The translations under genes were made by a program, and so were the position numbers. Below, piece by piece: positions 1 to 64,000 of a stretch of 64,000 bases of DNA. Origin of the DNA: Clostridiales bacterium (GTDB lineage: Bacteria > Bacillota > Dehalobacteriia > UBA7702). How positions within the stretch are numbered: the first letter of the stretch is position 1; each line of letters starts with the position of its first letter. The DNA is taken from positions 413,016 through 477,015 of the forward strand of contig JAXGZS010000001.1 of the NCBI GenBank assembly GCA_040776805.1, in the 5' to 3' direction. The notes beneath the pieces are model-generated. The model ran no database searches. It saw only the letters and a list, made by a program, of their open reading frames with translations, and was not told the origin of the DNA.

Positions 1-1
1 T

Positions 2-571
2 TATATCATCAACGACAACGCCTATCCCGATATCATCTTTACGGAGGATCCGGGATACTCCTTTCTTTCCCTGCCCGGCGCCAAGGAAGTGGGGGCGGAG
101 TTCTTCTCCTTGAGTAAGACCTTTGATCTTTGTGGCGCCCGCATCTCCTTTTTTATTGGCAACAGGGAATTGGTGGAGGCTCTCTCCCTGCTCCGCAGTC
201 AACTGGATTTCGGCGTTTTCTACCCGTTGCAAAGAGCCGCTGTGGCGGCCCTCAGTGGTCCCCTGGACTTTGTGGAAACCCAGCGTATGGCCTATAAAAA
301 GCGACGGGATGCATTATGCGGCGGCTTGCGTCAAATCGGTTGGCCCGTCGAAAATAATATGGGTACCATGTTCGTCTTTGCCAAAATCCCGCCGCAATAC
401 GATTCTTCCGAAGTGTTTGCCGATTTGCTTTTGGAAAAAACCGGCGTGGTCTGCACGCCGGGGATCGCCTTCGGCGCGTGCGGCGAAGGTTACGTCCGCT
501 TCGCTCTGACCCAGCCTGCGGAGATCCTTGAAGAAGTGGCTGCCCTGATCGGTAAAAGCGGTCTGATTTGA
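2..571 (+). CDS. PLP-dependent class I/II aminotransferase, C-terminal portion; 5' end lies outside the window
   Basis: The reading frame is open from position 2. It translates to YIINDNAYPD...SLSKTFDLCGARISFFIG, with the SxSK PLP-lysine motif and a G.R motif typical of aspartate/LL-DAP aminotransferases. The stop is at 569-571. Confidence 0.7.
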   Translation, partial: YIINDNAYPDIIFTEDPGYSFLSLPGAKEVGAEFFSLSKTFDLCGARISFFIGNRELVEALSLLRSQLDFGVFYPLQRAAVAALSGPLDFVETQRMAYKKRRDALCGGLRQIGWPVENNMGTMFVFAKIPPQYDSSEVFADLLLEKTGVVCTPGIAFGACGEGYVRFALTQPAEILEEVAALIGKSGLI

Positions 572-602
572 AGATTTCCGAAAAACCCTTGATTCTGACG
601 TT

Positions 603-842
603 ATGTTATGCCTTCGTAAAACGGCAAATCTCTTCGGCATCAGCGTGCACACGCTCCGTTATGATGACAACATCGGGATTTTGAAAGACGCAAAGGTCAG
701 CGAAGTCAGCGCCGTTTATTGCGCGTCGAGTGAACGCCGCGTTGGAAAAAAGAGGAGGGAAGCGGCTCTCCTTTCCATCGGTGATAGGAAAAAGGGTTGG
801 CGTCTTAAAAACGCCGCTTTTTTTCCTCCGCAAAGGAAATAA
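603..842 (+). pseudogene. Possible remnant of a MerR-family HTH regulator (about 35 N-terminal residues are recognisable, then the frame degenerates)
   Basis: The ORF encodes ...TANLFGISVHTLRYDDNIGILKDAKVSEVSAVY, which resembles the MerR helix-turn-helix consensus (FGISVRTLRYYDeiGLLkP..sGYRlY). Nothing MerR-like follows. There is no good RBS, and the frame runs into the radical SAM leader. Confidence 0.3.
799..825 (+). terminator. Intrinsic-terminator-like hairpin (GGCGT-cttaaaa-ACGCC followed by T7), 37 nt upstream of the radical SAM start codon
   Basis: A 5-bp GC stem and a 7-nt loop are followed by a run of seven T, read directly from the sequence. Confidence 0.5.
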
Positions 843-861
843 GCATGGACGAGGTATGGAA

Positions 862-1950
862 ATGAAGAAAACATTTTCTTTGGCACAATATTTGGCCCAA
901 GGGGTGGAGGGCGTTGTGAAAGAAGTGGTCAAGACCGCTTTGGGCAATCCCAAAGCCGGTCTTTTTATGGCGCGATTCGCCGGGGCCAGCCATAAAGCGG
1001 AGAAGCGCCGGCAGGAGGCGGAAGCCCGGGGGGAACACATTCCGCCGTTTCTCATCGCCTCGATCACAAGCAGCTGCAATCTGCGCTGTGCCGGCTGTTA
1101 CGCCAGGGAAAAACAGGGCTGCGGCGAGAAAGAGCACGACGATGTTTTGACGGCCGCGCAGTGGCGGAAAATTTTTCGCGAGGCGGAAACCTTGGGTATC
1201 AGCTTTGTTTTGCTTGCCGGCGGCGAACCGTTGCTGCGCAAAGATGTACTGATCGCGGCAGGAGAGATGCCGTCGATCCTGTTCCCTGTTTTTACCAACG
1301 GCCTCCTCTTTGACGACGACCTTTTTACGCTCTTTGACCGTCGCAGAAACCTGATTCCCATGGTAAGCCTGGAAGGCCAGGAGTACTTTACCGACAGGCG
1401 GCGGGGCAGCGGCGTTTATGAAAAACTGCTTTGCGTCATGGACCGTTTGACCAAGGAGGGTATCCTGTTTGGCGTTTCGGTTACCGTTACCACGGAGAAT
1501 GCCGAGGAAGTGACTTCCGCTGCATTTCTTCACCAACTAAAAGCCAAAGGCTGTAAAGCCGTGATTTATGTGGAATACGTACCCTTTGGCGGGGAACAGG
1601 GGCATCTCGCCTTTGCGGAGGAGGATCGGGCACGCTTTGGCGACCGCCTCCTGATTTTACGCAGTTCCTATAAAGACATGGTTCTGATCGCTTTCCCCGG
1701 CGACGAGGAGGAAAGCGGCGGTTGCCTGGCGGCGGGCCGTGGGTTTTTCCATATCAATGCCAAGGGAGGCGCGGAACCGTGTCCCTTTTCCCCTTATTCC
1801 GATTATAATGTCAAGGACGGTACTCTTTTAGAGGCCTTGAATTCTGATTTGTTCACGCATCTGCAAGACAGCGGTATGCTCTTGGCGGAGCATACCGGCG
1901 GCTGCACCCTCTTCACCCGCAAGGATGAAGTGGAGGCCTTCCTGAAGTAA
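862..1950 (+). CDS. Radical SAM protein (CxxxCxxC cluster motif; a few extra C-terminal Cys, not a full SPASM domain)
   Basis: The protein contains ...ITSSCNLRCAGCYAREK, the canonical radical SAM Cx3Cx2C. The start was chosen at ATG 862 (MKKTF...), 6 nt after GAGGT; the in-frame ATG at 856 sits too close to the RBS. The ORF track extends the frame back to 730 without an RBS. Confidence 0.7.
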   Translation: MKKTFSLAQYLAQGVEGVVKEVVKTALGNPKAGLFMARFAGASHKAEKRRQEAEARGEHIPPFLIASITSSCNLRCAGCYAREKQGCGEKEHDDVLTAAQWRKIFREAETLGISFVLLAGGEPLLRKDVLIAAGEMPSILFPVFTNGLLFDDDLFTLFDRRRNLIPMVSLEGQEYFTDRRRGSGVYEKLLCVMDRLTKEGILFGVSVTVTTENAEEVTSAAFLHQLKAKGCKAVIYVEYVPFGGEQGHLAFAEEDRARFGDRLLILRSSYKDMVLIAFPGDEEESGGCLAAGRGFFHINAKGGAEPCPFSPYSDYNVKDGTLLEALNSDLFTHLQDSGMLLAEHTGGCTLFTRKDEVEAFLK

Positions 1951-2151
1951 ATAAATCGAATCCATTGGCAGGTATTCTTGCCCTATCCGGAGGATATCAT
2001 GTTGCCGTAAACCCAGTGTTTCACAGCACGGAGCGTTTGCCTTGCCACGGAGACCCTTGCATTCTCTTCGGTTGACGGTTTCCGCGAAGTATGTTACGGT
2101 ATTGATATCAAAGCGGACGCGCTGAAATTTTCGGAGTGTGGAGGTGAAAAG

Positions 2152-2394
2152 ATGAGTACGGTCATTGTCGCCATCGTTTTTCTTGCTCTGATCACTGTTG
2201 TGACGGTGTATTCCATGAAGAGGCGGAGTAGCTGCGGCAGCTGCCGTCGTTGTTCCTTAGAGGACAAAACAGCTTGTGAGACCACGCCGCCGGGCAAAGA
2301 TAACGATAGAAAATCAAATGAACCAAATGAATCAGATCAATCAGAGGAACCAGAGGAATCCGAGGAATCCGAGGAATCGGAACAATCCGAATAA
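2152..2394 (+). CDS. Small single-pass membrane protein with a juxtamembrane CGSCRRCS motif and an acidic SEEPEESEESEESEQSE tail; resembles the FeoB-associated Cys-rich membrane protein class
   Basis: There is a strong RBS (GGAGGTGaaaag-ATG). The N-terminal hydrophobic helix is MSTVIVAIVFLALITVVTVY, followed by KRR and then CGSCRRCS. The C-terminal third is low-complexity and acidic. Confidence 0.55.
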   Translation: MSTVIVAIVFLALITVVTVYSMKRRSSCGSCRRCSLEDKTACETTPPGKDNDRKSNEPNESDQSEEPEESEESEESEQSE

Positions 2395-2428
2395 TCAGAT
2401 CAACCAGATCCATAATTCAGCAAAAGCA

Positions 2429-2462
2429 TAACCACCCGTCAAACGGGTGGTTATGCTTTTAT
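2429..2462 (+). terminator. Rho-independent terminator (ACCACCCGTcaaACGGGTGGT followed by a T-rich tail)
   Basis: A perfect 9-bp stem directly after the stop of the small protein is followed by TATGCTTTT. Confidence 0.6.
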
Positions 2463-3175
2463 GGGGTTCTTTATGGGACAACTTTTTTTGATAAATTTGG
2501 AAAGGATTTGCTAAGATGTGACGACGCCTTTGTGCAAAATTTTAAATTATTTTAAAAAAATTTTATCATAATAAATAATTGAATAAAAAATACGGATATA
2601 TAATACAAGAGTATAATATCAAGATAAAGTTGGTTCATGGAAAAAGCTATTTTAGAAGTGAATGCCAACTAAAATGTAGTGAAAATAAGAAACTGACGAA
2701 CAAATGTTGATCAAAACAATGGCCGCCCTGTTTTTTGTCGTGTTGATTGTGATTGCCGCTCTACGCGTGCCACTGCAAGCTGCCTTTAAGCAAGGCAGGA
2801 CCATCGGATCGAAAAGTTTGCAGTGTATCACAGTAAAATATTCATAAGTTATTTGGGAAAGGCAGATAACTTTTTCGGATTATTCGCAAAAAATGTGGTA
2901 AAGGGCAGAGGTTTTCAGCGTGATAGGGCACGTGATTCGTCGGACAATGTTTTGGTCGCTAAAATAGCTTCTCGTCATCTCAGGTAATGCAGCGCCAGGT
3001 TTCTCGTTTATGTCTTAGATATTTTCTTAAACTGTTCATGGCAAGCGTATGAGTTGAGATGGAACGTCATCAATTCATGTGCTTTTCTTTTTTGGCTTCG
3101 CTATCATTTTTTCTGTATGAAAACAAATTTAAGGATGGTGTTTATTTCATGCTATAGCGAATGGGGGTGGCATTT

Positions 3176-4006
3176 ATGAAATGGAAATGGCTTCGCCTTG
3201 TTTTTACAATTCTCTTAACCGGCGCTTTTTTAATCGCTTTTGCCGATATGGCCACAGGGATGATCGCCTCGAAGCAGCTCACCGCCGCGGTGCGGGGAAA
3301 TCAAGCTGTGACGGTGGCGCAAAAAGACGCTGTTACAACGAAGGTCAAAGATAGTACCGCCGAGACGACGGAAGCGGTGAACGCGGCGGTTCAAACAACA
3401 GCATTCGAAGCCGATTCTGAGGCGCCAGAGTTGGCGGCCCAAGAAACGGAACCGGAACCGGATTCGGCGCAAACTTGTGTCAATCATACTTTTGGCCCCT
3501 GGGAAACGGTCACCGCGCCCACGGTCAACGATTGCGGTTCGCAAGAAAGAACCTGCGCAACTTGCGGTCATGAGGAAACGGAAGCGCTTCCCAAACTGAC
3601 TGCGGAAAACAATTCCGTATGCATTCCCAGCGCCAATATCGTCATTCCTTTTACTTTGACAGAACTGAATCAGACGAACGTCGACGCTTGCGGCGCTGTT
3701 TGTGATTTGGGCTTTTTTAAAACGTATTTTGGCACTGACGATATTATGGTCTCGGGACATCGTACCAATGTCATCGGCAAGTTGTATCGCACTGCGGTTG
3801 GCGATGAAATCACTTTGAATTTGAACGGAAATCTAACCACCTATACGGTGATCGTCAGCGAAGAAGCGACGATCTCGGCGGACGGTAAAGACTATATCGG
3901 CGTAAATACGGGTACGCGGTTTGTTACCGCCTCCTATGACCAGCAGGCATTGCGGATATATACCTGCTATGGTGAGGGCAGATGGGTCGTCACCGCGCTG
4001 AAATAG
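3176..4006 (+). CDS. Sortase-family transpeptidase-like protein with an N-terminal membrane anchor and an unusual Cys-rich insert
   Basis: The C-terminal region VSGHRTNV...GDEITLN...YTVIV...ALRIYTCYGEGRWVVTA lines up with the sortase His / TLxTC-Cys / Arg signature. An N-terminal TM helix (LRLVFTILLTGAFLIAF) is present. The central segment CVNHTFGPWETVTAPTVNDCGSQERTCATCGHEE is atypical for sortases. The start was placed at ATG 3176, after GGGGGTGG; an in-frame ATG at 3161 is also possible. Confidence 0.5.
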   Translation: MKWKWLRLVFTILLTGAFLIAFADMATGMIASKQLTAAVRGNQAVTVAQKDAVTTKVKDSTAETTEAVNAAVQTTAFEADSEAPELAAQETEPEPDSAQTCVNHTFGPWETVTAPTVNDCGSQERTCATCGHEETEALPKLTAENNSVCIPSANIVIPFTLTELNQTNVDACGAVCDLGFFKTYFGTDDIMVSGHRTNVIGKLYRTAVGDEITLNLNGNLTTYTVIVSEEATISADGKDYIGVNTGTRFVTASYDQQALRIYTCYGEGRWVVTALK

Positions 4007-4156
4007 CGATGATGATATTTTTAGCATTACCCTGAACCAAGTATTTTTAGCAGCCTGTTATGATGCAGCTAAAAACCTTATGTGTATTTTAAGAGCCGTT
4101 CAGTTTTTCTGAACGGCTCTTCTGCATTTTTTGTTGCTCTCTGTTTGATTTTGCGG

Positions 4157-6280
4157 TTAGTTGTTGCCTGGCTCTGTTGCTCCGGCAGTGGTTTCAAATT
4201 CTCTGTAGGTGAAAGTCAGTTCATTGGTGGAACTCAAGGGTTTTTTGTTTTTGCCGGACTGCTTTACGCAGACCACATCGCCGTCTTTGATTTCTGCGTC
4301 GCGAACCACAATCATATTTGAATTGTAGTAAGAGGTCTTTTTCATTTCGTTGTTGATGTAAACGTCGCCGGCTTCCGTGAGGTTGCTGCCAAAAACGTAA
4401 AGGTCCTCGCCGACGAGGATCGCGTCGGAAATGGTGATTGCATCGACGCCCATCTGTAACGTTTTCAGTTCATAAGGATTGATGCCGTTGTGGGAGTAAT
4501 TCTCTCCGTAAAGCATATCGTATTCCAGCATTTCCATACCGCTGCCGTAGTCAGCCCTGTCCAGGCAGGCCTGTTGATATCTGGTCATGGTGCCCTCGTG
4601 GATGCCCAGGAGATTTAAGACATAGCTGCTCAGTTCATAGGAAGTGAGATCCCGATCTTCCCCGTTGAGGCCGAAGTTGCTCCATATAACGTATGGGGTC
4701 TGGAAAATACTGTGATTGGCCAGCTCGTCGGCGCTGAAATCAAGGCCCGGCAGATGGTCGCCGTAGAGCACAAGGACGGTGTCTTCATCGTAATCCGCCA
4801 AGGCGGCGGTGAGGTCGCCGATGAACTGATCCATTTCATAAAATTGGTTGACGAGGTAGGATACGCCGGCGATTTTGGCTTCGTCAGCATCACCGTAGAC
4901 GTAGACATCATAATCTTCGTTGCCCGTAAATTCCGTGGGATATTTGCCGTGGCCCTGGACGGAAACGGTGAAAACAAAATCCTTGCTTTCCGTGGCTTCA
5001 AGGGATTTGAGAATCTCTTTGGTCAGGACTTTATCCTTGACCCAGTTGGTGGGTGTATATTCCAAATCGGTCATGTATTCTTTGGAAATGAACCTGGTGA
5101 AACCGAGGGCGGGGTAGACTTCGTCTCTGCCGTAGAAGGTCGCCCGGTTGTTGTGGATTGCCGTGGCGGCGTAGCCTAGTTGTTCCAAATTATAGGCAAT
5201 GCTTTCGCAGGTTTCGTCCAGGAGTACGGTTTTATAAGGATACTCTCCGGCGCCGAAGTATTTCAAACTCATGCCGCTTAACACTTCAAATTCAGTATTG
5301 GCGGTACCGGCGCTGACCGTGGGTACGGTAAGATAGCCGGAAATGCATTCTTCTTTGAGGCGATCGAAATGAGGCACGGGGTTCCTGGAATAATAGAGTC
5401 CCAGAAGTTCGTTGGGGTCAAAAAACGATTCCAGTTGAACGAAGATGATATTGGGCGTCTGTTGTTCCGTGGTATCCGCGGCAATGGCCGCGTCGGCTGT
5501 TTTATTGATGGTGTAGACGGTTTCCGCACTGTAATCCGCCGGCTTATCAATGCCGCTGTCGATGAAACTATTGGAGAGGCAGTAGGCGAAACCGTAGTTT
5601 TTGTAGGCGTCGGCCAAATTGCCAAAGCGGGAAGTTAAAAGCTGTGTCTGGATGGCGGTACCCGTCGCCACGGCGACGATGACCACCATGGCGATGACCA
5701 CGGCGATGGCCTTGATATAGCGCACCTCCCGGTTGATTTTCGGGGCTTTCACGCCGATGAAGATGATCAGCGCCAAAATCAGCAAGGCCATGACGGTAAT
5801 CAGGATGATCTGCGTCTTGGAAAGGTAGATATTGATGATGCTCAGGGCATAAGTAACCATGGTCAAGTCGATGGCGGAGAAGGGTGTGGTGCGGAAGCCC
5901 AGGAGCACACAGTTGGCCACGGCGCTTAAAAACCAAATCAGCGAAACCAGGGAACTGACAAAGATCCGCCGTTTGAACAGGAGCGATATGGATAGCGTCA
6001 TCAGAATGATCAATACATTATAGAGAAACAAAATAGGGCTTTGCAGCAAATAAGCGGCGCTGTCGAGGAAACTGCGCCGGCCGAGGCACTCCATGATAAA
6101 ATTGAGTATGAAGGCCCAAATTACGTAAAAGATCAGCGGGTGCGCCATGTAAAAATCAAATAGTTTCCGGTTAAAGTTGGCGATTTTTACGAAACGCACT
6201 TTTTTTTCTTTTTTGTCTGATTTTTCGTTTTTTCGTCTGTTAAATATGCGTAAATTTTGCAGCTTTTCTTTCATGATCAT
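4157..6280 (-). CDS. LTA synthase family protein (LtaS-like polyglycerolphosphate transferase; sulfatase-fold extracellular domain with about 5 N-terminal TM helices)
   Basis: The N-terminal polytopic membrane domain is followed by NIIFVQLESFFDP...TVPTVSAGTANTEFEVLSGMS, matching the LtaS/sulfatase metal-site motifs. The RBS GAAGGT lies 8 nt upstream of ATG 6280. Confidence 0.8.
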   Translation of the reverse strand: MIMKEKLQNLRIFNRRKNEKSDKKEKKVRFVKIANFNRKLFDFYMAHPLIFYVIWAFILNFIMECLGRRSFLDSAAYLLQSPILFLYNVLIILMTLSISLLFKRRIFVSSLVSLIWFLSAVANCVLLGFRTTPFSAIDLTMVTYALSIINIYLSKTQIILITVMALLILALIIFIGVKAPKINREVRYIKAIAVVIAMVVIVAVATGTAIQTQLLTSRFGNLADAYKNYGFAYCLSNSFIDSGIDKPADYSAETVYTINKTADAAIAADTTEQQTPNIIFVQLESFFDPNELLGLYYSRNPVPHFDRLKEECISGYLTVPTVSAGTANTEFEVLSGMSLKYFGAGEYPYKTVLLDETCESIAYNLEQLGYAATAIHNNRATFYGRDEVYPALGFTRFISKEYMTDLEYTPTNWVKDKVLTKEILKSLEATESKDFVFTVSVQGHGKYPTEFTGNEDYDVYVYGDADEAKIAGVSYLVNQFYEMDQFIGDLTAALADYDEDTVLVLYGDHLPGLDFSADELANHSIFQTPYVIWSNFGLNGEDRDLTSYELSSYVLNLLGIHEGTMTRYQQACLDRADYGSGMEMLEYDMLYGENYSHNGINPYELKTLQMGVDAITISDAILVGEDLYVFGSNLTEAGDVYINNEMKKTSYYNSNMIVVRDAEIKDGDVVCVKQSGKNKKPLSSTNELTFTYREFETTAGATEPGNN

Positions 6281-6462
6281 TCACTTTACCTTCTAAAGGG
6301 AACCCCCCAAAAATCTTAGGCTAAACCACCGTTAATATAGCATAAAGTAATGTGTTTTACAAGGAATTTTGTGTATCTTTTCTTTGAAATCAGGTTTTTT
6401 TTACATACAAAATATGTTAAACTAAAAGAAAATGCAGAGAAAGGCGAAAGGATTAAGATACG

Positions 6463-7095
6463 ATGGATCAGGAAAAAGAACAAGTCATTGCGTGGCTTAA
6501 GGTATTTGCGAATTTCAGAGACGGCGTCGTCCTGACGGAGATCATTAAAATGGAGGAATCCTTCATCAAAGATCCCCACTGGCTCTCCCCCCTCCATGGC
6601 GAGGAGTACCGTCTTTATCATAGCTTTGAACGAAAGGAGATCTCTCGGGCGGAAGATTTTCCATTCACCGATGAGGGGCCTTTGTGGGACGGTATCTGCA
6701 AAGACGACGCTTCCCGAAAGATTCTCTTCGTGCTGGCCCAGGACACCCCGGAAGCCTTAAAAGGGGATGGCGGCGATATCCCGGAGCAGGAAAAAGCAGC
6801 CATGGCTAAGATATACAAGATGTTCCAATTAGATGGCGATCTTGACGCCTGGTACCATGAATACTATCCCGCCGCCCGGGCTTTGGCCTTTGTCACCATG
6901 CTCAGCAGCCCCTTTGGCCACTGCATGGAAAGGGGCTTTCGCGGGGAACTGATCTTTATGAATATTGTCGATAATTATTTGGGTGTCAAAACAAGCAAAG
7001 CGCAATGGGAGACTTTTTACAAAGAGATGATCGCCAAGATGTTTGGTGAAAGAGGCTTGCCCTATGGTGTTTTTACCGTTGATTTTAAGGTCTGA
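6463..7095 (+). CDS. Hypothetical cytoplasmic protein (210 aa) with no recognisable domain
   Basis: A clean ORF with an AAAGGA-type RBS. Codon usage and composition match the neighbouring genes. Confidence 0.5.
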   Translation: MDQEKEQVIAWLKVFANFRDGVVLTEIIKMEESFIKDPHWLSPLHGEEYRLYHSFERKEISRAEDFPFTDEGPLWDGICKDDASRKILFVLAQDTPEALKGDGGDIPEQEKAAMAKIYKMFQLDGDLDAWYHEYYPAARALAFVTMLSSPFGHCMERGFRGELIFMNIVDNYLGVKTSKAQWETFYKEMIAKMFGERGLPYGVFTVDFKV

Positions 7096-7141
7096 CCATT
7101 CTTTTGCCGCCGTCCGAGTTATAAAAATATAGAAAATAATA

Positions 7142-7177
7142 AATCCCCGTTTTCCGCCGCGGCAGAAATCGGGGATT
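7142..7177. terminator. Bidirectional terminator hairpin between the convergent hypothetical gene and upp
   Basis: The structure is AATCCCCG...(loop containing the CCGCCGCGG palindrome)...CGGGGATT, with T-rich flanks on both strands. Confidence 0.5.
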
Positions 7178-7213
7178 CTTTATGACTTTTATAATCTTTT
7201 GCTTAAAGCGAGC

Positions 7214-7843
7214 TTAAAGCGTACCGAAAATGCGGTCACCGGCGTCGCCGAGACCCGGCAGAATGTAGCCTTTTTCGTCGAGGCTCTCATCGAGGGCGCC
7301 GCAATAGATTTCGACGTCGGGGTGGGCTTCCCGCATCTTTTTGATCCCTTCGGGGGCGGCGATGATACACATCAATTTGATGTTTTTTGCGCCCCTTTGT
7401 TTAATGAAGCCCAGGGCTGCCGCACTGCTGCCACCGGTGGCCAACATCGGATCAACGACAATGACCTCCCTGCTTGCGATATCTGACGGTAATTTAGAGT
7501 AATACTCTACCGGCTGAAGGGTTTCATGGTCGCGGTAAAGGCCGATGTGACCGACTTTAGCAGAAGGGATCAGGCTTAAAACGCCGTCGACCATGCCGAG
7601 GCCGGCTCTTAAAATCGGTATGATGGCGACTTTTTGGCAGAGTACCTTTTGGGTGGTGGCCGTCAAAGGGGTGGTGATTTTTGTGTCTGTGAGAGAGAGG
7701 CCTTTTGTCGCTTCATAGCCCATGAGCAAAGAGATTTCATAAACCAGTTGGCGAAAATCTTTGGTATTGGTGTTTTTATCCCGGAGCATGGTGATTTTAT
7801 GGGTGATCAGAGGGTGATCCATGATATGTACGCCGGTCTGCAT
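7214..7843 (-). CDS. upp: Uracil phosphoribosyltransferase
   Basis: The protein ([18 protein letters not shown]...[11 protein letters not shown]...[12 protein letters not shown]) has the full-length classical UPRTase signature. GGAGG lies 9 nt upstream of the start. The gene is 4 nt downstream of uraA. Confidence 0.9.
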
Positions 7844-7846
7844 TGT

Positions 7847-9145
7847 TTAGGCCTCCGTTTCTTCCGCGATTTTGGGGTTATCGTCAATCTCTTCCAGCTG
7901 TTGCGGCAAAATCAGGTTGAGCAGAATGCCGATGATCACAGCGAGGAAAAGTCCGGAAATGGTCAGACTCACATCACCGATGTTGACGGCGAGACCGCCG
8001 GTAACACTGAAGCCGGTACCGATGCTTAGTATTAAGGCGACAATGATCAGATTTCTGGAATGAGTGAAGTCAAGCTTGGCTTCGGCCAGGGTGCGAATGC
8101 CGATGGCGGAGATCATCCCGAAGAGAATGAATTCTACGCCTCCTCGAACCGGGGTGGGAATGGTCTGCAAAACGGCGCCGAATTTACCGAAGATCCCGAG
8201 GATCACGGCGCAGACGGCGGCAATGCGCAGAAGTTTGGGATTGTAGTTTTTGGTGGTGGCGAGGACGCCGGTATTTTCCGAATAGGTGGTATTGGCGGGA
8301 CCGCCGATAAAGCCCGCGAACATGGTGGCGAGGCCGTCCCCTAAGAGGGTGCGGTGGAGTCCCGGTTCTTTAAAGAAGTCTTTCCCTACCACCGCGCCGT
8401 TGGTGGTGATATCGCCGATATGTTCCATGCAGGTGACCAAGGCGATGGGCGCGATGGCCAAGATGGCGACGAGATCAAATTTTGGCAGCGTAAAGAAACC
8501 TTCCGTGTAATAAGGGATGTTGATCCAATGGGCCGCGCCGATGGCGGAATAATCCATGGTGATGACGTTGGCCAAGTCTAAAACGATGCAGAAAAGGTAG
8601 CCGATGCCGAGACCGATCAGGATCGGTACGAGTTTAAAGAAACCTTTCGCAAAGATCGTGCAGGCGACGACGATGATCATCGTAAACAGCGCGATGCCCA
8701 AACTTAAAAGAGAGCTGCCGGTGAGGGCGGTATTGGTGGCGTCGCTGACGCCGACGCTGACCAGGGATAAACCGATGACCACGATGACGGGCCCGGTGAC
8801 CACCGGAGGGAAGATTCTTTTTATGCGATCAGCGCCGGCGAGGTAGGCGGCGAGGGCGATGATCAAATAAAGGAGACCGGCGAATATAATACCGCCTTGG
8901 GCGTATTCGATGCCGTAAGCCCCGACAATGGCCGCGATTGCCCCCAAATAGGCAAAAGAAGAGCCTTGGAACACCGGAACCTTAAACTTTGTACACAGAT
9001 GAAAAATCAATGTACCGATACCGGCGGAAACCAAGGCTGTCGAGGGATTTAATCCGGTGAGCAAGGGCACCAGGATTGTGGCTCCGAACATCGCGAATAG
9101 GTGTTGGACGCCCAGGGCCATATCTTTGCCCGTGAGTTTTTCCAT
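7847..9145 (-). CDS. uraA: Uracil permease (NCS2 nucleobase:cation symporter family)
   Basis: The sequence MEKLTGKDMALGVQHLFAMFGATILVPLLTG... and about 12 TM helices are typical of UraA/PyrP. The start was set at ATG 9145, with GGAGG 9 nt upstream. The ORF track's 15-codon N-terminal extension has no RBS. Confidence 0.85.
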   Translation of the reverse strand: MEKLTGKDMALGVQHLFAMFGATILVPLLTGLNPSTALVSAGIGTLIFHLCTKFKVPVFQGSSFAYLGAIAAIVGAYGIEYAQGGIIFAGLLYLIIALAAYLAGADRIKRIFPPVVTGPVIVVIGLSLVSVGVSDATNTALTGSSLLSLGIALFTMIIVVACTIFAKGFFKLVPILIGLGIGYLFCIVLDLANVITMDYSAIGAAHWINIPYYTEGFFTLPKFDLVAILAIAPIALVTCMEHIGDITTNGAVVGKDFFKEPGLHRTLLGDGLATMFAGFIGGPANTTYSENTGVLATTKNYNPKLLRIAAVCAVILGIFGKFGAVLQTIPTPVRGGVEFILFGMISAIGIRTLAEAKLDFTHSRNLIIVALILSIGTGFSVTGGLAVNIGDVSLTISGLFLAVIIGILLNLILPQQLEEIDDNPKIAEETEA

Positions 9146-9626
9146 GACTGTTTTCCTCCAAAAATACTCTATTTTTACGTGAATCATCAAGATCCTTAAA
9201 AAGTCTACTACATCTCTTATTTTTTGTCAATCAACGAAACGGGCGGCAAGAGGATCATCCATTTCTTCCTTTTATATATAACTTTTAAAATGAGCACGTT
9301 TGTTTTTTCATATGACGTGAACCAGGAGGAATTATAAAAAAGAAAGTCTCAACCAGATTTTTCTATTTCTCTGCAGTACGTTGACTTATGTTTATAAAAA
9401 TGGAAACTAAAAAATTGTGTTTCGTTTATTATTTTGCCCGAAAAAGGTATTCTTTGTGTGAAAGAATTGAAAATTCTTGCTTTTTAATTTTTTCGGGACT
9501 ATACTTAGAGCGTATTAAATGAATCTCCTTGCTTTTAGGGAAAAGGGATTGTTTTTATTTATATATGTTTTATATTTTCCTGAAAAATAGGCAGATTCAA
9601 AAAAACCAAAAGAAGAGGGGATTGAA

Positions 9627-11633
9627 TTGGATACCATGTTTTTCGGCACATTAGCATTTCTGATTTTATTTCCGACCGTGATTGCGCTGATTCTTTTGGC
9701 TGTTAAAAATGATGCCGCAAGAGGCGGAATTGTCAAAGTAGCGTCTATTCTGATCGCTTTGGGTTCCGTCGCTCTTGCCGTGGTGTATTTTATGAACGGG
9801 GGAGGCACGACCATTGCGTTCGACAGCGAAGTGGTTTCCTACGCCATGATGATCATCGAGATTCTTTTGGGTCTCGTCATCATCGTCCTCGGGATCAAGT
9901 ACAGACATTATTGGGCATCGGTTTTAGCGGCGATTCAGACGCCTTTGATGATTTGGTTTGAATTAACCAAAGGTCATAGCGTTGAAGTCAGCTACAATCT
10001 CTATGTCGACGGTCTTTCGGTAATCATGGCATTGATTATCGGAGTCATTGGTAGTCTTATCATTGTTTACGCTTTGGGCTACATGAAGGATTACCAACAT
10101 CACAACGCGGACAAACCGGATAGAAGACCATTCTTCTTTTTCATCATGTTTGTCTTCCTTGCCGCGATGTTCGGCATTGTCACCGCGAACAATTTGGTTT
10201 GGATGTATTTCTTCTGGGAAATTACGAGTTTGACCTCGTTCTTCCTGATCGGCTATTCCAAAACAGAAGAAGCGATCAAAAACTCCTTCCGCGCTCTGAT
10301 CATGAATCTCGGCGGCGGTCTCGGTTTTGTCCTCGCCATCCTTTTCTTGGGCAATTTCTGCGAAACCGTTGAATTGTCCGGCTTGCTCAGCGGCGGCGCC
10401 GCAGGAACTTGGGGTTACTATTTGACCATCCCCGTTGCCCTGCTGGCTTTTGCCGGGATCACCAAAGCCGCGCAAATGCCTTTCTCCAGTTGGCTCTTGG
10501 GCGCAATGGTGGCGCCGACTCCCGTTTCCGCGTTGCTCCATTCCTCCACCATGGTGAAAGCCGGTGTTTTCCTCATCATCAAGCTGGCTCCCGTGATGGG
10601 CGTATGGGTTCCCGGTTACGAACAGTCCTATAGCGCGCTCTATTATAATTACGCCGGCATTATGGTCATGATGGTCGGGGGTATTACCTTCCTCATCGCT
10701 TCCTTCATTGCCATTTCCCAGTCCAATGCCAAACGCGTTTTGGCTTATTCCACCGTGGCGAACCTCGGCTTGATCGTTTGCTGCGGCGGCATCGGTACCG
10801 CTGCTGCGGTTTGGGCCGGGATTATGCTGATTATCTTCCATGCCATCGCTAAATCTTTGCTGTTCCTCGGCGTCGGTACCACCGAACACCGCATCGGTAG
10901 CAGAGACATCGAGGATATGGACGGTCTCTTTGTGAGATTGCCCAATGTGGCGAAATTTATGATCGTTGGCATCTGCGGTATGTTTATCGCACCCTTCGGG
11001 ATGTTGATTTCCAAATGGGCGGCGATGGTTTCGTTTATCGATTCCGGTAATCCGTTCCTTATTTTACTGCTGGTCTTCGGTTCCGCGGCAACGCTGTTCT
11101 TCTGGGCCAAATGGCTCGGCAAGCTCACCGCCGTGGTCGCCGGCAAAGACAATCACGAAGCTCTGGGGATTTCCGGCGAAGAAAAAATGGTGCTTGGCAC
11201 CTTGACCGGCCTGACCGTGGCTGCTTGCTTGTTCTTCCCGATCCTTTCCTCCGGCGCGGTGGTTCCCTATCTCAGCGGATTCTTCTCCGATATTGAGACA
11301 GGCATGTTAAGCAGCGGTAACCTCGCGATTATGGTCTTTATGGTGGCCGCGCTCATTTTGTTGGTCGCCTTCTTCTACGGCAAAACCAATAAGAAGATCG
11401 TACCGATCTATCTTTCCGGTGAAAATGTAGGCGATGATATCTCTTTCCGCAACTCCTTTAAAAAGAATCAGGCTTCCCAGTTGAAAAACTGGTACATGGA
11501 AGCCTATTTCGGTGAAAAGAAAATGAATCGGATCGGTATCATCAGCACAGTTCTGATCATTACCCTTGTCGCTCTTTGGATCGGTGTGATGGCCGGTATT
11601 TTGCTCCACTATTTCCAGGGAGGTGCGTTCTGA
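9627..11633 (+). CDS. echA: Energy-converting hydrogenase subunit A (complex-I NuoL/antiporter-like proton-pumping membrane subunit)
   Basis: A 668-aa polytopic protein with the NuoL/MrpA-like core (...SWLLGAMVAPTPVSALLHSSTMVKAGVFL...). It is the first gene of a six-gene ech-type cluster. The start appears to be TTG 9627, after GAGGGG. Confidence 0.8.
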   Translation: MDTMFFGTLAFLILFPTVIALILLAVKNDAARGGIVKVASILIALGSVALAVVYFMNGGGTTIAFDSEVVSYAMMIIEILLGLVIIVLGIKYRHYWASVLAAIQTPLMIWFELTKGHSVEVSYNLYVDGLSVIMALIIGVIGSLIIVYALGYMKDYQHHNADKPDRRPFFFFIMFVFLAAMFGIVTANNLVWMYFFWEITSLTSFFLIGYSKTEEAIKNSFRALIMNLGGGLGFVLAILFLGNFCETVELSGLLSGGAAGTWGYYLTIPVALLAFAGITKAAQMPFSSWLLGAMVAPTPVSALLHSSTMVKAGVFLIIKLAPVMGVWVPGYEQSYSALYYNYAGIMVMMVGGITFLIASFIAISQSNAKRVLAYSTVANLGLIVCCGGIGTAAAVWAGIMLIIFHAIAKSLLFLGVGTTEHRIGSRDIEDMDGLFVRLPNVAKFMIVGICGMFIAPFGMLISKWAAMVSFIDSGNPFLILLLVFGSAATLFFWAKWLGKLTAVVAGKDNHEALGISGEEKMVLGTLTGLTVAACLFFPILSSGAVVPYLSGFFSDIETGMLSSGNLAIMVFMVAALILLVAFFYGKTNKKIVPIYLSGENVGDDISFRNSFKKNQASQLKNWYMEAYFGEKKMNRIGIISTVLIITLVALWIGVMAGILLHYFQGGAF

Positions 11634-12556
11634 TGACAATTGGATTTCTTTCCGACGCCTTCGGTTTTAACTTTGGTATATGGAACATCGTTTCCATGCT
11701 TGCCTTTGTTGTTTTGGCGCCTTTCGTCGGCGGTTTACTGGCCGGGATCGACCGTAAAATTACCGCGAGAATGCAGGGACGTTTTGGCCCCCCCATCCTT
11801 CAGCCTTTTTACGATGTGCTAAAGCTGACGGAAAAAGAACCGATTACCGTCAATAACTACCAGGACTTCTATATTGGGAGTTTCCTATTCTTCATTATCT
11901 TGACCGGCGTGTTTTTCTTTGCCGGTGGCGATCTCTTACTGGTGATCTTCGCCCTGACCTTGGCCAGTGTATTCATGATTGTGGCGGCGTTTTCCTCCAA
12001 CTCTCCTTACGCCCAGGTCGGCGCGGAACGTGAATTGCTCCAGATGATGGCTTACGAACCCATGGTCCTTTTGACCGCCGTTGGTTTTTACATGGTCATC
12101 GGCACCTTTGATGTGATCGACGTGCTCTCTGCCAATCTCCCCGCCATCGTTTATTTGCCCGGCGTTTTCATTGGTTTTGTCTACATTCTGACCTTGAAAT
12201 TCAGAAAATCGCCTTTCGATTTGAGTATGTCCCACCACGCGCATCAGGAATTGGTCAAAGGACTTTCCACGGAGTTATCCGGTAAAACCTTGGCTTTGCT
12301 GGAAATTGCCCACTGGTATGAAAACGTATTCCTGCTGGGTTTCGTTTTCCTTTTCGTTGCGTACACCAATTGGATCAGCGTCATCGTCGCCGTCGTTGTC
12401 TGTCTGCTGATTTACTTCTTTGAAGTATTCATCGACAACAACTTCGCCAGAATGAAATGGCAGGTCGCCATGAATTCTTCCTGGGTCATTGCGCTGACCG
12501 TTGGCTTTGTTAATATTTTCGTGCTGTATTTCCTGAAACTGTTCGGGGTATTATAA
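11633..12556 (+). CDS. echB: Energy-converting hydrogenase subunit B (NuoH-like membrane subunit)
   Basis: A TGATG overlap with the echA stop and GGAGGTG 7 nt upstream. The protein is an 8-TM NuoH/HyfC-like membrane subunit. The ORF-track N-terminal extension overlaps echA and was discarded. Confidence 0.8.
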   Translation: MTIGFLSDAFGFNFGIWNIVSMLAFVVLAPFVGGLLAGIDRKITARMQGRFGPPILQPFYDVLKLTEKEPITVNNYQDFYIGSFLFFIILTGVFFFAGGDLLLVIFALTLASVFMIVAAFSSNSPYAQVGAERELLQMMAYEPMVLLTAVGFYMVIGTFDVIDVLSANLPAIVYLPGVFIGFVYILTLKFRKSPFDLSMSHHAHQELVKGLSTELSGKTLALLEIAHWYENVFLLGFVFLFVAYTNWISVIVAVVVCLLIYFFEVFIDNNFARMKWQVAMNSSWVIALTVGFVNIFVLYFLKLFGVL

Positions 12557-12570
12557 GAGGAGGTGTCAAT

Positions 12571-13086
12571 ATGTCATATGTAACCAAATCACCCTGGTTG
12601 ATTCATTATGATGGTTCAAGCTGTAACGGCTGTGATATTGAAGTGTTGGCGTGCCTTACCCCGATGTATGACGCCGAACGGTTTGGTATCATCAATACCG
12701 GGAATCCAAAACATGCCGATATTTTCCTCGTCACCGGCGGCGTGAACGAGCAGAATAAAAATGTAGTCAAACAGATCTACGATCAGATGCCCGAACCGAA
12801 AGTCGTTGTGGCGGTAGGGATCTGCGCCTGTTCCGGCGGAATTTTTGCGGAATGCTATAATATCCTCGGCGGCGCCGACAAGGTGATCCCTGTGGATGTC
12901 TACGTTCCCGGCTGCGCGGCCAGACCGGAACAGATCATTGACGGTATTGTCCAGGGCCTCGGCGTGCTTGCCGAGAAAAGAGCCGCGATGGGCAAAGCCC
13001 CGGCGGCCACGGCTGCAGCGGCGGCAAAACCCCAGGACAAACCGGAAGAAAAGCCCGCTGCGGAACCGGAAGCTAAACCGGAGTAA
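12571..13086 (+). CDS. echC: Energy-converting hydrogenase small subunit (NuoB-like, [4Fe-4S]) with an Ala/Pro/Glu/Lys-rich C-terminal tail
   Basis: The NuoB-type cysteines (CNGCD...ICACSGG...VPGCAARP) are present. The RBS is AAGAGGAGGTG. Confidence 0.8.
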   Translation: MSYVTKSPWLIHYDGSSCNGCDIEVLACLTPMYDAERFGIINTGNPKHADIFLVTGGVNEQNKNVVKQIYDQMPEPKVVVAVGICACSGGIFAECYNILGGADKVIPVDVYVPGCAARPEQIIDGIVQGLGVLAEKRAAMGKAPAATAAAAAKPQDKPEEKPAAEPEAKPE

Positions 13087-13101
13087 AGTAGGAGGTATTT
13101 A

Positions 13102-13449
13102 ATGTTTACGGATTTTAATCTAAAAGTCATTGAACCTACCGAATTGGTCGATACTGCCCGTACTTTAAAAGCAGAAGGTTATCGGATGGTGCAGATCTGC
13201 GCGACGAAAATCCCCGATGCTTATGAATTAACCTATAGCTTCGATAAGGATCTCGAGTTATACCATTATCGCGTGATTCTTCCTGAAGGCCAGGATATTC
13301 AAAGCATCACCGATTCCTACTTCGCGGCTTTTGTTTACGAAAACGAAATAAAAGACCTTTTCGGTATCAACATTACACACATTGCTCTCGATTTCCAAGG
13401 CGGTTTCTTCGTGACCAACGAACCCACGCCGTGGAAAGACAGCAAGTAA
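13102..13449 (+). CDS. echD: Energy-converting hydrogenase subunit D (small NuoC-like subunit)
   Basis: A 115-aa ORF between the small and large subunit genes, in the position expected for EchD. The RBS is AGGAGG. Confidence 0.65.
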   Translation: MFTDFNLKVIEPTELVDTARTLKAEGYRMVQICATKIPDAYELTYSFDKDLELYHYRVILPEGQDIQSITDSYFAAFVYENEIKDLFGINITHIALDFQGGFFVTNEPTPWKDSK

Positions 13450-13465
13450 GAAAGGAAGGTAGAAC

Positions 13466-14545
13466 ATGGCAAAACAAACTATTATTCCTTTCGGACCGCA
13501 ACATCCGGTTTTGCCGGAGCCGGTTCATCTCGACCTTGTGCTGGAAGATGAAAAAGTCGTTCAGGCGATTCCCTCCATCGGCTTTATCCACAGAGGTCTT
13601 GAAAAACTGGTGGAAAAGAAGGAATATACCGAACTGATGTATGTCACCGAAAGAATTTGCGGTATTTGCGCTTTCGGTCATAACTGGGGCTATTGCCACG
13701 CCATTGAGATTTTGCTCAACGTCGAAGTCCCTGAAAGAGCGGAATACCTCAGAATCATGTGGCATGAAATGTCCAGAGTTCACAGCCATCTGCTTTGGCT
13801 CGGTCTCCTTGCCGACGCTTTTGGTTTTGAAAGCTTATTCATGCATTGCTGGCGCTTAAGAGAAGGGGTTCTTGATCTCTTCGAAAAAACCACCGGCGGC
13901 CGCGTGATTTTCTCCGTGAATAAAATCGGCGGCGTTCACCGTGACGTCAGTCCTGAAATGCTCAAGGAGATCTCCACAGTGATTGCGGGGATGAAAAAAG
14001 AATACGACGAGCTGGCCACAGTTTTTATGGAGGACATCTCCGTGAAGAACCGTACCGTCGGCGTGGGCAAGGTGTCCAAAGAAGACGCCGCGGCCCTCTG
14101 CGCCGTTGGCCCCACCGCCCGTGGTTCCGGGATTTCTACGGATATCCGCAGCACCGGCCATAGTATTTACGGGAAGCTTGGTTTTGAACCCATCGTGGAA
14201 GAAGGCGGCGACTGCTATGCCCGCGCCCTGGTCCGCGTGAAAGAAGTATACCAATCCATGGAAATGATTCAGAAGATCATTGCCGAAATGCCCGAAGGTG
14301 AAATCGCCGTGGCCGTCAAAGGGAAACCGGAAGGCGAATTCATGGCCCGGGTAGAACAGCCCCGGGGGGAATCCTGCTACTATGTAAAAGGTAACGGTAC
14401 CAAAAACCTGGACCGTATGAGAATCAGAACGCCTACAAATATCAACGTTCCTTTCCTCGTCAGCGCATTGGCCGGTTGTGAATTGGCCGACGTGCCCGTC
14501 ATCGTTCTAAGTATCGACCCCTGCATCAGCTGCACAGAAAGATAA
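13466..14545 (+). CDS. echE: [NiFe] hydrogenase large subunit of the energy-converting hydrogenase (NuoD-like)
   Basis: The N-terminal RICGICAFGH and C-terminal DPCISCTER motifs are the two CxxC pairs that ligate the Ni-Fe site. Confidence 0.85.
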   Translation: MAKQTIIPFGPQHPVLPEPVHLDLVLEDEKVVQAIPSIGFIHRGLEKLVEKKEYTELMYVTERICGICAFGHNWGYCHAIEILLNVEVPERAEYLRIMWHEMSRVHSHLLWLGLLADAFGFESLFMHCWRLREGVLDLFEKTTGGRVIFSVNKIGGVHRDVSPEMLKEISTVIAGMKKEYDELATVFMEDISVKNRTVGVGKVSKEDAAALCAVGPTARGSGISTDIRSTGHSIYGKLGFEPIVEEGGDCYARALVRVKEVYQSMEMIQKIIAEMPEGEIAVAVKGKPEGEFMARVEQPRGESCYYVKGNGTKNLDRMRIRTPTNINVPFLVSALAGCELADVPVIVLSIDPCISCTER

Positions 14546-14556
14546 GGAGGATAGAT

Positions 14557-14937
14557 ATGGCATCATTTAAAATGGGTAAGATGGTAATGAGAAGCCTGTT
14601 TGGTAAGCCGGCTACCCTCATGTATCCCGTGAAACCCGCAAAAATCACGGAAGCCACCCGTGGTCATATAACCATTGATGTGGATACCTGCATCTTCTGT
14701 GGCATCTGTCAGAAAAAATGCCCCACCAACGCCATCGTCGTTGACCGCAAAGACCGGGTTTGGAGCATTGAACGCATGAGATGCATCCAGTGCAACGCCT
14801 GCGCGGTAAACTGCCCCAAAGACTCGTTGCTGATGGAAACGACGTATACCGCTCCCAGCGCGGTAAAAATTACCGATACCTTCCAGGGGCCGCCCAAAGA
14901 GGAAAAGGCTCCGAAAGAAGCTGCGGCGGAAGCATAA
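14557..14937 (+). CDS. echF: Energy-converting hydrogenase subunit F (2x[4Fe-4S] ferredoxin, NuoI-like)
   Basis: Two CxxCxxCxxxCP motifs are present (CIFCGICQKKCP and CIQCNACAVNCP). Confidence 0.8.
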   Translation: MASFKMGKMVMRSLFGKPATLMYPVKPAKITEATRGHITIDVDTCIFCGICQKKCPTNAIVVDRKDRVWSIERMRCIQCNACAVNCPKDSLLMETTYTAPSAVKITDTFQGPPKEEKAPKEAAAEA

Positions 14938-14960
14938 AGCCACGGAAAACGGTGTAATCT

Positions 14961-15305
14961 ATGCATGAATATCCGATCACCCAGCAGATCATCAAAATCG
15001 CCGAAAATCACGCCAAAAAGGCCGGTTCAGCCAAAGTGACCGCCATCCATTTAGTGGTTGGCGAGTACTCCGGCTTCATCGGCGAGAGTATTCAGATGTA
15101 CTTTGACGTCATCTCTAAAAACACCCTCTGCGATGGCGCGAAAATCAACATTCAAAGAGTAAAGCCAAAACTGCAATGCAATCAGTGCGGCGCCTATTTT
15201 GAAAGGAGAGCGTTTTCCTTTCAATGCCCTGAATGCGGCGGTGAAGGCGGTCCAACGGAGATCGGCAAAGAATTCTATATAGATTCCATTGAAGTTGAAA
15301 CGTGA
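14961..15305 (+). CDS. hypA: Hydrogenase nickel-insertion / maturation factor HypA
   Basis: The N-terminus MHEYPITQQIIKIAE and the zinc ribbon CNQCGAYF...CPECG are typical of HypA (114 aa). Confidence 0.8.
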   Translation: MHEYPITQQIIKIAENHAKKAGSAKVTAIHLVVGEYSGFIGESIQMYFDVISKNTLCDGAKINIQRVKPKLQCNQCGAYFERRAFSFQCPECGGEGGPTEIGKEFYIDSIEVET

Positions 15306-15326
15306 TGAAGTTGAGACTTGCGATGA

Positions 15327-15351
15327 GGGGCAGGCACAACGTGCCTGCCCC
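15327..15351 (+). terminator. Strong GC hairpin (GGGGCAGGCAC-aac-GTGCCTGCCCC) 22 nt after the hypA stop; a terminator or REP-like element, without a U-tail
   Basis: An 11-bp perfect stem, read directly from the sequence. Confidence 0.45.
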
Positions 15352-15358
15352 TTACGGC

Positions 15359-15384
15359 TTCCCAGAGCGGCTAATACACGGCAA
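15359..15384 (+). repeat. 26-nt direct repeat, copy 1 (TTCCCAGAGCGGCTAATACACGGCAA)
   Basis: This matches copy 2 at 15486-15511 with 2 mismatches. Confidence 0.5.
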
Positions 15385-15485
15385 CCCCCCTGCCTCGCGA
15401 CAGCTTGTGTACTTTGGTGTACACGGCGCGGCCGCAAGCCAGTGCGTTCACCGCGTCTAAGCCGTTCTGAAAAGCCTTGAACTTC

Positions 15486-15511
15486 TTCCCAGAGTGGCTG
15501 ATACACGGCAA
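15486..15511 (+). repeat. 26-nt direct repeat, copy 2 (TTCCCAGAGTGGCTGATACACGGCAA)
   Basis: It lies 127 bp downstream of copy 1. A 10/11 inverted-repeat pair (15445-15455 CGTTCACCGCG and 15576-15585 CGCGGTGAAC) surrounds it. Confidence 0.5.
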
Positions 15512-15611
15512 AATGCGTCGAAGCCGCCCCAAGCCTTGCTCGGATTACCAAGATTGACGATAACATCGACTGATCCGCGGTGAACCCGCGTTTTCATATT
15601 GACCCGGTCTT

Positions 15612-15636
15612 CTTGTCGAAACAAGGAGTTTTTTTG
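15612..15636 (+). terminator. Terminator-like hairpin (CTTGTcgaaACAAG followed by T8) in the hypB leader; a second one follows at 15666-15686 (TCCGCaagGGCGGA followed by T6)
   Basis: Two short stem-loops with U-runs lie within 100 nt upstream of the hypB RBS. A third (CCGCGG-tgaac-CCGCGG followed by TTTT) is at 15576-15594. Confidence 0.4.
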
Positions 15637-15712
15637 AAAACGGAGAACATATAAGTAGTGAATCTTCCGCAAGGGCGGATTTTTTAAAAACCGGTTTTCT
15701 AAAGGAGAACAG

Positions 15713-16372
15713 ATGATGCACGACGTGATGAGAATTGATATCAAAGAAAATATCCATGATGAAAACGATCATATCGCAGAACATGTAAAGGAACACTTTT
15801 CCGCCCACGGTATCCTGGTGGTCAACGTGATGGGCGCACCCGGCGTCGGCAAAACAACGACGCTGAAGAATATATTCCAACACCTGCAAACAGCGAAGCC
15901 TTACGTGATTGAGGGCGATATCGAAAGCGATATCGATACCCAGGATCTGCAAAACAGGGGCATCGACACCTTTCAAATCAACACCTTCGGCGCCTGTCAT
16001 CTTGACGCGCCCTTAATCCATGAAGCCATCCATAAGATGGACTTCAACGAGGAGGGGATTCTCTTCATTGAGAACATCGGCAATCTCGTCTGCCCCGCGG
16101 AGTTTTCCATCGGGGAACATGTGAAAATGCTCATCAGCACGGTCACCGAAGGCAGTGATAAACCGTATAAATATCCTTTGGCCTTTGAAAAAGCCGACAT
16201 CATCCTGATCAATAAATGCGATTTGTTGCCTTATGTTGATTTTGATGAGGAGTTCTTTATGAAAGGCGTACGGGCCCAAAACAAAGACGTACCCGTTTTT
16301 AAAGTTTCGGGGAAAACCGGCGAGGGCTACGCGGAAGTCGCCGCCTGGCTGGAAAAACATGATCTCGACTAA
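15713..16372 (+). CDS. hypB: Hydrogenase maturation nickel metallochaperone / GTPase HypB
   Basis: The P-loop GAPGVGKTT, the ENIGNLVCPAEF motif (CPA...) and the NKCDL GTPase motif are all present. The RBS AAAGGAG lies 5 nt upstream. Confidence 0.85.
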   Translation: MMHDVMRIDIKENIHDENDHIAEHVKEHFSAHGILVVNVMGAPGVGKTTTLKNIFQHLQTAKPYVIEGDIESDIDTQDLQNRGIDTFQINTFGACHLDAPLIHEAIHKMDFNEEGILFIENIGNLVCPAEFSIGEHVKMLISTVTEGSDKPYKYPLAFEKADIILINKCDLLPYVDFDEEFFMKGVRAQNKDVPVFKVSGKTGEGYAEVAAWLEKHDLD

Positions 16373-16385
16373 CCGGAGTGAACGG

Positions 16386-18721
16386 ATGCAAACGGAAAAA
16401 ATAACGATCTGGGGCATCGTCCAGGGAGTCGGCTTTCGGCCCTTTATCGCGAAGCTCGGCGACGAAATGGCTATGGCAGGCGTGGTGCGCAATAACGGCG
16501 GTCTCGTGGAGATCACCGTCACCGATACGCAAGCGCGCATCGACGCTTTTGTCGCCGCCATCAAGGCGCGAAAGCCTTTGCCCGCGGAAATCGTCCATCT
16601 ACGCAGAGAACGAAAACCGTTTCAGGAATTTGAGGGCTTCTCCATTGCCGCCAGCGGCGAAATCGACGACGAAGCGCCGATGATCCCGGCGGATCTTGCC
16701 CTTTGCCCCGCTTGTTTCAATGACTTGAACGACAAAGCAAATCCCCGCTACCGCCATCCTTTTATCAGCTGTATGGCCTGTGGCCCCCGGTATACGATCA
16801 TTGACAAAATCCCTTATGACCGGGCGCATACGGCCATGGCCGATTTCCCCATGTGCAGCTTTTGTGAAAAAGAGTACACCGATAGAAATGACCGCCGCTA
16901 TCACGCCCAGACCATCTCCTGTCATGATTGCGGCCCCCAGCTGAAAAAATATCAAAGTGATCTTGAAAAGGAGGACGCCGTCAAAGAAGCTGTCTCCCTC
17001 CTCTCAAAAGGTGAGATCATTGCCGTAAAAGGCGTCGGCGGCTACAATTTTATCGCGTCTCCCTTTTGCCATGAGGCCGTGGTGCGGCTGCGACAACTCA
17101 AGGGCCGGGAGGAAAAGCCTTTTGCCGTGATGTTCTACGATGAAACCCAGGTCAGAGCGTATTGCGATCTGACGGAGGAGGAAAGCGCCCTTTTAAACAG
17201 CGCCGCCCGCCCCATCGTGCTCCTGGAAACGAAGAAAACGGCTTTTTCCCCGGAAGTCAATAAGACGAGCCGCTACACCGGCTGTTTTTGCCGAGCATGG
17301 GTTTGCAGTATCTCCTCATCGAAGCTTGCGGCCCCCTCATCGTCACCAGCGGCAATCTCTCCGATATGCCGATGATCCGTGAGGATGAAAAGATGTTTCG
17401 TCTCTATGAAGAGAAAAAGTAGCTCCTTGCCGCCGTTTTTTATCACGACCGCGGCATTCGTATGACCGTTGACGATTCCGTGGTGCGGGTTATTGATCAT
17501 CAGCCCCAAATGATCCGCCGGGCCAAGGGCTACGCCCCGGTACCGCTTTTTATCGCCGGTGACGCGCCCCTTAAAAAAGAGGATCAGATCTTGGCCCTTG
17601 GCGGTCAGCTCAAAGCGGCGTTTACCTTGAGCAAAGGCCATTTTGCCTATGTCAGCCAATTTTTCGGCGATCTCGACGCCGAAGAGATCCGCAGGAATTA
17701 TGTGGAAACCATCGAGGATTTAAAGGCGCTTTTTCATATCACGCCGCAACTTCTCGTTACCGATATGCATCCCCTCTACTTCACTTACAATTTTGCCAAG
17801 GAATACGGGGAAAAACACCAAATCCCGATTTTGCGGGTGCAGCATCACCACGCCCACGTGGCTTCGGTCATGGCCGAGCACGGCCTTGGCGGCGACGTCA
17901 TCGGCGTCAGCTTTGACGGCACCGGCTACGGTGCTGACGGGACCATCTGGGGCGGTGAATTTCTCGTCTGCAACGGCGCAAAATATCTAAGAGCCGCCCA
18001 TTTACAGACGATTCCCATGATCGGCGGCGATCATTCCATGAAGGAAGCCTGGAAAACGGCGATGTGTTACATGGCCTCGGTGGGAGGTGCGGCGGAAAAA
18101 TCCCCCCTTTCTACCGATAACCGTTACGCGGTGGTCAAAGCCGGCTTGTATCATGGGATCAACGGCATCGGCAGTTCCAGTATGGGACGGCTTTTCGACG
18201 CTGTGGCGGCGCTCCTCGGCATTGCTATGGAAAACCGTTACGAGGGAGAATGCGCCATTATGCTGGAGAACGCCGCGGCCCGCGCCGAAAAGCTGGGCCT
18301 CTCTCCCCATAAGATGGTCTTTATGTATTGGAACGACGGCGGTGTTTGGCAGATTTCCGCGGCTCCGATCCTCCAGGCCATTGCCCGCGGTCTCGACCAG
18401 GGCGTCGCCATCGACTGCATGGCCCTGGGCTTTCACCAAGCGGTGGGGGACATGGTCGCCGCCTTGGCGGAAAAGATCAGGGAAGAGGTTCCTACGAACC
18501 AAGTGGCATTGACAGGCGGTGTTTTTCAGAATAAAATCTTAATGGAATATACCTTGTCCCTTTTGCGGACAAAGGGTTTTGATGTATATTACAATATATC
18601 TGTCGGTCCCAATGACGGTGGCGTCTCTCTGGGACAAACATATATTGCGATGGAATATCTGAAGGAGGATCAACATGTGCATTGCGATTCCGGGCAAACT
18701 CATGACCATGGAAGGCAGTAA
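16386..18721 (+). pseudogene. hypF: hypF (carbamoyltransferase HypF), disrupted by a -1 frameshift in a T5 run near 17285-17289 and an in-frame TAG at 17420-17422
   Basis: The acylphosphatase domain (WGIVQGVGFRPF), two Cx2C-x18-Cx2C zinc fingers and a YrdC-like segment (GEIIAVKGVGGYNF) are read in frame 0 up to about 17283. The continuation LPSMGLQYLLIEACGPLIVTSGNLSDMPM...EEKK is in frame 2 and stops at TAG. LLAAVFYHDRGIRMTVDDSVVR...RRAKGYAP and the Kae1-like C-terminal domain (HHHAH...) then continue in the same frame to 18721. Confidence 0.7.
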
Positions 18722-18899
18722 AGGAACGGTCAGTTTCGGCGGTACGGAAATGAAAGTCCATCTCGGCCTGGTGGAAGCCAACATTGGCGATTATGTGCTG
18801 GTACACGCCGGCTGCGCCATTGAGGTGCTGCCGGAAGACCGGGCCCAGGAAATGATCGAGCTCTTTAAAGAATTAGATGACGAAGTGGAAAAAATCTGA
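18675..18899 (+). CDS. hypC: Hydrogenase assembly chaperone HypC
   Basis: The N-terminal MCIAIPGKL (essential Cys2) and 74-aa length fit HypC. The RBS is AAGGAGG. Confidence 0.85.
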   Translation: MCIAIPGKLMTMEGSKGTVSFGGTEMKVHLGLVEANIGDYVLVHAGCAIEVLPEDRAQEMIELFKELDDEVEKI

Positions 18900-19942
18900 T
18901 GGAAGCGGCAAAAATCATTCACGAACTGAAACATTATAACGGCCCGGAGGTCAAGTTGATGGAGGTTTGCGGCACCCATACGGCGGCCATCTTCAAAAGC
19001 GGCATCCGCTCCCTGCTTTCTCCCAAAATCAAGCTGATTTCCGGCCCCGGCTGCCCTGTCTGCGTCACCCCCACGGCCTATATCGACCGGTGCGTCGCCT
19101 ATGCCCAAAAGGACCGCCACGTCCTTTATACTTTCGGTGATATGATGAAGGTACCGGGGACGAACAACAGCCTCAGCACCGCCAAAGGGGATGGCGCCAA
19201 AGTGGAGCTGATGTTTTCTCCCTTAGACGCCGTGGAAGCGGCGGCCAAGGATCCCGATACGACTTACGTCATCGCCGCCGTGGGGTTTGAAACGACGATC
19301 CCCGCCTATGCTTTGGCTTTGGCGGAGGCCCAATTAAAAGGCGTTGAGAACTTGCTGTTATTGACTGCCCTGAAAACCACATTGCCGGCCATAGAATGGA
19401 TTTGTGAGAACGAGAAGGGGATCGACGCTTTTATCTGTCCCGGTCACGTCAGTGTGATCACCGGCAGCGACGCCTATACCGCCTTTGCGAAGAAGTATCA
19501 TAAACCTTTCGTGGTTACCGGCTTTGAAGGCGAGCATATTTTGGCGGCGATTTATGAAATGGTGGAGCAACTGAAAAAAGGCGAAGGCAAGGCGAAGAAC
19601 CTCTACCGCAACGCTGTGCGGGATCGGGGCAACGCCAAAGCCCGGGCCTTGATCGAAGAATATTTTATCTCCGGTTACGCCATGTGGCGGGGACTGGGGG
19701 AAATTCCCGGTTCCGGGATGTATCTGAAAGAAGCGTATCAAAGGTACGACGGCGGCAGTTACGGCCTGGATAAAGACGCGGTTTTGGCCAAATCTTGCCG
19801 TTGCGGAGAGGTCATCGTCGGCCGCGTCAACCCTTGCGACTGCCCCATGTTCGGGAAGGGCTGCACGCCCACGAAGCCTTATGGGCCCTGTATGGTCTCG
19901 GCGGAGGGCGCTTGCGGTATTTGGTATCGCAATACGATTTGA
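18899..19942 (+). CDS. hypD: Hydrogenase maturation factor HypD
   Basis: The MEVCGTHT (CGxH) and GPGCPVC motifs are present. TGATG overlap with hypC. Confidence 0.85.
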   Translation: MEAAKIIHELKHYNGPEVKLMEVCGTHTAAIFKSGIRSLLSPKIKLISGPGCPVCVTPTAYIDRCVAYAQKDRHVLYTFGDMMKVPGTNNSLSTAKGDGAKVELMFSPLDAVEAAAKDPDTTYVIAAVGFETTIPAYALALAEAQLKGVENLLLLTALKTTLPAIEWICENEKGIDAFICPGHVSVITGSDAYTAFAKKYHKPFVVTGFEGEHILAAIYEMVEQLKKGEGKAKNLYRNAVRDRGNAKARALIEEYFISGYAMWRGLGEIPGSGMYLKEAYQRYDGGSYGLDKDAVLAKSCRCGEVIVGRVNPCDCPMFGKGCTPTKPYGPCMVSAEGACGIWYRNTI

Positions 19943-19950
19943 GGTGCAAT

Positions 19951-20931
19951 ATGAAAATAACCATGGCCCATGGCAGCGGCGGAAAGTCCTCCGCCGAATT
20001 GATGCAGGCTGTTTTTGGCAAATATTTTAAAAACGACGTCCTGGATAAGATGGAAGACGCCGCAGTCTTGGAGATCAGCGGCAAAATTGCCTTTTCCACC
20101 GATTCCTTTGTGGTCACGCCCACGGTTTTCAAAGGCGGCGACATCGGCAAATTAGCGGTTTGCGGTACCGTCAACGACCTTTTGATGATGGGCGCGAAAC
20201 CCCTTTACCTGACCAGCGCCTATATTCTAGAAGAAGGTCTTAGTGGGGAGCATTTGGAAACCTGCGTGGCCTCGATGGCCAAAACCGCGGCGGAGGCCGG
20301 CGTGAAAATCGTCGCCGGTGATACGAAAGTGGTGGAAGGCAACGGCGGCCTGATCATCAATACCACGGGAATCGGCCTGATCCCGCCGGAGCGGGAAGTC
20401 AGCGCCGGGAACCTGCGGGAAGGCGATAACATCATTGTTTCCGGTTATCTCGGTGATCATCACGCCTGTATTTTAAGCCACCGAATGAAACTCGCCAACG
20501 ACATTGTCAGCGACTGCGCGCCTTTAAACGATGTGGTCGACGCCCTCTTTGCCAGCGGCGCCGCGGTCAGAGCCATGCGGGATATCACCAGGGGCGGCCT
20601 CGGCACCATGCTCAATGAATTCGCCGCCGCCTCTCGCTGCGGCATCGAGCTGGAGGAAGCGAAAATCCCTGTTCGCGACGAAGTGCAGGGTTTCTGCGGC
20701 ATCCTGGGTCTCGATCCCCTTTACATGGGAAATGAGGGGAAAATGCTGGCAGTGGTCGCCGCCGCCGACGCCGAAAAGGCCTTGGCCGCCATGAGGAGGA
20801 CAGAACACGGCAAAGACGCCGTGCTTCTCGGTACGGTCACCGGGGGCAAAGGCGTTGTGATGAAAACGCGCCTAGGGGGGAAGCGTGTTGTGGATATGCT
20901 TTACGGCGAGGGTTTGCCTCGGATCTGTTAG
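19951..20931 (+). CDS. hypE: Hydrogenase maturation factor HypE (carbamoyl dehydratase)
   Basis: The N-terminus MKITMAHGSGGK and the C-terminal ...GEGLPRIC, ending in the conserved terminal Cys, fit HypE. The start is ATG 19951 after GAGGTG. The ORF-track 5' extension overlaps hypD and was rejected. Confidence 0.85.
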   Translation: MKITMAHGSGGKSSAELMQAVFGKYFKNDVLDKMEDAAVLEISGKIAFSTDSFVVTPTVFKGGDIGKLAVCGTVNDLLMMGAKPLYLTSAYILEEGLSGEHLETCVASMAKTAAEAGVKIVAGDTKVVEGNGGLIINTTGIGLIPPEREVSAGNLREGDNIIVSGYLGDHHACILSHRMKLANDIVSDCAPLNDVVDALFASGAAVRAMRDITRGGLGTMLNEFAAASRCGIELEEAKIPVRDEVQGFCGILGLDPLYMGNEGKMLAVVAAADAEKALAAMRRTEHGKDAVLLGTVTGGKGVVMKTRLGGKRVVDMLYGEGLPRIC

Positions 20932-20945
20932 GAGGTGTCAATGAT

Positions 20946-21863
20946 ATGCGGCAAAAAATGCTTTTTCTCTTTAATATCAAAGCCGGTACTTCCGCCATTC
21001 GGCCCAAGCTCTGCGATATCATCAATATCTTCACCAAAGGCGGTTACGATGTCCTGGCTCATGCCAGTCAAGATCCCGATGATATCGAGACCTTTATCAA
21101 AGCGCGCGGTTGCGAATTCGACATTGTCGTGATCTGCGGCGGCGACGGCAGTCTCAACGACACCGTCAACGGCTTGATGGCCCTTGATAACCCGCCGCCC
21201 TTGGGTTACATCCCCACAGGAACGATGAACGACTTTGCCGCCAGCCACCGTCTCAACAACAATATGCTGGTGGCCGCCAACGATATTGTCACCGGCGAGC
21301 TGACTTATACCGACATCGGTTGTTTTAATGACCGCTATTTTTCCTATGTGGCGGCATTTGGCGCCTTTACCGACGTGGCCTACGATACGCCCCAGGCCAG
21401 TAAAAATCTTTTCGGCAAGAGCGCTTATATCTTTGAGGGCATCAAACGGCTGCCGATGCTCAGCTCTTACCACGTTAAAATCGAATGCGCCCAATTGGCC
21501 ACGGAGGGCGATTATATCTTCGGCATGGCCAGCAACGCCATGACCATCGGCGGTTTTAAAATCAATAAAAAACCGGCGATCTCCATGGACGACGGCTATT
21601 TTGAAGTGGTGCTGGTAAAAAAAGGTATCAGCGATTTCTTCAATGCCCAGATGATGCTTCACGCCCTTGTCCAGGGCGTGGAAAACAATAAATTCATTAC
21701 CTACGCCCGGACAAAAAAAGTCAAACTGAGCTTTGACGAACCTGTCAGCTGGACTTTAGATGGAGAATTCGGCGGCGATGTGCGGGAAGCCGAAATCTCG
21801 TGTATTAAAAGGAAATTGAAAATCTACGTGCCCGCCCGTCCCATTGTTCCGGTGGAAGCCTAA
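20946..21863 (+). CDS. Diacylglycerol kinase-family lipid kinase (YegS/BmrU-like)
   Basis: The VVICGGDGSLNDTVNGL (GGDGS/T) motif is present. The RBS is AGGAGGTG. Confidence 0.75.
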   Translation: MRQKMLFLFNIKAGTSAIRPKLCDIINIFTKGGYDVLAHASQDPDDIETFIKARGCEFDIVVICGGDGSLNDTVNGLMALDNPPPLGYIPTGTMNDFAASHRLNNNMLVAANDIVTGELTYTDIGCFNDRYFSYVAAFGAFTDVAYDTPQASKNLFGKSAYIFEGIKRLPMLSSYHVKIECAQLATEGDYIFGMASNAMTIGGFKINKKPAISMDDGYFEVVLVKKGISDFFNAQMMLHALVQGVENNKFITYARTKKVKLSFDEPVSWTLDGEFGGDVREAEISCIKRKLKIYVPARPIVPVEA

Positions 21864-21879
21864 AAAACCCTAAAAAACA

Positions 21880-21934
21880 GGTGTCCCTTGCCGACCAGTT
21901 CCAAAACTGTGACCAGCAAGGGACACCTTTTTTT
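21880..21934. terminator. Bidirectional terminator between the lipid kinase gene (+) and bioA (-)
   Basis: GGTGTCCCTTG...CAAGGGACACC followed by T7 on the plus strand; the reverse complement is preceded by A6. Confidence 0.6.
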
Positions 21935-23270
21935 ACAGTACTTCCTCTATGGCTGTGGCGCAGCGGTAAACGGCCTTATCCATCTCTGTTTCCGTGATGG
22001 TCAGAGGCGGATTGAAATAGAGTACGTTGCCCAAAGGGCGCAAAATCAGCCCGTGGGCCAAAGCCCTTTGGTAGATTTCGTAACCGATGCGTTTATTTTC
22101 GTCAAATCCCGCTTTCGTTTTTTTATCCGTTACCAGTTCCATGGCGTTGATCAGGCCGAGATGACGGATCTCGCCGATGTTGGGATGATCTGAGAGCCGT
22201 GTTAAAAGTTTTTTATGGAGATATTGGGCGCGGAGGGCGGCATTTTCTAAAATATGCTGCTCCCGCAAGATTTTCTGTACGGCCAGGGCCGCGGCGCAAC
22301 CCAGGGGATTGCCGCTATAGGTGTGACTGTGCATAAAAGCTTTGCCCTCTTTATAATCGGCGTAAAAGGCCTCATAAACCTTGTCCGTGGTGGCGGCGAT
22401 GGCCATGGGCAGATAGCCCCCGGTCAACCCTTTGGAAAGGCACATGATGTCCGGGGTTATGGCGGCGTGATCGCAGGCGAACATTTTGCCGGTACGGCCA
22501 AAGCCGGTGGCAATCTCGTCGGCAATCAACAACACGCCGGTCTGATCACAGAGAGCCCGTAGCTTTTTCAGGTAAAGGGGCGGGTAGATGCGCATGCCGG
22601 CGCTGCCTTGGAGGAGCGGCTCCACAATCACGGCGCAGGTGGTATCGGCGTAGCGGTCAAAGCATTTTTCAGCCTCTTCAAAGCAGTTTGCTTGGCAATT
22701 TTCGCGGTTTTGGCGGTAGGGGCAGCGGTAGCAGTCCGGGGCGGGAATCCGTACGGTATCCATGAGCAGCGGTTGGTAAATCTTTGCGTACATATCCAGG
22801 GAGCCTACGGCCAGGGCGCCGATGGTTTCACCGTGGTAGCCTTCACTTAAGCACATAAACCGGGTTCTTTTCATCTGACCCGTTTGGTATTGATATTGAA
22901 ACGCCATCTTTAAGGCGCATTCCACAGCGCTGGAGCCGCAATCGGAAAAATGAAATTTCGTCAGACCTCGGGGCACGCTTTTGCTAAGCTCTTGGCAGAG
23001 TTCAATGACGGGTTTGTGGGAAAAGTTGGCGAGAATCACGTGTTCCAATGTATCGAGCTGTTTTTTGACGGCTTCGTTGATTTCGGGATTGCAGTGCCCC
23101 AGCAGATTACACCACCAGGAACTGATGATATCGATGTACTCCTTGCCCTCCATATCGTAAAGATACACACCTTTGCCGCGGTCAATGACGATGGGGGGAA
23201 ATGATTCATAGTCTTTCATTTGGGAGCAGGGATGCCAAATATATTTTAAGTCTTTTTGGGCTAAATTCAT
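21933..23270 (-). CDS. bioA: Adenosylmethionine-8-amino-7-oxononanoate aminotransferase
   Basis: The N-terminus MNLAQKDLKYIWHPCSQMKDY... is characteristic of BioA. The 445-aa class-III aminotransferase is the last gene of the bio operon. Confidence 0.9.
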   Translation of the reverse strand: MNLAQKDLKYIWHPCSQMKDYESFPPIVIDRGKGVYLYDMEGKEYIDIISSWWCNLLGHCNPEINEAVKKQLDTLEHVILANFSHKPVIELCQELSKSVPRGLTKFHFSDCGSSAVECALKMAFQYQYQTGQMKRTRFMCLSEGYHGETIGALAVGSLDMYAKIYQPLLMDTVRIPAPDCYRCPYRQNRENCQANCFEEAEKCFDRYADTTCAVIVEPLLQGSAGMRIYPPLYLKKLRALCDQTGVLLIADEIATGFGRTGKMFACDHAAITPDIMCLSKGLTGGYLPMAIAATTDKVYEAFYADYKEGKAFMHSHTYSGNPLGCAAALAVQKILREQHILENAALRAQYLHKKLLTRLSDHPNIGEIRHLGLINAMELVTDKKTKAGFDENKRIGYEIYQRALAHGLILRPLGNVLYFNPPLTITETEMDKAVYRCATAIEEVL

Positions 23271-23947
23271 GGTCGTCTCTCCTCAAAAAGGGATCGTAGC
23301 GTGTCTTTGTCAATGGCGAGGTCGCCTGCGTCGGGAGGGATCAGGGCGAGGATAGGCAGTCCGGTGATGGCGTTAATCATCGCGGCGTTGTCTTTTTCCA
23401 TCGCCGTTTTCGTAAAGCGGTTCAGGATGACGCCGCGACAGCCGAGGTCCCTGCTCTTTAGGTATTCCGCCGTAAGCGTCACGGCGTTGATGGCGCCGAG
23501 ACCGGCGTCGGCGACGATGAGCGTATCAAGATTCAGGGCGACGATGATGTCTTCTAAAAAGATATGAGTTTTGTCGTCGTAACGAAGGGGACAGACGATA
23601 CCGCCGCTGCCCTCCACGAGAACGTATTCGTGCTTTTTCTTCACGTCCTCATAATCATGGCGAACCTTTGCCAGCTCCACGGGGTTTCCTTCCCATTTGG
23701 CGGCGAGGTGAGGGGAAACCGCATGCCGATAGAGGTAGGAAAGCAAGCTGTTTTCTTCCTGATCAAGGCTGGCGACAGCCTTGACGTAGCCCGCATCGCT
23801 TTCTTTGGTGCTGTCGGCGCCGGAGAGGGCCGCTTTGTAGTAGCCGACGTGAAAGCCGTATGCTTTCATGGCTTTGGCCAGGAGGGCGGTGACGTAGGTT
23901 TTCCCCACGTCCGTACCGGTGCCGGTGATGAAGAGTCCGTATCCCAT
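23267..23947 (-). CDS. bioD: Dethiobiotin synthetase
   Basis: The P-loop-like ITGTGTDVGKTYVT is present. 4-nt overlap with bioA. Confidence 0.85.
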   Translation of the reverse strand: MGYGLFITGTGTDVGKTYVTALLAKAMKAYGFHVGYYKAALSGADSTKESDAGYVKAVASLDQEENSLLSYLYRHAVSPHLAAKWEGNPVELAKVRHDYEDVKKKHEYVLVEGSGGIVCPLRYDDKTHIFLEDIIVALNLDTLIVADAGLGAINAVTLTAEYLKSRDLGCRGVILNRFTKTAMEKDNAAMINAITGLPILALIPPDAGDLAIDKDTLRSLFEERRP

Positions 23948-23948
23948 T

Positions 23949-24908
23949 TCATGATACCTCGTAACCCAGTTCTTTTAAGATCTCCAAATCCGCGGCGGCG
24001 GAAATGCCCTTTGTCGTCAGCATGTCCCCGGTGATGGCGGCGTTGGCGCCTCCGGAGAAACAGGCGCGGCCTTTGTCCTTTAAATTGCCGCGGCCTCCCG
24101 CCAGGCGTAAAAAAGCGTTGGGCAGCAGAAAACGGAACACGGTGACCATGCGCCGAACCTCCTCTTCGGATAGGGGCGTTACCTTTTCCAGGGGCGTTCC
24201 CGGAATGGGTTCCAATATATTGAGGGGGACGCTTTTGATTTCTAGCTCCCTTAGGGTAAGAGCCAGTTCGATGCGGTCTTCCACCGTTTCGCCCAGGCCG
24301 AAAATACCGCCGCTGCACACTTCAAGGCCATTCCTGCGCGCGGCGGAAATCGTTTTGATTTTATCGTCGTAACTGTGGCTGGTACAGATTTGGGGAAAGA
24401 AGCGGCGGGAGGTTTCCAGATTATTGTGAATTCTGGTTATCCCTGCCGCTTTTAATTGTTTCAATTGGCTTTCACTGAGGAGTCCCAAGGAAGCGCAGAG
24501 AACGAGAGACGTTTCTCTTTTGAGTGTTTCGATGCTGCGGCAGACTTTTTCCATTTCCCGCGCCGAAAGCGATTTGCCGGAGGTGACGATACCGAAATGC
24601 TTCACTCCCCCTTGCTCCTCGGCATTGGCGGCGCGGAGGAGTTCCCTTTGGCTCAAGAGGGGGTAAGCGGTGATTTCCGCGGGATAGCGGCTGGACTGGG
24701 CGCAGAACTTGCAGTCCTCACCGCAGCGGCCGCTTTTGGCATTGACAATGGCGCAGAGGTCGAAGCGGTTGCCGCAGAAACGGCGGCGAATCTCGTCGGC
24801 GGCGGCGTTTAGGGGGACAAGGGGCGCTTCATAAAGGGCAAGCGCCTCCTCTTTTGTTACGGTTTGTTCGTGGAATATTTTTTCTTTGAGTCGGGCAATC
24901 TGCTGCAT
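23949..24908 (-). CDS. bioB: Biotin synthase (radical SAM)
   Basis: The radical SAM cluster motif SGRCGEDCKFCAQS and the conserved Y..I...R residues are present. Confidence 0.9.
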   Translation of the reverse strand: MQQIARLKEKIFHEQTVTKEEALALYEAPLVPLNAAADEIRRRFCGNRFDLCAIVNAKSGRCGEDCKFCAQSSRYPAEITAYPLLSQRELLRAANAEEQGGVKHFGIVTSGKSLSAREMEKVCRSIETLKRETSLVLCASLGLLSESQLKQLKAAGITRIHNNLETSRRFFPQICTSHSYDDKIKTISAARRNGLEVCSGGIFGLGETVEDRIELALTLRELEIKSVPLNILEPIPGTPLEKVTPLSEEEVRRMVTVFRFLLPNAFLRLAGGRGNLKDKGRACFSGGANAAITGDMLTTKGISAAADLEILKELGYEVS

Positions 24909-24909
24909 G

Positions 24910-25473
24910 TCATTTCCTTTGCATTTGCTGTACGATGGGGAGCAGGCGTTTGCCGAGGCCGGCGGCGACGGCGCAGAGCAGAAGATCCCCCGGTATCGGC
25001 AGCAGAAAACAGTATAAAAGAAGCGTGCGCACGGTCATGGCGTCTCCCAAATAAAAGCGGCTGATGACCCAACAGTAAGCCATGCCCAGGGCATAAACCA
25101 CAAGTAAGCCGGCGAAACTCGCCGCAAAGAGTCTTTTCACGGAAGGGTGGGGCGACTGTTCGGTGATTCTGCCGGTAACGAAAGCGCCGAGGCAAAAACC
25201 GAGCAGGTAACCGAAGCTGGGCTGAAAAACGTAGGCGAGGCCGCCGCCGGCGGCAAAGACGGGGAATCCCGCAAGACCCAGCAAGATATAGCAGGCGACG
25301 CTAAGGGCGCCGAGTCTGGAACCGAGGAGCATCCCGGCCAGGGTTGTAAAGAGAAATTGCAGGGTGAAGGGAACCACCGGAACGGGAATGCGGAGGAACG
25401 CGCCAAGAACGATCAATGCCGTGAATAAGGCGCAGAGTATTTGATTTTTGACGGTGATGGGATGTTGATTCAT
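24910..25473 (-). CDS. bioY: Biotin transporter BioY (ECF S-component)
   Basis: The N-terminus MNQHPITVKNQILCALFTALIVLGAFLRIPVPVVPFTLQ is typical of BioY. The start is probably ATG 25473; the ORF-track 24-codon extension lacks an RBS, so the start is uncertain. Confidence 0.75.
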   Translation of the reverse strand: MNQHPITVKNQILCALFTALIVLGAFLRIPVPVVPFTLQFLFTTLAGMLLGSRLGALSVACYILLGLAGFPVFAAGGGLAYVFQPSFGYLLGFCLGAFVTGRITEQSPHPSVKRLFAASFAGLLVVYALGMAYCWVISRFYLGDAMTVRTLLLYCFLLPIPGDLLLCAVAAGLGKRLLPIVQQMQRK

Positions 25474-25486
25474 CGGCGTGCGCCCA

Positions 25487-26467
25487 TCATTTCCAGCGAA
25501 CGCTGACTTCACCACTGTCCAAGGCATTTTCATTGCCATTCTCATCGCGGACGATCAGCCGAAAGTGATCGTCGATGGCGACGGCAGTGGCGGTATGCTC
25601 TTGGTTATGGCGCGATACGGTGATTTTTTGCCCCAGGAGAAAAGAGCGTTTTCGATATTCGGACAAGAAGGCCTTCTCCGTCAGCTTCTCATAATAGGGT
25701 ATAAAATGATTGAGAATTTCCGCTGCAAGCCGGCTTTTTATGCTGTTTTTGGTTTTTGCGTCGGTAAAAAGAGAGGTGGCGACCGTTTCCAGTTCCGGGG
25801 GAAAGTTCTCTTTCGGAGGGAAAACATTGACGCCGATGCCGACGACGGCGTAATCAAGACCGCCGTTTTCCATGGCGAGCGCGGCTTCAGTGAGAATGCC
25901 GCAAACCTTTTTACCGTCGAGATAAACATCGTTGACCCATTTGATTTGGGCGTTTTTGCCGGTGACGGCCTCAATGGCGAGGGCCGCCGCCGTCGCCGCC
26001 GCTGTGGTCAGTAAAAGGGAATCGGTAACGGAATACTTTGGCCGCAACAGGATGCTCATATAGAGACCCGTGTTGGCCGGGGAAAAGAAGCCTCTGTTTC
26101 TTCTTCCTCTGCCGGCACTCTGCTCCTCCGCAATGACCACGACGCCTTCGGTTTCGCCCTGATCGGCGAGTTCTCTTACGATCGCATTGGTTGAGGTGAC
26201 CAACGGATGCTTGATGAAACGTAATTCTTTTGCCGCGCCGGTCAGCTTTTCCGCAACGGTCGCCGCGGTGAAAAGATCGGTGTCCGCGGCGAGGGCGTAA
26301 CCCTTATTGGTGACGGCGGTAATGTCATAGCCTTCGGCTTGCAGCGATTTGATGCTTTTCCATACGGCGGCTCTGGTCACATAGAGGCGGGCGGCCAGCT
26401 CTTCGCCGGAAACGAAAGAGCCTTTCTCCGCAGCCAATAACGATAAAATTTGATCCTTGAGATTCAT
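25487..26467 (-). CDS. birA: Bifunctional biotin-protein ligase / bio operon repressor BirA
   Basis: An N-terminal wHTH (ELAARLYVTRAAVWKSIKSLQAEGYDI) is joined to a BPL catalytic domain. It is the first gene of birA-bioYBDA. Confidence 0.85.
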   Translation of the reverse strand: MNLKDQILSLLAAEKGSFVSGEELAARLYVTRAAVWKSIKSLQAEGYDITAVTNKGYALAADTDLFTAATVAEKLTGAAKELRFIKHPLVTSTNAIVRELADQGETEGVVVIAEEQSAGRGRRNRGFFSPANTGLYMSILLRPKYSVTDSLLLTTAAATAAALAIEAVTGKNAQIKWVNDVYLDGKKVCGILTEAALAMENGGLDYAVVGIGVNVFPPKENFPPELETVATSLFTDAKTKNSIKSRLAAEILNHFIPYYEKLTEKAFLSEYRKRSFLLGQKITVSRHNQEHTATAVAIDDHFRLIVRDENGNENALDSGEVSVRWK

Positions 26468-26491
26468 TTTGCTTACCTCACATTGCCGCTT

Positions 26492-26546
26492 ATTATACTC
26501 TTTGCCCGGGAGATTGTCAACCGCATAACAACAAAGAGTTTACAAT
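26492..26546 (-). promoter_or_regulatory. bio operon promoter (TTGACA-17-TATAAT on the minus strand) overlapped by an imperfect palindrome ATTGTCAAC-N16-GTTTACAAT that is a likely BirA operator
   Basis: The -10 box is at 26492-26497 and the -35 at 26515-26520 (reverse complement). The half-sites are at 26513-26521 and 26538-26546 and match 8 of 9 positions as inverted repeats. The RBS GAGGT lies upstream of the birA ATG. Confidence 0.5.
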
Positions 26547-26557
26547 TCAAGTAAATA

Positions 26558-26587
26558 GCGGAGCGGGCAGTAAAATGCCCGCTCCGC
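26558..26587 (-). terminator. Terminator hairpin for the upstream minus-strand operon (GCGGAGCGGGC...GCCCGCTCCGC)
   Basis: An 11-bp stem directly after the stop at 26598, followed on the minus strand by UAUUUACUU. Confidence 0.6.
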
Positions 26588-26597
26588 GCAATAAGAT

Positions 26598-29500
26598 TTA
26601 TTTCAGCAGATCCAGGATTTCCAAATTGCTCTTGCCTCCCGGGGGACAAAGGGTCTGCTCTCTCCTGAATTCGGTGCCGCAGTTGCAGGCCACGGTACCG
26701 CTGGTTTCAAAGCTGGTGGCGAAGGGCAGGACGATCTCGGCGTTGTTTGTTTCAGCGGTATGGCGCGGCGCGATCATCAGCAGGCGTTGGCTTTTGCCGG
26801 GAATCCCCGTTTCATCACCGATTATGACGAGCGCCTTTAAATGGTCGTTTAAGAGATCGGGAGTTTTGACCCCCGCGCCCCGGTAAATTTCGGTGTTGGC
26901 CGCGCTGTGTAGCACCAAGAGCTTGGCGCCGACGGCTTTGGCCAATGCCGCCCCCTTGGCGCAAGTTTTGGCATCGGCGCTCGTTTCGGCGATGATCACC
27001 AGATCGGTCTCTTTCGAGACTTCAATTTTATCGTCCTTTGTAAAGCAGCGTACCTCTGCTTTTGCTTTTGCCATGCGGATTCCGGCTACGGGATTATCGG
27101 TATAAGGGTCTTCCCCAACGTATACGATATGTTTGGCGTGATCGATATCCGTCACCTTGGCGTCGCCCTTGACGTCGTAAGTCAGGGCGGCGGGAGAGGC
27201 GATGATCTCGGTACCCAGGGTATTTTTGGCGAAATCGACGTAAGCGGCGACTTCTTCTTTGGTGAGATTGGCGGCGAGGAAAACGCCGATTTCATTTTTA
27301 CCGTATTTCTTGACCCTTGCTTTGAGGGTCGCGGCGGCTTTCTCGTAAGTGGTTTCTTTGCCGTCCACCGTAGGTGTTTTTACCCGTTCGCCGCCGAGGA
27401 CCGTTTCATAGCCGAATTTTCCCTTTTTGCAGAGAAGGCCCGTTTCTTCCCGGGGGATCACCCGGCAGAGCTGATTGCCGAAGGTCAGCACCGTGGTTTT
27501 GCAGTTGATGGCGCATTGACCGCAGCTGCCGGCGGTGGGCTGTTCCGCCAAGGGAACGCGTTTGCCCAGAAGCTGTTTTTCTGTGAGAGCGCCGGTGGGA
27601 CAGACGTTGATGCATTGGCCGCAGGTGATGCACGTTGAATCCGCCAGGGAAATATTGAATTCCGGTTGGATGATGGTTTCAAAGCCGCGGTGAACCAGGC
27701 CCCAAACGCCTTTGCCCACCACTTCGTCGCAGACTCTGACACAGAGACCGCAGAGGATGCATTTGTCGCTGTCCCTGTCGATATAGGGGTTATGGTCGGC
27801 CATATTCCGTTTGCGCACCGTATCGCCGAAGCTGTTTTCCGCCAGTTGATATGTTTGGCCGTAGCGAATCAGTTTACATTCGTAGTAGTCGGCGCAGCCG
27901 CATTCAAGACAGCGGGAACCTTCGGCGACGGCATCTGCTTCGCTGAGACCGAGGAAGACTTCGTCAAAGGTCCGTTTTCTGCTTTCCCCGGGGAGACGCG
28001 GTCCGTTGCGGCGGGGCATTTTTTCCCGGTCGGCGAGGTCTTCGGCGGTGACGTTTTTGATTTTGGAAAGGAACGGTTCCGTATAGGGAATGATATCGCC
28101 TTTCAGGTAGCTGTCAATGATATCGGCGGCGCGGTGGGCGTCGGCAATGGCTTCTATGGCGATGCCGGGGCCGTTGTTGATGCCGTCGCCGCCGGCGAAT
28201 ACGCCCTTTTGATCCGTGAGGAAGGTGTGTTCATCGGCCTTGATCGTATGCCAGTCGGTTAAACCCACGGGGATACCGTCGGCTACGACCTGCTGGCCGA
28301 TGGCGGCGATGACCGTATCCAGCGCCAAATCTTCGAAGGCGCCCTCGATGGCCACGGGACGGCGTCTGCCGGAGGAATCCGCCTCTCCCAGTTCCATCTT
28401 TTGCAGGCGAATCCCGCTGACTCTGTCGTTTTCCGTCAGCACTTCCGTGGGGGCCACGAGGAAACGGAATTCCACGCCTTCTTCTCGGGCTTCTTTGATT
28501 TCCAGGGCTTCCGCCGGCATTTCCTTTTCCGTGCGGCGGTAGAGGACGTAGACCTTTTCCGCGCCGAGGCGGAGGGCGGTGCGGCAGGCGTCCATGGCGG
28601 TGTTGCCGCCGCCGACCACGGCGACGTTTTTGCCGAGGTACGGTTTTTCACCCCGGGCCACGGCGATCAAAAAGTCGATGCCGCCTAAGACCCCTTGGGC
28701 CTCTTCGCCTTTGCAGCGCAGCGCCGCGCTTTTCCAGGCGCCGATGGCCACATAAACGGCGTCGCTGCGATCTTTCAATTCCGCGAAGTCGATGTCTTTG
28801 CCGACTTTCGTGTTGTAGCGAAAGGTCACGCCGAGACGGGCGATATTTTCGATTTCCAAATCCAGGATTTCTTTGGGTAGTCTATATTGAGGGATGCCGT
28901 AGCGGAGCATACCGCCGCCTTTGGGCATGGCTTCGATGATTTCCACACGGTGGCCTTTTAAAGCCAAAAAGTAGGCGGCGGTGAGCCCGGCGGGACCGGC
29001 GCCGACGACGGTGATCTGCTTCCCGCTGGGGGCGGGTATTTCCTCGATAAAGCGGTCGTCACCAAAAAGATCCATATCCGCGGCGAAGGCCTTTAATTCC
29101 GCGATGGCAATGGGCTCCTCCACCAACCGGCGGCGGCAAGCCTCCTCGCAGGGATGGGGACAGATCCGTCCGATGCAGGCCGGCAAGGGGATCACTCGCT
29201 TGATGACGCGGAGCGCTTCCTTATATTTGCCGTTGGCGATGAGTCCCGTATAGGCCTGACAGTTGGTATGGCCGGGACACGCCAAGGTGCAAGGAGGGCG
29301 GCAGTCGCCTCGATGATCGGAGAAAAGCAATTCCAAGGCGACCTTGCGGGCTGTAGCGGCCCGTTTGCCCTGGGTATGGAGGACCATCTTTTCGTTGGCT
29401 GCCGTGGCGCAGGCTCGGTACAGTTTGGGGCTATTTTCGTCTTCCACCAGACAGACGCCGCAGGCGCCGTAGGTTTCTACCAGGGGATGATGACACAAAG

Positions 29501-29600
29501 TGGGGATCTCAAGGTTGTTGGCGCGGGCCACGTCGAGGATGGTTTGTCCCTTTTCAAAGGTGCATTTTTTATGATCAATGGTCATTTGCAAGGTACTCAT
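26598..29600 (-). CDS. 1000-aa iron-sulfur flavoprotein: an N-terminal [2Fe-2S] domain, a GltD-like NAD(P)H/FAD domain, 2x[4Fe-4S], and a C-terminal HydA/NuoG-like domain that lacks H-cluster motifs. This is a candidate StnC-like subunit of a Sporomusa-type Nfn transhydrogenase
   Basis: It contains GltD-type cysteines (CRPPCTLACP, CIGRICPHPCEEAC), the dinucleotide fold VVGAGPAGLTAAYFLALKG and a second fold VVGGGNTAMD. Ferredoxin motifs are CILCGLCVRVC and CITCGQCINVCP. No TSCCP/MPCxxK H-cluster signatures are seen. Confidence 0.6.
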   Translation of the reverse strand: MSTLQMTIDHKKCTFEKGQTILDVARANNLEIPTLCHHPLVETYGACGVCLVEDENSPKLYRACATAANEKMVLHTQGKRAATARKVALELLFSDHRGDCRPPCTLACPGHTNCQAYTGLIANGKYKEALRVIKRVIPLPACIGRICPHPCEEACRRRLVEEPIAIAELKAFAADMDLFGDDRFIEEIPAPSGKQITVVGAGPAGLTAAYFLALKGHRVEIIEAMPKGGGMLRYGIPQYRLPKEILDLEIENIARLGVTFRYNTKVGKDIDFAELKDRSDAVYVAIGAWKSAALRCKGEEAQGVLGGIDFLIAVARGEKPYLGKNVAVVGGGNTAMDACRTALRLGAEKVYVLYRRTEKEMPAEALEIKEAREEGVEFRFLVAPTEVLTENDRVSGIRLQKMELGEADSSGRRRPVAIEGAFEDLALDTVIAAIGQQVVADGIPVGLTDWHTIKADEHTFLTDQKGVFAGGDGINNGPGIAIEAIADAHRAADIIDSYLKGDIIPYTEPFLSKIKNVTAEDLADREKMPRRNGPRLPGESRKRTFDEVFLGLSEADAVAEGSRCLECGCADYYECKLIRYGQTYQLAENSFGDTVRKRNMADHNPYIDRDSDKCILCGLCVRVCDEVVGKGVWGLVHRGFETIIQPEFNISLADSTCITCGQCINVCPTGALTEKQLLGKRVPLAEQPTAGSCGQCAINCKTTVLTFGNQLCRVIPREETGLLCKKGKFGYETVLGGERVKTPTVDGKETTYEKAAATLKARVKKYGKNEIGVFLAANLTKEEVAAYVDFAKNTLGTEIIASPAALTYDVKGDAKVTDIDHAKHIVYVGEDPYTDNPVAGIRMAKAKAEVRCFTKDDKIEVSKETDLVIIAETSADAKTCAKGAALAKAVGAKLLVLHSAANTEIYRGAGVKTPDLLNDHLKALVIIGDETGIPGKSQRLLMIAPRHTAETNNAEIVLPFATSFETSGTVACNCGTEFRREQTLCPPGGKSNLEILDLLK

Positions 29601-29612
29601 GTGCTGCCTCCT

Positions 29613-31367
29613 TTACTCTACGATCACGGCGCCGAATTTACAAACGGCTTCGCAATTCCCGCAGTGGATACAGGTATTGGCGTCGATTACCTGAGGCTTT
29701 TTCTTTTCGCCGCTGATGGCCTCAACGGGACACTTCTTTTTACAGGCCATACAAGCCGTGCATTTTTCCGGGTCAATGCGAAAGGTTAAAAGGGGCTTGC
29801 ACTTTTTGGCGGGGCACCGATGATCTTCGATATGGGCGCGGTATTCGTCTTCAAAATGGCGAATGGTGCTCAATACGGGATTGGGGGCGCTCTGACCGAG
29901 GCCGCAGAGGGAACCGGCGATGATGTTTTCACCTAAGGTTTTCAGCGTTTCGATGTCGCCGTTTTTGCCTTCGCCGTTGACGATGCGTTCTAAAATCTCC
30001 AGCATCCGCTTGGTACCGATGCGGCAATGAACGCATTTGCCGCAGCTTTCCTCTTTGGTGAATTGGAGGAAAAACCGAGCCATATCCACCATACAGGTGG
30101 TTTCATCCATGACGATCATACCGCCGGAACCCATGATGGCGCCGACTTTGGTAATGCTCTCATAGTCTACTGCCGTATTGAGCAGGCTCTTAGGAATGCA
30201 GCCGCCGGAGGGGCCGCCCATCTGGACGCCTTTGATTTCCCGGTCGTCTTTGATGCCGCCGCCGATGCCGAAGATGATCTCGTGGATGGTCATACCCATG
30301 GGCACTTCCACCAGGCCGCCTTTTTTGACTTTGCCGGCCAGGGCGAAGACTTTGGTGCCCTTACTCTTTTCCGTGCCCAGGGCGGCGAAGGCGTCGCCTC
30401 CCTGGCGGAGAATCCAGGGTACGTTGGCATAGGTTTCCACGTTATTGATATTACTGGGTTTCTGGCGGTAGCCGCGTTGGGCGGGGAAAGGCGGTTTCAG
30501 CCGGGGCATACCTCGCTCCCCTTCCAGGGAGGCGATGAGGGCCGTTTCCTCACCGCAGACGAACGCGCCGGCGCCGGCTTTGATTTCCAGGCGGAAAGAG
30601 AAGTCGGTGCCTAAAATATGGTCGCCCAAATAGCCTTTTTCCTCTTCTTCCTGAATGGCTTTTTCCAGGCGCTTGATGGCCAGGGGATATTCGGCGCGGA
30701 CGTAAATTTTGCCCTCGGCGGCGCCGATGGCGTAAGCGCCGATCATCATGCCTTCGAGCACGCTGTGGGGATTGCTTTCCAATAAACTCCTGTCCATGAA
30801 GGCGCCGGGGTCGCCTTCGTCGGCATTGCAGATCATGTATTTGATATCGCTTTGGTTTTGCCGGGCCACGTTCCACTTAAACCAGGTGGGAAAACCGGCG
30901 CCGCCCCGGCCCCGGAGACCGGAAATTTTGATTTCTTCGATGACTTCTTCCGGTGTCAGCTCAAGGAGACAGTGCTTTAAGGCTTGAAAGCCGTCGTGTT
31001 CGATGTATTCCGCGATGTCTTCGGGGTTGATTACGCCGCAATCGCGCAAGGCGATGCGGGTCTGTTTTCCCAAAAAGGCCATATCGTCTTGGGGAACGAG
31101 GTATTCCTCAAAGGGAACTCCCTGATCCAGGTGGCTCTTTAAGAGCGCAACCGCTTTTTCCCCATCAATTTTCGCGTAAAGATAGTGCTTTTTCTTGTCG
31201 TTATCAATGACTTCGACCACGGGTTCATTGAAACAGGCGCCGATGCAGCCCACGGGTTTCAGTGTAACGTCGAGGTTTTCCTTTTCAATCAGCGCGGCGA
31301 TGGCGTCAAAGGTTTTTTGAGCGCCGGCGGCAATACCGCAGCTGCCCATACCCACTGTAATGATCAT
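29613..31367 (-). CDS. NuoF/HydB-like NADH-binding FMN flavoprotein subunit with an N-terminal thioredoxin-like domain and C-terminal 2x[4Fe-4S] (candidate StnB)
   Basis: The true start is ATG 31367, with GGAGG 9 nt upstream and an ATGA overlap with the upstream gene. The NuoF core is present. C-terminal ferredoxin motifs are CTACMACKKKCP and CIHCGNCEAVC. Confidence 0.7.
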   Translation of the reverse strand: MIITVGMGSCGIAAGAQKTFDAIAALIEKENLDVTLKPVGCIGACFNEPVVEVIDNDKKKHYLYAKIDGEKAVALLKSHLDQGVPFEEYLVPQDDMAFLGKQTRIALRDCGVINPEDIAEYIEHDGFQALKHCLLELTPEEVIEEIKISGLRGRGGAGFPTWFKWNVARQNQSDIKYMICNADEGDPGAFMDRSLLESNPHSVLEGMMIGAYAIGAAEGKIYVRAEYPLAIKRLEKAIQEEEEKGYLGDHILGTDFSFRLEIKAGAGAFVCGEETALIASLEGERGMPRLKPPFPAQRGYRQKPSNINNVETYANVPWILRQGGDAFAALGTEKSKGTKVFALAGKVKKGGLVEVPMGMTIHEIIFGIGGGIKDDREIKGVQMGGPSGGCIPKSLLNTAVDYESITKVGAIMGSGGMIVMDETTCMVDMARFFLQFTKEESCGKCVHCRIGTKRMLEILERIVNGEGKNGDIETLKTLGENIIAGSLCGLGQSAPNPVLSTIRHFEDEYRAHIEDHRCPAKKCKPLLTFRIDPEKCTACMACKKKCPVEAISGEKKKPQVIDANTCIHCGNCEAVCKFGAVIVE

Positions 31368-31894
31368 GACTGAGCGCCTCCTTCCGCTTGATAAATACCT
31401 TTGATGATCCGCCGTGCGGATTTCGCTGTCAGCGGGCCGAAAACTTCGCTGTTTTGACCCGTGCGGACCATCATCACCGGCGCCATGGAACAGCAGCCCA
31501 AACAGGCGACGCTTTCCATGGTGAAGAGGTTGTCGGCGGTGGTTTCGCCGTCTTTGATTTTGAGTTCGTCTTCCAGGGCCGCGGCGATATTTTCGCTGCC
31601 GTTCACGTGGCAGGCAGTGCCTTGGCAAAGCATGATGAGATGCTTGCCCACAGGATGCAAGCGAAACTGCGCGTAGAAGGTGACGACACCCATGATTTTG
31701 GTGACCTTAAGGCAGAGGGCGTCGCCGATGGCGTAGATGGCGTCTTTGGGCAAATAGCCGTAGATATCTTGGGTTTTCTGCAGCACGGTGATCAAGCTGC
31801 CGGGGAGGTTTTTGTATTCCGCGAGCAGCGGCTGTAATTTTGTCAGGTCGGTTTTGGGTTTTTCAGGCTTTGAACCGCAGGAACATTTGGTCAT
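31364..31894 (-). CDS. NuoE/HydC-like thioredoxin-fold [2Fe-2S] subunit (candidate StnA)
   Basis: The four NuoE-type cluster cysteines (CQGTAC and CLGCC) are present. The RBS is GGAGG. Confidence 0.7.
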   Translation of the reverse strand: MTKCSCGSKPEKPKTDLTKLQPLLAEYKNLPGSLITVLQKTQDIYGYLPKDAIYAIGDALCLKVTKIMGVVTFYAQFRLHPVGKHLIMLCQGTACHVNGSENIAAALEDELKIKDGETTADNLFTMESVACLGCCSMAPVMMVRTGQNSEVFGPLTAKSARRIIKGIYQAEGGAQS

Positions 31895-32699
31895 TCTTCT
31901 TTTCCTCCTGTATCCCCTTTTCTTCCAGTTCTAAGAGGCGCGTAACGCGTTGCCGGGCTGTCTTTAGAAAAGTTCTTTCATCGGGATAGCGCCTTTGATC
32001 CGCTATCAGTTCCATGGTATACGGTAGGTTGCTGTCGATCAAGTATGGCGTGACTTTTTGAGCAAAGTTTATGGTGCCGTCAAAGGGTAAGCGGTGCTGA
32101 TCCGCTGTGCCGTCGTTATCGGAAAGGTGCAGCGCCGTTAAAAGATGCCGGTATTTTTGCAGCAAATAAAATTGATCTTTGAGATTGGCATGGGAGGTAT
32201 CGAAACAAAAACCCAGTTCTTTCACGCCGGGAAAGGCGTGATAGACGTATTCCAGATAATCTGCCCGCCAGGTGTTTTCCAAAGAAAGGGTCATGCGGTT
32301 GTCCTCGGCGTAGGGCAGCAGATATTCGATGCTGCGGAGCAGGTCAACGTTGGGATCGGGAACGTCGCCTCTTTCGCACAGGTGCATTACGAGGTTGGCG
32401 TAACCGAGATCGGCCATTTCCTCCATGGTCTTGCAAATGGGTTTCAAGTAGCCTTCCCGCACAGAAATACTGGGATTCCAAATATCGTTGTCGTTCATTG
32501 CCGCCATATGAAAATTAAAAACGGTCAGTTCGCAATCGAGGGCAAAGCGCAGCATCTCCCGGCGGGGGATGGGCCAATCGCCCTCTTCGTCTTCCCACCA
32601 GAGCATGATGCCGTCAAAACCGGCGTCTTTGATCAGCTCAAGGCGTTTGCGATAATCGGTGAAATATCCGTACCAGGCGAAGATTCCTGTCTTTTTCAT
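31863..32699 (-). CDS. Sugar phosphate isomerase/epimerase (xylose-isomerase-like TIM barrel)
   Basis: AP-endonuclease-2 / TIM-barrel family features are present. The start is ATG 32699, overlapping the EamA stop in an ATGA. The 3' end overlaps the following gene by 32 nt. Confidence 0.65.
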   Translation of the reverse strand: MKKTGIFAWYGYFTDYRKRLELIKDAGFDGIMLWWEDEEGDWPIPRREMLRFALDCELTVFNFHMAAMNDNDIWNPSISVREGYLKPICKTMEEMADLGYANLVMHLCERGDVPDPNVDLLRSIEYLLPYAEDNRMTLSLENTWRADYLEYVYHAFPGVKELGFCFDTSHANLKDQFYLLQKYRHLLTALHLSDNDGTADQHRLPFDGTINFAQKVTPYLIDSNLPYTMELIADQRRYPDERTFLKTARQRVTRLLELEEKGIQEEKKNDQMFLRFKA

Positions 32700-33598
32700 G
32701 GTGTCAAGACCCCGTTTTTCTGTTTTTTGCTGTTGCTCCATTCAAGCCAAAGAACGGATAAGAAGATGACGCTGCCACCAAGGAAAAGCCGGGTGGTAAA
32801 GGGTTCCAAGCCGAGGAACACGGAGAAGGCGGCGCCGAAGAGGGACTCGAAAGAGAGCAGAATGGCGCTTTTTGCCGTCGGTGTGCGCCGCTGTCCGTAG
32901 GTTTGCAGAAAAAGACAGAGGGCCGAGGGGAACAGCGCCAAATAGACCAGAGCAAGCATCCCGTTGCTCCATTGGATCTGGTGGGTTTGACCCGTTTCAA
33001 AAAGAAAGAAATAAACGCTGGAAAGTACGCCTACGGTGAGCAATTGTAAAAAAGTCAGGTGAAAGGTGTTTTTGCCGTCGGTGGTATTACCCAGGTAAGC
33101 GATATGACAGGCGAAAGCGAAGGCGCAGATCAAAGTCAGCAGATCCCCGATGCGGAAGTGGATGCCGCCGTTGGACCAGTTGAGTACCGTGATCCCCAAA
33201 AAGCAGGCGAAGACGGCGATATAGACGCGCCCGGAAATTTTCTCTTTGAAAAAAAGCCGGGCGATGAAAGGAACCATCAATAAATTGGTGGCTGTTAGCA
33301 ACGCGTTGCTGGAAACTTCAATGGTCTGCAGACCCAAGGTCTGAAAGAGGAAGCCGAAAAAGTAGAAACTGCCGGCAATGAAACCGGTTTTGATTTCCGC
33401 TAAGCTGATGTGTTTCATTTTCCTGTTGATGATCAGCAGGAGGGCGGCGGCGCCCAGAAGAAAGCGGATCACGTTGAGGAGACCCGGGGGAAACCCGCAT
33501 TGGAGGGCATAGTCGACGCCGATGAAACCGCTGCCCCAGATCAGGGCGGTGAGGAGAAGGGCGGCTTCTCCTTTGTAAGAGTGTTTTGGCATGATCAA
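32696..33598 (-). CDS. EamA/DMT-superfamily transporter (10 TM helices)
   Basis: Two EamA repeats are present (...LIWGSGFIGV..., ...LFGAAFSVFLGLEPF...). Confidence 0.8.
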   Translation of the reverse strand: MIMPKHSYKGEAALLLTALIWGSGFIGVDYALQCGFPPGLLNVIRFLLGAAALLLIINRKMKHISLAEIKTGFIAGSFYFFGFLFQTLGLQTIEVSSNALLTATNLLMVPFIARLFFKEKISGRVYIAVFACFLGITVLNWSNGGIHFRIGDLLTLICAFAFACHIAYLGNTTDGKNTFHLTFLQLLTVGVLSSVYFFLFETGQTHQIQWSNGMLALVYLALFPSALCLFLQTYGQRRTPTAKSAILLSFESLFGAAFSVFLGLEPFTTRLFLGGSVIFLSVLWLEWSNSKKQKNGVLTP

Positions 33599-33721
33599 TT
33601 CCTTTAAGTAGGTACTTATTGTTAAATTTCATCATAACACAATTTTTTCTGAATCGCAACGCGTGAATCTTTACAAACAAAGAAGGATGGGGTATGATGA
33701 AAACCTAAGAAAGGTATGATC

Positions 33722-35176
33722 ATGATGAAGCAAGAATTGAATTATACATTACTTTGCGATTACTACGAATTGACCATGGCCAACGGCTATTTCGAAAACG
33801 GCTGGAAAGACAAGATCACCTATTTTGACGTATTCTTCCGGAAGATTCCCGACCGCGGCGGTTTCGCCATCGCCGCCGGGCTGGAACAGATCGTCGACTA
33901 TATCGAAAACCTTGCTTTCGATGAGGAGGACATCGCCTTTTTGCGCAAAAAAGGCGTATTTGACGAGGCGTTTCTCAGCTATTTGCGGGATTTTTCCTTC
34001 CACGGTGATCTCTACGCCGTTCCGGAAGGAACGCCGATTTTTCCCAATGAGCCGATCCTGACGGTGCGGGCGCCGGCGCCGGAGGCGCAATTCATCGAAA
34101 CCTTTATCCTTTTGACCCTGAACCATCAAAGCCTGATCGCCACCAAGGCCAACCGTATCTGTAGGGCGGCGGCGGGCCGGGCGGTGACGGAATTCGGTTC
34201 CCGCCGCGCCCACGGGGCCAGCGGCGCGATTTTAGGGGCTCGGGCCGCCTGCATCGGCGGTTGCGTGGGTACGGCCTGCACCATTTCGGAATTGCTCTAC
34301 GGCACCCCCGCCGGCGGCACCATGGCCCATTCCTGGGTGCAGATGTTCGATTCTGAAATAGAAGCCTTTCGCTCCTATTGCAGCATTTACCCGAAAAACC
34401 CCTGTCTTTTGGTGGATACCTATAATGTCTTAAAGAGCGGCATTCCCAACGCCCTGAAGGTCTTCAAGGAATTAGGCATCAAAGAATGCGCGGTTCGTAT
34501 TGATTCCGGCGACATTACCTATTTGACGAAACACGCCCGGAAAATGCTGGATGACGCGGGCTATCCCCACTGTAAGATCGTGATTTCCAATGCTTTGGAC
34601 GAATATATCATCCGCGATCTGTTGTTACAAGGCGCCCAAGTCGACGCTTTCGGCGTCGGCGAACGGCTGATTACCGCCCGCAGCGAGCCGGTTTTCGGCT
34701 GTGTGTACAAACTCTCCGCCATTGAGGACGCCGCCGGTCAGGTGATCCCTAAAATCAAAGTCAGCGAAAACGCCGGTAAGATCACGAATCCCCACTTTAA
34801 AAAGGTTTGGCGCATTTTTGACAACGCCACCGGCAAAGCCCAGGCGGATCTGGTCACCGTTTACGATGAAACCATCGACGTGGATCAGCCTTTGACGATC
34901 TTTGACCCCGAACATCCCTGGAAAAAGAAGACTTTCACTAATTTTTCCGTCAAAGAGCTGCTGATTCCCATCTTTAAGGACGGCGTCTGCGTGATGGAGC
35001 GGAAACCAACGGTGCAGGAGATCCGATCCTATAGCGCCGGACAAATCCACTGCTTATGGGATGAAATGAAGCGTTTTGAACATCCTCATCTTTACTATGT
35101 GGATCTTTCCGCAAAACTTTGGCAGATCAAAAACGAGCTCATCAAAGAGAACTTCGGTTCTTTTCAACAATTCTGA
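33722..35176 (+). CDS. pncB: Nicotinate phosphoribosyltransferase
   Basis: The NAPRTase N-terminus MKQELNYTLLCDYYELTMANGYF is present in a 480-aa protein. The start was taken at ATG 33722, 7 nt after AAAGG; in-frame ATGs also occur at 33716 and 33725. Confidence 0.85.
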   Translation: MMKQELNYTLLCDYYELTMANGYFENGWKDKITYFDVFFRKIPDRGGFAIAAGLEQIVDYIENLAFDEEDIAFLRKKGVFDEAFLSYLRDFSFHGDLYAVPEGTPIFPNEPILTVRAPAPEAQFIETFILLTLNHQSLIATKANRICRAAAGRAVTEFGSRRAHGASGAILGARAACIGGCVGTACTISELLYGTPAGGTMAHSWVQMFDSEIEAFRSYCSIYPKNPCLLVDTYNVLKSGIPNALKVFKELGIKECAVRIDSGDITYLTKHARKMLDDAGYPHCKIVISNALDEYIIRDLLLQGAQVDAFGVGERLITARSEPVFGCVYKLSAIEDAAGQVIPKIKVSENAGKITNPHFKKVWRIFDNATGKAQADLVTVYDETIDVDQPLTIFDPEHPWKKKTFTNFSVKELLIPIFKDGVCVMERKPTVQEIRSYSAGQIHCLWDEMKRFEHPHLYYVDLSAKLWQIKNELIKENFGSFQQF

Positions 35177-35212
35177 TCACTGTTTGAATTCTTAGACTTT
35201 CTTCTTGAATGG

Positions 35213-35269
35213 AGAGGGCGTCCCTTTGCGATAAGTTTTCCGTTTATCGTTTTGGGACGCCCTCTTTTG
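35213..35269 (+). terminator. pncB terminator (AGAGGGCGTCCC...GGGACGCCCTCT followed by TTTT)
   Basis: A 12-bp stem with a U-tail. Confidence 0.6.
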
Positions 35270-35313
35270 CATAGTTTTTTTTGATTCGGAAAAACTATGC
35301 CCGGAGGAAGACG

Positions 35314-35811
35314 ATGTCTGAAGATCTTGAAAAATCAATGAATGAATCATTGAGACAGGCCAAACAAAAAGAATACGCGGAACTCGTGGCGGAAACAAAA
35401 CCAAAAACGCCGGTGCTGAAAAACCTCTGCCGCGCTTTTCTGGTCGGCGGTTTGATCTCCGTGATCGGCCAGATCATCTATGAACTGCTCAAGCTAACGT
35501 CCATAACGGACAAACATTGCGTTACCGTGACGCTGATGATCCTAATCGCCGCCGGGGCGGTCTTGACGGGGCTGGGCCTTTACGATAAGATCGGCAAATT
35601 CGCCGGCGCCGGCTCCATTGTGCCCATCAGCGGTTTTTCCAATTCTATGGTGGCTCCGGCTCTGGAATGGAAAACCGAAGGCTTAATCGCCGGTTTGGCC
35701 GCGAAACTGTTTACCCTGGCCGGCCCTGTGATCGTCTATGGCGTCTGTGTTTCCGTGGCTTTGGGGTTGCTGAAATATTTGTGGTTGTTGTTCACGGGAG
35801 GTTTGCCATGA
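35314..35811 (+). CDS. spoVAC: Stage V sporulation protein AC
   Basis: A SpoVAC/SpoVAEB-family 4-TM protein. The RBS is GGAGGAAG. A GCATA element about 40 nt upstream may be the -35 of a forespore sigma promoter. Confidence 0.85.
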   Translation: MSEDLEKSMNESLRQAKQKEYAELVAETKPKTPVLKNLCRAFLVGGLISVIGQIIYELLKLTSITDKHCVTVTLMILIAAGAVLTGLGLYDKIGKFAGAGSIVPISGFSNSMVAPALEWKTEGLIAGLAAKLFTLAGPVIVYGVCVSVALGLLKYLWLLFTGGLP

Positions 35812-36830
35812 GCTGTCTCGGAAGAAATACGTATCTCTTCGATCAAGGAGTACACATTTTAAGCGGCGCCGCTGTGGTGGGGCCCAAGGAAGGCGAGGGG
35901 CCTTTGGGCCCGTGTTTCGATAAAGTTTGGCCCAAAATTCAGACCGCGGAAAAGTCCTGGGAGGATACGGAAGTCAAAATGCAGAAAGAAGCCGTCGATC
36001 TTGCCCTGGCAAAAGCGGCTTTGGGCGATCATATGATCGACGTTCTGCTGGGCGGTGATCTGATCAACCAGCTCACCATCACCAATTTCGCTGCCAAGGA
36101 GAGGGAAATTCCCTTTCTTGGTTTATATAACGCTTGTGCCACCATGGCGGAGGGCCTTCTTTTGGGAGCATCCCTCATCGGCGGCGGCTTTGCCGCTGAT
36201 GCCGCCGTGGTGGCGTCAAGTCATAACGCTACCAGCGAACGGCAGTACCGTTTTCCTACGGAGCTGGGCACCCAGCGTCCCCAGACCAGTCAATGGACGG
36301 TGACCGGGGCCGGCGCCATGGTCTTATCAAAGCAGCCGTCGCCGCTGCGGATCATCAGCGGCACAGTGGGGAAGATTGTCGATTACGGTGTCAAAGACCC
36401 CAATGAAATGGGGGCCGCCATGGCCCCGGCGGCGGCGGATACGATTTTACAGCATCTGCGAAACAACGATAGAAAAGCCGCGGATTATGATCTGATCTGT
36501 ACCGGCGATCTCGGTTCCCACGGTCACTGTCTCTTGGCAGAACTGCTGAAAAAGGAGCATGTTGTCGTTGAGGAACAGCTCCAGGACAGCGGCATGTGGA
36601 TCTATCAAAAAAAACAGGATAGCCACGCCGGCGGCTCCGGCTGCGGCTGTTCCGCCACGGTTTGGAGCTCCTACCTTCTTGACGCCCTGCACCGCGGCAA
36701 ATACCGGCGTGTTTTATTGGTGGGTACCGGCGCGCTGCTGAGTCCTGTCAGCATCGGTCAGGGCCATGCCATTCCCGCCATTGCCCACGCTGTGGAGATC
36801 GTAAAGGAGGGAAAGACGGTATGTGGATGA
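35808..36830 (+). CDS. spoVAD: Stage V sporulation protein AD
   Basis: ATGA overlap with spoVAC. A thiolase-like fold with the SpoVAD N-terminus MSCLGRNTYLFDQGVHILSGAAVVGPKEGEGPL. Confidence 0.85.
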   Translation: MSCLGRNTYLFDQGVHILSGAAVVGPKEGEGPLGPCFDKVWPKIQTAEKSWEDTEVKMQKEAVDLALAKAALGDHMIDVLLGGDLINQLTITNFAAKEREIPFLGLYNACATMAEGLLLGASLIGGGFAADAAVVASSHNATSERQYRFPTELGTQRPQTSQWTVTGAGAMVLSKQPSPLRIISGTVGKIVDYGVKDPNEMGAAMAPAAADTILQHLRNNDRKAADYDLICTGDLGSHGHCLLAELLKKEHVVVEEQLQDSGMWIYQKKQDSHAGGSGCGCSATVWSSYLLDALHRGKYRRVLLVGTGALLSPVSIGQGHAIPAIAHAVEIVKEGKTVCG

Positions 36831-37183
36831 ACTTATTATGGGCCTTTCTGATCGGCGGCGTCATCTGCGCCATCGCCCAGATCGCCATGGATCTGACACC
36901 CTTTTCCATCAGCAACGCCCACGTTTTGGTGACGGTGGTCATTGCCGGGGAAATCATCGGCTTTTTCGGCCTTTATCAGCCTCTGGTGGATTTTGCCGGG
37001 ATGGGCGCGTCCGTGCCCCTTTGCGGCTTCGGCAACACGATGATGCAGGGAGTCGTGACCGCCATGGAAAAAGACGGCTTTATAGGTATTTGGACGGGAG
37101 CCTTTACCGCCGGAGCCGCGGGGCTTTGCGCCGCCATCGTCTCAGGTTTTTTGATCGCAATATTTTTGAAGCCAAAAGGATAA
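36821..37183 (+). CDS. spoVAEB: Stage V sporulation protein AE (SpoVAEB)
   Basis: A 120-aa membrane protein that is a paralogue of SpoVAC. The RBS is AAGGAGGG. Confidence 0.85.
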   Translation: MWMNLLWAFLIGGVICAIAQIAMDLTPFSISNAHVLVTVVIAGEIIGFFGLYQPLVDFAGMGASVPLCGFGNTMMQGVVTAMEKDGFIGIWTGAFTAGAAGLCAAIVSGFLIAIFLKPKG

Positions 37184-37257
37184 TAATTAAACATCAAGAT
37201 GATTCGTTACCCTTTGCTTTGCCGCGGTCTTTGTGTTTTAATAGAATCAGTAAATGA

Positions 37258-37440
37258 ATAAAGTTAAGTGCGGAGAAATCGGGTTTGAATCCCGAACGGT
37301 CGCGCCACTGTGAAACGGAGCTTACTTTAGACGCCAGTCAGCCACTGCCATAAGCGGGAAGGCAAAGTATAGCGATGATGTGAAGTCAGGATATTCCGAA
37401 CTTAATGCTGTACTCGCAGCTTCCGCGTAAGGAGTGATGC
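37258..37440 (+). promoter_or_regulatory. Cobalamin (B12) riboswitch aptamer
   Basis: Conserved blocks appear in the canonical order: GGGTTTGAATCCC, CGCGCCACTGTGAAACGGAGC, CAGCCACTGCC, GCGGGAAGGC, and GATGATGTGAAGTCAGGATATTCCGAAC (a B12-box variant). A sigma70-like promoter (TTGCCG-17-TAGAAT) lies at about 37214-37245. Confidence 0.6.
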
Positions 37441-37457
37441 ATTTTTTCGATGTAAAT

Positions 37458-37493
37458 GCCCCGTTTCTTTTCGGAAGCGGGGCAGTTTTGTTT
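37458..37493 (+). terminator. Riboswitch expression-platform terminator (GCCCCG...CGGGGC followed by a T-run); an alternative pairing CTTCCGC / GCGGAAG is possible
   Basis: The stem-loop plus U-tail follows the aptamer directly. The CUUCCGC segment upstream could form an anti-terminator with GCGGAAG. Confidence 0.5.
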
Positions 37494-37792
37494 GCTGATG
37501 TTGCCAAACCTTCTTTTATTCTATTCCGTATCTCATGGGGGCTTGCCCCCCCGTATCTCTCATCTCTTTTGCTTTCAGCCAATGCTGAACTCACCTCTTC
37601 ATAAATTTTATACGGAAATCTCTTTTTTTTCCTTGCGGTGAACAACCGCAATTTTTTTTGCCCGTGTTCTTTGCTGTTTGGCCGTTTCTTCTAATATTTC
37701 CAGATTCCCTGATTCCCTCATAAAATGCCCTTAGACCGACATGACGCGAGGCTGAGATAAGGCGTTAAAGGCTTGGCGTGCCGCGCTAAAAA

Positions 37793-37822
37793 GCCGGGAC
37801 TGATTTGCAATCAGTCTCCGGC
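37793..37822 (-). terminator. Terminator for the convergent minus-strand transcript (hairpin followed by TTTTT on the minus strand)
   Basis: GCCGGGACTGA...TCAGTCTCCGGC; the reverse complement is followed by CTTTTTAGCG. Confidence 0.5.
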
Positions 37823-37855
37823 TTGTTTCCTTGGCGTCCTTTTAAGGAGGGCTTT

Positions 37856-38059
37856 TCAGTGTAAGACATTCATTTTGTTTTTGGGCAGATCAATTTCAAG
37901 AACCCAGAAGAGGATTTCCAGTTTATGGATGAGGGAAAGAATCCTTAAATCCAGCTCTCCGCCGCAATGGCGGCCCAAGCGTTCCTTTTCGTTGACTGCG
38001 TCCAAAAGCTCTTTGCGATACCGCTCCATACGCTTGGCGACGTCTTCTTCTTCTCTCAT
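37856..38059 (-). CDS. Possible small helical protein (66 aa from ATG; the ORF track starts it at an upstream TTG)
   Basis: The sequence MREEEDVAKRMERYRKELLDAVNEKERLGRHCGGELDLRILSL... is coherent and charged. The RBS is weak or distant. It is co-oriented with, and 15 nt downstream of, the nitroreductase gene. Confidence 0.3.
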   Translation of the reverse strand: MREEEDVAKRMERYRKELLDAVNEKERLGRHCGGELDLRILSLIHKLEILFWVLEIDLPKNKMNVLH

Positions 38060-38122
38060 AAGCGTCTCCGCGAAATAGCCTTCTCCTTTTATGTTATACG
38101 GGGCCAACTTATTTTGTGCTTA

Positions 38123-38680
38123 TCAACCGATGAAAAACACGTTGCCTTCTTTGCGCTCCGGCGCTTCCTGGGCAGCTCCTTCCGGGTACCCCAAAGCAAC
38201 GGCAAAGCGGGGAATCTTGTCGGCGGGCAGTTGCAGCAGTGATCGTAAACGGGGCCCTTCTTCACTGTCAAAGGCCGGCAGGAAGGAGGCGATATAGCAG
38301 GAACCGAGGTTCAGACTGTGGGCGGCCAAACAGATGTTTTCCGCGGCGTTGGCGGCGTCGGCAATGCCGAAGGGCACGTCTTCACTGCTGATAAAGATCA
38401 CGGTCGGGGCATGATAGAAATTACAGAAGGGTTTGCCGCCCATCCGCGTTTCCACTCGTTTGATGTAGTCTGTTGGCAGCAATTTGTGGTTGACCGCGGA
38501 AATTTCGGCGATGACACCGCTCTCCCGTACCACGGTAAAATAACAAGACTGGATGTTCATGGCAGTGGGCGCGAATTTCGCCGCGGCGATGATTTGAGCC
38601 AGTTCTTTTTCGTCAATGGGCCGCGGGGAAAAATTGCGGCAGCTTCTTCTCGTAAGCATATTCAAAATAATTTCATTCAT
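38123..38680 (-). CDS. Nitroreductase-family flavoprotein
   Basis: The N-terminus MNEIILNMLTRRSCRNFSPRPI carries the nitroreductase RRSxR motif. The start is ATG 38680 after AGGAAGAGGA. The ORF-track N-terminal extension was rejected. Confidence 0.8.
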   Translation of the reverse strand: MNEIILNMLTRRSCRNFSPRPIDEKELAQIIAAAKFAPTAMNIQSCYFTVVRESGVIAEISAVNHKLLPTDYIKRVETRMGGKPFCNFYHAPTVIFISSEDVPFGIADAANAAENICLAAHSLNLGSCYIASFLPAFDSEEGPRLRSLLQLPADKIPRFAVALGYPEGAAQEAPERKEGNVFFIG

Positions 38681-38846
38681 CTGTCCTCTTCCTTTCCGTA
38701 AAATCATAAATATTATTCTAATGATAACATAAAAAAAGCAAATTGCCAAAGGACTATCGCTATCGCCACCGCAAAGAAGGTTGAAAAATGGCATTACTTG
38801 AGATATAATATTTCATAGGAAGGTGTAAATTAAAAGAGGAGCAGTG

Positions 38847-39497
38847 ATGGATACATTTCAGAAAGAAGTCTATGTGAAATTGATCAACCGCGCGATTGGG
38901 GAAAAAGGCGTCACGCATTTTGCGAAAAAAGCGTCGTTGAGCGCAGGCAATCTTTCCCGGATCAGAAAAGGGCAGCTGGCCACCGTGGAAACGTTGAAAA
39001 AAATCGCCGCCGCCGCCGAAGGCGTGTCTTTTGCGGAATTGATGGATGCCGCGGGCTACACGGAGTCGGTGTTTTTAAAAGCCGCCGATCCCATGGCTGT
39101 GCCCACCACCAGCAAGGTGATCAGTATTCCCGTGGTGGAAGCGCTTCATGGCACGAAGAAAGAAATCAAGCAGGATGATTCATTGAAAAAGGAATATTAT
39201 TATGCCGACGCTTTCGGCAGCGGCGAGTTTATCTTTTTTGTCGTTAACGACGATGCCTTTGCGCCCAAAGTCAACCGCGGTGATAAGGTTTTGATCGATA
39301 TGGCGAAAAAACCGAGGGAAGGGGAGATCGCCCTGTTTTTGCTGAACGGGGAAGAAACCATGCTCCGCCATTTGACCCGACAAGGCAAAAAATACTACTA
39401 TTATGGGAACGACCTCGGTAAATATCCCATGACGGAAGCGAATAGCGCGGATATTAAAATATTCGGCACCGCGGTTCGCGCTTTTGTCACCATGTAA
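38847..39497 (+). CDS. XRE-family HTH regulator with a C-terminal LexA/S24 peptidase-like domain in which both catalytic-dyad residues appear substituted
   Basis: An N-terminal HTH is followed by a segment that aligns to the LexA C-domain (GDKVLID, EGEIALF). At the Ser/Lys dyad positions this protein reads NDDAF and TMLRHL instead of GDSM and TVKRL. Confidence 0.7.
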   Translation: MDTFQKEVYVKLINRAIGEKGVTHFAKKASLSAGNLSRIRKGQLATVETLKKIAAAAEGVSFAELMDAAGYTESVFLKAADPMAVPTTSKVISIPVVEALHGTKKEIKQDDSLKKEYYYADAFGSGEFIFFVVNDDAFAPKVNRGDKVLIDMAKKPREGEIALFLLNGEETMLRHLTRQGKKYYYYGNDLGKYPMTEANSADIKIFGTAVRAFVTM

Positions 39498-39545
39498 GCT
39501 TAGGGGCGGATCTGCGCCGCGGCGGGGAACAAGCAAATAAAAACC

Positions 39546-39578
39546 GGGGCATCCCCATGGGGACGCCCCGTATTTTTT
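39546..39578 (+). terminator. Rho-independent terminator (GGGGCATCCCCA/TGGGGACGCCCC followed by T6)
   Basis: Read directly from the sequence. Confidence 0.6.
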
Positions 39579-39668
39579 CGCGCAAGAGCAAGGAACGCCC
39601 CATTGCGGAAAGATTGATCCTCGCCGGCTTTTGCCGGTACTTTATTTTATGCGCCGATCTCTTTTTTG

Positions 39669-39800
39669 TTAACAACATCCGCATCTTCCGCAACCACAGC
39701 CGCCGCCGCAGCAACAGACGCTGCGGCAACCGCAACCGCAGCCGCAGCCGCATCTGCAAAAACACGGTCCCCAGAAGGGCCAGAAAAAGAAAGGAAACAT
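39669..39800 (-). CDS. Candidate 43-aa micro-protein MFPFFFWPFWGPCFCRCGCGCGCGCRSVCCCGGGCGCGRCGCC (20 Cys)
   Basis: ATG at 39800 is preceded by GAGGTG with a 5-nt spacer. The frame is open to TAA at 39669-39671. It has an aromatic hydrophobic N-terminus and a Cys/Gly-rich body encoded by a (GCN)n repeat. It is below the ORF-track length cutoff. The codon-by-codon translation is given in findings. Confidence 0.4.
   Translation of the reverse strand: MFPFFFWPFWGPCFCRCGCGCGCGCRSVCCCGGGCGCGRCGCC
39682..39752. repeat. GC-rich trinucleotide (GCN)n simple-sequence tract
   Basis: GCCGCCGCCGCAGCAACAGACGCTGCGGCAACCGCAACCGCAGCCGCAGCCGCATCTGC. Confidence 0.6.
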
Positions 39801-39909
39801 GGTTTCACCTCATTTCAATCTCGTCTTTCTTTATTTTATGAGGGCCTTTCCCCATTGGTGCGGACATATTTGAAAAGAGCGCCCCGTACAATGAAGCGAG
39901 GTGTTTTTT

Positions 39910-40494
39910 ATGATCAATCCGATCTGGTTGTTCCTGCTTTGCGGCGGGATCTTAGCGGCGGTGGTGACCGGCGATACCGCTGTCGTTTTTCCTTCGGTTG
40001 TGGAAGGCGCAACCTCTGCCATAGAAGTCATCATCGGTTTGGCGGCGTTCCTTTCGATTTGGTGCGGCATCATGCGCTTGGCGGAAAAATCGGGGCTTCT
40101 TGACCGCGTTTCCCGTATGGTTTATCCTGTGATCCGGCCGCTTTTTCCCTCTTTGGGAAAAGGGCATAAAGCCTGGGCGCCGATGGTCATGAATATTTCC
40201 GCCAATTTGCTGGGCCTCGGCAACGCGGCGACGCCCTTCGGCATTCAGGCCATGAAAGAACTGGCCGCTACCAGCGAGGAAAAGGGTGCGGCCTCCAAGG
40301 AGATGATCGTCTTTTTGGCCTTAAATACGTCCGCCGTCAGTTTTGTTCCAGGCATGGTTTTGGGCTTTCGTTCCGAAGCGGGGTCGCTGAATCCCGCGGA
40401 AATCATTGTGCCGTCGTTTCTTGCCTCTCTCGCCGGTCTCTGCGCGGCTTTGATCGCCGCGTCTCTTTTTGCGCGGACGAGGAAAAAACAGTGA
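39910..40494 (+). CDS. spmA: Spore maturation protein A (nucleoside-recognition-domain membrane protein)
   Basis: MINPIWLFLLCGGILAAVVTGD... matches SpmA. ATG 39910 follows GAGGTG by 7 nt; the ORF track starts at an upstream GTG. Confidence 0.8.
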   Translation: MINPIWLFLLCGGILAAVVTGDTAVVFPSVVEGATSAIEVIIGLAAFLSIWCGIMRLAEKSGLLDRVSRMVYPVIRPLFPSLGKGHKAWAPMVMNISANLLGLGNAATPFGIQAMKELAATSEEKGAASKEMIVFLALNTSAVSFVPGMVLGFRSEAGSLNPAEIIVPSFLASLAGLCAALIAASLFARTRKKQ

Positions 40495-41021
40495 TTGCTC
40501 ACCTCGTGTCCTTTTCGGATTGGATCATTCCCTGTATCCTCCTGTTTGTTCCGCTTTTCGCGTATTATAAAGGCATTTCCGTTTACGATGAATTCATCGA
40601 AGGGTCCAGAGAAGGGTTGCTGCTCACCTGGAATCTGCTGCCTTTTCTCATCGCTATGCTCTCGGCCATCGCCATCTTCACCAATGGCGGCGGTATGGAC
40701 TTGCTGCAAAAGCTACTGTCGCCCTTCTGTGTCAGGCTGGGGATTCCTGGCGATGTGGTGCCTTTGGCTTTGATGCGGCCCCTTTCCGGCAGCGGTTCCC
40801 TGGGTCTCACCGCCAGCATCATCAGTGAACACGGCCCCGATTCTTTTGTGGGCCGTCTCGCTTCCATCATGCAGGGCAGCACGGAAACGACATTTTACGT
40901 CCTGACCGTCTATTTTGGCGCTGTGGGCGTCAAAAAATTCCGCTACGCCCTCTGGGTAGGCTTAATCGGCGACGCCGTGGCGTTTTTAACGGCTTTTTAC
41001 CTCACAAAAGCGTTTTTTTAG
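40491..41021 (+). CDS. spmB: Spore maturation protein B
   Basis: A GTG start overlaps the spmA stop (GTGA). A 176-aa SpmB-like membrane protein. The RBS is GAGGAAAAAACA. Confidence 0.75.
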   Translation: MIAHLVSFSDWIIPCILLFVPLFAYYKGISVYDEFIEGSREGLLLTWNLLPFLIAMLSAIAIFTNGGGMDLLQKLLSPFCVRLGIPGDVVPLALMRPLSGSGSLGLTASIISEHGPDSFVGRLASIMQGSTETTFYVLTVYFGAVGVKKFRYALWVGLIGDAVAFLTAFYLTKAFF

Positions 41022-41080
41022 TGGTAAAATAGACTTGTATATTTTATCCATTCCCCCTATAATAATAGATGGAGGAGATT

Positions 41081-41890
41081 ATGGAAGAACGATTGCAAAA
41101 ATTATTGGCGGCGGCGGGGATTGCTTCCCGACGCAAAGCGGAAGAAATGATTGCCGCGGGCCGCGTCAGCCTCAACGGTAAAGTCGTGAGGGAACCCGGC
41201 ATCAAAGCGGATTTCGGCAAAGATAAAATTGCCGTGGACGGTAAATTAGTGGAGCGGAAAGAACGCAAAATATACGTACTGCTCAACAAACCCAAGGGCT
41301 ACGTCTGCACCGTCAGGGATACCCATGGCAGGCCGACGGTATTGGACTTGCTCCCCGATTGGCATGTGCGCATGTATCCTGTGGGCAGGCTCGACCTGGA
41401 TACCTCCGGCCTTTTGCTGCTGACCAACGACGGCAGTTTTACCAACAAGATCATGCATCCCGCCAAAGAAATCAATAAAATATACCGCGCCGAAGTACAA
41501 GGCGCTCCCAGCGAAGAGCAACTGAATTTGCTCAGAAAAGGTCTTGTTTTGGAAGAGGAAACCTTTGCCCCGGCCAAGATTCGTCTGTTGGCGAAAAAAG
41601 GCCGTGATACGGTTTGGGAAGTGATCATCCACGAGGGGAAAAAACGGCAGATTCGCCGTATGTTCAAAGAGATCAAACATCCGATCCTGTCGTTGACCAG
41701 GACAAACATTGATTTTTTGAGCTGTAAGGGCTTGAAAGAGGGAGAATGGCGTTTTTTGAAAAAAGAGGAAATTCGCCGTTTGCTCGGTGACGTCAGGGAA
41801 GCGCCCCCAAAAGAGAAAGTCATCGTTGTCCCTAAAACACGGCCCCGGGGAAATAAATATCCGTTTTACGGAAAGAAGGTGTCACGATGA
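41081..41890 (+). CDS. rluB: 23S rRNA pseudouridine synthase, RluB/RsuA family
   Basis: The S4 domain (RLQKLLAAAGIASRRKAEEMIAAGRVSLNG) and the catalytic RLDLDTSGLLLLTNDG motif are present, with a basic C-terminal tail. ATG 41081 is 5 nt after GGAGG; an in-frame ATG at 41069 is an alternative. Confidence 0.8.
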   Translation: MEERLQKLLAAAGIASRRKAEEMIAAGRVSLNGKVVREPGIKADFGKDKIAVDGKLVERKERKIYVLLNKPKGYVCTVRDTHGRPTVLDLLPDWHVRMYPVGRLDLDTSGLLLLTNDGSFTNKIMHPAKEINKIYRAEVQGAPSEEQLNLLRKGLVLEEETFAPAKIRLLAKKGRDTVWEVIIHEGKKRQIRRMFKEIKHPILSLTRTNIDFLSCKGLKEGEWRFLKKEEIRRLLGDVREAPPKEKVIVVPKTRPRGNKYPFYGKKVSR

Positions 41891-42627
41891 AATTGACGCG
41901 TTTCATTCATAACACAGAGCCTCGCTACGGCATGGTAGATCACGGCAGGGTTTATCCTCTGGCGGGTACCATTTTCGATAAGCCGATTCGGGAAGGGATC
42001 GGCTATCCCTTGGAGGAAGTGACACTGCTTTGTCCGGTGCTGCCCTCGAAAGCGATTTGCCTCGGCCTCAACTATAGAGATCACGCCGAGGAACTGCATA
42101 TTCCCGTGCCGGAAACCCCGGTTTTTTTTATGAAACCTTCTTCGGCGGTGACCGGTACCAAAACACACATCGTCTATCCCAAAGAGCTGGTGACCCAGAT
42201 GGATTATGAAGGGGAGCTGGCGGTGGTGATCGGCAAAACAGCCCGCTATATCACAGAAAAGGAAGCGCCAAAGTATATCTTAGGCTATACCATCGCCAAT
42301 GACGTAACCGCCCGCAACCTGCAACCGAAACACGGCCAATGGACGATTTCCAAATCTTTTGATACGTTTTTGCCCGTAGGCCCCTGGGTGCAGACGAACC
42401 TCGATCCTTCCCGACTGTCCATTACCTTGACGGTGAACGGCAAGGTCAAACAACAGTCCAATACGGCGGAAATGATCTTTTCCATTCCTGCCGTTGTCAG
42501 CTACCTCAGTAAGGTGATGACCCTCTACCCCGGTGATCTGATCCTGACGGGGACGCCCAGCGGCGTCGGCCCGCTTTTCCCCGGGGATACGGTTCGTGTT
42601 ACCGTGGAAGGTATCGGCGATTTGTAA
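41887..42627 (+). CDS. Fumarylacetoacetate hydrolase (FAH) family protein
   Basis: The FAH fold motifs (...GLNYRDHAEE..., ...DYEGELAVVIGK...) are present. ATGA overlap with rluB. Confidence 0.8.
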   Translation: MKLTRFIHNTEPRYGMVDHGRVYPLAGTIFDKPIREGIGYPLEEVTLLCPVLPSKAICLGLNYRDHAEELHIPVPETPVFFMKPSSAVTGTKTHIVYPKELVTQMDYEGELAVVIGKTARYITEKEAPKYILGYTIANDVTARNLQPKHGQWTISKSFDTFLPVGPWVQTNLDPSRLSITLTVNGKVKQQSNTAEMIFSIPAVVSYLSKVMTLYPGDLILTGTPSGVGPLFPGDTVRVTVEGIGDL

Positions 42628-42651
42628 AACGATGTGATCAGAGAGGAATAA

Positions 42652-43929
42652 ATGTTGCAAATGCTGCAGAAGAAAAAAAACGCCATCGTCATCGGCGGGG
42701 GCCCCGCCGGGATGATGGCGGCTTATATGATTGCCAAAAACGGCGTTCCCGTCGTTTTATTGGAAAAAAACGCCAAGCTCGGCAAGAAAATGCTGATTGC
42801 GGGAAAAGGCCGCTGTAACGTGACGAACGATTCGGACATGGCCGCCTTTTTGGCCAATATGCCCGGTAACGGTAAATTCTTATACAGTGCCTATCGTAAT
42901 TTTCCCGCTTCCGCGGTGATCCGCTGGTTTCAAGATTGCGGCGTACCCCTTAAAACTGAACGGGGAGACCGGGTTTTCCCGGTATCGGACTGTTCCGCCG
43001 ATATTGTTTCCTGCCTTGAGCGCCAGCTCAGAAAAGCCGGCGCCAAAGTGGATTTCTTGAGCGAAGTCGAGGAAATCGTCATGGGGGAAACCTCGGTCAA
43101 AGGCGTAAAAGTGAAGGGTGTTTTGAGACCCGCTGCCGCTGTTCTCGTGGCCACCGGCGGTCGCTCTTACCCGTTGACGGGCTCCACCGGCGATGGTTAC
43201 CATTTCGCCGCCGCCGCCGGTCATAGCGTAACGCCGCTGTTTCCTTCTCTGGTGCCCCTGACCGTGGCGGAAGCTGATGTAAAACAGCTGGAAGGCCTGA
43301 GTTTGCGAAATGTCGCCGTCACCTTGAAAGATGGCGCCGGTGTTCTCGATCACCGTTTCGGTGAGCTTGTTTTTACCGGAGACGGTCTTTCCGGCCCGGT
43401 GATTTTATCGGCGAGCAGAGCCGCCTCGTTGCATTTTACGAAAAATCCGGCGGCGCCGCTAACACTCCTCCTCGATCTAAAACCGGCCCTTGATGAAAAA
43501 CAACTGAACGATCGGCTTTTGAGGGATTTTGAAAGCTTTTCGAAGCGTTCCTATATCCACATTTTAGAAGAGCTGCTGCCGCGGAAAATGATTCCCGTTT
43601 TCGCCCGGCGCAGCGGCATTGAGCCGCTAAAAGCGGGGCATCAGTTGACGAAGGAGGACCGCAATGCGATCCTGCGCCTGTTGAAAGCGTTCCCCTTTAC
43701 GGTGACCCGTTGTCATCGGCTTTCCGAGGCCATTGTCACCGGCGGTGGTGTCAGCGTCAAAGAAATCGATCCCAAGACCATGATGTCCAAAAAAAAGGAA
43801 GGGCTTTTTTTCGCCGGAGAAGTCCTTGATATTGACGGCTATACCGGCGGCTTTCACATACAGGCCGCTCTGTCTTGCGGTTATCAGGCCGGAATGGCGA
43901 TGTCGTCCTATTGTTTGAAAGGAAACTAA
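42652..43929 (+). CDS. HI0933/BaiN-like FAD-dependent flavoprotein
   Basis: An N-terminal Rossmann fold (IVIGGGPAGMMAA) and HI0933-family organisation. Confidence 0.75.
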   Translation: MLQMLQKKKNAIVIGGGPAGMMAAYMIAKNGVPVVLLEKNAKLGKKMLIAGKGRCNVTNDSDMAAFLANMPGNGKFLYSAYRNFPASAVIRWFQDCGVPLKTERGDRVFPVSDCSADIVSCLERQLRKAGAKVDFLSEVEEIVMGETSVKGVKVKGVLRPAAAVLVATGGRSYPLTGSTGDGYHFAAAAGHSVTPLFPSLVPLTVAEADVKQLEGLSLRNVAVTLKDGAGVLDHRFGELVFTGDGLSGPVILSASRAASLHFTKNPAAPLTLLLDLKPALDEKQLNDRLLRDFESFSKRSYIHILEELLPRKMIPVFARRSGIEPLKAGHQLTKEDRNAILRLLKAFPFTVTRCHRLSEAIVTGGGVSVKEIDPKTMMSKKKEGLFFAGEVLDIDGYTGGFHIQAALSCGYQAGMAMSSYCLKGN

Positions 43930-43932
43930 AAA

Positions 43933-45099
43933 ATGCAACTTATGGAAGCAAGAACCCAAGTGATCGAAATGGGCAAGCGTCTGCTCCAAACAGGGCTTGT
44001 GGCCCGTACATGGGGGAATGTCAGCTGCCGTCTCAACGACAGCCATTTTGTGATCACCCCCAGCGGCAGAGCCTATGAAAATTTAAAACCCGAGGAGATT
44101 GTGATCATCAATATCAACGACGGGAAAGCCTGGGGTGACGTGCGCCCTTCCACGGAAAAAGGCGTGCATTTAAGAGGTTACCGTCTGCGGCAGGACGTAA
44201 ATTTTATCATCCATACCCATCAGCCGGAAGCATCGGTGATGAGCGCTTTGGCGGCGGATATCGACGTTGACGGCAACAACGTCTTCGGCGATACGGTATA
44301 CTGCGCCGCCTATGGCTTTCCCGGCAGTGAGGCCCTGGAAAAAAATATTGCCGAGATTATCGCCAAGGGTCAAAGCCGCGCTCTGCTCATGGCTCACCAC
44401 GGCGCGCTTTGTCTGGCGCCCTCGGCGGAGGACGCTCTGCGGGTTGCCGTCAGTCTGGAAATGTTCTCCACTTACCGGGTGCGCAAGGCCTTTGAGCGTT
44501 ACCTTGGACGACCCATTGCCACGGAGGATTCCATCTATCAGGTACTGCTAAAGGATCTTGGTACTGGCCTGCCCCAGCTGGTGCCGCCGCTTTTTCGCAG
44601 TGAGCGGCAGGGGGATTCGATGATTTTTCATCAGGCGGACCGGGGGGAGCGCCTCACCTTAAATATGGCGGACAGCTCTTTGACCGCGGAGCAACAGATT
44701 CACCAGGGGATTTACCAGGCCCGGCCGGACATCGGCGCCATTCATCACAGCTTTACGCCGTCGTTACTGGCTTATTCGGCGCTGAACCGTTCCTTGGCCA
44801 CGTATCTTGACGATTTTGCCCAGATCAACGGCGCGACCATGGCATGTGCTCCTCTCCAACAGGACGGCATTGTCCAGGGACTCGGTTCCCATCACGGCGT
44901 CCTTTTGCTGAGAAGCGGTGCTCTTTGCTGCGGCAACAATCTTTACGACGCCGAGGCCTTGGCCATGGTGGCGGAAAAGAACGCCCGCGCTTGGCTGATC
45001 GGTCAGCTCTTCCCTGAAAATCCCATACAGGCGATTCCCTTAGAGGAATGCCAAAAGATGCGGCGCTTTTATTTGGAGAGCTATGCCAAACGCTTTTAG
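43933..45099 (+). CDS. Tandem class II aldolase/adducin-domain protein (two AraD/FucA-like domains fused)
   Basis: The first half contains TWGNVSCR...ITPSG...IIHTHQPEASVMSAL. The second half repeats the pattern (IHQGIYQARPDIGAIHHSFTPSLLAYSAL). Confidence 0.7.
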   Translation: MQLMEARTQVIEMGKRLLQTGLVARTWGNVSCRLNDSHFVITPSGRAYENLKPEEIVIININDGKAWGDVRPSTEKGVHLRGYRLRQDVNFIIHTHQPEASVMSALAADIDVDGNNVFGDTVYCAAYGFPGSEALEKNIAEIIAKGQSRALLMAHHGALCLAPSAEDALRVAVSLEMFSTYRVRKAFERYLGRPIATEDSIYQVLLKDLGTGLPQLVPPLFRSERQGDSMIFHQADRGERLTLNMADSSLTAEQQIHQGIYQARPDIGAIHHSFTPSLLAYSALNRSLATYLDDFAQINGATMACAPLQQDGIVQGLGSHHGVLLLRSGALCCGNNLYDAEALAMVAEKNARAWLIGQLFPENPIQAIPLEECQKMRRFYLESYAKRF

Positions 45100-45247
45100 A
45101 CTGGCATTTTCCTGTCCGGCAGGGGATTTTTTAAGATCCAAAGTATCAATATAATATGAAAATATTAGTTGCGTTTTGTATAAAATTGGATTATAATATA
45201 ATTTAACGTATCGAAAAATCGAATGCACTTGAATGGAGGTCCGATGT

Positions 45248-46846
45248 ATGGCAAAAGGAATGAAAGTATTGGTTGCGGAAAGAATTGCCGATGAGGGTAT
45301 TGCCGCCTTGGAGGAGGCAGGGCTTCAGGTAAATTTTAGTCCCAAAATATCCCGGGAAGAACTCCTCTCGATCATCGGCGAATATGACGCCCTGATCGTC
45401 CGCAGCGCAACCAAAGTGGACGAAGAATTATATGAACATGCTACCAACCTTAAAGTTGTCGGCCGTGCCGGTAACGGGGTGGATAATATAGATATGAACG
45501 GCGCCTCTAAAAGAGGGATCATCGTGGCGAATACTCCCGACGCCAATACCGTAACCACCGCGGAGCATACCATTGCTCTGATGCTCGCGTCCAACCGCAG
45601 AATTCCCCAGGCCGACGCGATGATTCACAGAAGAGAATGGGACCGGACAAAATTCAAAGGCGCCGAACTTTTCGGCAAGACTTTGGGTATCGTCGGTTTG
45701 GGGCGCATCGGTTCCAAGGTTTGCGTGCGCATGAAAGCCTTCGGTATGCGGGTCATCGCCTACGATCCTTATATTGCCGATGAACGCTTCGAACGTTTTG
45801 GCGCGGAAAAGAAGGATACCCTGATGGATCTTATGAAAGAGGTTGACTTCTTAACCATTCATACGCCGAAAACTTGGGAAACCATGGGTTTGGTGGGCAA
45901 AGAAGAATTTGCCGTGGCCAAAGACGGCCTGCGCATCGTTAACTGCGCCAGAGGCGGCCTCATCGATGAAGACGCCCTTTATGAAGCGCTGGAATCCGGT
46001 AAAGTCGCCGCCGCTGCCATCGACGTGTTAAAAGACGAACCCAATTTGACGTCGCCGCTTTTAAATAGCGATAAAGTGATCTTCACGCCCCATTTGGGCG
46101 CCGATACTTATGAAGCCCAACTGAACGTGGGCATCGCCGTGGCCCAGGAAGTCATTGACGTTTTAGACGGTAAAATGGTTCCCAACGCCGTGAATCTGCC
46201 GAGCTTGGGCGCCACCGAAATGGAAGGTCTTTTCGACTATCTGAAATTAGGGGAACGTTTGGGCAACCTTTATTACGGCATCTTCCAGGATCCCATCGAA
46301 TCCATGCAGATCACCTTCAGTGGCGAGGCCGCCAATTTTGATAAAAAGACCATCACCCTCGCGGTGTTGAAAGGCATTTTTGAGCCGGTCATGTCCGGCC
46401 GGGTGAACTACGTCAACGCCGGCGTCATTGCCGAAGAAGAGGGCATCGCCATCGCCACCGTGGAAAACGAAGGGGAAATCCGCTTCAATAATCTGCTCAA
46501 GGTCAAGATCAACGGCCACCAAGGTTCCCATACCTTTGCCGGTATGGTCACCGGTGAAAATGAGATCCGCATCAATCGCATCGACCATTATTTCTTCGAT
46601 ATCAAGCCCACCAAGAATATGATCTTCATTATCAATGAAGACAAGCCTGGCCGTATCGGTGAAGTCGGCGCCGTTGCCGGCAGCCTCGGTTTGAATATCG
46701 GTTCCATGCAGTGCGCTCCGGATAACAATGATACCGCCATGATCATTCTTTCCGTAGACAAAGAGCTCACCGAAGATGAAGTGAAGCAGTTTACCGATAT
46801 CGACGGCATCCTCTTGGCGAAATACGTGAAAATCTATAACGAATAA
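45248..46846 (+). CDS. serA: D-3-phosphoglycerate dehydrogenase with a C-terminal ACT domain
   Basis: The 2-hydroxyacid dehydrogenase fold (GIVGLGRIGSKV), catalytic residues and an ACT domain are present. GGAGG lies 9 nt upstream. A TTGCGT-17-TATAAT promoter is at about 45172-45200. Confidence 0.85.
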   Translation: MAKGMKVLVAERIADEGIAALEEAGLQVNFSPKISREELLSIIGEYDALIVRSATKVDEELYEHATNLKVVGRAGNGVDNIDMNGASKRGIIVANTPDANTVTTAEHTIALMLASNRRIPQADAMIHRREWDRTKFKGAELFGKTLGIVGLGRIGSKVCVRMKAFGMRVIAYDPYIADERFERFGAEKKDTLMDLMKEVDFLTIHTPKTWETMGLVGKEEFAVAKDGLRIVNCARGGLIDEDALYEALESGKVAAAAIDVLKDEPNLTSPLLNSDKVIFTPHLGADTYEAQLNVGIAVAQEVIDVLDGKMVPNAVNLPSLGATEMEGLFDYLKLGERLGNLYYGIFQDPIESMQITFSGEAANFDKKTITLAVLKGIFEPVMSGRVNYVNAGVIAEEEGIAIATVENEGEIRFNNLLKVKINGHQGSHTFAGMVTGENEIRINRIDHYFFDIKPTKNMIFIINEDKPGRIGEVGAVAGSLGLNIGSMQCAPDNNDTAMIILSVDKELTEDEVKQFTDIDGILLAKYVKIYNE

Positions 46847-46872
46847 GCTGCTGATTTGATTTTAATAAGGAA

Positions 46873-46903
46873 GAGAGCCGGGGCACATAGCGCCCCGGCT
46901 CTC
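46873..46903. terminator. Bidirectional terminator after serA (GAGAGCCGGGGC...GCCCCGGCTCTC)
   Basis: A 12-bp stem with T-rich tracts on both sides. Confidence 0.65.
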
Positions 46904-46930
46904 TTCTTGTTCTTCTTGTTCTTCTTGTTT
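46904..46930. repeat. 3 x 9-bp tandem repeat (TTCTTGTTC)
   Basis: Read directly after the terminator hairpin. Confidence 0.4.
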
Positions 46931-46940
46931 TCCGGCTGGT

Positions 46941-47450
46941 TTATTTTACCTTGATGTTGATCTTTTCTTCTTTTATGAGGTCGCCGTTGGTCTTTTCAAT
47001 GTAAATGCGCAACTGAGCGTCTACGGTGCCGTCGCTATTCTTTTTGATATCGTCGGGCAGATCATAGCTGACATCAGCGCTGTACTGATGATCGAGGTCG
47101 GCGATGAGGGAAGTATCTTCACCCAAAACCTTGTTGTCGTCTTTGGAAAGTACCTGAAGCTTGACCTTGTCGATTCCGGTGAGATCATCGGCGTCGACGG
47201 TACCGACAACTGCGATGGTGCCGCCTTCCACGGTATTACCTTCCGTGGGAGAGGTAACGGTGATTTTGATGTTTTCACCGTTTGTGGTTGTGGTATCCTC
47301 TTTCGTTGTGTTGTTGTCGGTGGTATCGGTGATTTCATCATTGGTGTCGTTTTTGGTGTTATTGTCCGTATTACCGCAGCCGACAAGAGCGAAAGCGCAA
47401 AAGACAACGACCAGCATCAACATGGTAATCTTTGAGCCGCGTTTAAACAT
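46941..47450 (-). CDS. Putative lipoprotein (signal peptide with an LVGC lipobox; Asn/Thr/Asp-rich low-complexity region followed by a beta-rich domain)
   Basis: The N-terminus MFKRGSKITMLMLVVVFCAFALVGCGN is a lipoprotein signal. AGGAGG lies 10 nt upstream. The gene is AT-richer than its surroundings. Confidence 0.65.
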   Translation of the reverse strand: MFKRGSKITMLMLVVVFCAFALVGCGNTDNNTKNDTNDEITDTTDNNTTKEDTTTTNGENIKITVTSPTEGNTVEGGTIAVVGTVDADDLTGIDKVKLQVLSKDDNKVLGEDTSLIADLDHQYSADVSYDLPDDIKKNSDGTVDAQLRIYIEKTNGDLIKEEKINIKVK

Positions 47451-47559
47451 AGTGGTAAACCTCCTAAATTTTTGTCTTTAGTAGTATTACCTGATTTCCC
47501 AAATATATACAATCTTCTTTTGCGGCAAAAAGGCAGTGTTAACGCAGTATTAACAAAAG

Positions 47560-47586
47560 AAATCCCGCCGAAAACCGGCGGGATTT
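47560..47586. terminator. Bidirectional terminator between sufB/D and the lipoprotein gene
   Basis: AAATCCCGCCGaaaaCCGGCGGGATTT. Confidence 0.6.
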
Positions 47587-47605
47587 ACGATGCAGATGGA
47601 GCTTT

Positions 47606-48529
47606 TTATTTCAGGAAACCTTTTAAGATGGTATCTTCGGCAGCTTCTTCGCTTAATCCTAAGGACATCAGTTTTAAGAGCTGATCCCCAGCGATTTTGC
47701 CGATGGCGGCTTCGTGGATCAGTTGGGCGTCGCTGTGTTCCGCCGTGACCATCGGCGCGGAGCTGACCTGGGCCTGATCCATGATGATGGAGTCGCATTG
47801 AATATGGCCGCGGCATTCGTTTTTGCCGATGAGGTTCATATGAAAATGCTGTTTGGAATTGTCTTTGGCCACAGAACGGGACATAATCCGGGCGGAAGAG
47901 TCCTTTCCGTTCAGGTTTACCTTGATGATGGATTCGGCATTCTGCACACCTTCGGTCATCAATCGTTCCGTGACGATCAGTCTGGCGCCGCCGGCTAAAT
48001 CCACATCGGTATCGCGGATGGTATCGTCAACTCCGGCAATCTGTACCATTTCCATTTCAACCTGGCTGTTTTCCGCCATATGGACTTTGGTGGTGGGGTT
48101 CAAGATCCGCTTGCCGCGGCCGCTGCCTTCGCCGAAATGCTTTTCCATGTATTTGACCCGGGCGTTTTTACCGATGAAAAATTCATGGATGCCGTTGTGA
48201 CCGGCATCGGCGTCACAGGCGTTATGGATACCACAGCCGGCAATGATGACCACGTCGGCGTCGTCGCCGATGTGAAAGGTATTGTAAACAAGATCTTTCA
48301 TTCCTTCGGCGCTTAAAATCACGGGGATATGCACTTGCTCTCCTTTGGTGCCGGGAGCAACGTTGATGTCAATGCCGGGCTGGTCTGTTTTAGGGATGAT
48401 CTGAATGTTTTTGGTGGATTGGCGGGAGATGCCTTTTCCGTTTCTTCTGATGTTGTAAGCGCCGAGTTTTGGAATATCGTCCATATCGGCGACGGCTTTC
48501 AGTAAAGCTTTATCGATGATATCAAGCAT
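47606..48529 (-). CDS. SufB/SufD-family Fe-S cluster assembly scaffold protein (short form)
   Basis: A 307-aa beta-helix SufBD-family protein. Its start is coupled to the sufC stop in a TAATG overlap. Confidence 0.75.
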   Translation of the reverse strand: MLDIIDKALLKAVADMDDIPKLGAYNIRRNGKGISRQSTKNIQIIPKTDQPGIDINVAPGTKGEQVHIPVILSAEGMKDLVYNTFHIGDDADVVIIAGCGIHNACDADAGHNGIHEFFIGKNARVKYMEKHFGEGSGRGKRILNPTTKVHMAENSQVEMEMVQIAGVDDTIRDTDVDLAGGARLIVTERLMTEGVQNAESIIKVNLNGKDSSARIMSRSVAKDNSKQHFHMNLIGKNECRGHIQCDSIIMDQAQVSSAPMVTAEHSDAQLIHEAAIGKIAGDQLLKLMSLGLSEEAAEDTILKGFLK

Positions 48530-49260
48530 TAGAAAGAAACCCCCCTTTCACATGTTTCACCGCAGCCGCAGCTTTCTTTCAAAGTGAGGCTGCCTAAAAA
48601 TGTATTTTTATCGGTAATTTCCCGCACTTCGCCGCCGTCGATGACGATGATTTCGTCGGCCAAATGCATGATCCGCTCCTGATGGGAGATGATCATCAAC
48701 GTCATATCGGATTGCCGATGCATTTTATCGAATGTTTCCGCCAGGCGCTGGAAGCTCCAAAGGTCAATACCGGCTTCCGGTTCGTCGAAGAGGGCCAACT
48801 TTAAATCGCGGGCCAAAATCGAAGCGATCTCAATGCGTTTGAGTTCGCCGCCGGATAGACCGGAATCCATTTCCCGGTTGATGTATTCCCCGGCGCAGAG
48901 GCCGACATCGAAAAGCAGCTGCATCGGGTTGATTTTATTCTCTCCCGCCGCCAAGGTCAGCAATTCACGAACGCTGATGCCTTTGAAAACAGGGGGCGCT
49001 TGAAACGCGTAACCGATTTGGAGTTTGGCCCGTTGGGTAATGGGCATATGGGTAATATCGACGCCGTCAAAGAGGATCTGGCCGGAGGAGGGGGCAATCA
49101 GTCCCATCACCAATTTGGCAAGGGTGCTTTTGCCGCCGCCATTGGGCCCTGTGACCACGTATAATTTATGATCATGCAATGTAAGGCTGACGTTTTTGAC
49201 GATATCGGTTTTTCCGTGGTTGTCTTCAACGGTCCAGCTCACATTTTTTAGTTCAAGCAT
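48529..49260 (-). CDS. sufC: Fe-S cluster assembly ATPase SufC with a short Cys-containing C-terminal tail
   Basis: MLELKNVSW...GPNGGGKST (Walker A) and the ABC signature are present. ATG 49260 follows AAGGAG by 8 nt. The tail reads ...KESCGCGETCERGVSF. Confidence 0.85.
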   Translation of the reverse strand: MLELKNVSWTVEDNHGKTDIVKNVSLTLHDHKLYVVTGPNGGGKSTLAKLVMGLIAPSSGQILFDGVDITHMPITQRAKLQIGYAFQAPPVFKGISVRELLTLAAGENKINPMQLLFDVGLCAGEYINREMDSGLSGGELKRIEIASILARDLKLALFDEPEAGIDLWSFQRLAETFDKMHRQSDMTLMIISHQERIMHLADEIIVIDGGEVREITDKNTFLGSLTLKESCGCGETCERGVSF

Positions 49261-49365
49261 GGAAAATGCTCCTTTCCCTAATCTATTTTTAAAGATAGCA
49301 TAATTCCTATTAAAATACAAGGTTTTGCATTTTTTTGGTTAAGAATTTGATATCTGTTGGAAAAT

Positions 49366-50604
49366 TTAGAAGTCCAGGGTGGCGAAGTAATCGTCGAGGG
49401 TTTCCGCGCGGCGGATCAGCTTGCTCTTTGTGCCTCCTTGCCAAAGTACTTCGGCGCTGCGCAGTTTTCCGTTGTAGTTGAAGCCCATGCAGTGGCCGTG
49501 GGCGCCGACGTCGTGAAAAACGAGGATATCACCGATTTCGAGCTTGGGCAGATAGCGGTCGATGGCGAATTTATCGTTGTTTTCGCAGAGGGAACCGACG
49601 ATATCGTATTTGTGATCGATATGCGCGTGTTCTTTGCCGATGACGGTGATATGATGATAGGCGTTATAAAGGGCGGGGCGCATCAAATTCGCCATGCTGG
49701 CGTCAACGCCGATATAGTCCTTGTAGGTTTCCTTTTTATGGAGCACTTTGGTTACCAGGTAGCCGTAGGGTCCTGTCATCAAACGGCCGCTTTCAAAGGC
49801 GATCTTGGCGGGGAAAAGGCCGCGGCCGACGATTTTTTCATCGTAGATTGCCTTGATTTCAGAAGCCAGCGCTTCATAGTTGATGGGCTTGTCCTCGGGA
49901 ATATAGGGGATGCCGAGACCGCCGCCTAAATTGATGATTTCGATATCGACGCCGACGATGACCTTGAGTTTGTAGACGAGGTCAAACATCATCCTGGCGG
50001 TTTCCAGGAAGTATTCGGGGTTCAGCTCATTGGATGCGACCATGGTATGAATGCCGAAGCGCTGAATCCCTTTTTCCTTCAAAATTTTATAGCCTTCGTA
50101 AATTTGATCTCTGGTGAAGCCGTACTTTGCTTCGATGGGATTACCGATGATGGCGTTTCCCGTACGCAAAGGACCGGGATTATAGCGGCAGGAAATCATC
50201 GCGGGGAGGCCGATATTTTCTTCGATGAAGGATATGTTGGTAATATCGTCAAGATTGATCACCGCTCCCAAAGCTTTTGCTTTGGCGAATTCTTCGATGG
50301 GCGCGTCGTTGGCGCTCATATAGATATTTTCCCCGGTGAAGCCGGTTCTCTCGGCAAGAACCAATTCCGCCATGGAGGAGCAGTCGACGCCGCAGCCCTC
50401 TTCTAAAAATATTTTCATCAGATGCGGATTCGGCGCCGCTTTCACGGCAAAATATTCCTGAAAGCCGGGAAAGATGGCAAAGGCCTGGTTGAAGCGACGA
50501 ATATTTTCGCGGATGCCCCTTTCGTCGTAGAGATAAAAAGGCGTGGGGTATTGCTCCATCAGTCTTTTTAAAACGTCGTTGTCAAAGGGTAATTTCTTTT
50601 TCAT
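49366..50604 (-). CDS. PLP-dependent fold-III decarboxylase, diaminopimelate decarboxylase-like
   Basis: The N-terminal YPTPFYLYDERGIRENIRRFNQAF and the FAVKA PLP-lysine motif fit the LysA family. It could alternatively be a carboxynorspermidine or ornithine decarboxylase family member. Confidence 0.6.
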   Translation of the reverse strand: MKKKLPFDNDVLKRLMEQYPTPFYLYDERGIRENIRRFNQAFAIFPGFQEYFAVKAAPNPHLMKIFLEEGCGVDCSSMAELVLAERTGFTGENIYMSANDAPIEEFAKAKALGAVINLDDITNISFIEENIGLPAMISCRYNPGPLRTGNAIIGNPIEAKYGFTRDQIYEGYKILKEKGIQRFGIHTMVASNELNPEYFLETARMMFDLVYKLKVIVGVDIEIINLGGGLGIPYIPEDKPINYEALASEIKAIYDEKIVGRGLFPAKIAFESGRLMTGPYGYLVTKVLHKKETYKDYIGVDASMANLMRPALYNAYHHITVIGKEHAHIDHKYDIVGSLCENNDKFAIDRYLPKLEIGDILVFHDVGAHGHCMGFNYNGKLRSAEVLWQGGTKSKLIRRAETLDDYFATLDF

Positions 50605-50744
50605 GAAAAATCTCCAAATTATTTTTAGTGAGTACCCTCATTTTATACGATGATATCCTAAAATGCAACATGAATTTTTCCGAAAAACCTGTATATCCCC
50701 TGTTTCGTCGGGAAACGCGGGGAAGCTTTGGTACAAAAAAAGTG

Positions 50745-50773
50745 TTGCGCGGGGTTTTTTGTTGTGCTATAAT
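50745..50773 (+). promoter_or_regulatory. sigma70-type promoter for tRNA-Leu (TTGCGC-17-TATAAT)
   Basis: The -10 box ends 10 nt before the tRNA 5' end. Confidence 0.5.
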
Positions 50774-50783
50774 AAGCAAAGTT

Positions 50784-50870
50784 GCCGAAGTGGTGGAATA
50801 GGCAGACACGCGGGACTTAAAATCCCGTGGTAGCGATACCGTACCGGTTCGACCCCGGTCTTCGGCACCA
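50784..50870 (+). tRNA. tRNA-Leu (anticodon UAA), class II with a long variable arm
   Basis: The acceptor stem is GCCGAAG/CTTCGGC, followed by ACCA. The anticodon stem CGGGA/UCCCG carries loop CUUAAAA, giving anticodon UAA. The length is 87 nt. Confidence 0.85.
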
Positions 50871-51009
50871 CAAACTTTGATACAATGAAAGTCACCTATC
50901 ATGGGTGGCTTTTATTGCGTCTATGAACCGAAAGACATTTAAATGTGAGGCTCTCCAAGCACGGGAGCCCCCATCCATCATCGCGTTTGCGGCGATCAAT
51001 ACAAAAAAA

Positions 51010-51048
51010 GGGCCGCAGGTTTCAGAATAGAACCTGCGGCCCTTTTTT
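51010..51048. terminator. Bidirectional terminator (GGGCCGCAGGTT...AACCTGCGGCCC followed by T6)
   Basis: Read directly from the sequence. Confidence 0.65.
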
Positions 51049-51062
51049 GTTCGTCTATTCAT

Positions 51063-51371
51063 TTATTCATTGAAATGCTTCATTGTTGCCAATACAATCC
51101 GGCGCTGCTCCTCTGTAAGCGTTCCCCATTGCAATAAGAGCTCCCGCTGGTCAGGGGCGAGAACCACGGGCTCGCCCTCATCGGCAAAAAACTGTGCCAT
51201 TGTCATACCAAATGCCCTACATATTGCATCTATAGTGGGAAATGTTGGGGCGTTATTTCTTTTGAATAGATGCGAAATTGTGGATTGCGGCAACTCTGCT
51301 TCTTTTGCGAGCTTGTATTCCGACCACCCACTTGCGTTCATCAATTGCTTGATGCGTTCTTGGATATCCAT
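51063..51371 (-). CDS. XRE-family helix-turn-helix transcriptional regulator (102 aa)
   Basis: MDIQERIKQLMNASGWSEYKLAKEAELPQSTISHLF contains a Cro/CI-type HTH. ATG 51371 follows AAGGGTGG. Confidence 0.7.
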   Translation of the reverse strand: MDIQERIKQLMNASGWSEYKLAKEAELPQSTISHLFKRNNAPTFPTIDAICRAFGMTMAQFFADEGEPVVLAPDQRELLLQWGTLTEEQRRIVLATMKHFNE

Positions 51372-51520
51372 TTCATTACCACCCTTCACGCTATTATTAT
51401 AATTGCAAGTGGGGCGATATGATTAGTTGCAATAGGTCTTTGTTATATGTCGATATAAGGCCATACTGAGTGAAGTGCGCAGGATGCGCGCAAATTCGAC
51501 AAAGAAAGAGGGAGTCATCA

Positions 51521-51781
51521 ATGAACGGGGAAAAAGGGTTTGAGCACATCTTCGAGGAGATTGTGGCACAGAACAATACCACGATGGAGGAAGTCCGCCG
51601 AGAAATGGAGGTTGCTATACGGATTGGATTCAATAATCCTGACCCAAAGATTCAGAAACAATGGGCCGAGATACCTCGTAAGGGTGACGTACCGACGCCT
51701 GACGAATTGATTACCTATGTTGTCCGTAGATCGAAGAAAGACGCCGCCGCTACGTTGCTTCGGCGTTATCTTTCATGGTGA
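51521..51781 (+). CDS. Stand-alone Spo0A-C-terminal-domain-like small protein (87 aa)
   Basis: ...VAQNNTTMEEVRREMEVAIRIGF...VPTPDELITYVVRRS resembles the B. subtilis Spo0A segment ...[22 protein letters not shown]...KPTNSEFIAMVADKL. The RBS is AGAGGGAG. The gene is divergent from the XRE gene. Confidence 0.5.
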   Translation: MNGEKGFEHIFEEIVAQNNTTMEEVRREMEVAIRIGFNNPDPKIQKQWAEIPRKGDVPTPDELITYVVRRSKKDAAATLLRRYLSW

Positions 51782-51919
51782 GAATATAGCCAAAAAGTAT
51801 TAAACTTTGTCACTTTAGAAAAACAAGAAATCAAAAAATCCGGCATTGCCGGATTTTTTGATTTCTGATTATGAAAAGCGCCAGCAATGCCGGCGCTTTT
51901 ACATGCAAAATAGTTTATT

Positions 51920-52384
51920 TCATTCAAAGGCGTTTTCTTCTATGGCGGGAGGCGTCGATAAACATTCTTTTTTCTGTGGCTTACCGTCTTTCACCCATGT
52001 CAGCGCCGTGGCTACGGTTTTTACCAGATAGGCGAAGAGCAGGAGGACCGGAACATTGACGCCGGAAAAGAACCGATGTGAGAATGTCATCACCGAAACG
52101 TTGCCTTCCAGTGCGCTTAGGGGCAGTGAGAAAAAGGCCAGATATAGCAGGGGAATCACCAATACCGCAAGTTCCTTTTTAGCATACCTGCTTTGATATA
52201 GGTAGAATAGATAAACGGCGATAGCACCGTATAGCAGGATTCTGACCCAATACTGCCAATCGGAAAAAGTAGGCAAATAATGATCGGTAAAACGATACGA
52301 AGCGTGGTATAAGACCCAGACCGCGCCTTTTATGAACAGCAATGGCATGATCAGCGTGATGACCCATTTCAGTATTTTTCTCAT
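51920..52384 (-). CDS. Hypothetical membrane protein (4 predicted TM helices)
   Basis: A hydrophobic 154-aa ORF. Confidence 0.5.
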   Translation of the reverse strand: MRKILKWVITLIMPLLFIKGAVWVLYHASYRFTDHYLPTFSDWQYWVRILLYGAIAVYLFYLYQSRYAKKELAVLVIPLLYLAFFSLPLSALEGNVSVMTFSHRFFSGVNVPVLLLFAYLVKTVATALTWVKDGKPQKKECLSTPPAIEENAFE

Positions 52385-52656
52385 AACAATTTTCCTTATA
52401 TCACTATATTATTACGGAGCGCCTTGTACTGCAATACGTGCTTGTAAATTCCACGCTCTGCTGCTCTTGTTATGATCTTTTTTGTTTTATTTTATAATAT
52501 ATCATGCGTAAACTGCCATGTCAAGCATGAATACGAATATTTGTGTAAAGGTTTCTTTTCCAGGTATGTTTTGACAATCTTCTTTTGGCCTGATCTTGGT
52601 TTTTGGCGCTAAAAAAGAGCGTTTCCAAAATGAAACTTTGGGAACGCTCTCTTTTT

Positions 52657-53421
52657 TTATTCGACATGATATTTTTGCTTTTGGTCGTTTACCATCGCGA
52701 GAATGGTTGGAATCTCATCTCGCATCAGTTGATCGTAAAATCCCGTGTAGCAGTAGGTAAGATCACCGATGTCTTTTTTCTCAATGACTTCGGCGTATCT
52801 TTTTAGCTTTTCGAAGCAGTTTTCATAAGCATGGAAAGAGTAGGCGATATGGGTATAGGAACCCACGGGAACGCCGAGTTCCGCGGCGACTTTTTTCAGC
52901 AGAAAAATGAAACCCACGGCGTTCATGTAAGTGGCCTGAACCGCGTCGTTGGAGCGCATCATCACCGTCATGTTTAATTTTTTGTCACGGATTGCAAAGT
53001 GGATGGATTGGAGGCAAGCCGGATGTTCGTTGCTGGTGTCCACAGAAAAATCGCGGATATTCATAATGGCCCGGCGGGAAAAGGGATTTCTTTTCAGCTC
53101 TTCGATCAGCCAGGGTAATTGATCGGCAAAGCGCTGGTGGTATGTGTATTCCCAAACGTTTTCCGCGGCGGAGACCATGAAGTCGAGAATACCGTCGCAG
53201 ATTTCCATGATATATTGCTGTAGTTCGTGGTGACCGCCGGGAAAAAGCCGGGAAATAAAAGGTTCTTTGTCCGCCTGTTCCACATAGAACGTCAGGGGGA
53301 GTTCTTTCATTGTGGTATTGTAGTCGGGGCAAGGATAAATTTGGCCATTTTTTTCCAAGGCGTACAGAGCCTTGTGATAGGCTTCGGGAAGGGTTTCTCC
53401 CTCAACATGGAACATCTTCAT
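52657..53421 (-). CDS. Divergent thymidylate-synthase-family (ThyA-fold) protein
   Basis: The C-terminal half aligns to ThyA: SRRAIM matches SRRIIV; HPACLQSIHF sits at the catalytic-Cys position; MMRSNDAVQ matches the LYQRSCDVF R-S-D triad; YMNAVGF retains the Asn; YTHIAY matches GDTHLY. The N-terminal half is strongly divergent. Its own promoter is TTGTAA-17-TAGAAT. Confidence 0.6.
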   Translation of the reverse strand: MKMFHVEGETLPEAYHKALYALEKNGQIYPCPDYNTTMKELPLTFYVEQADKEPFISRLFPGGHHELQQYIMEICDGILDFMVSAAENVWEYTYHQRFADQLPWLIEELKRNPFSRRAIMNIRDFSVDTSNEHPACLQSIHFAIRDKKLNMTVMMRSNDAVQATYMNAVGFIFLLKKVAAELGVPVGSYTHIAYSFHAYENCFEKLKRYAEVIEKKDIGDLTYCYTGFYDQLMRDEIPTILAMVNDQKQKYHVE

Positions 53422-54220
53422 ACCGCTTCTCCTTTGGCTTTAAATTACTAAAATTCTAACACAATTTGATGATTGTTACAAGGTTATGATTGTTTTTTTG
53501 CTCTGAATAGTGTATATTAAATTAGGTGGAAAATAAAAAGGATCTGTAAAAAATAGTAAACTGCCGGTCATAACTACGTGACGGCCTTGTCGACCCAGGT
53601 TTCGTCATGGCGGAGAGACGGCGTTTCCCCCATCCATGAAAGAAGTATCGTTCCTGATATTTAAAGGAACGGCGGCGATATTTGGCGTTTTCCCGCGAAG
53701 ATCAGCGCCGCGGCACGTTTGCCGCCGGTCTGAGTCTTTGATTTTCACAGCCATTTACGGGAAACCTGAGTTATGTTAAAATTGTTGAAAATGAGACAAA
53801 ATAAGTCGCGAAGAGTGTTTATGGCTGGAAACGATCGTATACGGAGTTTTATCGATGGGTTGTAACGAAATAAGCGGACGGATCCGATCCACTCCTATCG
53901 TCGTGATGATCCCTGCCGCCTGCCGTCGTCTTCGTCCAGAGAAACGGTTTCCCCGGACTATTTTTCAACGGGAACTTTGGGAACGTTGTTTCAGCGATGA
54001 GCGGTCAGCGCATGTTATTGCTTTGATGACAAGAAAAGGCTACCTTGAACCGGGGGAGGATGCAATGCTTCGCCGGGTGAAATGCTGTTGGGCCGATCTT
54101 GCGAAAGTATGGATAGAGAGTCGTCTATAGAGTGAGTATATCATAACGGGGGCGTCATCGTGAGAGGCTGCTTTTCCCCTGAAAAATAGGCTATGTATGT
54201 TGGAAAGAGGAGGATTGATT

Positions 54221-54847
54221 ATGAGGAGTATTAAAAAACGGGAAGACAAGTTCTTTGATCTATTAAAGGAGTACATGTTGATGATCGACAAATGTGTCGA
54301 TATCTATCACGGTTTGATCCATGATTTCAATGATGTGGAAGCCAAGGCCCAACGCCTCAGCGAGCTTGAAATGGAGTGTGACAGGGAAGCCCATAAGATT
54401 ATCGGCGAGCTGCATACGTCTTTTATCACACCCTTTGATCGGGAAGATATTTTCATCATCGTCAAAACCATGGACGATATTGTCGATAACATCGAGATGA
54501 CCGCCGCGTGGTTTGTGATTTTCGATACCCAGCGCTTGATTCCCGGCGCCGTTGAAATGACGGATCTACTGAAGGATACCGTTTCCGAGCTGTGCCGTCT
54601 CTTTGCCGCCTTGCCGGAATTCAAAAAGAACAGAAAAATACTTTACGAGAATATCATCGAAATCAATCGTTTGGAAAACGAAAGCGACGAGGTTTACCGC
54701 CACAGCTTATATAAACTTTTCCGTGATGAGCAATCGCCTGTTGAAATTGTCAAATGGAAGCAACTGTTTGCGCTAATGGAGGATTCCATTGACGTATGCG
54801 AGAGCATCGCTCATCTAACGGAAGGGGTCGTGATGAAGCATGTTTAG
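54221..54847 (+). CDS. DUF47 (PhoU-like) family protein paired with a PiT transporter
   Basis: A 209-aa helical protein immediately upstream of, and overlapping, the PiT gene. The RBS is AAGAGGAGG. Confidence 0.75.
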   Translation: MRSIKKREDKFFDLLKEYMLMIDKCVDIYHGLIHDFNDVEAKAQRLSELEMECDREAHKIIGELHTSFITPFDREDIFIIVKTMDDIVDNIEMTAAWFVIFDTQRLIPGAVEMTDLLKDTVSELCRLFAALPEFKKNRKILYENIIEINRLENESDEVYRHSLYKLFRDEQSPVEIVKWKQLFALMEDSIDVCESIAHLTEGVVMKHV

Positions 54848-55832
54848 TATCAGTCTCCTGATCGTTATTGTGACGGCCCTGGTCTTCGAATTCATCAACG
54901 GCTTTCACGATACGGCCAATGCCATTGCCACCTCTGTTTATACCCGGGCGATCACCCCGGGGAAGGCGATTATTCTGGCGTCGGTGATGAATTTTATCGG
55001 CGCACTGGCCAGCGAAAAGGTCGCCATGACGATTTCCAAAGGATTGATTTTGGAAGAACCGGCGCAATATGTGATTTTGGCCGCCCTCGTCGGCGCCATT
55101 GTCTGGAATTTAATCACCTGGTATATCGGGATGCCCAATAGCTCTTCCCATGCCCTGATCGGTTCTCTGGTCGGCGCCGTGATCATCGAAAACGGTGGTT
55201 TCGGCAATATCCTCTGGAGCGGTGTGCTCCAAAAAGTGGTCATTCCTCTGGTCACTTCACCCATCGTCGGCTTTTTCGTCGGTTTTTTTGTGATGAAATG
55301 GCTTTACATTCTGTTGCGCAATAAAACGCCCTTTTGGGTCAATCATACTTTTTCCAAGCTCCAAGTCTTATCAGCGGCTTTCGTGGCTTATTCTCACGGT
55401 AATAACGACGCCCAAAAGACCATGGGCATCATTACCCTGGCCCTGATCGGCGCGGGCCTCCAAGGAAGCGACGCCGGGGTGCCGTTGTGGGTGAAAATCG
55501 TTTGTGCCACGATGATCGCTTTGGGGACTTCCGTGGGGGGATGGCGTATCATGCGCACCATGGGCTCAAAAGTAACGCGCCTCGCTCCTTCCGGCGGCTT
55601 TGTGGCGCAGACCACGGCGGCGGCGGTCATCGAAAGTATGACGGCTCTCGGCGCGCCGGTCAGCACCACCCAGGTGATCACCTCCTCCATCATGGGGGTG
55701 GGTTCCTCGAAACGCCTCTCTTCGGTGAACTGGGGCGTGGCCCAAAGCATCGTCGCCGCCTGGTTCATTACGTTGCCAATTACGATGGTTTTGGGAGGAA
55801 CCGCCTGCTTTTTGCTGGCCTTCCTATTCTAA
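54840..55832 (+). CDS. Inorganic phosphate transporter, PiT family
   Basis: Two PHO4 repeats (NGFHDTANAIATSV and the later GNNDAQKTMGII) are present. Confidence 0.85.
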   Translation: MFSISLLIVIVTALVFEFINGFHDTANAIATSVYTRAITPGKAIILASVMNFIGALASEKVAMTISKGLILEEPAQYVILAALVGAIVWNLITWYIGMPNSSSHALIGSLVGAVIIENGGFGNILWSGVLQKVVIPLVTSPIVGFFVGFFVMKWLYILLRNKTPFWVNHTFSKLQVLSAAFVAYSHGNNDAQKTMGIITLALIGAGLQGSDAGVPLWVKIVCATMIALGTSVGGWRIMRTMGSKVTRLAPSGGFVAQTTAAAVIESMTALGAPVSTTQVITSSIMGVGSSKRLSSVNWGVAQSIVAAWFITLPITMVLGGTACFLLAFLF

Positions 55833-55883
55833 TACGAAAAAGAAACTTGCCGAGTCAAACGGGATAAGAAAGAAGGCGTTTTT

Positions 55884-56348
55884 TTGGCCATGATTTCCGG
55901 ACCCTTTACCGATGAGATCGTGAGAATGCTGCAAAATTCCTCGGGCATTGCTCCCGTTTACGGTGATGTGCTCCTCAATGCAAAAAAACAATACGGCGTC
56001 TTTGGCGACGGTGTCGTCTACGTCAGCGAGGAGACGGTTCGTGAAATACCCTTTGCCGACTTTGCGGCGGCAGGTTTGAGCGTTGTGCGCTTCCCGGAAC
56101 CCTGGGGCGACGGTTTTCGTTTGGCCCAAGCCCAAGATGCGATCTGGCTGCCGGCATGGAGCGCACAGGAGCGGTCCTTTTTAAGGGAAATCGGCTACCG
56201 GGTATTTGACGGTGAAGCCACGGCAGCGAAAATCAAGTCGGCTCTTGGCGAAAAACGTCATCCGCTTTATGCCATTTCCTGCAAAACCGGGGTCATGGCG
56301 GCGGAGGATGTGCGCAAAGTAGCCGCCTGCCTGGAAAAAATCAGGTAA
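55884..56348 (+). CDS. Hypothetical protein (about 154 aa)
   Basis: An ORF with an AGAAGG RBS. The start is TTG 55884 or ATG 55890. No recognisable domain. Confidence 0.45.
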   Translation: MAMISGPFTDEIVRMLQNSSGIAPVYGDVLLNAKKQYGVFGDGVVYVSEETVREIPFADFAAAGLSVVRFPEPWGDGFRLAQAQDAIWLPAWSAQERSFLREIGYRVFDGEATAAKIKSALGEKRHPLYAISCKTGVMAAEDVRKVAACLEKIR

Positions 56349-56462
56349 ACAGATTTGAAATATGGCGAAAAAAATGGTATAATAGAAGCGTTATGCGAAG
56401 AAGTTGCTTTGAAACCGTTGATGATCGTCGATTCTTGATAAAATGATTCAGGGAGGACCACT

Positions 56463-57398
56463 ATGGCAAAGGTTTTTTGTGAAATTTGCGGCGCCAGCCT
56501 CGTGTCTTCAAGATACAGCACGTTATATACATGTGAAAAATGCGGGATGAAGTATACCCGCACCAAGGTCAGGAAAATGCTGGCCCGGGGGCCTCGCTTT
56601 CGTACCGCTACCATCGGCGAGCCGGAAGAGCTGGAAAAATGGTATCAGGAAATGGATAGGCATATCGGCAACGAAAATCTGAAAGATGCCGAAGATGTGG
56701 CCCATCGTATTTTGGAAATCGACCCCGACGACGAAAAAGCCGACGCATTTTTGGATTCCCTCCTGAAATTGAAGAAGGAATTCCTGATCGAACGCGGTAT
56801 TCTGATCAAGTATTCCGGGGACGACGAGGAGCTGACCATTCCCGTGGGTGTGACTGAAATCGGGGAAAAAGCCTTTTCCAATCATGCGGAACTCAAAAAG
56901 ATCGTTGTCCACAACGGCGTGCGTTCCATCGGTGAAGAGGCTTTTAGCGGTTGTACCAACTTGAAACAGGCGGTGCTTCCCGATACGCTGCATTTCGTCG
57001 GCTACCGCGCCTTTGCCGACTGCGTGAAGTTAGAGCAAGTCAACTTAGAAGACAGTGTGAGATTCCTTGGCAATTATGCTTTTTATCATTGCGAAAAGCT
57101 GCAAGCCATCCATATTCCCAAAAATCTGCCCACCATCGGCAAGCGCACCTTTTGCGGGTGTCGCAGTTTGACGAAGGTGAAGCTCCCTCCCCGGGTCAAA
57201 GGCATTGGCAACAGCGCGTTTAAAGACTGCGTGAGTTTAAAGGAGATCGGCCCTTTGGACGAAGTGATGTTCCTTGGTGAAAACGCTTTTGCCGGTTGCG
57301 ACCAACTAAAAAACATAACGGTTCCCGCCCGTTTTATGAATAATGGCTGGGAAAAATATCAAAGCGGAAATACCGATCCCAAACAGCAAGATCGTTAA
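56463..57398 (+). CDS. Zinc-ribbon plus leucine-rich-repeat (BspA/LRR_5-type) protein
   Basis: An N-terminal CEICGA...CEKCG zinc ribbon is followed by repeats of the form ...IGEEAFSGCTNLKQAVLP..., typical of BspA-like LRRs. The promoter is TTGAAA-17-TATAAT with an extended -10 TG. Confidence 0.65.
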   Translation: MAKVFCEICGASLVSSRYSTLYTCEKCGMKYTRTKVRKMLARGPRFRTATIGEPEELEKWYQEMDRHIGNENLKDAEDVAHRILEIDPDDEKADAFLDSLLKLKKEFLIERGILIKYSGDDEELTIPVGVTEIGEKAFSNHAELKKIVVHNGVRSIGEEAFSGCTNLKQAVLPDTLHFVGYRAFADCVKLEQVNLEDSVRFLGNYAFYHCEKLQAIHIPKNLPTIGKRTFCGCRSLTKVKLPPRVKGIGNSAFKDCVSLKEIGPLDEVMFLGENAFAGCDQLKNITVPARFMNNGWEKYQSGNTDPKQQDR

Positions 57399-57422
57399 TA
57401 AGACAAATAAGCCAAATAAAAA

Positions 57423-57451
57423 AGAAGCACAGAGCGGTAAGCTCTGTGCTT
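57423..57451. repeat. Hairpin repeat copy A (GAAGCACAGAGC-ggtaa-GCTCTGTGCTTC)
   Basis: A perfect 12-bp stem. A near-identical copy lies at 57624-57653. Confidence 0.55.
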
Positions 57452-57623
57452 CAGACTGTAGACAAAATACGCGTCAGCGGATTTTGGGCTACAGGATGAT
57501 AGGCTGCCGAGAAAGGCTTAGACACGGTGAACACTTTGGCCTGCGGCTGCGCCGTGTACATAGAAGTACATAAGCTGTCGTAGGCCAAAGGGTTCGCCGC
57601 GTATCAGACTTTGTCGACGGCCT

Positions 57624-57653
57624 AAAGCACAGAGTGTTAAGCTCTGTGCTTTT
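57624..57653. repeat. Hairpin repeat copy B (AAGCACAGAG-tgttaa-GCTCTGTGCTT followed by TTT); it acts as a plus-strand terminator
   Basis: Same stem sequence as copy A, followed by TTTACTTTG. Confidence 0.55.
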
Positions 57654-57664
57654 ACTTTGCTTAT

Positions 57665-58249
57665 TTAACGGAGATAATCCGCGTAAATCTGGTTGAAGTC
57701 GGAAAATGTCACGGAGCCGACGATGGTTTCGGCAAGGAGGATTTCGTTTTCCGGCGTCCCTTCGGGATGGGTATAAACCGCGTAGAAGCGGATGCCTTCG
57801 TTGGGGTGGTAGATGAAGAATTCTTCCACATAAGTTTTGCCGTCCTCTGTGGCGGTACCGGCAAAACGGATGCCCTTTTCCTTGCCTTCGGTCACGGCGA
57901 TGCTGTCGGGGTCGAAGGTCATTTGCTGTTCCTTGGTTACAACGTCCATGGTTTTTTTGGCGCAGGCGGAGAGGGACAGATTATCGACACCCCCCACCTC
58001 CAAGGTGAAGCGCAGGGCAGTATCATTCTTGAGATCAATGAGGGTTAACGATTGTTTTTCTTCTCTATAAACCTGCCAGACGCCGTCGAGTACTAAGGTG
58101 TAATGGTCATAGGGATGGCTGTACTTTAGGGTGCGGGGTGTTTCCACCTCTGTCAGCAGGGGCAGTTTGTTGGCGGCGATCAGCAGGCCGACGAAGACGG
58201 CGAGCCAAAACAGGATCAGCCATTGTGGTTTCTTGAATTTTCGTTCCAT
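57665..58249 (-). CDS. Hypothetical membrane-anchored protein (N-terminal TM helix plus extracytoplasmic domain)
   Basis: Its start overlaps the upstream polyprenyl synthetase stop in a TGATG. Confidence 0.5.
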   Translation of the reverse strand: MERKFKKPQWLILFWLAVFVGLLIAANKLPLLTEVETPRTLKYSHPYDHYTLVLDGVWQVYREEKQSLTLIDLKNDTALRFTLEVGGVDNLSLSACAKKTMDVVTKEQQMTFDPDSIAVTEGKEKGIRFAGTATEDGKTYVEEFFIYHPNEGIRFYAVYTHPEGTPENEILLAETIVGSVTFSDFNQIYADYLR

Positions 58250-59229
58250 CAGATATTTCTTGCGACGATAAAGTCGGCGATTTCGTTAAAACACGCCTTT
58301 GTTTTGGGATCGGCAACGGGAGACAGGCTCTTTTTGGCTTTGGCAATATAACGTTTGGCGATTTTGGCCGCTTGTTTGTCGCCGCCGCTCACGATGACGG
58401 CGCGAATCACCGCGTCGATTTCCTTTTTTGTCTTTTTGTCCTTGGCAAAAACTTTTTCAATCAGCGCCCTGTTGCTTTTATCTTGCCAGGCGTAGATCAG
58501 TGGTAAAGTCGCCAGTCCTTCCGATATATCGTTGCCGACGGTTTTGCCGAACTTTTCGTTATCTGTGCGGTAATCAAGAATATCGTCGGTAATCTGAAAA
58601 GCCATGCCCAGGTATTCGCCGTACTGTTTCAGCGCGGTCATTGTTTTTGTCTCTGTTTTACAGAGATAAGCCCCCATTTCACAGGCGGCGGAGAGCAGAT
58701 AAGCCGTTTTTCGTTTGACCCGGATGAGATACGTATCGGTACGGAAATCCGGCGCGTTGATCGTTTTCATCTGGGCGAACTCGCCGCGGCACATGGCGGC
58801 GGCGGTAAAATAGGCGATATCAACGATGGTTTTATCTCCATAGGACGCAGCCAGCTCAATGGCTTTTGATAGCATAAAGTTGCCGGTATGAAGGGCGACA
58901 TCCAAATTCCATTTCGCGACGATGGTGGGCTTTCCCCGGCGCAAGGGCGCCTGGTCGACGATATCGTCGTGAACGAGGCTGGCCATATGAATGATTTCAA
59001 TGGCCGCGGCAAAGGGAATCAGCTTTTCTTCATCGTATTCACCGCAATGACCGGCCAGCAAAAGTAAGCCGGGCCGGATCCGTTTGCCGCCGCTTTTCAG
59101 CAGATAGAGGGCAGCTTCATTGATGGTGTCATGATCCGAAACAAGGGCCTTTTCTATATATGTTTCTGTGGCCTGTAAGGCTGTTTCCGTTTCTTTGTAA
59201 AATAATGGCAATTTGTCTTTTAGTTGCAT
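58249..59229 (-). CDS. Polyprenyl diphosphate synthase (HepT/IspA family; two DDxxD motifs)
   Basis: LVHDDIVD and FQITDDILD are present. The start was chosen at ATG 59229 (MQLKDKL..., about 326 aa). The ORF-track 109-codon extension overlaps the upstream gene. Confidence 0.75.
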   Translation of the reverse strand: MQLKDKLPLFYKETETALQATETYIEKALVSDHDTINEAALYLLKSGGKRIRPGLLLLAGHCGEYDEEKLIPFAAAIEIIHMASLVHDDIVDQAPLRRGKPTIVAKWNLDVALHTGNFMLSKAIELAASYGDKTIVDIAYFTAAAMCRGEFAQMKTINAPDFRTDTYLIRVKRKTAYLLSAACEMGAYLCKTETKTMTALKQYGEYLGMAFQITDDILDYRTDNEKFGKTVGNDISEGLATLPLIYAWQDKSNRALIEKVFAKDKKTKKEIDAVIRAVIVSGGDKQAAKIAKRYIAKAKKSLSPVADPKTKACFNEIADFIVARNI

Positions 59230-59267
59230 TTGCTCTTTTGACTTTCTTTTTATCGGTGAAATAAGGA

Positions 59268-59942
59268 TTATTTCATGGACTGCAACAGGGGTGTAAGACA
59301 TTGGCTCCAAGGGAGGCCCGCAATTTCTTTCTCTATTTTTGCGATCAGGCCGTCCACATCCATATCGTAGCCTTTTAGGCGTAATTCCCATAAAGTGCCG
59401 ATATCGCCGGCAAGTTCCGTATAGGCTGCTTGTTCCGTTTCCGCCTTCCCCGCGTCTTTCGCGGCCATACGGGCGATATCCCATAACAGCTGGCCGTAAT
59501 CGGTTTTTTCGAAAGAAAAACCTGCTGCGGCAGACGATTCCTTTGTTTCCCGGCATTTATGGTTTAAGCATCCTTCGTTAAAGCGACCATAAGCCTTAGC
59601 AAAATCGGCGGCGGTTTCTTTGATGGCTGTTGCCGGCAGTAAATTAAAGCTGAGCGCAAAAAGAAAATCGCCGTTTAGTACCGCTTCCTTTTCGGTAAAG
59701 GCACGGTTCTTACCCGTGTCTTCATGGATAAAAATGGAAATCGTCATGGAGGTCAAAGCCGCGGCGGTCATTTCCGTTTTTTCATTGATCTCGTTGCCCC
59801 AAGGCAGCAGATAAATTAAAGCAGGCAGGTTCATGCTGTGAGGCGGCAAGGCCTCAAACAGCAGCGCAACCTTTGCCTGGGGAAAATCCGGGGTTTCCGA
59901 AATTCTGTTGTATATCTTGTCGAAAATTGTCTGATACATCAT
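59268..59942 (-). CDS. Possible heptaprenyl diphosphate synthase component I-like protein
   Basis: A 224-aa ORF directly upstream of the polyprenyl synthetase, with weak family resemblance only. Confidence 0.35.
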   Translation of the reverse strand: MMYQTIFDKIYNRISETPDFPQAKVALLFEALPPHSMNLPALIYLLPWGNEINEKTEMTAAALTSMTISIFIHEDTGKNRAFTEKEAVLNGDFLFALSFNLLPATAIKETAADFAKAYGRFNEGCLNHKCRETKESSAAAGFSFEKTDYGQLLWDIARMAAKDAGKAETEQAAYTELAGDIGTLWELRLKGYDMDVDGLIAKIEKEIAGLPWSQCLTPLLQSMK

Positions 59943-60098
59943 TAGCTATAGTCTATCATATTCGGCGATAAAAATAAATAAGCTTTTTGATTTTCCCAAA
60001 AAGCTACAGCCGACCCTTCAATGCATTTTATGGTATTCTGGCAATGACCCAAATCCACGCTTCACTTTGGAAAAAGCTATAATGATGGGCAAATGCGT

Positions 60099-60122
60099 CT
60101 GCATTTGCCCGTGATAACCCAT
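60099..60122. other. Perfect palindrome GGGCAAATGC-gtct-GCATTTGCCC in the speH 3' region
   Basis: A 10-bp stem; on the minus strand it is followed by an A/T-rich tract. Confidence 0.4.
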
Positions 60123-60263
60123 TTGTATTTGATTTTGCGGCGCCTTACTTTTTTCAGCGTCTTGCTGATTGGTTTCCCGGTAATTCGCCTTATGGTGGAT
60201 TTAAGCTGTCATAAGCAGACTTTCTTTCACCTGATTCCATTTGTTTTTACGGGGCAAGCATAC

Positions 60264-60638
60264 CTAAACGGCGGTTTGCCTCTGTACGGGGATATCCGTT
60301 CCCCTGGTAATCTCCATACCCTTAATGCTTTCGGCGTTAAGGATTGCCTGCAAATACTTACAGGCGTCCCACGGATCTACCGTGGAACCGCAGGTGAAAA
60401 CGTCTACCGCAGCATAGCCCAGTTCCGGCCAGGTGTGAATGGAAAGGTGCGATTCGGAGATGATCACCACTCCGCTGACTCCCTGGGGACTGAATTTATG
60501 AAAAGCAACCTCACGCACTTCTGCGCCGGCTTCCAGCGCCGCTTTGCACATGCTTTGCTCTATAAATTTCAAATCATTTAACAGATGATAAGGGCATCTG
60601 TAAAATTCGGCCAATACATGGCGGCTGATTGCTTCCAA
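60264..60638 (-). CDS. speH: S-adenosylmethionine decarboxylase proenzyme (pyruvoyl-dependent, SpeH type)
   Basis: ESHLSIHTWPE contains the self-cleavage serine. The start is TTG 60638 with AAAGGAG 9 nt upstream. A TTGACA-16-TAGAAT promoter lies upstream. Confidence 0.85.
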   Translation of the reverse strand: MEAISRHVLAEFYRCPYHLLNDLKFIEQSMCKAALEAGAEVREVAFHKFSPQGVSGVVIISESHLSIHTWPELGYAAVDVFTCGSTVDPWDACKYLQAILNAESIKGMEITRGTDIPVQRQTAV

Positions 60639-60857
60639 CGGCGTGTTCTCCTTTTCCTGCAGAATGCAAGATATATTCTATCATAAAATGTAGAAATGTC
60701 AATATCGGAAGAGATCAGAAAACGGAATAATTTTTTAGGACAAAATTCCTGGATTGTACTATAGATGATGGCTAGATAAACGGTTTTGTTTGTTTTTCCC
60801 TCTCTGTTGCGGCGCTATAATAAACGTTACAGGAATTGAAAAAGGTTTGGTGAACAA

Positions 60858-62999
60858 ATGAAAGAAATGGTGCAACACTGCTTTAAAGTGGCGGCGAAAA
60901 ATAAGTTTCTCATCGTCGGTATCGTGGCGATCCCGCTGCTTTTTGCCGTACTTTATGTCGGTGCTTTTTGGAACCCCACGGATAAGTTAAAGGAGATGCC
61001 GGTGGCCGTGATCAATCTCGACAAGGGCGCCGCCGTTGACGGCGAAGAAGTCCATTACGGCGACACGATTGTGGAGAACATCATGGAGGACCACTCTGTG
61101 GCCTGGGAAGTGGTGGATCCCGACGTTTTTGCCGGAGGCATTGAAAACACCGATTATTATATGGCTTTCGTCATTGATCAGAATTTCTCTGCAGATATTA
61201 GCGCCGCCGCCGACGGCCACCCCGCCACGGGACAAATATCTTTCCTTGTGGATAAACGGAAGAGTTTCATCCTCGCCCAGTTTGGTAATTTCATCCGGGC
61301 GAATTTCAACGACCAAGTTTCCGCGGCGATTACGAAAGAATATACGGAAACCATCTATGGAGGTCTCAAGGATATGACGGAAAGCTTACAGGTCGCCGCC
61401 GACGGCAGTGGTGCGGTGAGCAACGGCGCCGAAAGCGCCAAAGAGGGGATGAACGCCCTTTCCGCCGGCGCTCAGGAAGTGGCTGACGGCGCGGAAACCC
61501 TGTCGGAAAATCTTTCCGCCGTCAGTCGTGAAATGCCTGCTTTGGCCCGGGGTACCGACACCCTGTACCGGGGAATTGCTTCTGTAAACGAGGGTTCCAC
61601 AGCCGTCAGCAGCGGCATGTCCGCCCTCAATGAGGCGATGCCGGTTTTGACCGAAGGGGCCGGCAGCCTCGCCGCCGGCTTGTCCGCGGCGGCAGACAGT
61701 TTGCCGGGTTTCGAAAGCGGTCTCGATCAAATAGAAAGCGGCGCCGATCAGTTGGCAACCGCCCTTTATGAGATTTCTTCCGGGACGGAGGCTTCGGCCT
61801 CCTCGGCCAATGGCGCCATCGACAACGCCATCGCTGCCATGGAAAACGGTGATACCGAAAGCGCCGTCGCCATTTTAGAACAGGTAAAAGCAGGGAATAG
61901 CAGCGGCGCGGCGAACATCAGCGCCAATCTTGACAATGCGGCGGGTCGTCTCACCACCATTGGCGATCATGCCGGTACGCTATCGGATACCGTCGCCGGT
62001 TTTACCGGTCAGGTGCAGACCATGGCCAAGGGCGCTTCCTCCCTGAACGCCGGACTGACGACTTTTGCCGATCATGTCTCTTTGCTGTCCGGCGCCTCCT
62101 TGACGCTGAGTAGTGGCACGGCTTCTATGTACAATGGCGCTTCGGATTTGGTGAGCGGCATTTCCGCTCTCTCCGCCGGCAGCAGCCAACTGGCGAAAGG
62201 GGCGGCGACCCTGAGCAGCGGTGCTTCCTCCCTGGCTGACGGCGCCTCCGCTCTCGACAACGGACTCTATCGGCTCAGTGAGGGAACGAAGGAATTGACG
62301 GCGTCCTTAGCCGACGGCGCCGACGAGCTTGCAAAACACACAAAATCTGATGCGGATGAGATGGCTGCTTTTGTCAGTAATCCGGTGGAAACCGGCGAAA
62401 AGATTTACGGCAACGTCGATACCTACGGCATGGGTTTCTCCCCCTTCTTTGTTTCCCTGGCTTGCTGGATCGGGACGGTTTTGCTCTTCTTTGTGGTTCC
62501 GCTGCGGCCGGAAAATCCGGCTACCGCCACCCGTTTTCAAACGGTGTTTGCGCCGATGCCTGCCTTTGTGCTGGTCGCTGTTTTGCAGGGCCTGGCCGTG
62601 GCCGTGGGTACGCTGCTGATCGGCGTGAACGTCAATCATATCCTGTTGCTTTGCGGCCTGATCGTCCTGATGTCGGTGTGCTTCGCCTTCATCAATCAGC
62701 TGTTCAATTTGATGTTCGGCATTTCCGGCCGAGGCGTCGCCATCATTTTTCTGATCCTGCAGCTTTGTGCCTGCGGCGGTACGTTCCCTGTGGAGCTGAT
62801 CTCCGATTTCTTTGAAACGATCAGCCCCTATATGCCTTTCACTTACAGCGTACAAGCGCTGAAAGAGATCATGTTCGGCCAGGATCTGTCTTTGATTTTG
62901 AAAAACGCCGCGGTCATCGCCGCTTTCGGCGGCGCTTCGGTGCTGCTTTCTTTGATCGTTTCCCGTCTGGGCTTGCGGCGGGATAAATTGCCCGCATAA
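60858..62999 (+). CDS. YhgE/Pip-domain membrane protein (phage-infection-protein-like, ABC-2-type permease fold)
   Basis: An N-terminal TM helix, a long Ala/Ser/Gly-rich coiled extracellular region, and a C-terminal 5-TM permease-like domain. Confidence 0.8.
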   Translation: MKEMVQHCFKVAAKNKFLIVGIVAIPLLFAVLYVGAFWNPTDKLKEMPVAVINLDKGAAVDGEEVHYGDTIVENIMEDHSVAWEVVDPDVFAGGIENTDYYMAFVIDQNFSADISAAADGHPATGQISFLVDKRKSFILAQFGNFIRANFNDQVSAAITKEYTETIYGGLKDMTESLQVAADGSGAVSNGAESAKEGMNALSAGAQEVADGAETLSENLSAVSREMPALARGTDTLYRGIASVNEGSTAVSSGMSALNEAMPVLTEGAGSLAAGLSAAADSLPGFESGLDQIESGADQLATALYEISSGTEASASSANGAIDNAIAAMENGDTESAVAILEQVKAGNSSGAANISANLDNAAGRLTTIGDHAGTLSDTVAGFTGQVQTMAKGASSLNAGLTTFADHVSLLSGASLTLSSGTASMYNGASDLVSGISALSAGSSQLAKGAATLSSGASSLADGASALDNGLYRLSEGTKELTASLADGADELAKHTKSDADEMAAFVSNPVETGEKIYGNVDTYGMGFSPFFVSLACWIGTVLLFFVVPLRPENPATATRFQTVFAPMPAFVLVAVLQGLAVAVGTLLIGVNVNHILLLCGLIVLMSVCFAFINQLFNLMFGISGRGVAIIFLILQLCACGGTFPVELISDFFETISPYMPFTYSVQALKEIMFGQDLSLILKNAAVIAAFGGASVLLSLIVSRLGLRRDKLPA

Positions 63000-63063
63000 A
63001 CCGGTTTTGGCAAAGGGCAACACTTTTTAACCGCTATTACCCCGAAATTTCTGGCAACAGCAT

Positions 63064-63116
63064 CACGAAAAAAGTCGGCTTCTGATTTTCCGTCAGAAAC
63101 CGACTCTCTTTTGTGG
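63064..63116. terminator. Bidirectional terminator between the YhgE/Pip gene and the TetR gene
   Basis: AGTCGGCTTCTGA...TCAGAAACCGACT followed by a T-run. Confidence 0.55.
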
Positions 63117-63149
63117 TTTTTTAAAGTGTAAACCCTTTGGTCCCTTGGT

Positions 63150-63734
63150 CTACTCCGGGATATATTTATTGTACTTATTGCGTTCAGCGCATTTTCCCAG
63201 GACGTGATGGATATTGTCGTCAAAAACCAGGGACAGCTTATCGATTTGGGTATCGGTATCCATCTCCATATTGCCCCAGAGAAAGCGCAGCAGAAAACCG
63301 ATGATTGCGTACTGGTAAAAATCAGCAATATTCCGAATATCCTCTTCGCTGACGTCCAAGCCCTTGGCGTCCAGGCGGACAATTTGATAGAGAACATCTT
63401 TGGTGGACGTAAAAATGTACTGTTCGATGCGCTCCCTGGGTAGGGCGTTAAAAATGTGGTAAATTTCTTTTTTATGGGTTCTGGAATAGTCGGTGAGGTA
63501 TCTTAAAACATCCTGCCAGGATTGGAGTTGATAGGAGTTTTCCGTTAGTCTTTGCTGCTCTCTGTTGATTACCAGGCGCAGCAGATCATAAATATCTTCG
63601 AAATGATAATAGAAGGTATTTCTGCTGACTCCCGATTTTTCAATGATCTCTGTAACGGTAATTTTATCCATTTGCGTGGTTTTCATTTCTTTGCAAAACA
63701 CCGCGACGATTTCCTCTTTGGCGCCGTGACTCAT
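63150..63734 (-). CDS. TetR/AcrR-family transcriptional regulator
   Basis: An N-terminal TetR HTH (ITVTEIIEKSGVSRNTFYYHF) in a 194-aa protein. Confidence 0.8.
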   Translation of the reverse strand: MSHGAKEEIVAVFCKEMKTTQMDKITVTEIIEKSGVSRNTFYYHFEDIYDLLRLVINREQQRLTENSYQLQSWQDVLRYLTDYSRTHKKEIYHIFNALPRERIEQYIFTSTKDVLYQIVRLDAKGLDVSEEDIRNIADFYQYAIIGFLLRFLWGNMEMDTDTQIDKLSLVFDDNIHHVLGKCAERNKYNKYIPE

Positions 63735-63840
63735 AAATTTGCTCCTTTATCCTGATCCCGATTTACGTTTCATTATACCCGATTTTTGAAGAAAATCAAT
63801 CAAATCCTCCCTGAAGAAGTTTGGAGAGCGCTTGCTCCCA

Positions 63841-64000
63841 TCAACTCTCCGGCGGCGTCAGCACGAAGGCTTCGTTGATGTCGTAAAAATGGATGAGGAC
63901 CTCTAAGCGGTTTTGCGCATCGGTGCGGGAGGCGGCATAGATCACGGCTTCCTCGATCTGTCCCGTTCTGCCGTTGACGCCGACTTTGTAGGTAAAGTCG
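63841..64000 (-). CDS. C-terminal end of an unidentified CDS that continues beyond the window edge
   Basis: The minus-strand frame reads ...DFTYKVGVNGRTGQIEEAVIYAASRTDAQNRLEVLIHFYDINEAFVLTPPES and ends in a TGA at 63841-63843. Confidence 0.45.
   Translation of the reverse strand, partial: DFTYKVGVNGRTGQIEEAVIYAASRTDAQNRLEVLIHFYDINEAFVLTPPES

Follow-up and report, generated by a model that had tools for sequence, protein, structure and literature searches.

We propose, with slightly better than even confidence, that positions 37219-37659 on the plus strand of the 64-kb stretch of DNA analysed here (the window) form one transcription unit that produces a riboswitch-gated non-coding RNA, the evidence being computational throughout. 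The original prediction had recognized the layout of a riboswitch-controlled non-coding RNA at this locus, and the comparison of related loci appears to bear it out. What the analysis shows directly is the aptamer, the terminators, the co-varying antiterminator, the unit boundaries, the non-coding nature of the unit and its conservation. Downstream of the riboswitch terminator T1, the same five invariant blocks follow in the same order in three lineages, and the series ends at a second terminator, T2 (Table 1).

The carriers are a small sample of three lineages, the window-type lineage (L001, L002, L085-89), L003/L106 and L103-105, all known from metagenome-derived contigs that together supply nine distinct copies of the module. 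In all three lineages, the element sits between spoVAEb and a convergent small ORF. At four-fold degenerate positions of spoVAD and spoVAE, identity among the three lineages is only 39-51%; such neutral sites are close to saturation, yet the gene-less layout has been maintained. The riboswitch had been described as an orphan, and no protein gene lies downstream of it in any of the three diverged lineages; nor does the synteny comparison place a btuF or cbi gene, which might once have followed it, behind the riboswitch in any of them. Riboswitch and module always co-occur, and an nhmmer profile together with regular-expression searches of ~1.2 Mb of DNA found the module solely beside these riboswitches.

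Table 1. Features of the predicted unit and its surroundings, with positions in the window.
Feature	Positions	Strand	Basis or remark
spoVAEb, last gene of spoVAC-spoVAD-spoVAEb	36821-37183	+	Pfam PF03862, E = 2.6e-31
sigma-70-type promoter-like site, TTGCCG-17-TAGAAT	37219-37247	+	consensus match; predicted
Conserved 5' leader, CAGUAAAUGAAU	37248-37259	+	invariant columns, alignment A1
Cobalamin aptamer, P1 5' strand to P1 3' strand	37263-37406	+	RF00174, 56 bits
L5, GGUCGCGCC	about 37298-37306	+	within aptamer
B12 box, GAAGUCAGGA	37383-37392	+	within aptamer
P13/L13 regulatory hairpin, GCUUC, loop CGCGUAA, GGAGU	37419-37435	+	sequence; kept in all copies
Antiterminator, AAGGAGUG (37429-37436) with T1 5' arm CGUUUCUU (37462-37469)	37429-37469	+	fold and covariation
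T1, riboswitch terminator, 12-bp stem (37457-37484) then GUUUUGUUUG	37457-37494	+	terminator scan
Conserved non-coding module	37499-37659	+	first ~165 nt of the ~350 nt downstream; own terminator
Block C, UGUUGCCAAA	37499-37508	+	invariant
Block D, AUUCCGUAU, 5' strand of stem S, pairs with block F	37523-37531	+	invariant
Hairpin a, GGGGGC-UU-GCCCCC	37537-37550	+	window-type copies only
Block D', CGUAUCUC	37552-37559	+	invariant; mostly unpaired, probability 0.55-0.85
Hairpin b, UUCAGC-CAAU-GCUGAA	37574-37589	+	equivalents in L103 and L003
Block E, UCACCUCUUCAUA, longest invariant block, predicted single-stranded	37591-37603	+	conservation, folding
Block F, AUACGGAAA, 3' strand of stem S	37610-37618	+	invariant; 8 bp complementary to block D
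Terminator T2, UUGCGG-UGAACAA-CCGCAA then U8	37633-37659	+	3' end of conserved unit
Unconserved spacer, outside unit	37660-37795		identity to close relatives 15-65%
Bidirectional terminator-like hairpin serving the convergent small ORF	37796-37818		sites on both strands
Convergent small ORF, 67 aa (MREEEDV...)	37856-38059	-	narrow family without annotation
Nitroreductase-family gene, outside conserved unit	38123-38680	-	Pfam PF00881

A cobalamin riboswitch follows the spoVA genes

Searching the window against Rfam yielded a significant match to the Cobalamin family (RF00174) at 37277-37393 on the plus strand, scoring 56.0 bits where the gathering threshold is 31.5 (E = 3.2e-11 across all 64 kb, 5.5e-13 in a local search); the sole further Rfam match in the window was a tRNA. 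The RF00174 match is local and covers model positions 49-166, and the closing helices are legible in the sequence (GUUAAGU at 37263-37269 with ACUUAAU at 37400-37406, and CGGAG at 37271-37275 with UUCCG at 37394-37398). Orthologous copies match the model over its full length (1-189) with 58-74 bits, and the aptamer is intact in every copy (56-74 bits). Every motif named in the original prediction of a B12-riboswitch aptamer is present, and in the model alignment GCCACUG, GGGAAGGC and GAAGUCAGGA fit the RF00174 consensus in canonical order. The P1 closing helix co-varies between lineages, with GUUAAGU/ACUUAAU in window-type copies versus CAAAACG/CGUUUUG in L003; the P1 region of L103 has another, A/U-rich pairing. 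By its model match and motifs, the cobalamin riboswitch after the spoVA genes is confirmed as a genuine member of the family.

Upstream of the aptamer, the promoter that had been assigned to the riboswitch is present as a predicted site, and its position is shared with the other two lineages. The equivalent TTGnnn-17-TAnAnT sites read TTGTTT-17-TATACT in L003 and TTGTGC-17-TATAAT in L103. Promoter-like sites of this type number eight in 2.2 kb, against 2.2 expected, and are weak evidence when taken alone. The predicted transcription start lies near 37254, within a 5' leader whose L103 version is GUAAAUAAAU.

The expression platform resembles a B12-OFF terminator switch

In all lineages, the loop L13 reads CGCGUAA (CGCGAUA in L103) and is enclosed by the hairpin GCUUC/GAAG(U/C). 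The CGCG of L13 is complementary to the CGCG of L5, and this complementarity predicts a kissing loop, an interaction shared by every class of cobalamin riboswitch (PMC7367189). In each of the three lineages, as long as the T1 3' arm has yet to be transcribed, the minimum-free-energy fold predicted for the nascent RNA is the antiterminator, whose partners co-vary (AAGAAGUG/CGCUUCUU in L003, GAAGCG-GGG/CCC-CGCUUC in L103). T1 is likewise found in L003 and L103, with differing sequences. The original prediction had described an intrinsic terminator with a competing CUUCCGC/GCGGAAG pairing. The terminator itself is present, but it lacks the literal GCGGAAG complement, and the conserved, co-varying alternative is the pair of AAGGAGUG with CGUUUCUU; a 7-bp GCUUCCG/CGGAAGC pairing is possible. 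In the complete fold of the L103 copy, the antiterminator is stronger than T1, which makes the switching efficiency uncertain. Taken together, the L5 complementarity of P13/L13 and the co-varying antiterminator predict a B12-OFF switch, and this platform logic agrees with how cobalamin riboswitches of the terminator type are described to work (PMC7367189).

From these elements we infer the following course of events, including the direction of switching. A constitutive-type promoter, presumed to be active, would drive transcription of a class-I-like cobalamin aptamer whose ligand would be B12, probably adenosylcobalamin. With B12 bound, the L5-L13 kissing loop would lock the short P13 hairpin, so that the P13 3' strand could not pair with the T1 5' arm and T1 would form; transcription would then end near 37494 and leave a short RNA of ~240 nt. 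Without B12, the P13 3' strand and the T1 5' arm would form the antiterminator and the polymerase would read on, adding the ~165-nt module and ending at T2 near 37659, with a long RNA of ~405 nt as the product.

A conserved non-coding module lies between two terminators

The roughly 350 nt downstream of the riboswitch had been described as lacking a credible ORF. That part of the description stands; the stretch is not featureless, however, and its conserved module had been overlooked. The five module blocks are 8-13 nt long each and are identical in all nine distinct copies. Because MAFFT misaligned the diverged lineages, the helices of the module were read directly from the sequences, and by this approach its secondary structure is conserved only in part among lineages. 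Block C pairs downstream in L003/L103, where the pairing co-varies (CCAAAC/GUUUGG versus CCAAAUU/AAUUUGG); no internal partner for it was found in window-type copies. Every window-type copy has block D paired in its minimum-free-energy fold, the block's unpaired probability being ~0.16, and stem S, being invariant, yields no covariation evidence. Close relatives carry compensatory changes in hairpin a (GGGUC/GACCC, GGGGC/GCCCC and GGGUU/AACC), and the equivalents of hairpin b, UUCCG/CGGAA in L103 and UUCCG/CGGGA in L003, show one compensatory exchange, from A-U to C-G. In all nine distinct copies, the modelled probability that block E is unpaired lies between 0.59 and 0.93; the block is the candidate seed or binding site.

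At the T2 position, every copy has a hairpin followed by U7-10, with varying stem sequences, and conservation ceases there. Identity to close relatives is 94-97% for aptamer and platform, 83-92% for the module and 15-65% for the spacer past T2. Across lineages, the distance from T2 to the small ORF ranges from 0 to 196 nt (0 nt in L003 and L103), and this spacer is poorly conserved.

The spacing from block to block covers all three phases modulo 3, even in close relatives, and neither strand can therefore be coding in the module. The sole shared ATG reads CTG in L103. On these two grounds, peptide coding was rejected for either strand, which strengthens the original view that no credible plus-strand ORF follows the riboswitch: no reading frame is kept on either strand, and no conserved plus-strand protein gene was found at 37500-37850 in the three lineages. 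The module has no Rfam match. Its pattern of conservation indicates that it is non-coding and under selection.

Neighbouring genes and other readings of the locus

The head-on geometry noted originally is present, with the small ORF and the nitroreductase gene convergent on the minus strand. A pocR-like arrangement, in which readthrough of T2 in the absence of B12 would lower expression of the 67-aa ORF (and of the nitroreductase in loci that have it) through cis-antisense or transcriptional interference, is in our view unlikely. The convergent geometry occurs in every carrier lineage, and where T2 directly adjoins the small ORF's stop codon, as in L003 and L103, even slight readthrough would be antisense; in every copy, however, the predicted terminator T2 stands between the module and the ORF, and the spacer between them is unconserved. 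AspocR of Listeria monocytogenes, a B12 riboswitch that is also aimed at a convergent gene, provides a precedent, with a short terminated form of ~230 nt in the presence of B12 and a transcript of 1,400 nt in its absence (PMC8079631). In its long form, AspocR reaches 1.4 kb and runs antisense over pocR, a B12-related regulator. Here the conserved T2 would stop the RNA ahead of a convergent ORF for which no tie to B12 is known, and the conserved sequence precedes the zone of overlap. Interference alone would also leave the five invariant blocks upstream of T2 unexplained.

The small ORF, whose true start is probably 38059, is still present and unchanged in clades that lack the riboswitch. Its product has no match in Pfam, NCBIfam or PDB sequences; AlphaFold predicts a two-helix hairpin (pLDDT 85) for which Foldseek returned only non-specific matches, and neither the family nor the fold searches found a link to B12. 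The idea that the protein is Spo0E-like was supported by no search. An interpretation as part of a type I toxin-antitoxin system was rejected, since the protein is charged and amphipathic, is not a membrane peptide, and outlasts the loss of the RNA.

Two of the three lineages that bear the riboswitch, L003 and L103, lack the nitroreductase. A hint that it might relate to BluB did not survive: the match to TIGR02476, for which the cutoff is 150 bits, scored 28.6 and covered residues 4-62 only. None of the ORFs scanned between 18.9 and 50.6 kb of the window is a cob, cbi, btu, eut or pdu gene, in line with the earlier statement that no B12 operon, whether biosynthetic or for transport, is involved here; the DNA flanking related loci likewise yielded no eut, pdu or cob gene.

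On the other side, spoVAEb is the upstream neighbour of the element in every carrier lineage, always directly in front of it and on the same strand, and the terminator scan found none from the end of spoVAEb at 37183 up to the riboswitch promoter or aptamer. The element could accordingly belong to the 3'-UTR of the spoVA operon, with B12 selecting an end at T1 or T2 and so altering spoVA mRNA stability or a forespore 3'-UTR-derived RNA. We rate this as distinctly unlikely, although an ordinary terminator hairpin takes the place of the element in a clade that lacks it, and Vc2 (bioRxiv 10.1101/617340) offers a precedent for a riboswitch that controls upstream RNA. All three lineages retain the -35/-10 pair, with 17 nt between its two hexamers, in the equivalent place amid otherwise diverged surroundings, which argues for an independent start, and the invariant single-stranded blocks would have no explanation as part of a 3'-UTR. 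This reading is compatible with the gated non-coding RNA that we favour, and the two are not mutually exclusive.

It is very unlikely that the short, T1-terminated RNA is itself the functional product, as a trans-acting riboswitch of the SreA/SreB kind or a B12 buffer, with the module being secondary. Trans-acting terminated riboswitches are known (PMC8079631), and aptamer and platform are the most conserved part of the unit in close relatives, but the selection seen in the module, including its invariant blocks across lineages, would be left unaccounted for. That the locus is a decaying remnant, from which a btu, cbi or other gene was deleted to leave a pseudogene or small-peptide gene, is scarcely credible: such decay is a common cause of apparently orphan riboswitches and mechanical ORFs of 56-61 aa exist, but the gene-less layout outlasts near-saturated neutral divergence, no frame is preserved on either strand (the candidate ATG being CTG in L103), the aptamer is intact everywhere and, where the element is missing, it has gone cleanly and whole.

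The last pattern is seen in clade B, a nested clade in which riboswitch and module were lost jointly, cleanly and entirely. The element is thus dispensable in at least one nested clade. Beyond the carriers, neither a B12 aptamer nor a module block was found in 77 distant spoVAD loci (about 45% identity). A metagenome-wide scan with the pattern TCACCTCTTCATN{0,12}ACGGAAAN{0,1}TCT produced 11 matches, all of them unrelated chance occurrences with neither other module blocks nor a riboswitch.

Relation to known riboswitch-gated RNAs

Of the precedents named in the original prediction, the EutX/Rli55-type layout is a better fit than antisense control of the pocR type, the predicted T2 lying between the RNA and the ORF in every lineage. 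B12 riboswitches gate the sRNAs EutX of Enterococcus faecalis and Rli55 of Listeria monocytogenes (PMC5821096; bioRxiv 10.1101/2020.08.10.244764), and an EutX-type RNA could in principle stand anywhere in the genome (PMC5821096). Like these RNAs, the element described here is stand-alone, with its own (here predicted) promoter and a 5' cobalamin aptamer; a riboswitch terminator would yield a short form with B12, next to a longer form with a functional 3' part; and no coding sequence appears to be controlled, as judged here from sequence only (T1, T2 and the promoter-like site). In contrast to EutX and Rli55, the module contains no ANTAR dual hexaloop (A..G..) hairpins in any lineage (the test for EutV sites asked for two hairpins with A first and G fourth in the hexaloop), its effector sequence is unrelated, and the element follows spoVA with no eut genes nearby in the scanned 18.9-50.6 kb of the window. 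The aptamer, an RF00174 member with a P6 extension, is class-I-like, whereas the eut riboswitches are assigned to class IIb (PMC11477304). Judged by these features, the element falls outside the EutX family.

With the terminator-type cobalamin riboswitches, such as those of B. subtilis yvrC and the btuF/cbi leaders, the element shares the aptamer, the B12 box, a predicted L5-L13 kissing loop and a P13 hairpin followed by an intrinsic terminator with predicted OFF logic (PMC7367189). Unlike them, it precedes no coding sequence or operon, and its putative product is the module with its own terminator. In the literature searched, the cobalamin riboswitches that control non-coding RNAs are EutX/Rli55 (E. 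faecalis, L. monocytogenes and S. sanguinis) and AspocR, and these described cases all serve eut or pdu regulation in Bacilli (PMC5821096; PMC8079631; bioRxiv 10.1101/2020.08.10.244764).

A possible trans-acting effector

In the riboswitch-gated RNA proposed here, the module would be the effector, a non-coding and pyrimidine-rich segment that would present its invariant, accessible 13-nt element UCACCUCUUCAUA beside the conserved stem UUCCGUAU/AUACGGAA. It most likely acts in trans under B12 scarcity, although both this mode of action and its targets are conjectural. One option would be base-pairing with target mRNAs, as block E resembles an anti-Shine-Dalgarno sequence; another would be to sequester an RNA-binding protein, in the way that EutX captures EutV. 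The RoxS/RsaE type of sRNA in Firmicutes pairs with Shine-Dalgarno regions through pyrimidine- or C-rich seeds. By analogy, the module may offer a comparable arrangement, with an accessible pyrimidine-rich element, UCACCUCUUC, near stem-loops and an intrinsic terminator; the module has no sequence relationship to that group, nor does any Rfam family cover it.

More tentatively, and as a possibility that we consider rather less than probable, the module could be the effector of an undescribed B12-sensing trans-regulator in gut/anaerobe Peptococcaceae-like Clostridia, with the anti-Shine-Dalgarno-like UCACCUCUUC exposed under scarcity. If so, the exposed element and its flanking blocks would silence a set of mRNAs or titrate a non-ANTAR RNA-binding protein, and would couple B12 status to a process beyond eut/pdu, for example corrinoid-dependent methyltransferases or, given the fixed position after spoVA, sporulation or germination. 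A third, unrelated effector module, joined to a class-I-like aptamer and selected in Clostridia, would then make riboswitch-gated RNAs more general than eut. The element would also offer a testable unit of ~405 nt, with both ends defined by prediction and with invariant sites as candidates for contacts. Owing to the clean loss in one nested clade, the gene contents of carriers and non-carriers can be compared, which could reveal a partner.

Searches for partners covered the module and its neighbourhood. RNAduplex comparisons with the translation-start regions of neighbouring genes in the three lineages were non-discriminating and gave no shared target, and second copies of blocks C, D and E did not occur in the window beyond chance. 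ANTAR dual hairpins, CsrA-type GGA clusters and TRAP-type triplet repeats were all absent from the module. Similarity to the 3' end of 16S rRNA (helix 45 and the anti-Shine-Dalgarno sequence) was marginal (P = 0.02-0.16 against dinucleotide shuffles), and mimicry of this end is a weak lead suggested by the sequence comparison.

Positions 37219-37659 of the window appear to form a conserved riboswitch-gated non-coding RNA unit with an apparently new effector module. This reading supports the original prediction in part: it keeps the riboswitch-gated non-coding layout and sharpens it to a unit with a conserved module. The case is computational throughout and draws on three carrier lineages, all known from metagenome-derived contigs. 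The literature searched contained no paper tying a cobalamin riboswitch to spoVA and none describing the module.

A cobalamin aptamer downstream of the spoVA genes

The cobalamin aptamer is genuine. RF00174 reaches 56.0 bits where the gathering score is 31.5 (E = 3.2e-11 for the entire window; 5.5e-13 locally), and the sole other Rfam match in the 64 kb is a tRNA-Leu. The aptamer match is local, but its two closing helices were read directly from the sequence. Upstream on the same strand lie genes for NAPRTase and spoVAC-spoVAD-spoVAEb, while the downstream minus strand carries a small ORF and a nitroreductase-family gene. The aptamer, promoter, terminator and convergent genes had been described correctly beforehand.

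Features of the window (window coordinates)
Feature	Position	Strand	Sequence or content	Basis
Fusion protein region	26598-31628; 18899-20931	-; +	1000-aa fusion (2Fe-2S, pyridine-nucleotide oxidoreductase, 4Fe-4S, molybdopterin) beside NuoF-like 671-aa protein; hypD and a hypE-like gene (hydrogenase maturation) nearby	
Biotin cluster	21933-26467	-	class-III aminotransferase (BioA-like), dethiobiotin-synthetase-like AAA_26, radical-SAM/BATS (BioB-like), BioY transporter, BirA-like biotin ligase with HTH domain	
spoVA operon up to riboswitch promoter region	35281-37260	+	spoVAC-spoVAD-spoVAEb	
Promoter-like site	37219-37247	+	TTGCCG-17-TAGAAT	sequence match
Closing helix	37263-37269/37400-37406	+	GUUAAGU/ACUUAAU	read from sequence
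Second closing helix	37271-37275/37394-37398	+	CGGAG/UUCCG	read from sequence
Aptamer match	37277-37393	+	RF00174	Rfam
P13 hairpin	37419-37435	+	GCUUC, loop CGCGUAA, GGAGU	expression platform
Terminator T1	37457-37484 (stem)	+	12-bp stem, then GUUUUGUUUG	terminator scan
Block C	37499-37508	+	UGUUGCCAAA	9/9 distinct copies
Block D	37523-37531	+	AUUCCGUAU	9/9 distinct copies
Hairpin a	37537-37550	+		window-type copies only
Block D'	37552-37559	+	CGUAUCUC	9/9 distinct copies
Hairpin b	37574-37589	+	UUCAGC/GCUGAA	
Block E	37591-37603	+	UCACCUCUUCAUA	9/9 distinct copies
Block F	37610-37618	+	AUACGGAAA	9/9 distinct copies
Terminator T2	37633-37659	+	hairpin, then U7-10	9/9 distinct copies
Small ORF	37856-38059	-	67 aa	
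Nitroreductase gene	38123-38680	-		
LexA-like gene	38844-39497	+	HTH + S24 peptidase	
Alanine-rich ORF	39647-39808	-	53 aa, MKPCFLSFSGPSGDRVFADAAAAAV...	
tRNA-Leu	50784-50870	+	anticodon UAA, long variable arm; only tRNA in window	Rfam

A conserved module between two terminators

After T1, blocks C, D, D', E and F and then the second terminator, T2, follow in the same order in every distinct copy. The carrier lineages are mutually distant, with identities of 67-72% for the SpoVAD and SpoVAE proteins and of only 39-51% at four-fold degenerate sites. Among close relatives, identity to the window is 94-97% in the aptamer and 83-92% in the module but only 15-65% in the post-T2 spacer, whose length varies from 0 to 196 nt across lineages; conservation thus ends at T2.

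Complementarity between blocks D and F over 8 bp defines stem S. Hairpin b carries one compensatory pair relative to UUCCG/CGGAA in L103, a locus from another carrier clade, and hairpin a shows compensatory changes among the copies closest to the window. Block C has no internal partner in these window-type copies; in L003, from a further carrier clade, and in L103 it pairs with a downstream segment in a co-varying manner (CCAAAC/GUUUGG versus CCAAAUU/AAUUUGG). For block E, folding predicts a single-stranded state in all copies (unpaired probability 0.59-0.93). The module is not protein-coding, since the C-to-D, D-to-E, C-to-E and E-to-F spacings occupy all three phases modulo 3, close relatives included, and its sole shared ATG is CTG in L103.

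A profile search of ~1.2 Mb of DNA found no module outside the known copies, a metagenome scan returned chance matches only, and neither riboswitch nor module was ever found without the other. L103 has an additional exact copy of block D (ATTCCGTAT; 4691-4699, minus strand), upstream of the riboswitch promoter and just past the spoVAEb stop codon.

Predicted switching mechanism

The CGCG of the P13 loop is complementary to the CGCG of L5 (GGUCGCGCC); all classes of cobalamin riboswitch share an L5-L13 kissing loop, which stabilises platform hairpins in terminator-type switches (PMC7367189). When the nascent RNA was folded as far as the 5' arm of T1, this arm paired with the P13 3' strand in all three lineages, with co-varying partners: AAGGAGUG with CGUUUCUU in the window, AAGAAGUG with CGCUUCUU in L003, and GAAGCG-GGG with CCC-CGCUUC in L103. 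The folding predicts this helix to be the antiterminator. The alternative pairing proposed originally, CUUCCGC/GCGGAAG, is approximately present as GCUUCCG/CGGAAGC but is not the co-varying one. B12 binding would lock P13, and because this would free the T1 5' arm for termination, the riboswitch should be an OFF switch, with inferred RNA lengths of ~240 nt with B12 and ~405 nt without.

Distribution among relatives

A SpoVAD search and look-ups of small-ORF homologues recovered the locus in four clades. Three of these carry the riboswitch between spoVAEb and the small ORF: the window-type copies (L001, L002, L085-L089), L003 with L106, and L103-L105, with RF00174 scores of 58-74 bits across orthologous copies. 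The genome closest to the window is Peptococcaceae bacterium UBA7702. In the fourth clade (L107, L109), the gap spans only ~90-100 nt and lacks a riboswitch; a plain terminator hairpin takes its place after spoVA. Judged by SpoVAE, this clade nests among the carriers (identity 0.77 to L003, versus 0.69-0.74 between the window and other carriers), and one clean loss would be the simplest history. L081-83 and L101-102 are rearranged, again without a riboswitch, and B12 aptamers are missing from all 77 of the more distant spoVAD loci. The distant goat-rumen Clostridia MAG L042 has another structured RNA at the same relative position, a TwoAYGGAY RNA (RF01731; 9055-9194; 48.4 bits, gathering score 43) directly downstream of its spoVAD match.

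Possible function

Like EutX/Rli55 (PMC5821096; PMC8237595), the unit has the order promoter, aptamer, T1, conserved effector part, T2. Unlike in that family, ANTAR dual hexaloop hairpins are lacking from the module, and the aptamer is RF00174 and class-I-like, whereas eut riboswitches are class IIb (PMC11477304). The ORFs scanned (window 18.9-50.6 kb) include no eut, pdu, cob or btu genes, and the module contains no GGA clusters or TRAP-type repeats. The comparison with EutX/Rli55 therefore holds for the architecture and fails for family membership, and we favour a riboswitch-gated regulatory RNA outside the EutX family, with the module acting in trans at low B12. Its effect could run through block E, which is pyrimidine-rich and accessible, or the module could titrate an RNA-binding protein. 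Duplex-based target scans gave no discrimination, and resemblance to the 16S 3' end is marginal (P = 0.02-0.16).

The riboswitch might also serve as a 3'-UTR element of spoVA transcripts. With no terminator between the operon and the riboswitch promoter, forespore spoVA transcripts would enter the aptamer and stop at T1 or T2; such a role is compatible with the favoured reading and does not exclude it. A rival view holds that only the short RNA form is functional. T2, the unconserved spacer and the persistence of the small ORF where the riboswitch is absent all speak against this ORF being controlled by pocR-like antisense. We reject a decaying relic because the module is conserved against near-saturated neutral sites.

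Neighbouring genes

The suggested BluB link of the nitroreductase did not hold up: the protein scores 28.6 bits against a model cutoff of 150, and the gene is missing from L003 and L103. The small-ORF protein is predicted to be a generic two-helix hairpin, and searches gave no informative match. A LexA-like gene adjoins the small ORF in nearly all related loci that are long enough, independently of nitroreductase or riboswitch, and the two may be a regulatory pair. In one close relative (L081, 1541-4202; also L082, L083), a corrinoid-dependent methyltransferase cluster (B12-binding protein, URO-D/MtaA-like protein, 45-aa ORF, pterin-binding protein) comes after the nitroreductase/small-ORF pair on the same strand in place of spoVA, and there is no riboswitch. 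The alanine-rich ORF occupies intergenic DNA that is GC-rich and repeat-like, with the LexA-like gene on one side and spmA on the other. L001 and L002 have ORFs resembling it, and gene calling places a 53-aa gene at the corresponding position of L085 (1259-1420). Elsewhere in the window are the biotin cluster and the fusion protein, which with its NuoF-like neighbour and the hyp genes resembles a module of the formate dehydrogenase or hydrogenase type.

Follow-up and report, generated by a model that had tools for sequence, protein, structure and literature searches.

A conserved, unannotated microprotein gene of extreme cysteine content, divergent from spmAB in uncultured Clostridia, encodes a candidate component of the spore surface

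Introduction

The crust and the exosporium of bacterial spores are built by Cys-rich proteins, CotY and CotZ in B. subtilis, ExsY in B. anthracis, CdeC and CdeM in C. difficile, which are thought to act via disulfide cross-linking; they are 160–405 aa long, contain about 9% Cys and possess defined repeats or domains (PMC6101409). CD1067 (CdeC) and CD1581 (CdeM) belong to the sigma-K regulon of C. difficile, whose promoters are described as an AC -35 element combined with a CATA-type -10 element (PMC3789822). A much smaller protein, SscA (YhzE), is a sporulation-specific hydrophobic product of B. subtilis, 28 aa long (~3 kDa), that is incorporated in the coat and affects the assembly of other coat proteins (PMC13417171). 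Small Cys-rich proteins also include the FeoB-associated family, which is encoded downstream of feoB or fused to it and carries a Cx3-5Cx2-3Cx6-8C motif after an N-terminal membrane helix (PMC8749426). Little is known about the spore coats of anaerobic gut Clostridia, in which few of the Bacillus coat proteins are conserved.

Other tiny or Cys-rich proteins offer further points of comparison. The YjcZ family sporulation proteins (NCBIfam TIGR01732) are tiny, Gly-rich, hydrophobic proteins of Firmicutes that are easily missed in annotation and possess a central aliphatic transmembrane stretch. Metallothioneins and the KRTAP5-type ultra-high-sulfur keratin-associated proteins of mammals show an extreme Cys/Gly content with CxC/CGGC-type repeats. 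They have no stable fold without metal or disulfide partners and act through bulk thiol chemistry; in metallothioneins, the positions of the Cys residues are fixed.

Here, we analyze a very short and extremely Cys-rich reading frame found in a 64-kb stretch of clostridial DNA (hereafter, the window), the closest relative of which is the MAG 'Peptococcaceae bacterium UBA7702'.

Results

An extremely cysteine-rich reading frame next to spmA

A preliminary description of the window had proposed an unannotated gene running across a GC-triplet repeat. Re-reading of the sequence confirmed the placement of this ORF (39669-39800 minus, GAGGTG-N5-ATG, TAA), and the recomputed translation, MFPFFFWPFWGPCFCRCGCGCGCGCRSVCCCGGGCGCGRCGCC, is an exact match to the peptide given there. 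Its Cys content had been overestimated: recounting gives 15 Cys (35%) instead of 20 among the 43 residues, with 11 Gly. The gene and its surroundings comprise the following features.

39669..39800, minus strand: microprotein coding sequence including the stop codon (ATG 39798-39800, TAA 39669-39671), 43 codons, 43 aa
Residues 1-11 of the peptide: conserved aromatic/Pro N-terminal motif, MFPFFFWPFWG
Residues 13-43 of the peptide: variable tail rich in CxC/CC, whose coding DNA is an imperfect GCN repeat
39806..39811, minus strand: Shine-Dalgarno sequence GAGGTG, five bases 5' of the ATG
39910-40494, plus strand: spmA (Pfam Gate domain), starting 109 bases from the microprotein ORF
40491-41021, plus strand: spmB (Pfam Gate domain)
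38123-38794, minus strand: nitroreductase-family gene, 1 kb from the microprotein gene
35281-36830: spoVAC and spoVAD (Pfam)

Using Tandem Repeats Finder (TRF), an imperfect GCN-type tandem repeat with periods of 6, 12 and 18 bases was detected across 39688-39752, so that the ORF does span a repeat of the kind first noticed. Among all ORFs of the window, it is the sole one with at least 20% Cys, and its product is one of the most cysteine-dense bacterial peptides known to us. The microprotein has no signal sequence, and an AlphaFold single-sequence model (pLDDT 50) was without confident fold. Three prolines are present among the first 12 residues. The N-terminal head has too few residues and too much proline to span a membrane as a helix; it rather resembles an anchor that binds to an interface or to proteins. 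Peptides predicted from the sequence are (M)FPFFFWPFWGPCFCR (tryptic, Cys alkylated) and (M)FPFLFWPFWGPWGWGGWGCR, with carbamidomethyl-Cys.

Searches in protein and DNA collections

Scans of the microprotein against Pfam (E up to 10) and NCBIfam (E up to 1) recovered no family. A word-indexed search of 5.8 billion clusters gave zero matches, for the single peptide and for an alignment of 12 family sequences (see below) alike, exhaustive phmmer against 1.84 billion representatives returned 0 hits, and PDB sequences produced a chance match only (E 8.9). No homology to known coat or exosporium proteins was detected in any of these five collections (Pfam, NCBIfam, the 5.8-billion clusters, the 1.84-billion representatives and PDB sequences). 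The YjcZ profile (TIGR01732) gave no match at E up to 1, a result to be read with the composition filters of HMMER in mind, which may hide weak matches. Exact look-up of five family peptides (window, L001, L019, L002 and L003) in a collection of 15 billion proteins found 0/5 present. Scanning metagenome DNA for the back-translated motif PF(F/L)FWPFWG yielded 3 matches, all of them due to chance, without an ATG and without a Cys tail.

The resemblances put forward in the preliminary description did not hold at the level of family models. It had loosely likened the peptide to bacterial metallothioneins and to Cys-rich spore-coat or exosporium proteins, and neither a metallothionein family model nor any known spore-coat family model (Pfam, NCBIfam) matches. 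The FeoB-associated Cys-rich proteins, also evoked there, were excluded: PF12669 does not match, feoB is found neither among the neighbours in the window nor in the related loci, and the Cys spacing is CxC/CC/CCC.

Conservation of the gene in one SpmA clade

Loci of SpmA relatives were assembled in two sets, the first taken from species-representative genomes and the second from the assemblies of twelve further SpmA homologues (eleven from the clade and one outgroup). The protein search delineated a distinct SpmA clade at 64–93% identity, beyond which identity falls to 50% or less. An equivalent ORF, in the same orientation and divergent from spmA, was found at 12 loci beyond the window (L001, L019, L023, L002, L024, L003, L025, L027, L028, L031, L032 and L033), hence 13 loci including the window, in genomes whose SpmA is 66–97% identical to that of the window. 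These 13 loci encode 12 distinct peptides of 33–62 aa with 21–36% Cys. The ORF is absent from the spmA site in three clade members (L026, L029 and L030), and the gene is therefore not essential to spmAB function. No analogous Cys-dense ORF was found in the SpmA outgroup loci (32–49% identity).

A variant of the motif MF(P/F)(F/P)F(F/L)WPF(W/F)G opens every one of the 12 peptides, and F2, W7 and P8 are invariant in their alignment (alignment A1). The tails are Cys/Gly-rich in all members and hypervariable, differing widely in sequence and length; their residues are almost exclusively Cys, Gly, Arg, Asn, Ser and Trp. The Cys columns of the alignment are unconserved, save for a few close to the repeat. 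Over the 12 sequences, the composition is C 28.5%, G 21.9%, F 12.9%, P 7.8%, W 7.0%, R 7.0% and N 5.1%, with zero occurrences of D, E, K, A and T. Such a composition points to a microprotein of two parts, a conserved, sticky Phe/Trp/Pro head and a tail under selection for bulk thiol density and not for fixed positions.

Upstream of the ATG, GAGGTG or GGAGGT is present at a distance of 5–7 bases in 13/13 loci. At L032, the Shine-Dalgarno spacing fits the second Met, which restores an MFPF start.

The substitution pattern was analyzed at two evolutionary depths. In a close trio (the window, L001 and L019, with SpmA ~97% identical), the gene has 43, 45 or 47 codons owing to indels of 6 and 12 bases, all of them in frame. 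Of the 13 variable sites in the trio, 12 are at codon position 3, the thirteenth being a synonymous AGA/CGA change, and the pairwise differences amount to 22 synonymous versus 2 non-synonymous in the sense frame. The Ala-rich frame of the plus strand scores nearly as well in the trio (21:4), because the wobble position is common to both. Situated outside the repeat, the N-terminal motif is non-repetitive and separates the sense frame from the antisense frame: over codons 1-9 in five lineages, we counted 30 synonymous and 8 non-synonymous differences in the sense frame, versus 18:18 in the antisense frame.

No frame disruption was seen among the loci, all changes in repeat length are multiples of 3, and both the RBS and the ATG are retained in close relatives. 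The claim that this is a gene was therefore borne out, the reading frame being kept in relatives and not merely the repeat; the option of a repeat artefact, left open in the preliminary description, is contradicted by the conserved frame, ATG and Shine-Dalgarno sequence and by the N-terminal substitution pattern. Comparative evidence of this kind makes it highly likely that the ORF is a real, previously unannotated protein-coding gene. We regard the microprotein as the founding member of a predicted new family, confined to one clade of uncultured anaerobic Clostridia.

Competing frames and existing annotation

The plus-strand reading of the repeat (39666-40103) begins with a TTG, has no RBS and overlaps spmA out of frame, as already described. 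This Ala-rich ORF was rejected, as was an Ala/Val frame of the minus strand (39647-39808), in both cases on the absence of a conserved start and on the substitution pattern. Gene callers skip the microprotein gene or choose a wrong frame. L028, an NCBI assembly, is the one locus where a gene has been called over the repeat, and the frame chosen there is the wrong, Ala/Val-rich one.

A conserved promoter motif in the spmA intergenic region

The preliminary description had pointed to 39801-39909 as a region to be searched for sporulation promoters. A conserved promoter motif of the sigma-K type is present there; together with the constant divergent linkage to spmAB, it strengthens the link with sporulation.

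39832..39859, minus strand: sigma-K-type promoter, with a -35 AC at 39858-39859, a 17-base spacer and a -10 box CATAAAATA at 39832-39840; the stretch reads ACcaatggggaaaggccctCATAAAATA
39860-39870, plus strand: conserved CATA-type box for spmA, adjoining the -35 box of the microprotein gene

The end of the -10 box is 31 bases from the ATG. AC-N17-CATANNNTA has a single match, this one, over the two strands of the 64-kb window, where 0.69 would be expected by chance. In 11/13 loci, AC-N17-CATAnnnTA occurs 5' of the ORF with a spacing of exactly 17, and the remaining 2/13 carry CATAnnnTG. The sequence of the spacer has diverged almost fully among loci and the boxes are kept. The microprotein gene and spmA share this control region, which is 109 bases long in the window and ~110 across the clade.

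The promoter call uses the short consensus from C. difficile and B. subtilis, an AC -35 with a CATA-type -10 being also the sigma-K consensus of B. subtilis. The CATA -10 box is common to sigma-E and sigma-K promoters, and for this reason the conserved motif is no proof of sigma-K dependence. We interpret its conservation as the phylogenetic footprint of a putative late mother-cell promoter, with sigma-K as the predicted factor. The microprotein gene is very probably sporulation-specific, and its expression late in the mother cell appears likely.

A conserved element downstream of the stop codon

39616..39669, minus strand: conserved element just 3' of the stop, made of a box, a hairpin and then cGAGGATC
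39643-39651, minus strand: CATAAAATA of the box AC-N16-CATAAAATA; the box reads CGCATAnnATAnAnT
39624-39637, minus strand: hairpin CCGGCAAAAGCCGG
39616-39623, minus strand: cGAGGATC
39535..39570, minus strand: intrinsic terminator, CGGGGCGTCCCCATGGGGATGCCCCG then GTTTTTATTT, bidirectional

The downstream element is single-copy in the window, and accompanies the microprotein ORF even at loci with a different left neighbour. In Rfam, neither the region nor eight related loci gave any relevant hit, and the element had no match. A second small ORF was sought behind its GAGGAT box, and none was conserved. The element may belong to the 3'UTR of the microprotein mRNA; alternatively, it may be a second mother-cell-type promoter that, with the hairpin at the 5' end, gives rise to a short RNA. 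The microprotein transcript probably ends at the bidirectional terminator (39545-39570), which also serves the convergent gene of an S24-family regulator.

Gene neighbourhood

Pfam models confirmed the sporulation neighbourhood that had been recognized, with spmA and spmB divergent and spoVA genes nearby, and the homologues carry the name 'spore maturation protein A' in database sources. On the right side, the order spmA-spmB-rluB-FAH-family hydrolase is found in most clade loci, and gene order differs beyond spmB in L026, L027 and L033. The left side is more diverse. The window and L003 display spoVA, nitroreductase and S24-family regulator genes, and L001 likewise matches; the corresponding genes are pfkA-purA-hxlR in L002, a metallophosphatase gene in L024, an arginase gene in L027 and tRNAs in L028. 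Since the left neighbours vary, spmAB is the sole stable partner of the microprotein gene.

Discussion

We propose that the gene encodes a late mother-cell, ultra-Cys/Gly-rich microprotein, with an aromatic/Pro anchor and a thiol tail that would be cross-linked or bind metal in the coat or crust; we give this reading a probability of about 0.4. The picture is completed by the promoter motif, the sporulation neighbourhood and the missing signal peptide, and the best reading is that of a late mother-cell product which is deposited on the spore. We put the microprotein forward as a candidate for a new small structural unit of the spore surface, its structural or thiol role there being a tentative assignment.

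We infer sigma-K dependence, a spore-surface location and a cross-linking chemistry from these features, and the following course of events may be envisaged. Late in sporulation, the mother-cell RNA polymerase carrying sigma-K would transcribe the gene from AC-N17-CATAAAATA. The peptide, since it has no signal sequence, would be produced in the cytoplasm of the mother cell. It would then be deposited on the developing spore, where the sticky Phe/Trp/Pro head would attach it to a hydrophobic surface, which could be the outer forespore membrane or be formed by coat proteins. The CxC/CC tail would provide a very high thiol density, and the thiols could form intermolecular disulfide cross-links, a cement resembling that of keratin-associated proteins, once the spore meets oxidants; oxidant scavenging or metal binding would be secondary roles of the tail. 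A counterpoint to such a cement is the strictly anaerobic way of life, under which disulfide formation would have to await release into an oxidising environment. A conserved head followed by a hypervariable Cys-rich tail also fits the precursor of a modified peptide.

The same gene, with the same expression, could instead specify a metallothionein-like protein or a redox buffer of the spore, the tail working mainly through thiolate clusters that bind Zn, Cu or Fe, or as a sacrificial thiol pool against oxidants, and not as a structural cross-linker. This explanation would account for a tail dense in CxC, CC and CCC, for the His residues beside Cys runs in L003 (CCCHNQCCCHRCC) and L027 (SHHCCC), and for the absence of acidic residues and of a folded core. 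Moreover, other coat proteins of the C. difficile sigma-K regulon are oxidant-detoxifying enzymes (PMC3789822). However, scanning for metallothionein family models was negative even with the E cutoff relaxed to 10, and the Cys positions drift between lineages, whereas the ligands of metallothionein clusters are fixed. Bulk composition, more than a defined metal site, is also suggested by the Trp/Gly-rich stretch of L002 and by tails that vary greatly in length. We hold a dedicated metal or redox function to be rather unlikely, and favour a deposited, cross-linkable surface component.

The family pattern also recalls precursors of ribosomally synthesized and modified peptides (RiPPs), where the 11-residue head would serve for recognition or as a leader and the Cys/Gly tail as a core modified (e.g. 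with thiazoles or thioether bridges) by enzymes encoded elsewhere. A conserved N-terminus followed by a hypervariable Cys-rich C-terminus, as in alignment A1, is the classic precursor pattern, and Gly-Cys repeats are the substrates of azole-forming systems such as those of microcin B17 and heterocycloanthracin-type peptides. In the window, a gene of the nitroreductase family is located 1 kb away. Its best scores, however, are with NfsA/TM1586-type models, and it is unlinked to the small gene in L002, L024, L027 and L028. No YcaO, radical-SAM, lanthionine synthetase, peptidase or exporter gene was found within ~5 kb in the window, and no modification enzyme, peptidase or exporter is conserved beside the gene in the related loci. 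A leader of 11 residues would be unusually short, and a sporulation-type promoter is unexpected for a bacteriocin. We consider this origin of the pattern improbable.

Equally doubtful is an accessory micro-subunit or partner of SpmA/SpmB, whose head would sit in or on the membrane and which would modulate core dehydration or cortex maturation. Across the clade, no linkage other than the divergent adjacency to spmA is conserved, the control region of ~110 bases is shared, and the CATA-type box of spmA at 39860-39870 (+) adjoins the -35 box of the small gene. Nevertheless, L026, L029 and L030 keep spmAB without the small gene at the site, SpmAB homologues outside the clade have no such neighbour, and the head is ill-suited to a transmembrane helix in both its length and its proline content.

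That no gene exists at all, the frame being a by-product of the GC-rich triplet repeat or the real product lying in another frame or strand, is very improbable. GCN repeats do open in several frames: the Ala-rich frame of the plus strand is open in all loci and nearly equals the sense frame in the trio (21:4 vs 22:2), one public annotation of L028 called the Ala/Val-rich frame, and the five peptides looked up are missing from the 15-billion-protein collection. Yet the conserved ATG, Shine-Dalgarno sequence and promoter belong to the Cys frame only, purifying selection on the N-terminal motif is seen in the sense frame only (30:8 vs 18:18), and the alternative frames have no consistent start and cross the RBS and the start of spmA. 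A regulatory leader peptide, that is a Cys-codon-rich uORF sensing the supply of cysteinyl-tRNA and controlling a downstream gene, is effectively refuted by gene order: 15 Cys codons in 43 do resemble amino-acid-specific attenuation leaders, but no same-strand gene follows, the next gene being convergent with a bidirectional terminator in between, and the downstream neighbours differ among loci. A type I toxin was rejected as well, there being neither a transmembrane helix nor an antisense partner.

That a conserved gene is skipped or mis-framed by annotation pipelines shows how spore biology has a blind spot for low-complexity microproteins. As a coat cement or a thiol/metal buffer, the microprotein would bear on the way oxygen-sensitive gut bacteria make transmissible, oxidant-tolerant spores, and, like SscA, it could serve as a very small spore-display anchor. 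The in-frame repeat polymorphism of near-identical strains (43, 45 and 47 aa) suggests fast tuning of a surface property. One can speculate further that this is the first of a class of sigma-K-driven, ultra-cysteine-rich spore microproteins (up to 36% Cys), a bacterial counterpart of keratin-associated proteins or metallothioneins, in which in-frame tail changes would tune cross-linking, oxidant tolerance or metal load, possibly with SpmAB, in the spores of strictly anaerobic gut Clostridia; we see this as a possibility somewhat less likely than the surface role itself. Were it so, a structural part of clostridial spores would be escaping standard gene callers systematically.

Compared with known systems, the microprotein shares its extreme Cys/Gly content with metallothioneins and KRTAP5-type proteins, to which it is unrelated in sequence and origin; its Cys positions drift, in contrast to those of metallothioneins, and no metallothionein Pfam model matches. 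With RiPP precursors (e.g. azole-containing linear peptides), it has in common a conserved leader and a variable core, but no co-located enzymes. The FeoB-associated Cys-rich proteins (PF12669) are likewise small Firmicutes proteins with a hydrophobic N-terminus and a Cys-rich C-terminus, whereas the head of the microprotein, at 11 residues, is ill-suited to a membrane helix. It also differs from YjcZ in lacking a central aliphatic transmembrane stretch. SscA, compared here by its described properties only, is similar as a tiny sporulation microprotein; it belongs to the Bacillus lineage and is not described as a CxC-repeat protein (PMC13417171). A further parallel is with CotY/CotZ, ExsY and CdeC/CdeM, which are also Cys-rich, lineage-restricted and quick-evolving. 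Those are late mother-cell products, and the microprotein gene has a conserved AC-N17-CATAnnnTA motif at the right distance. The microprotein differs in being 33–62 aa long with 21–36% Cys, in showing no detected similarity to them and in that its spore-surface location is predicted. Since these crust and exosporium proteins contain ~9% Cys and are non-homologous to it, we treat the microprotein as a new family that would work like them. What is new is the family; proteins of this kind, whether Cys-rich late spore components or sporulation microproteins, are already known.

Microprotein gene and the probable spmAB promoter region

Upstream of spmA, a motif was found on the strand opposite to the sigma-K-type promoter of the divergent microprotein gene:

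39860-39870, plus strand: GCGGACATATT, beginning of spmA about 40 bases further downstream

This motif is kept in most loci of the clade and lies directly against the small gene's −35 AC on the other strand. It is likely to be a CATA-type −10 box, of the mother-cell sigma type, for spmAB; no match could be assigned as the accompanying −35 box. With GCGGACATATT as −10 box, spmAB and the small gene would have back-to-back promoters.

Microprotein alleles of 43, 45 and 47 codons occur among strains whose SpmA proteins are about 97% identical. They differ by Cys-Gly/Cys-Arg dipeptide units gained or lost in frame (6 or 12 bases), within the following regions:

39688-39752: length-variable region, window
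3754-3891: length-variable region, related spmA locus L001
3290-3433: length-variable region, related spmA locus L019

These in-frame differences suggest that the length of the Cys-rich tail varies by slippage.

No microprotein ORF was found beside spmA in three members of the clade, L026, L029 and L030, where SpmA is 69-73% identical to that of the window. The S24 gene called in L029 and L030 leaves a gap of about 80-100 bases before spmA; L026 has rluB inverted relative to spmA. The microprotein gene has been lost or has moved in these genomes, and so spmAB can do without it.

Annotation of the repeat ORF

In L028 (NCBI assembly GCA_036652275.1), a gene is listed over the repeat in the wrong frame (698-856, minus strand), with a TTG start and an Ala/Val-rich product of 52 aa. 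The conserved Cys-frame ORF (702-890), which has its own SD and ATG, is missing from the gene list. At the other loci the microprotein gene is simply uncalled. Annotation seems to be systematically blind to this gene.

Left-hand neighbours and a conserved downstream element

On the stretch from the spoVA operon to the microprotein gene, the window contains:

38123-38794, minus strand: nitroreductase-family gene
38844-39497, plus strand: LexA-like regulator, HTH N-terminal, peptidase S24 domain C-terminal
39545-39570, both strands: strong intrinsic terminator, bidirectional, with a GC-rich stem of 11 bp and T-runs on each side
39616-39669, minus strand: second conserved element, directly 3' of the microprotein stop codon

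Both left-hand genes are present in L001 and L003, and an S24-type gene in several further clade loci (L019, L023, L025, L029-L032); L002, L024, L027 and L028 have neither. The terminator separates the convergent S24-regulator and microprotein genes.

The downstream element, present once in the window, reads AC-N16/17-CATAnnATA, then 5-6 bases, a hairpin whose stem sequence varies from lineage to lineage, and GAGGAT(C). An Rfam search gave no match, and no conserved ORF was found behind it. The element also lies just 3' of the small ORFs in L001, L003, L019, L023, L027 and L033, and adjoins the microprotein gene also at loci with a different neighbouring gene. Possible roles are that of a 3'UTR element or that of the beginning of a short mother-cell RNA ending at the 39545-39570 terminator.
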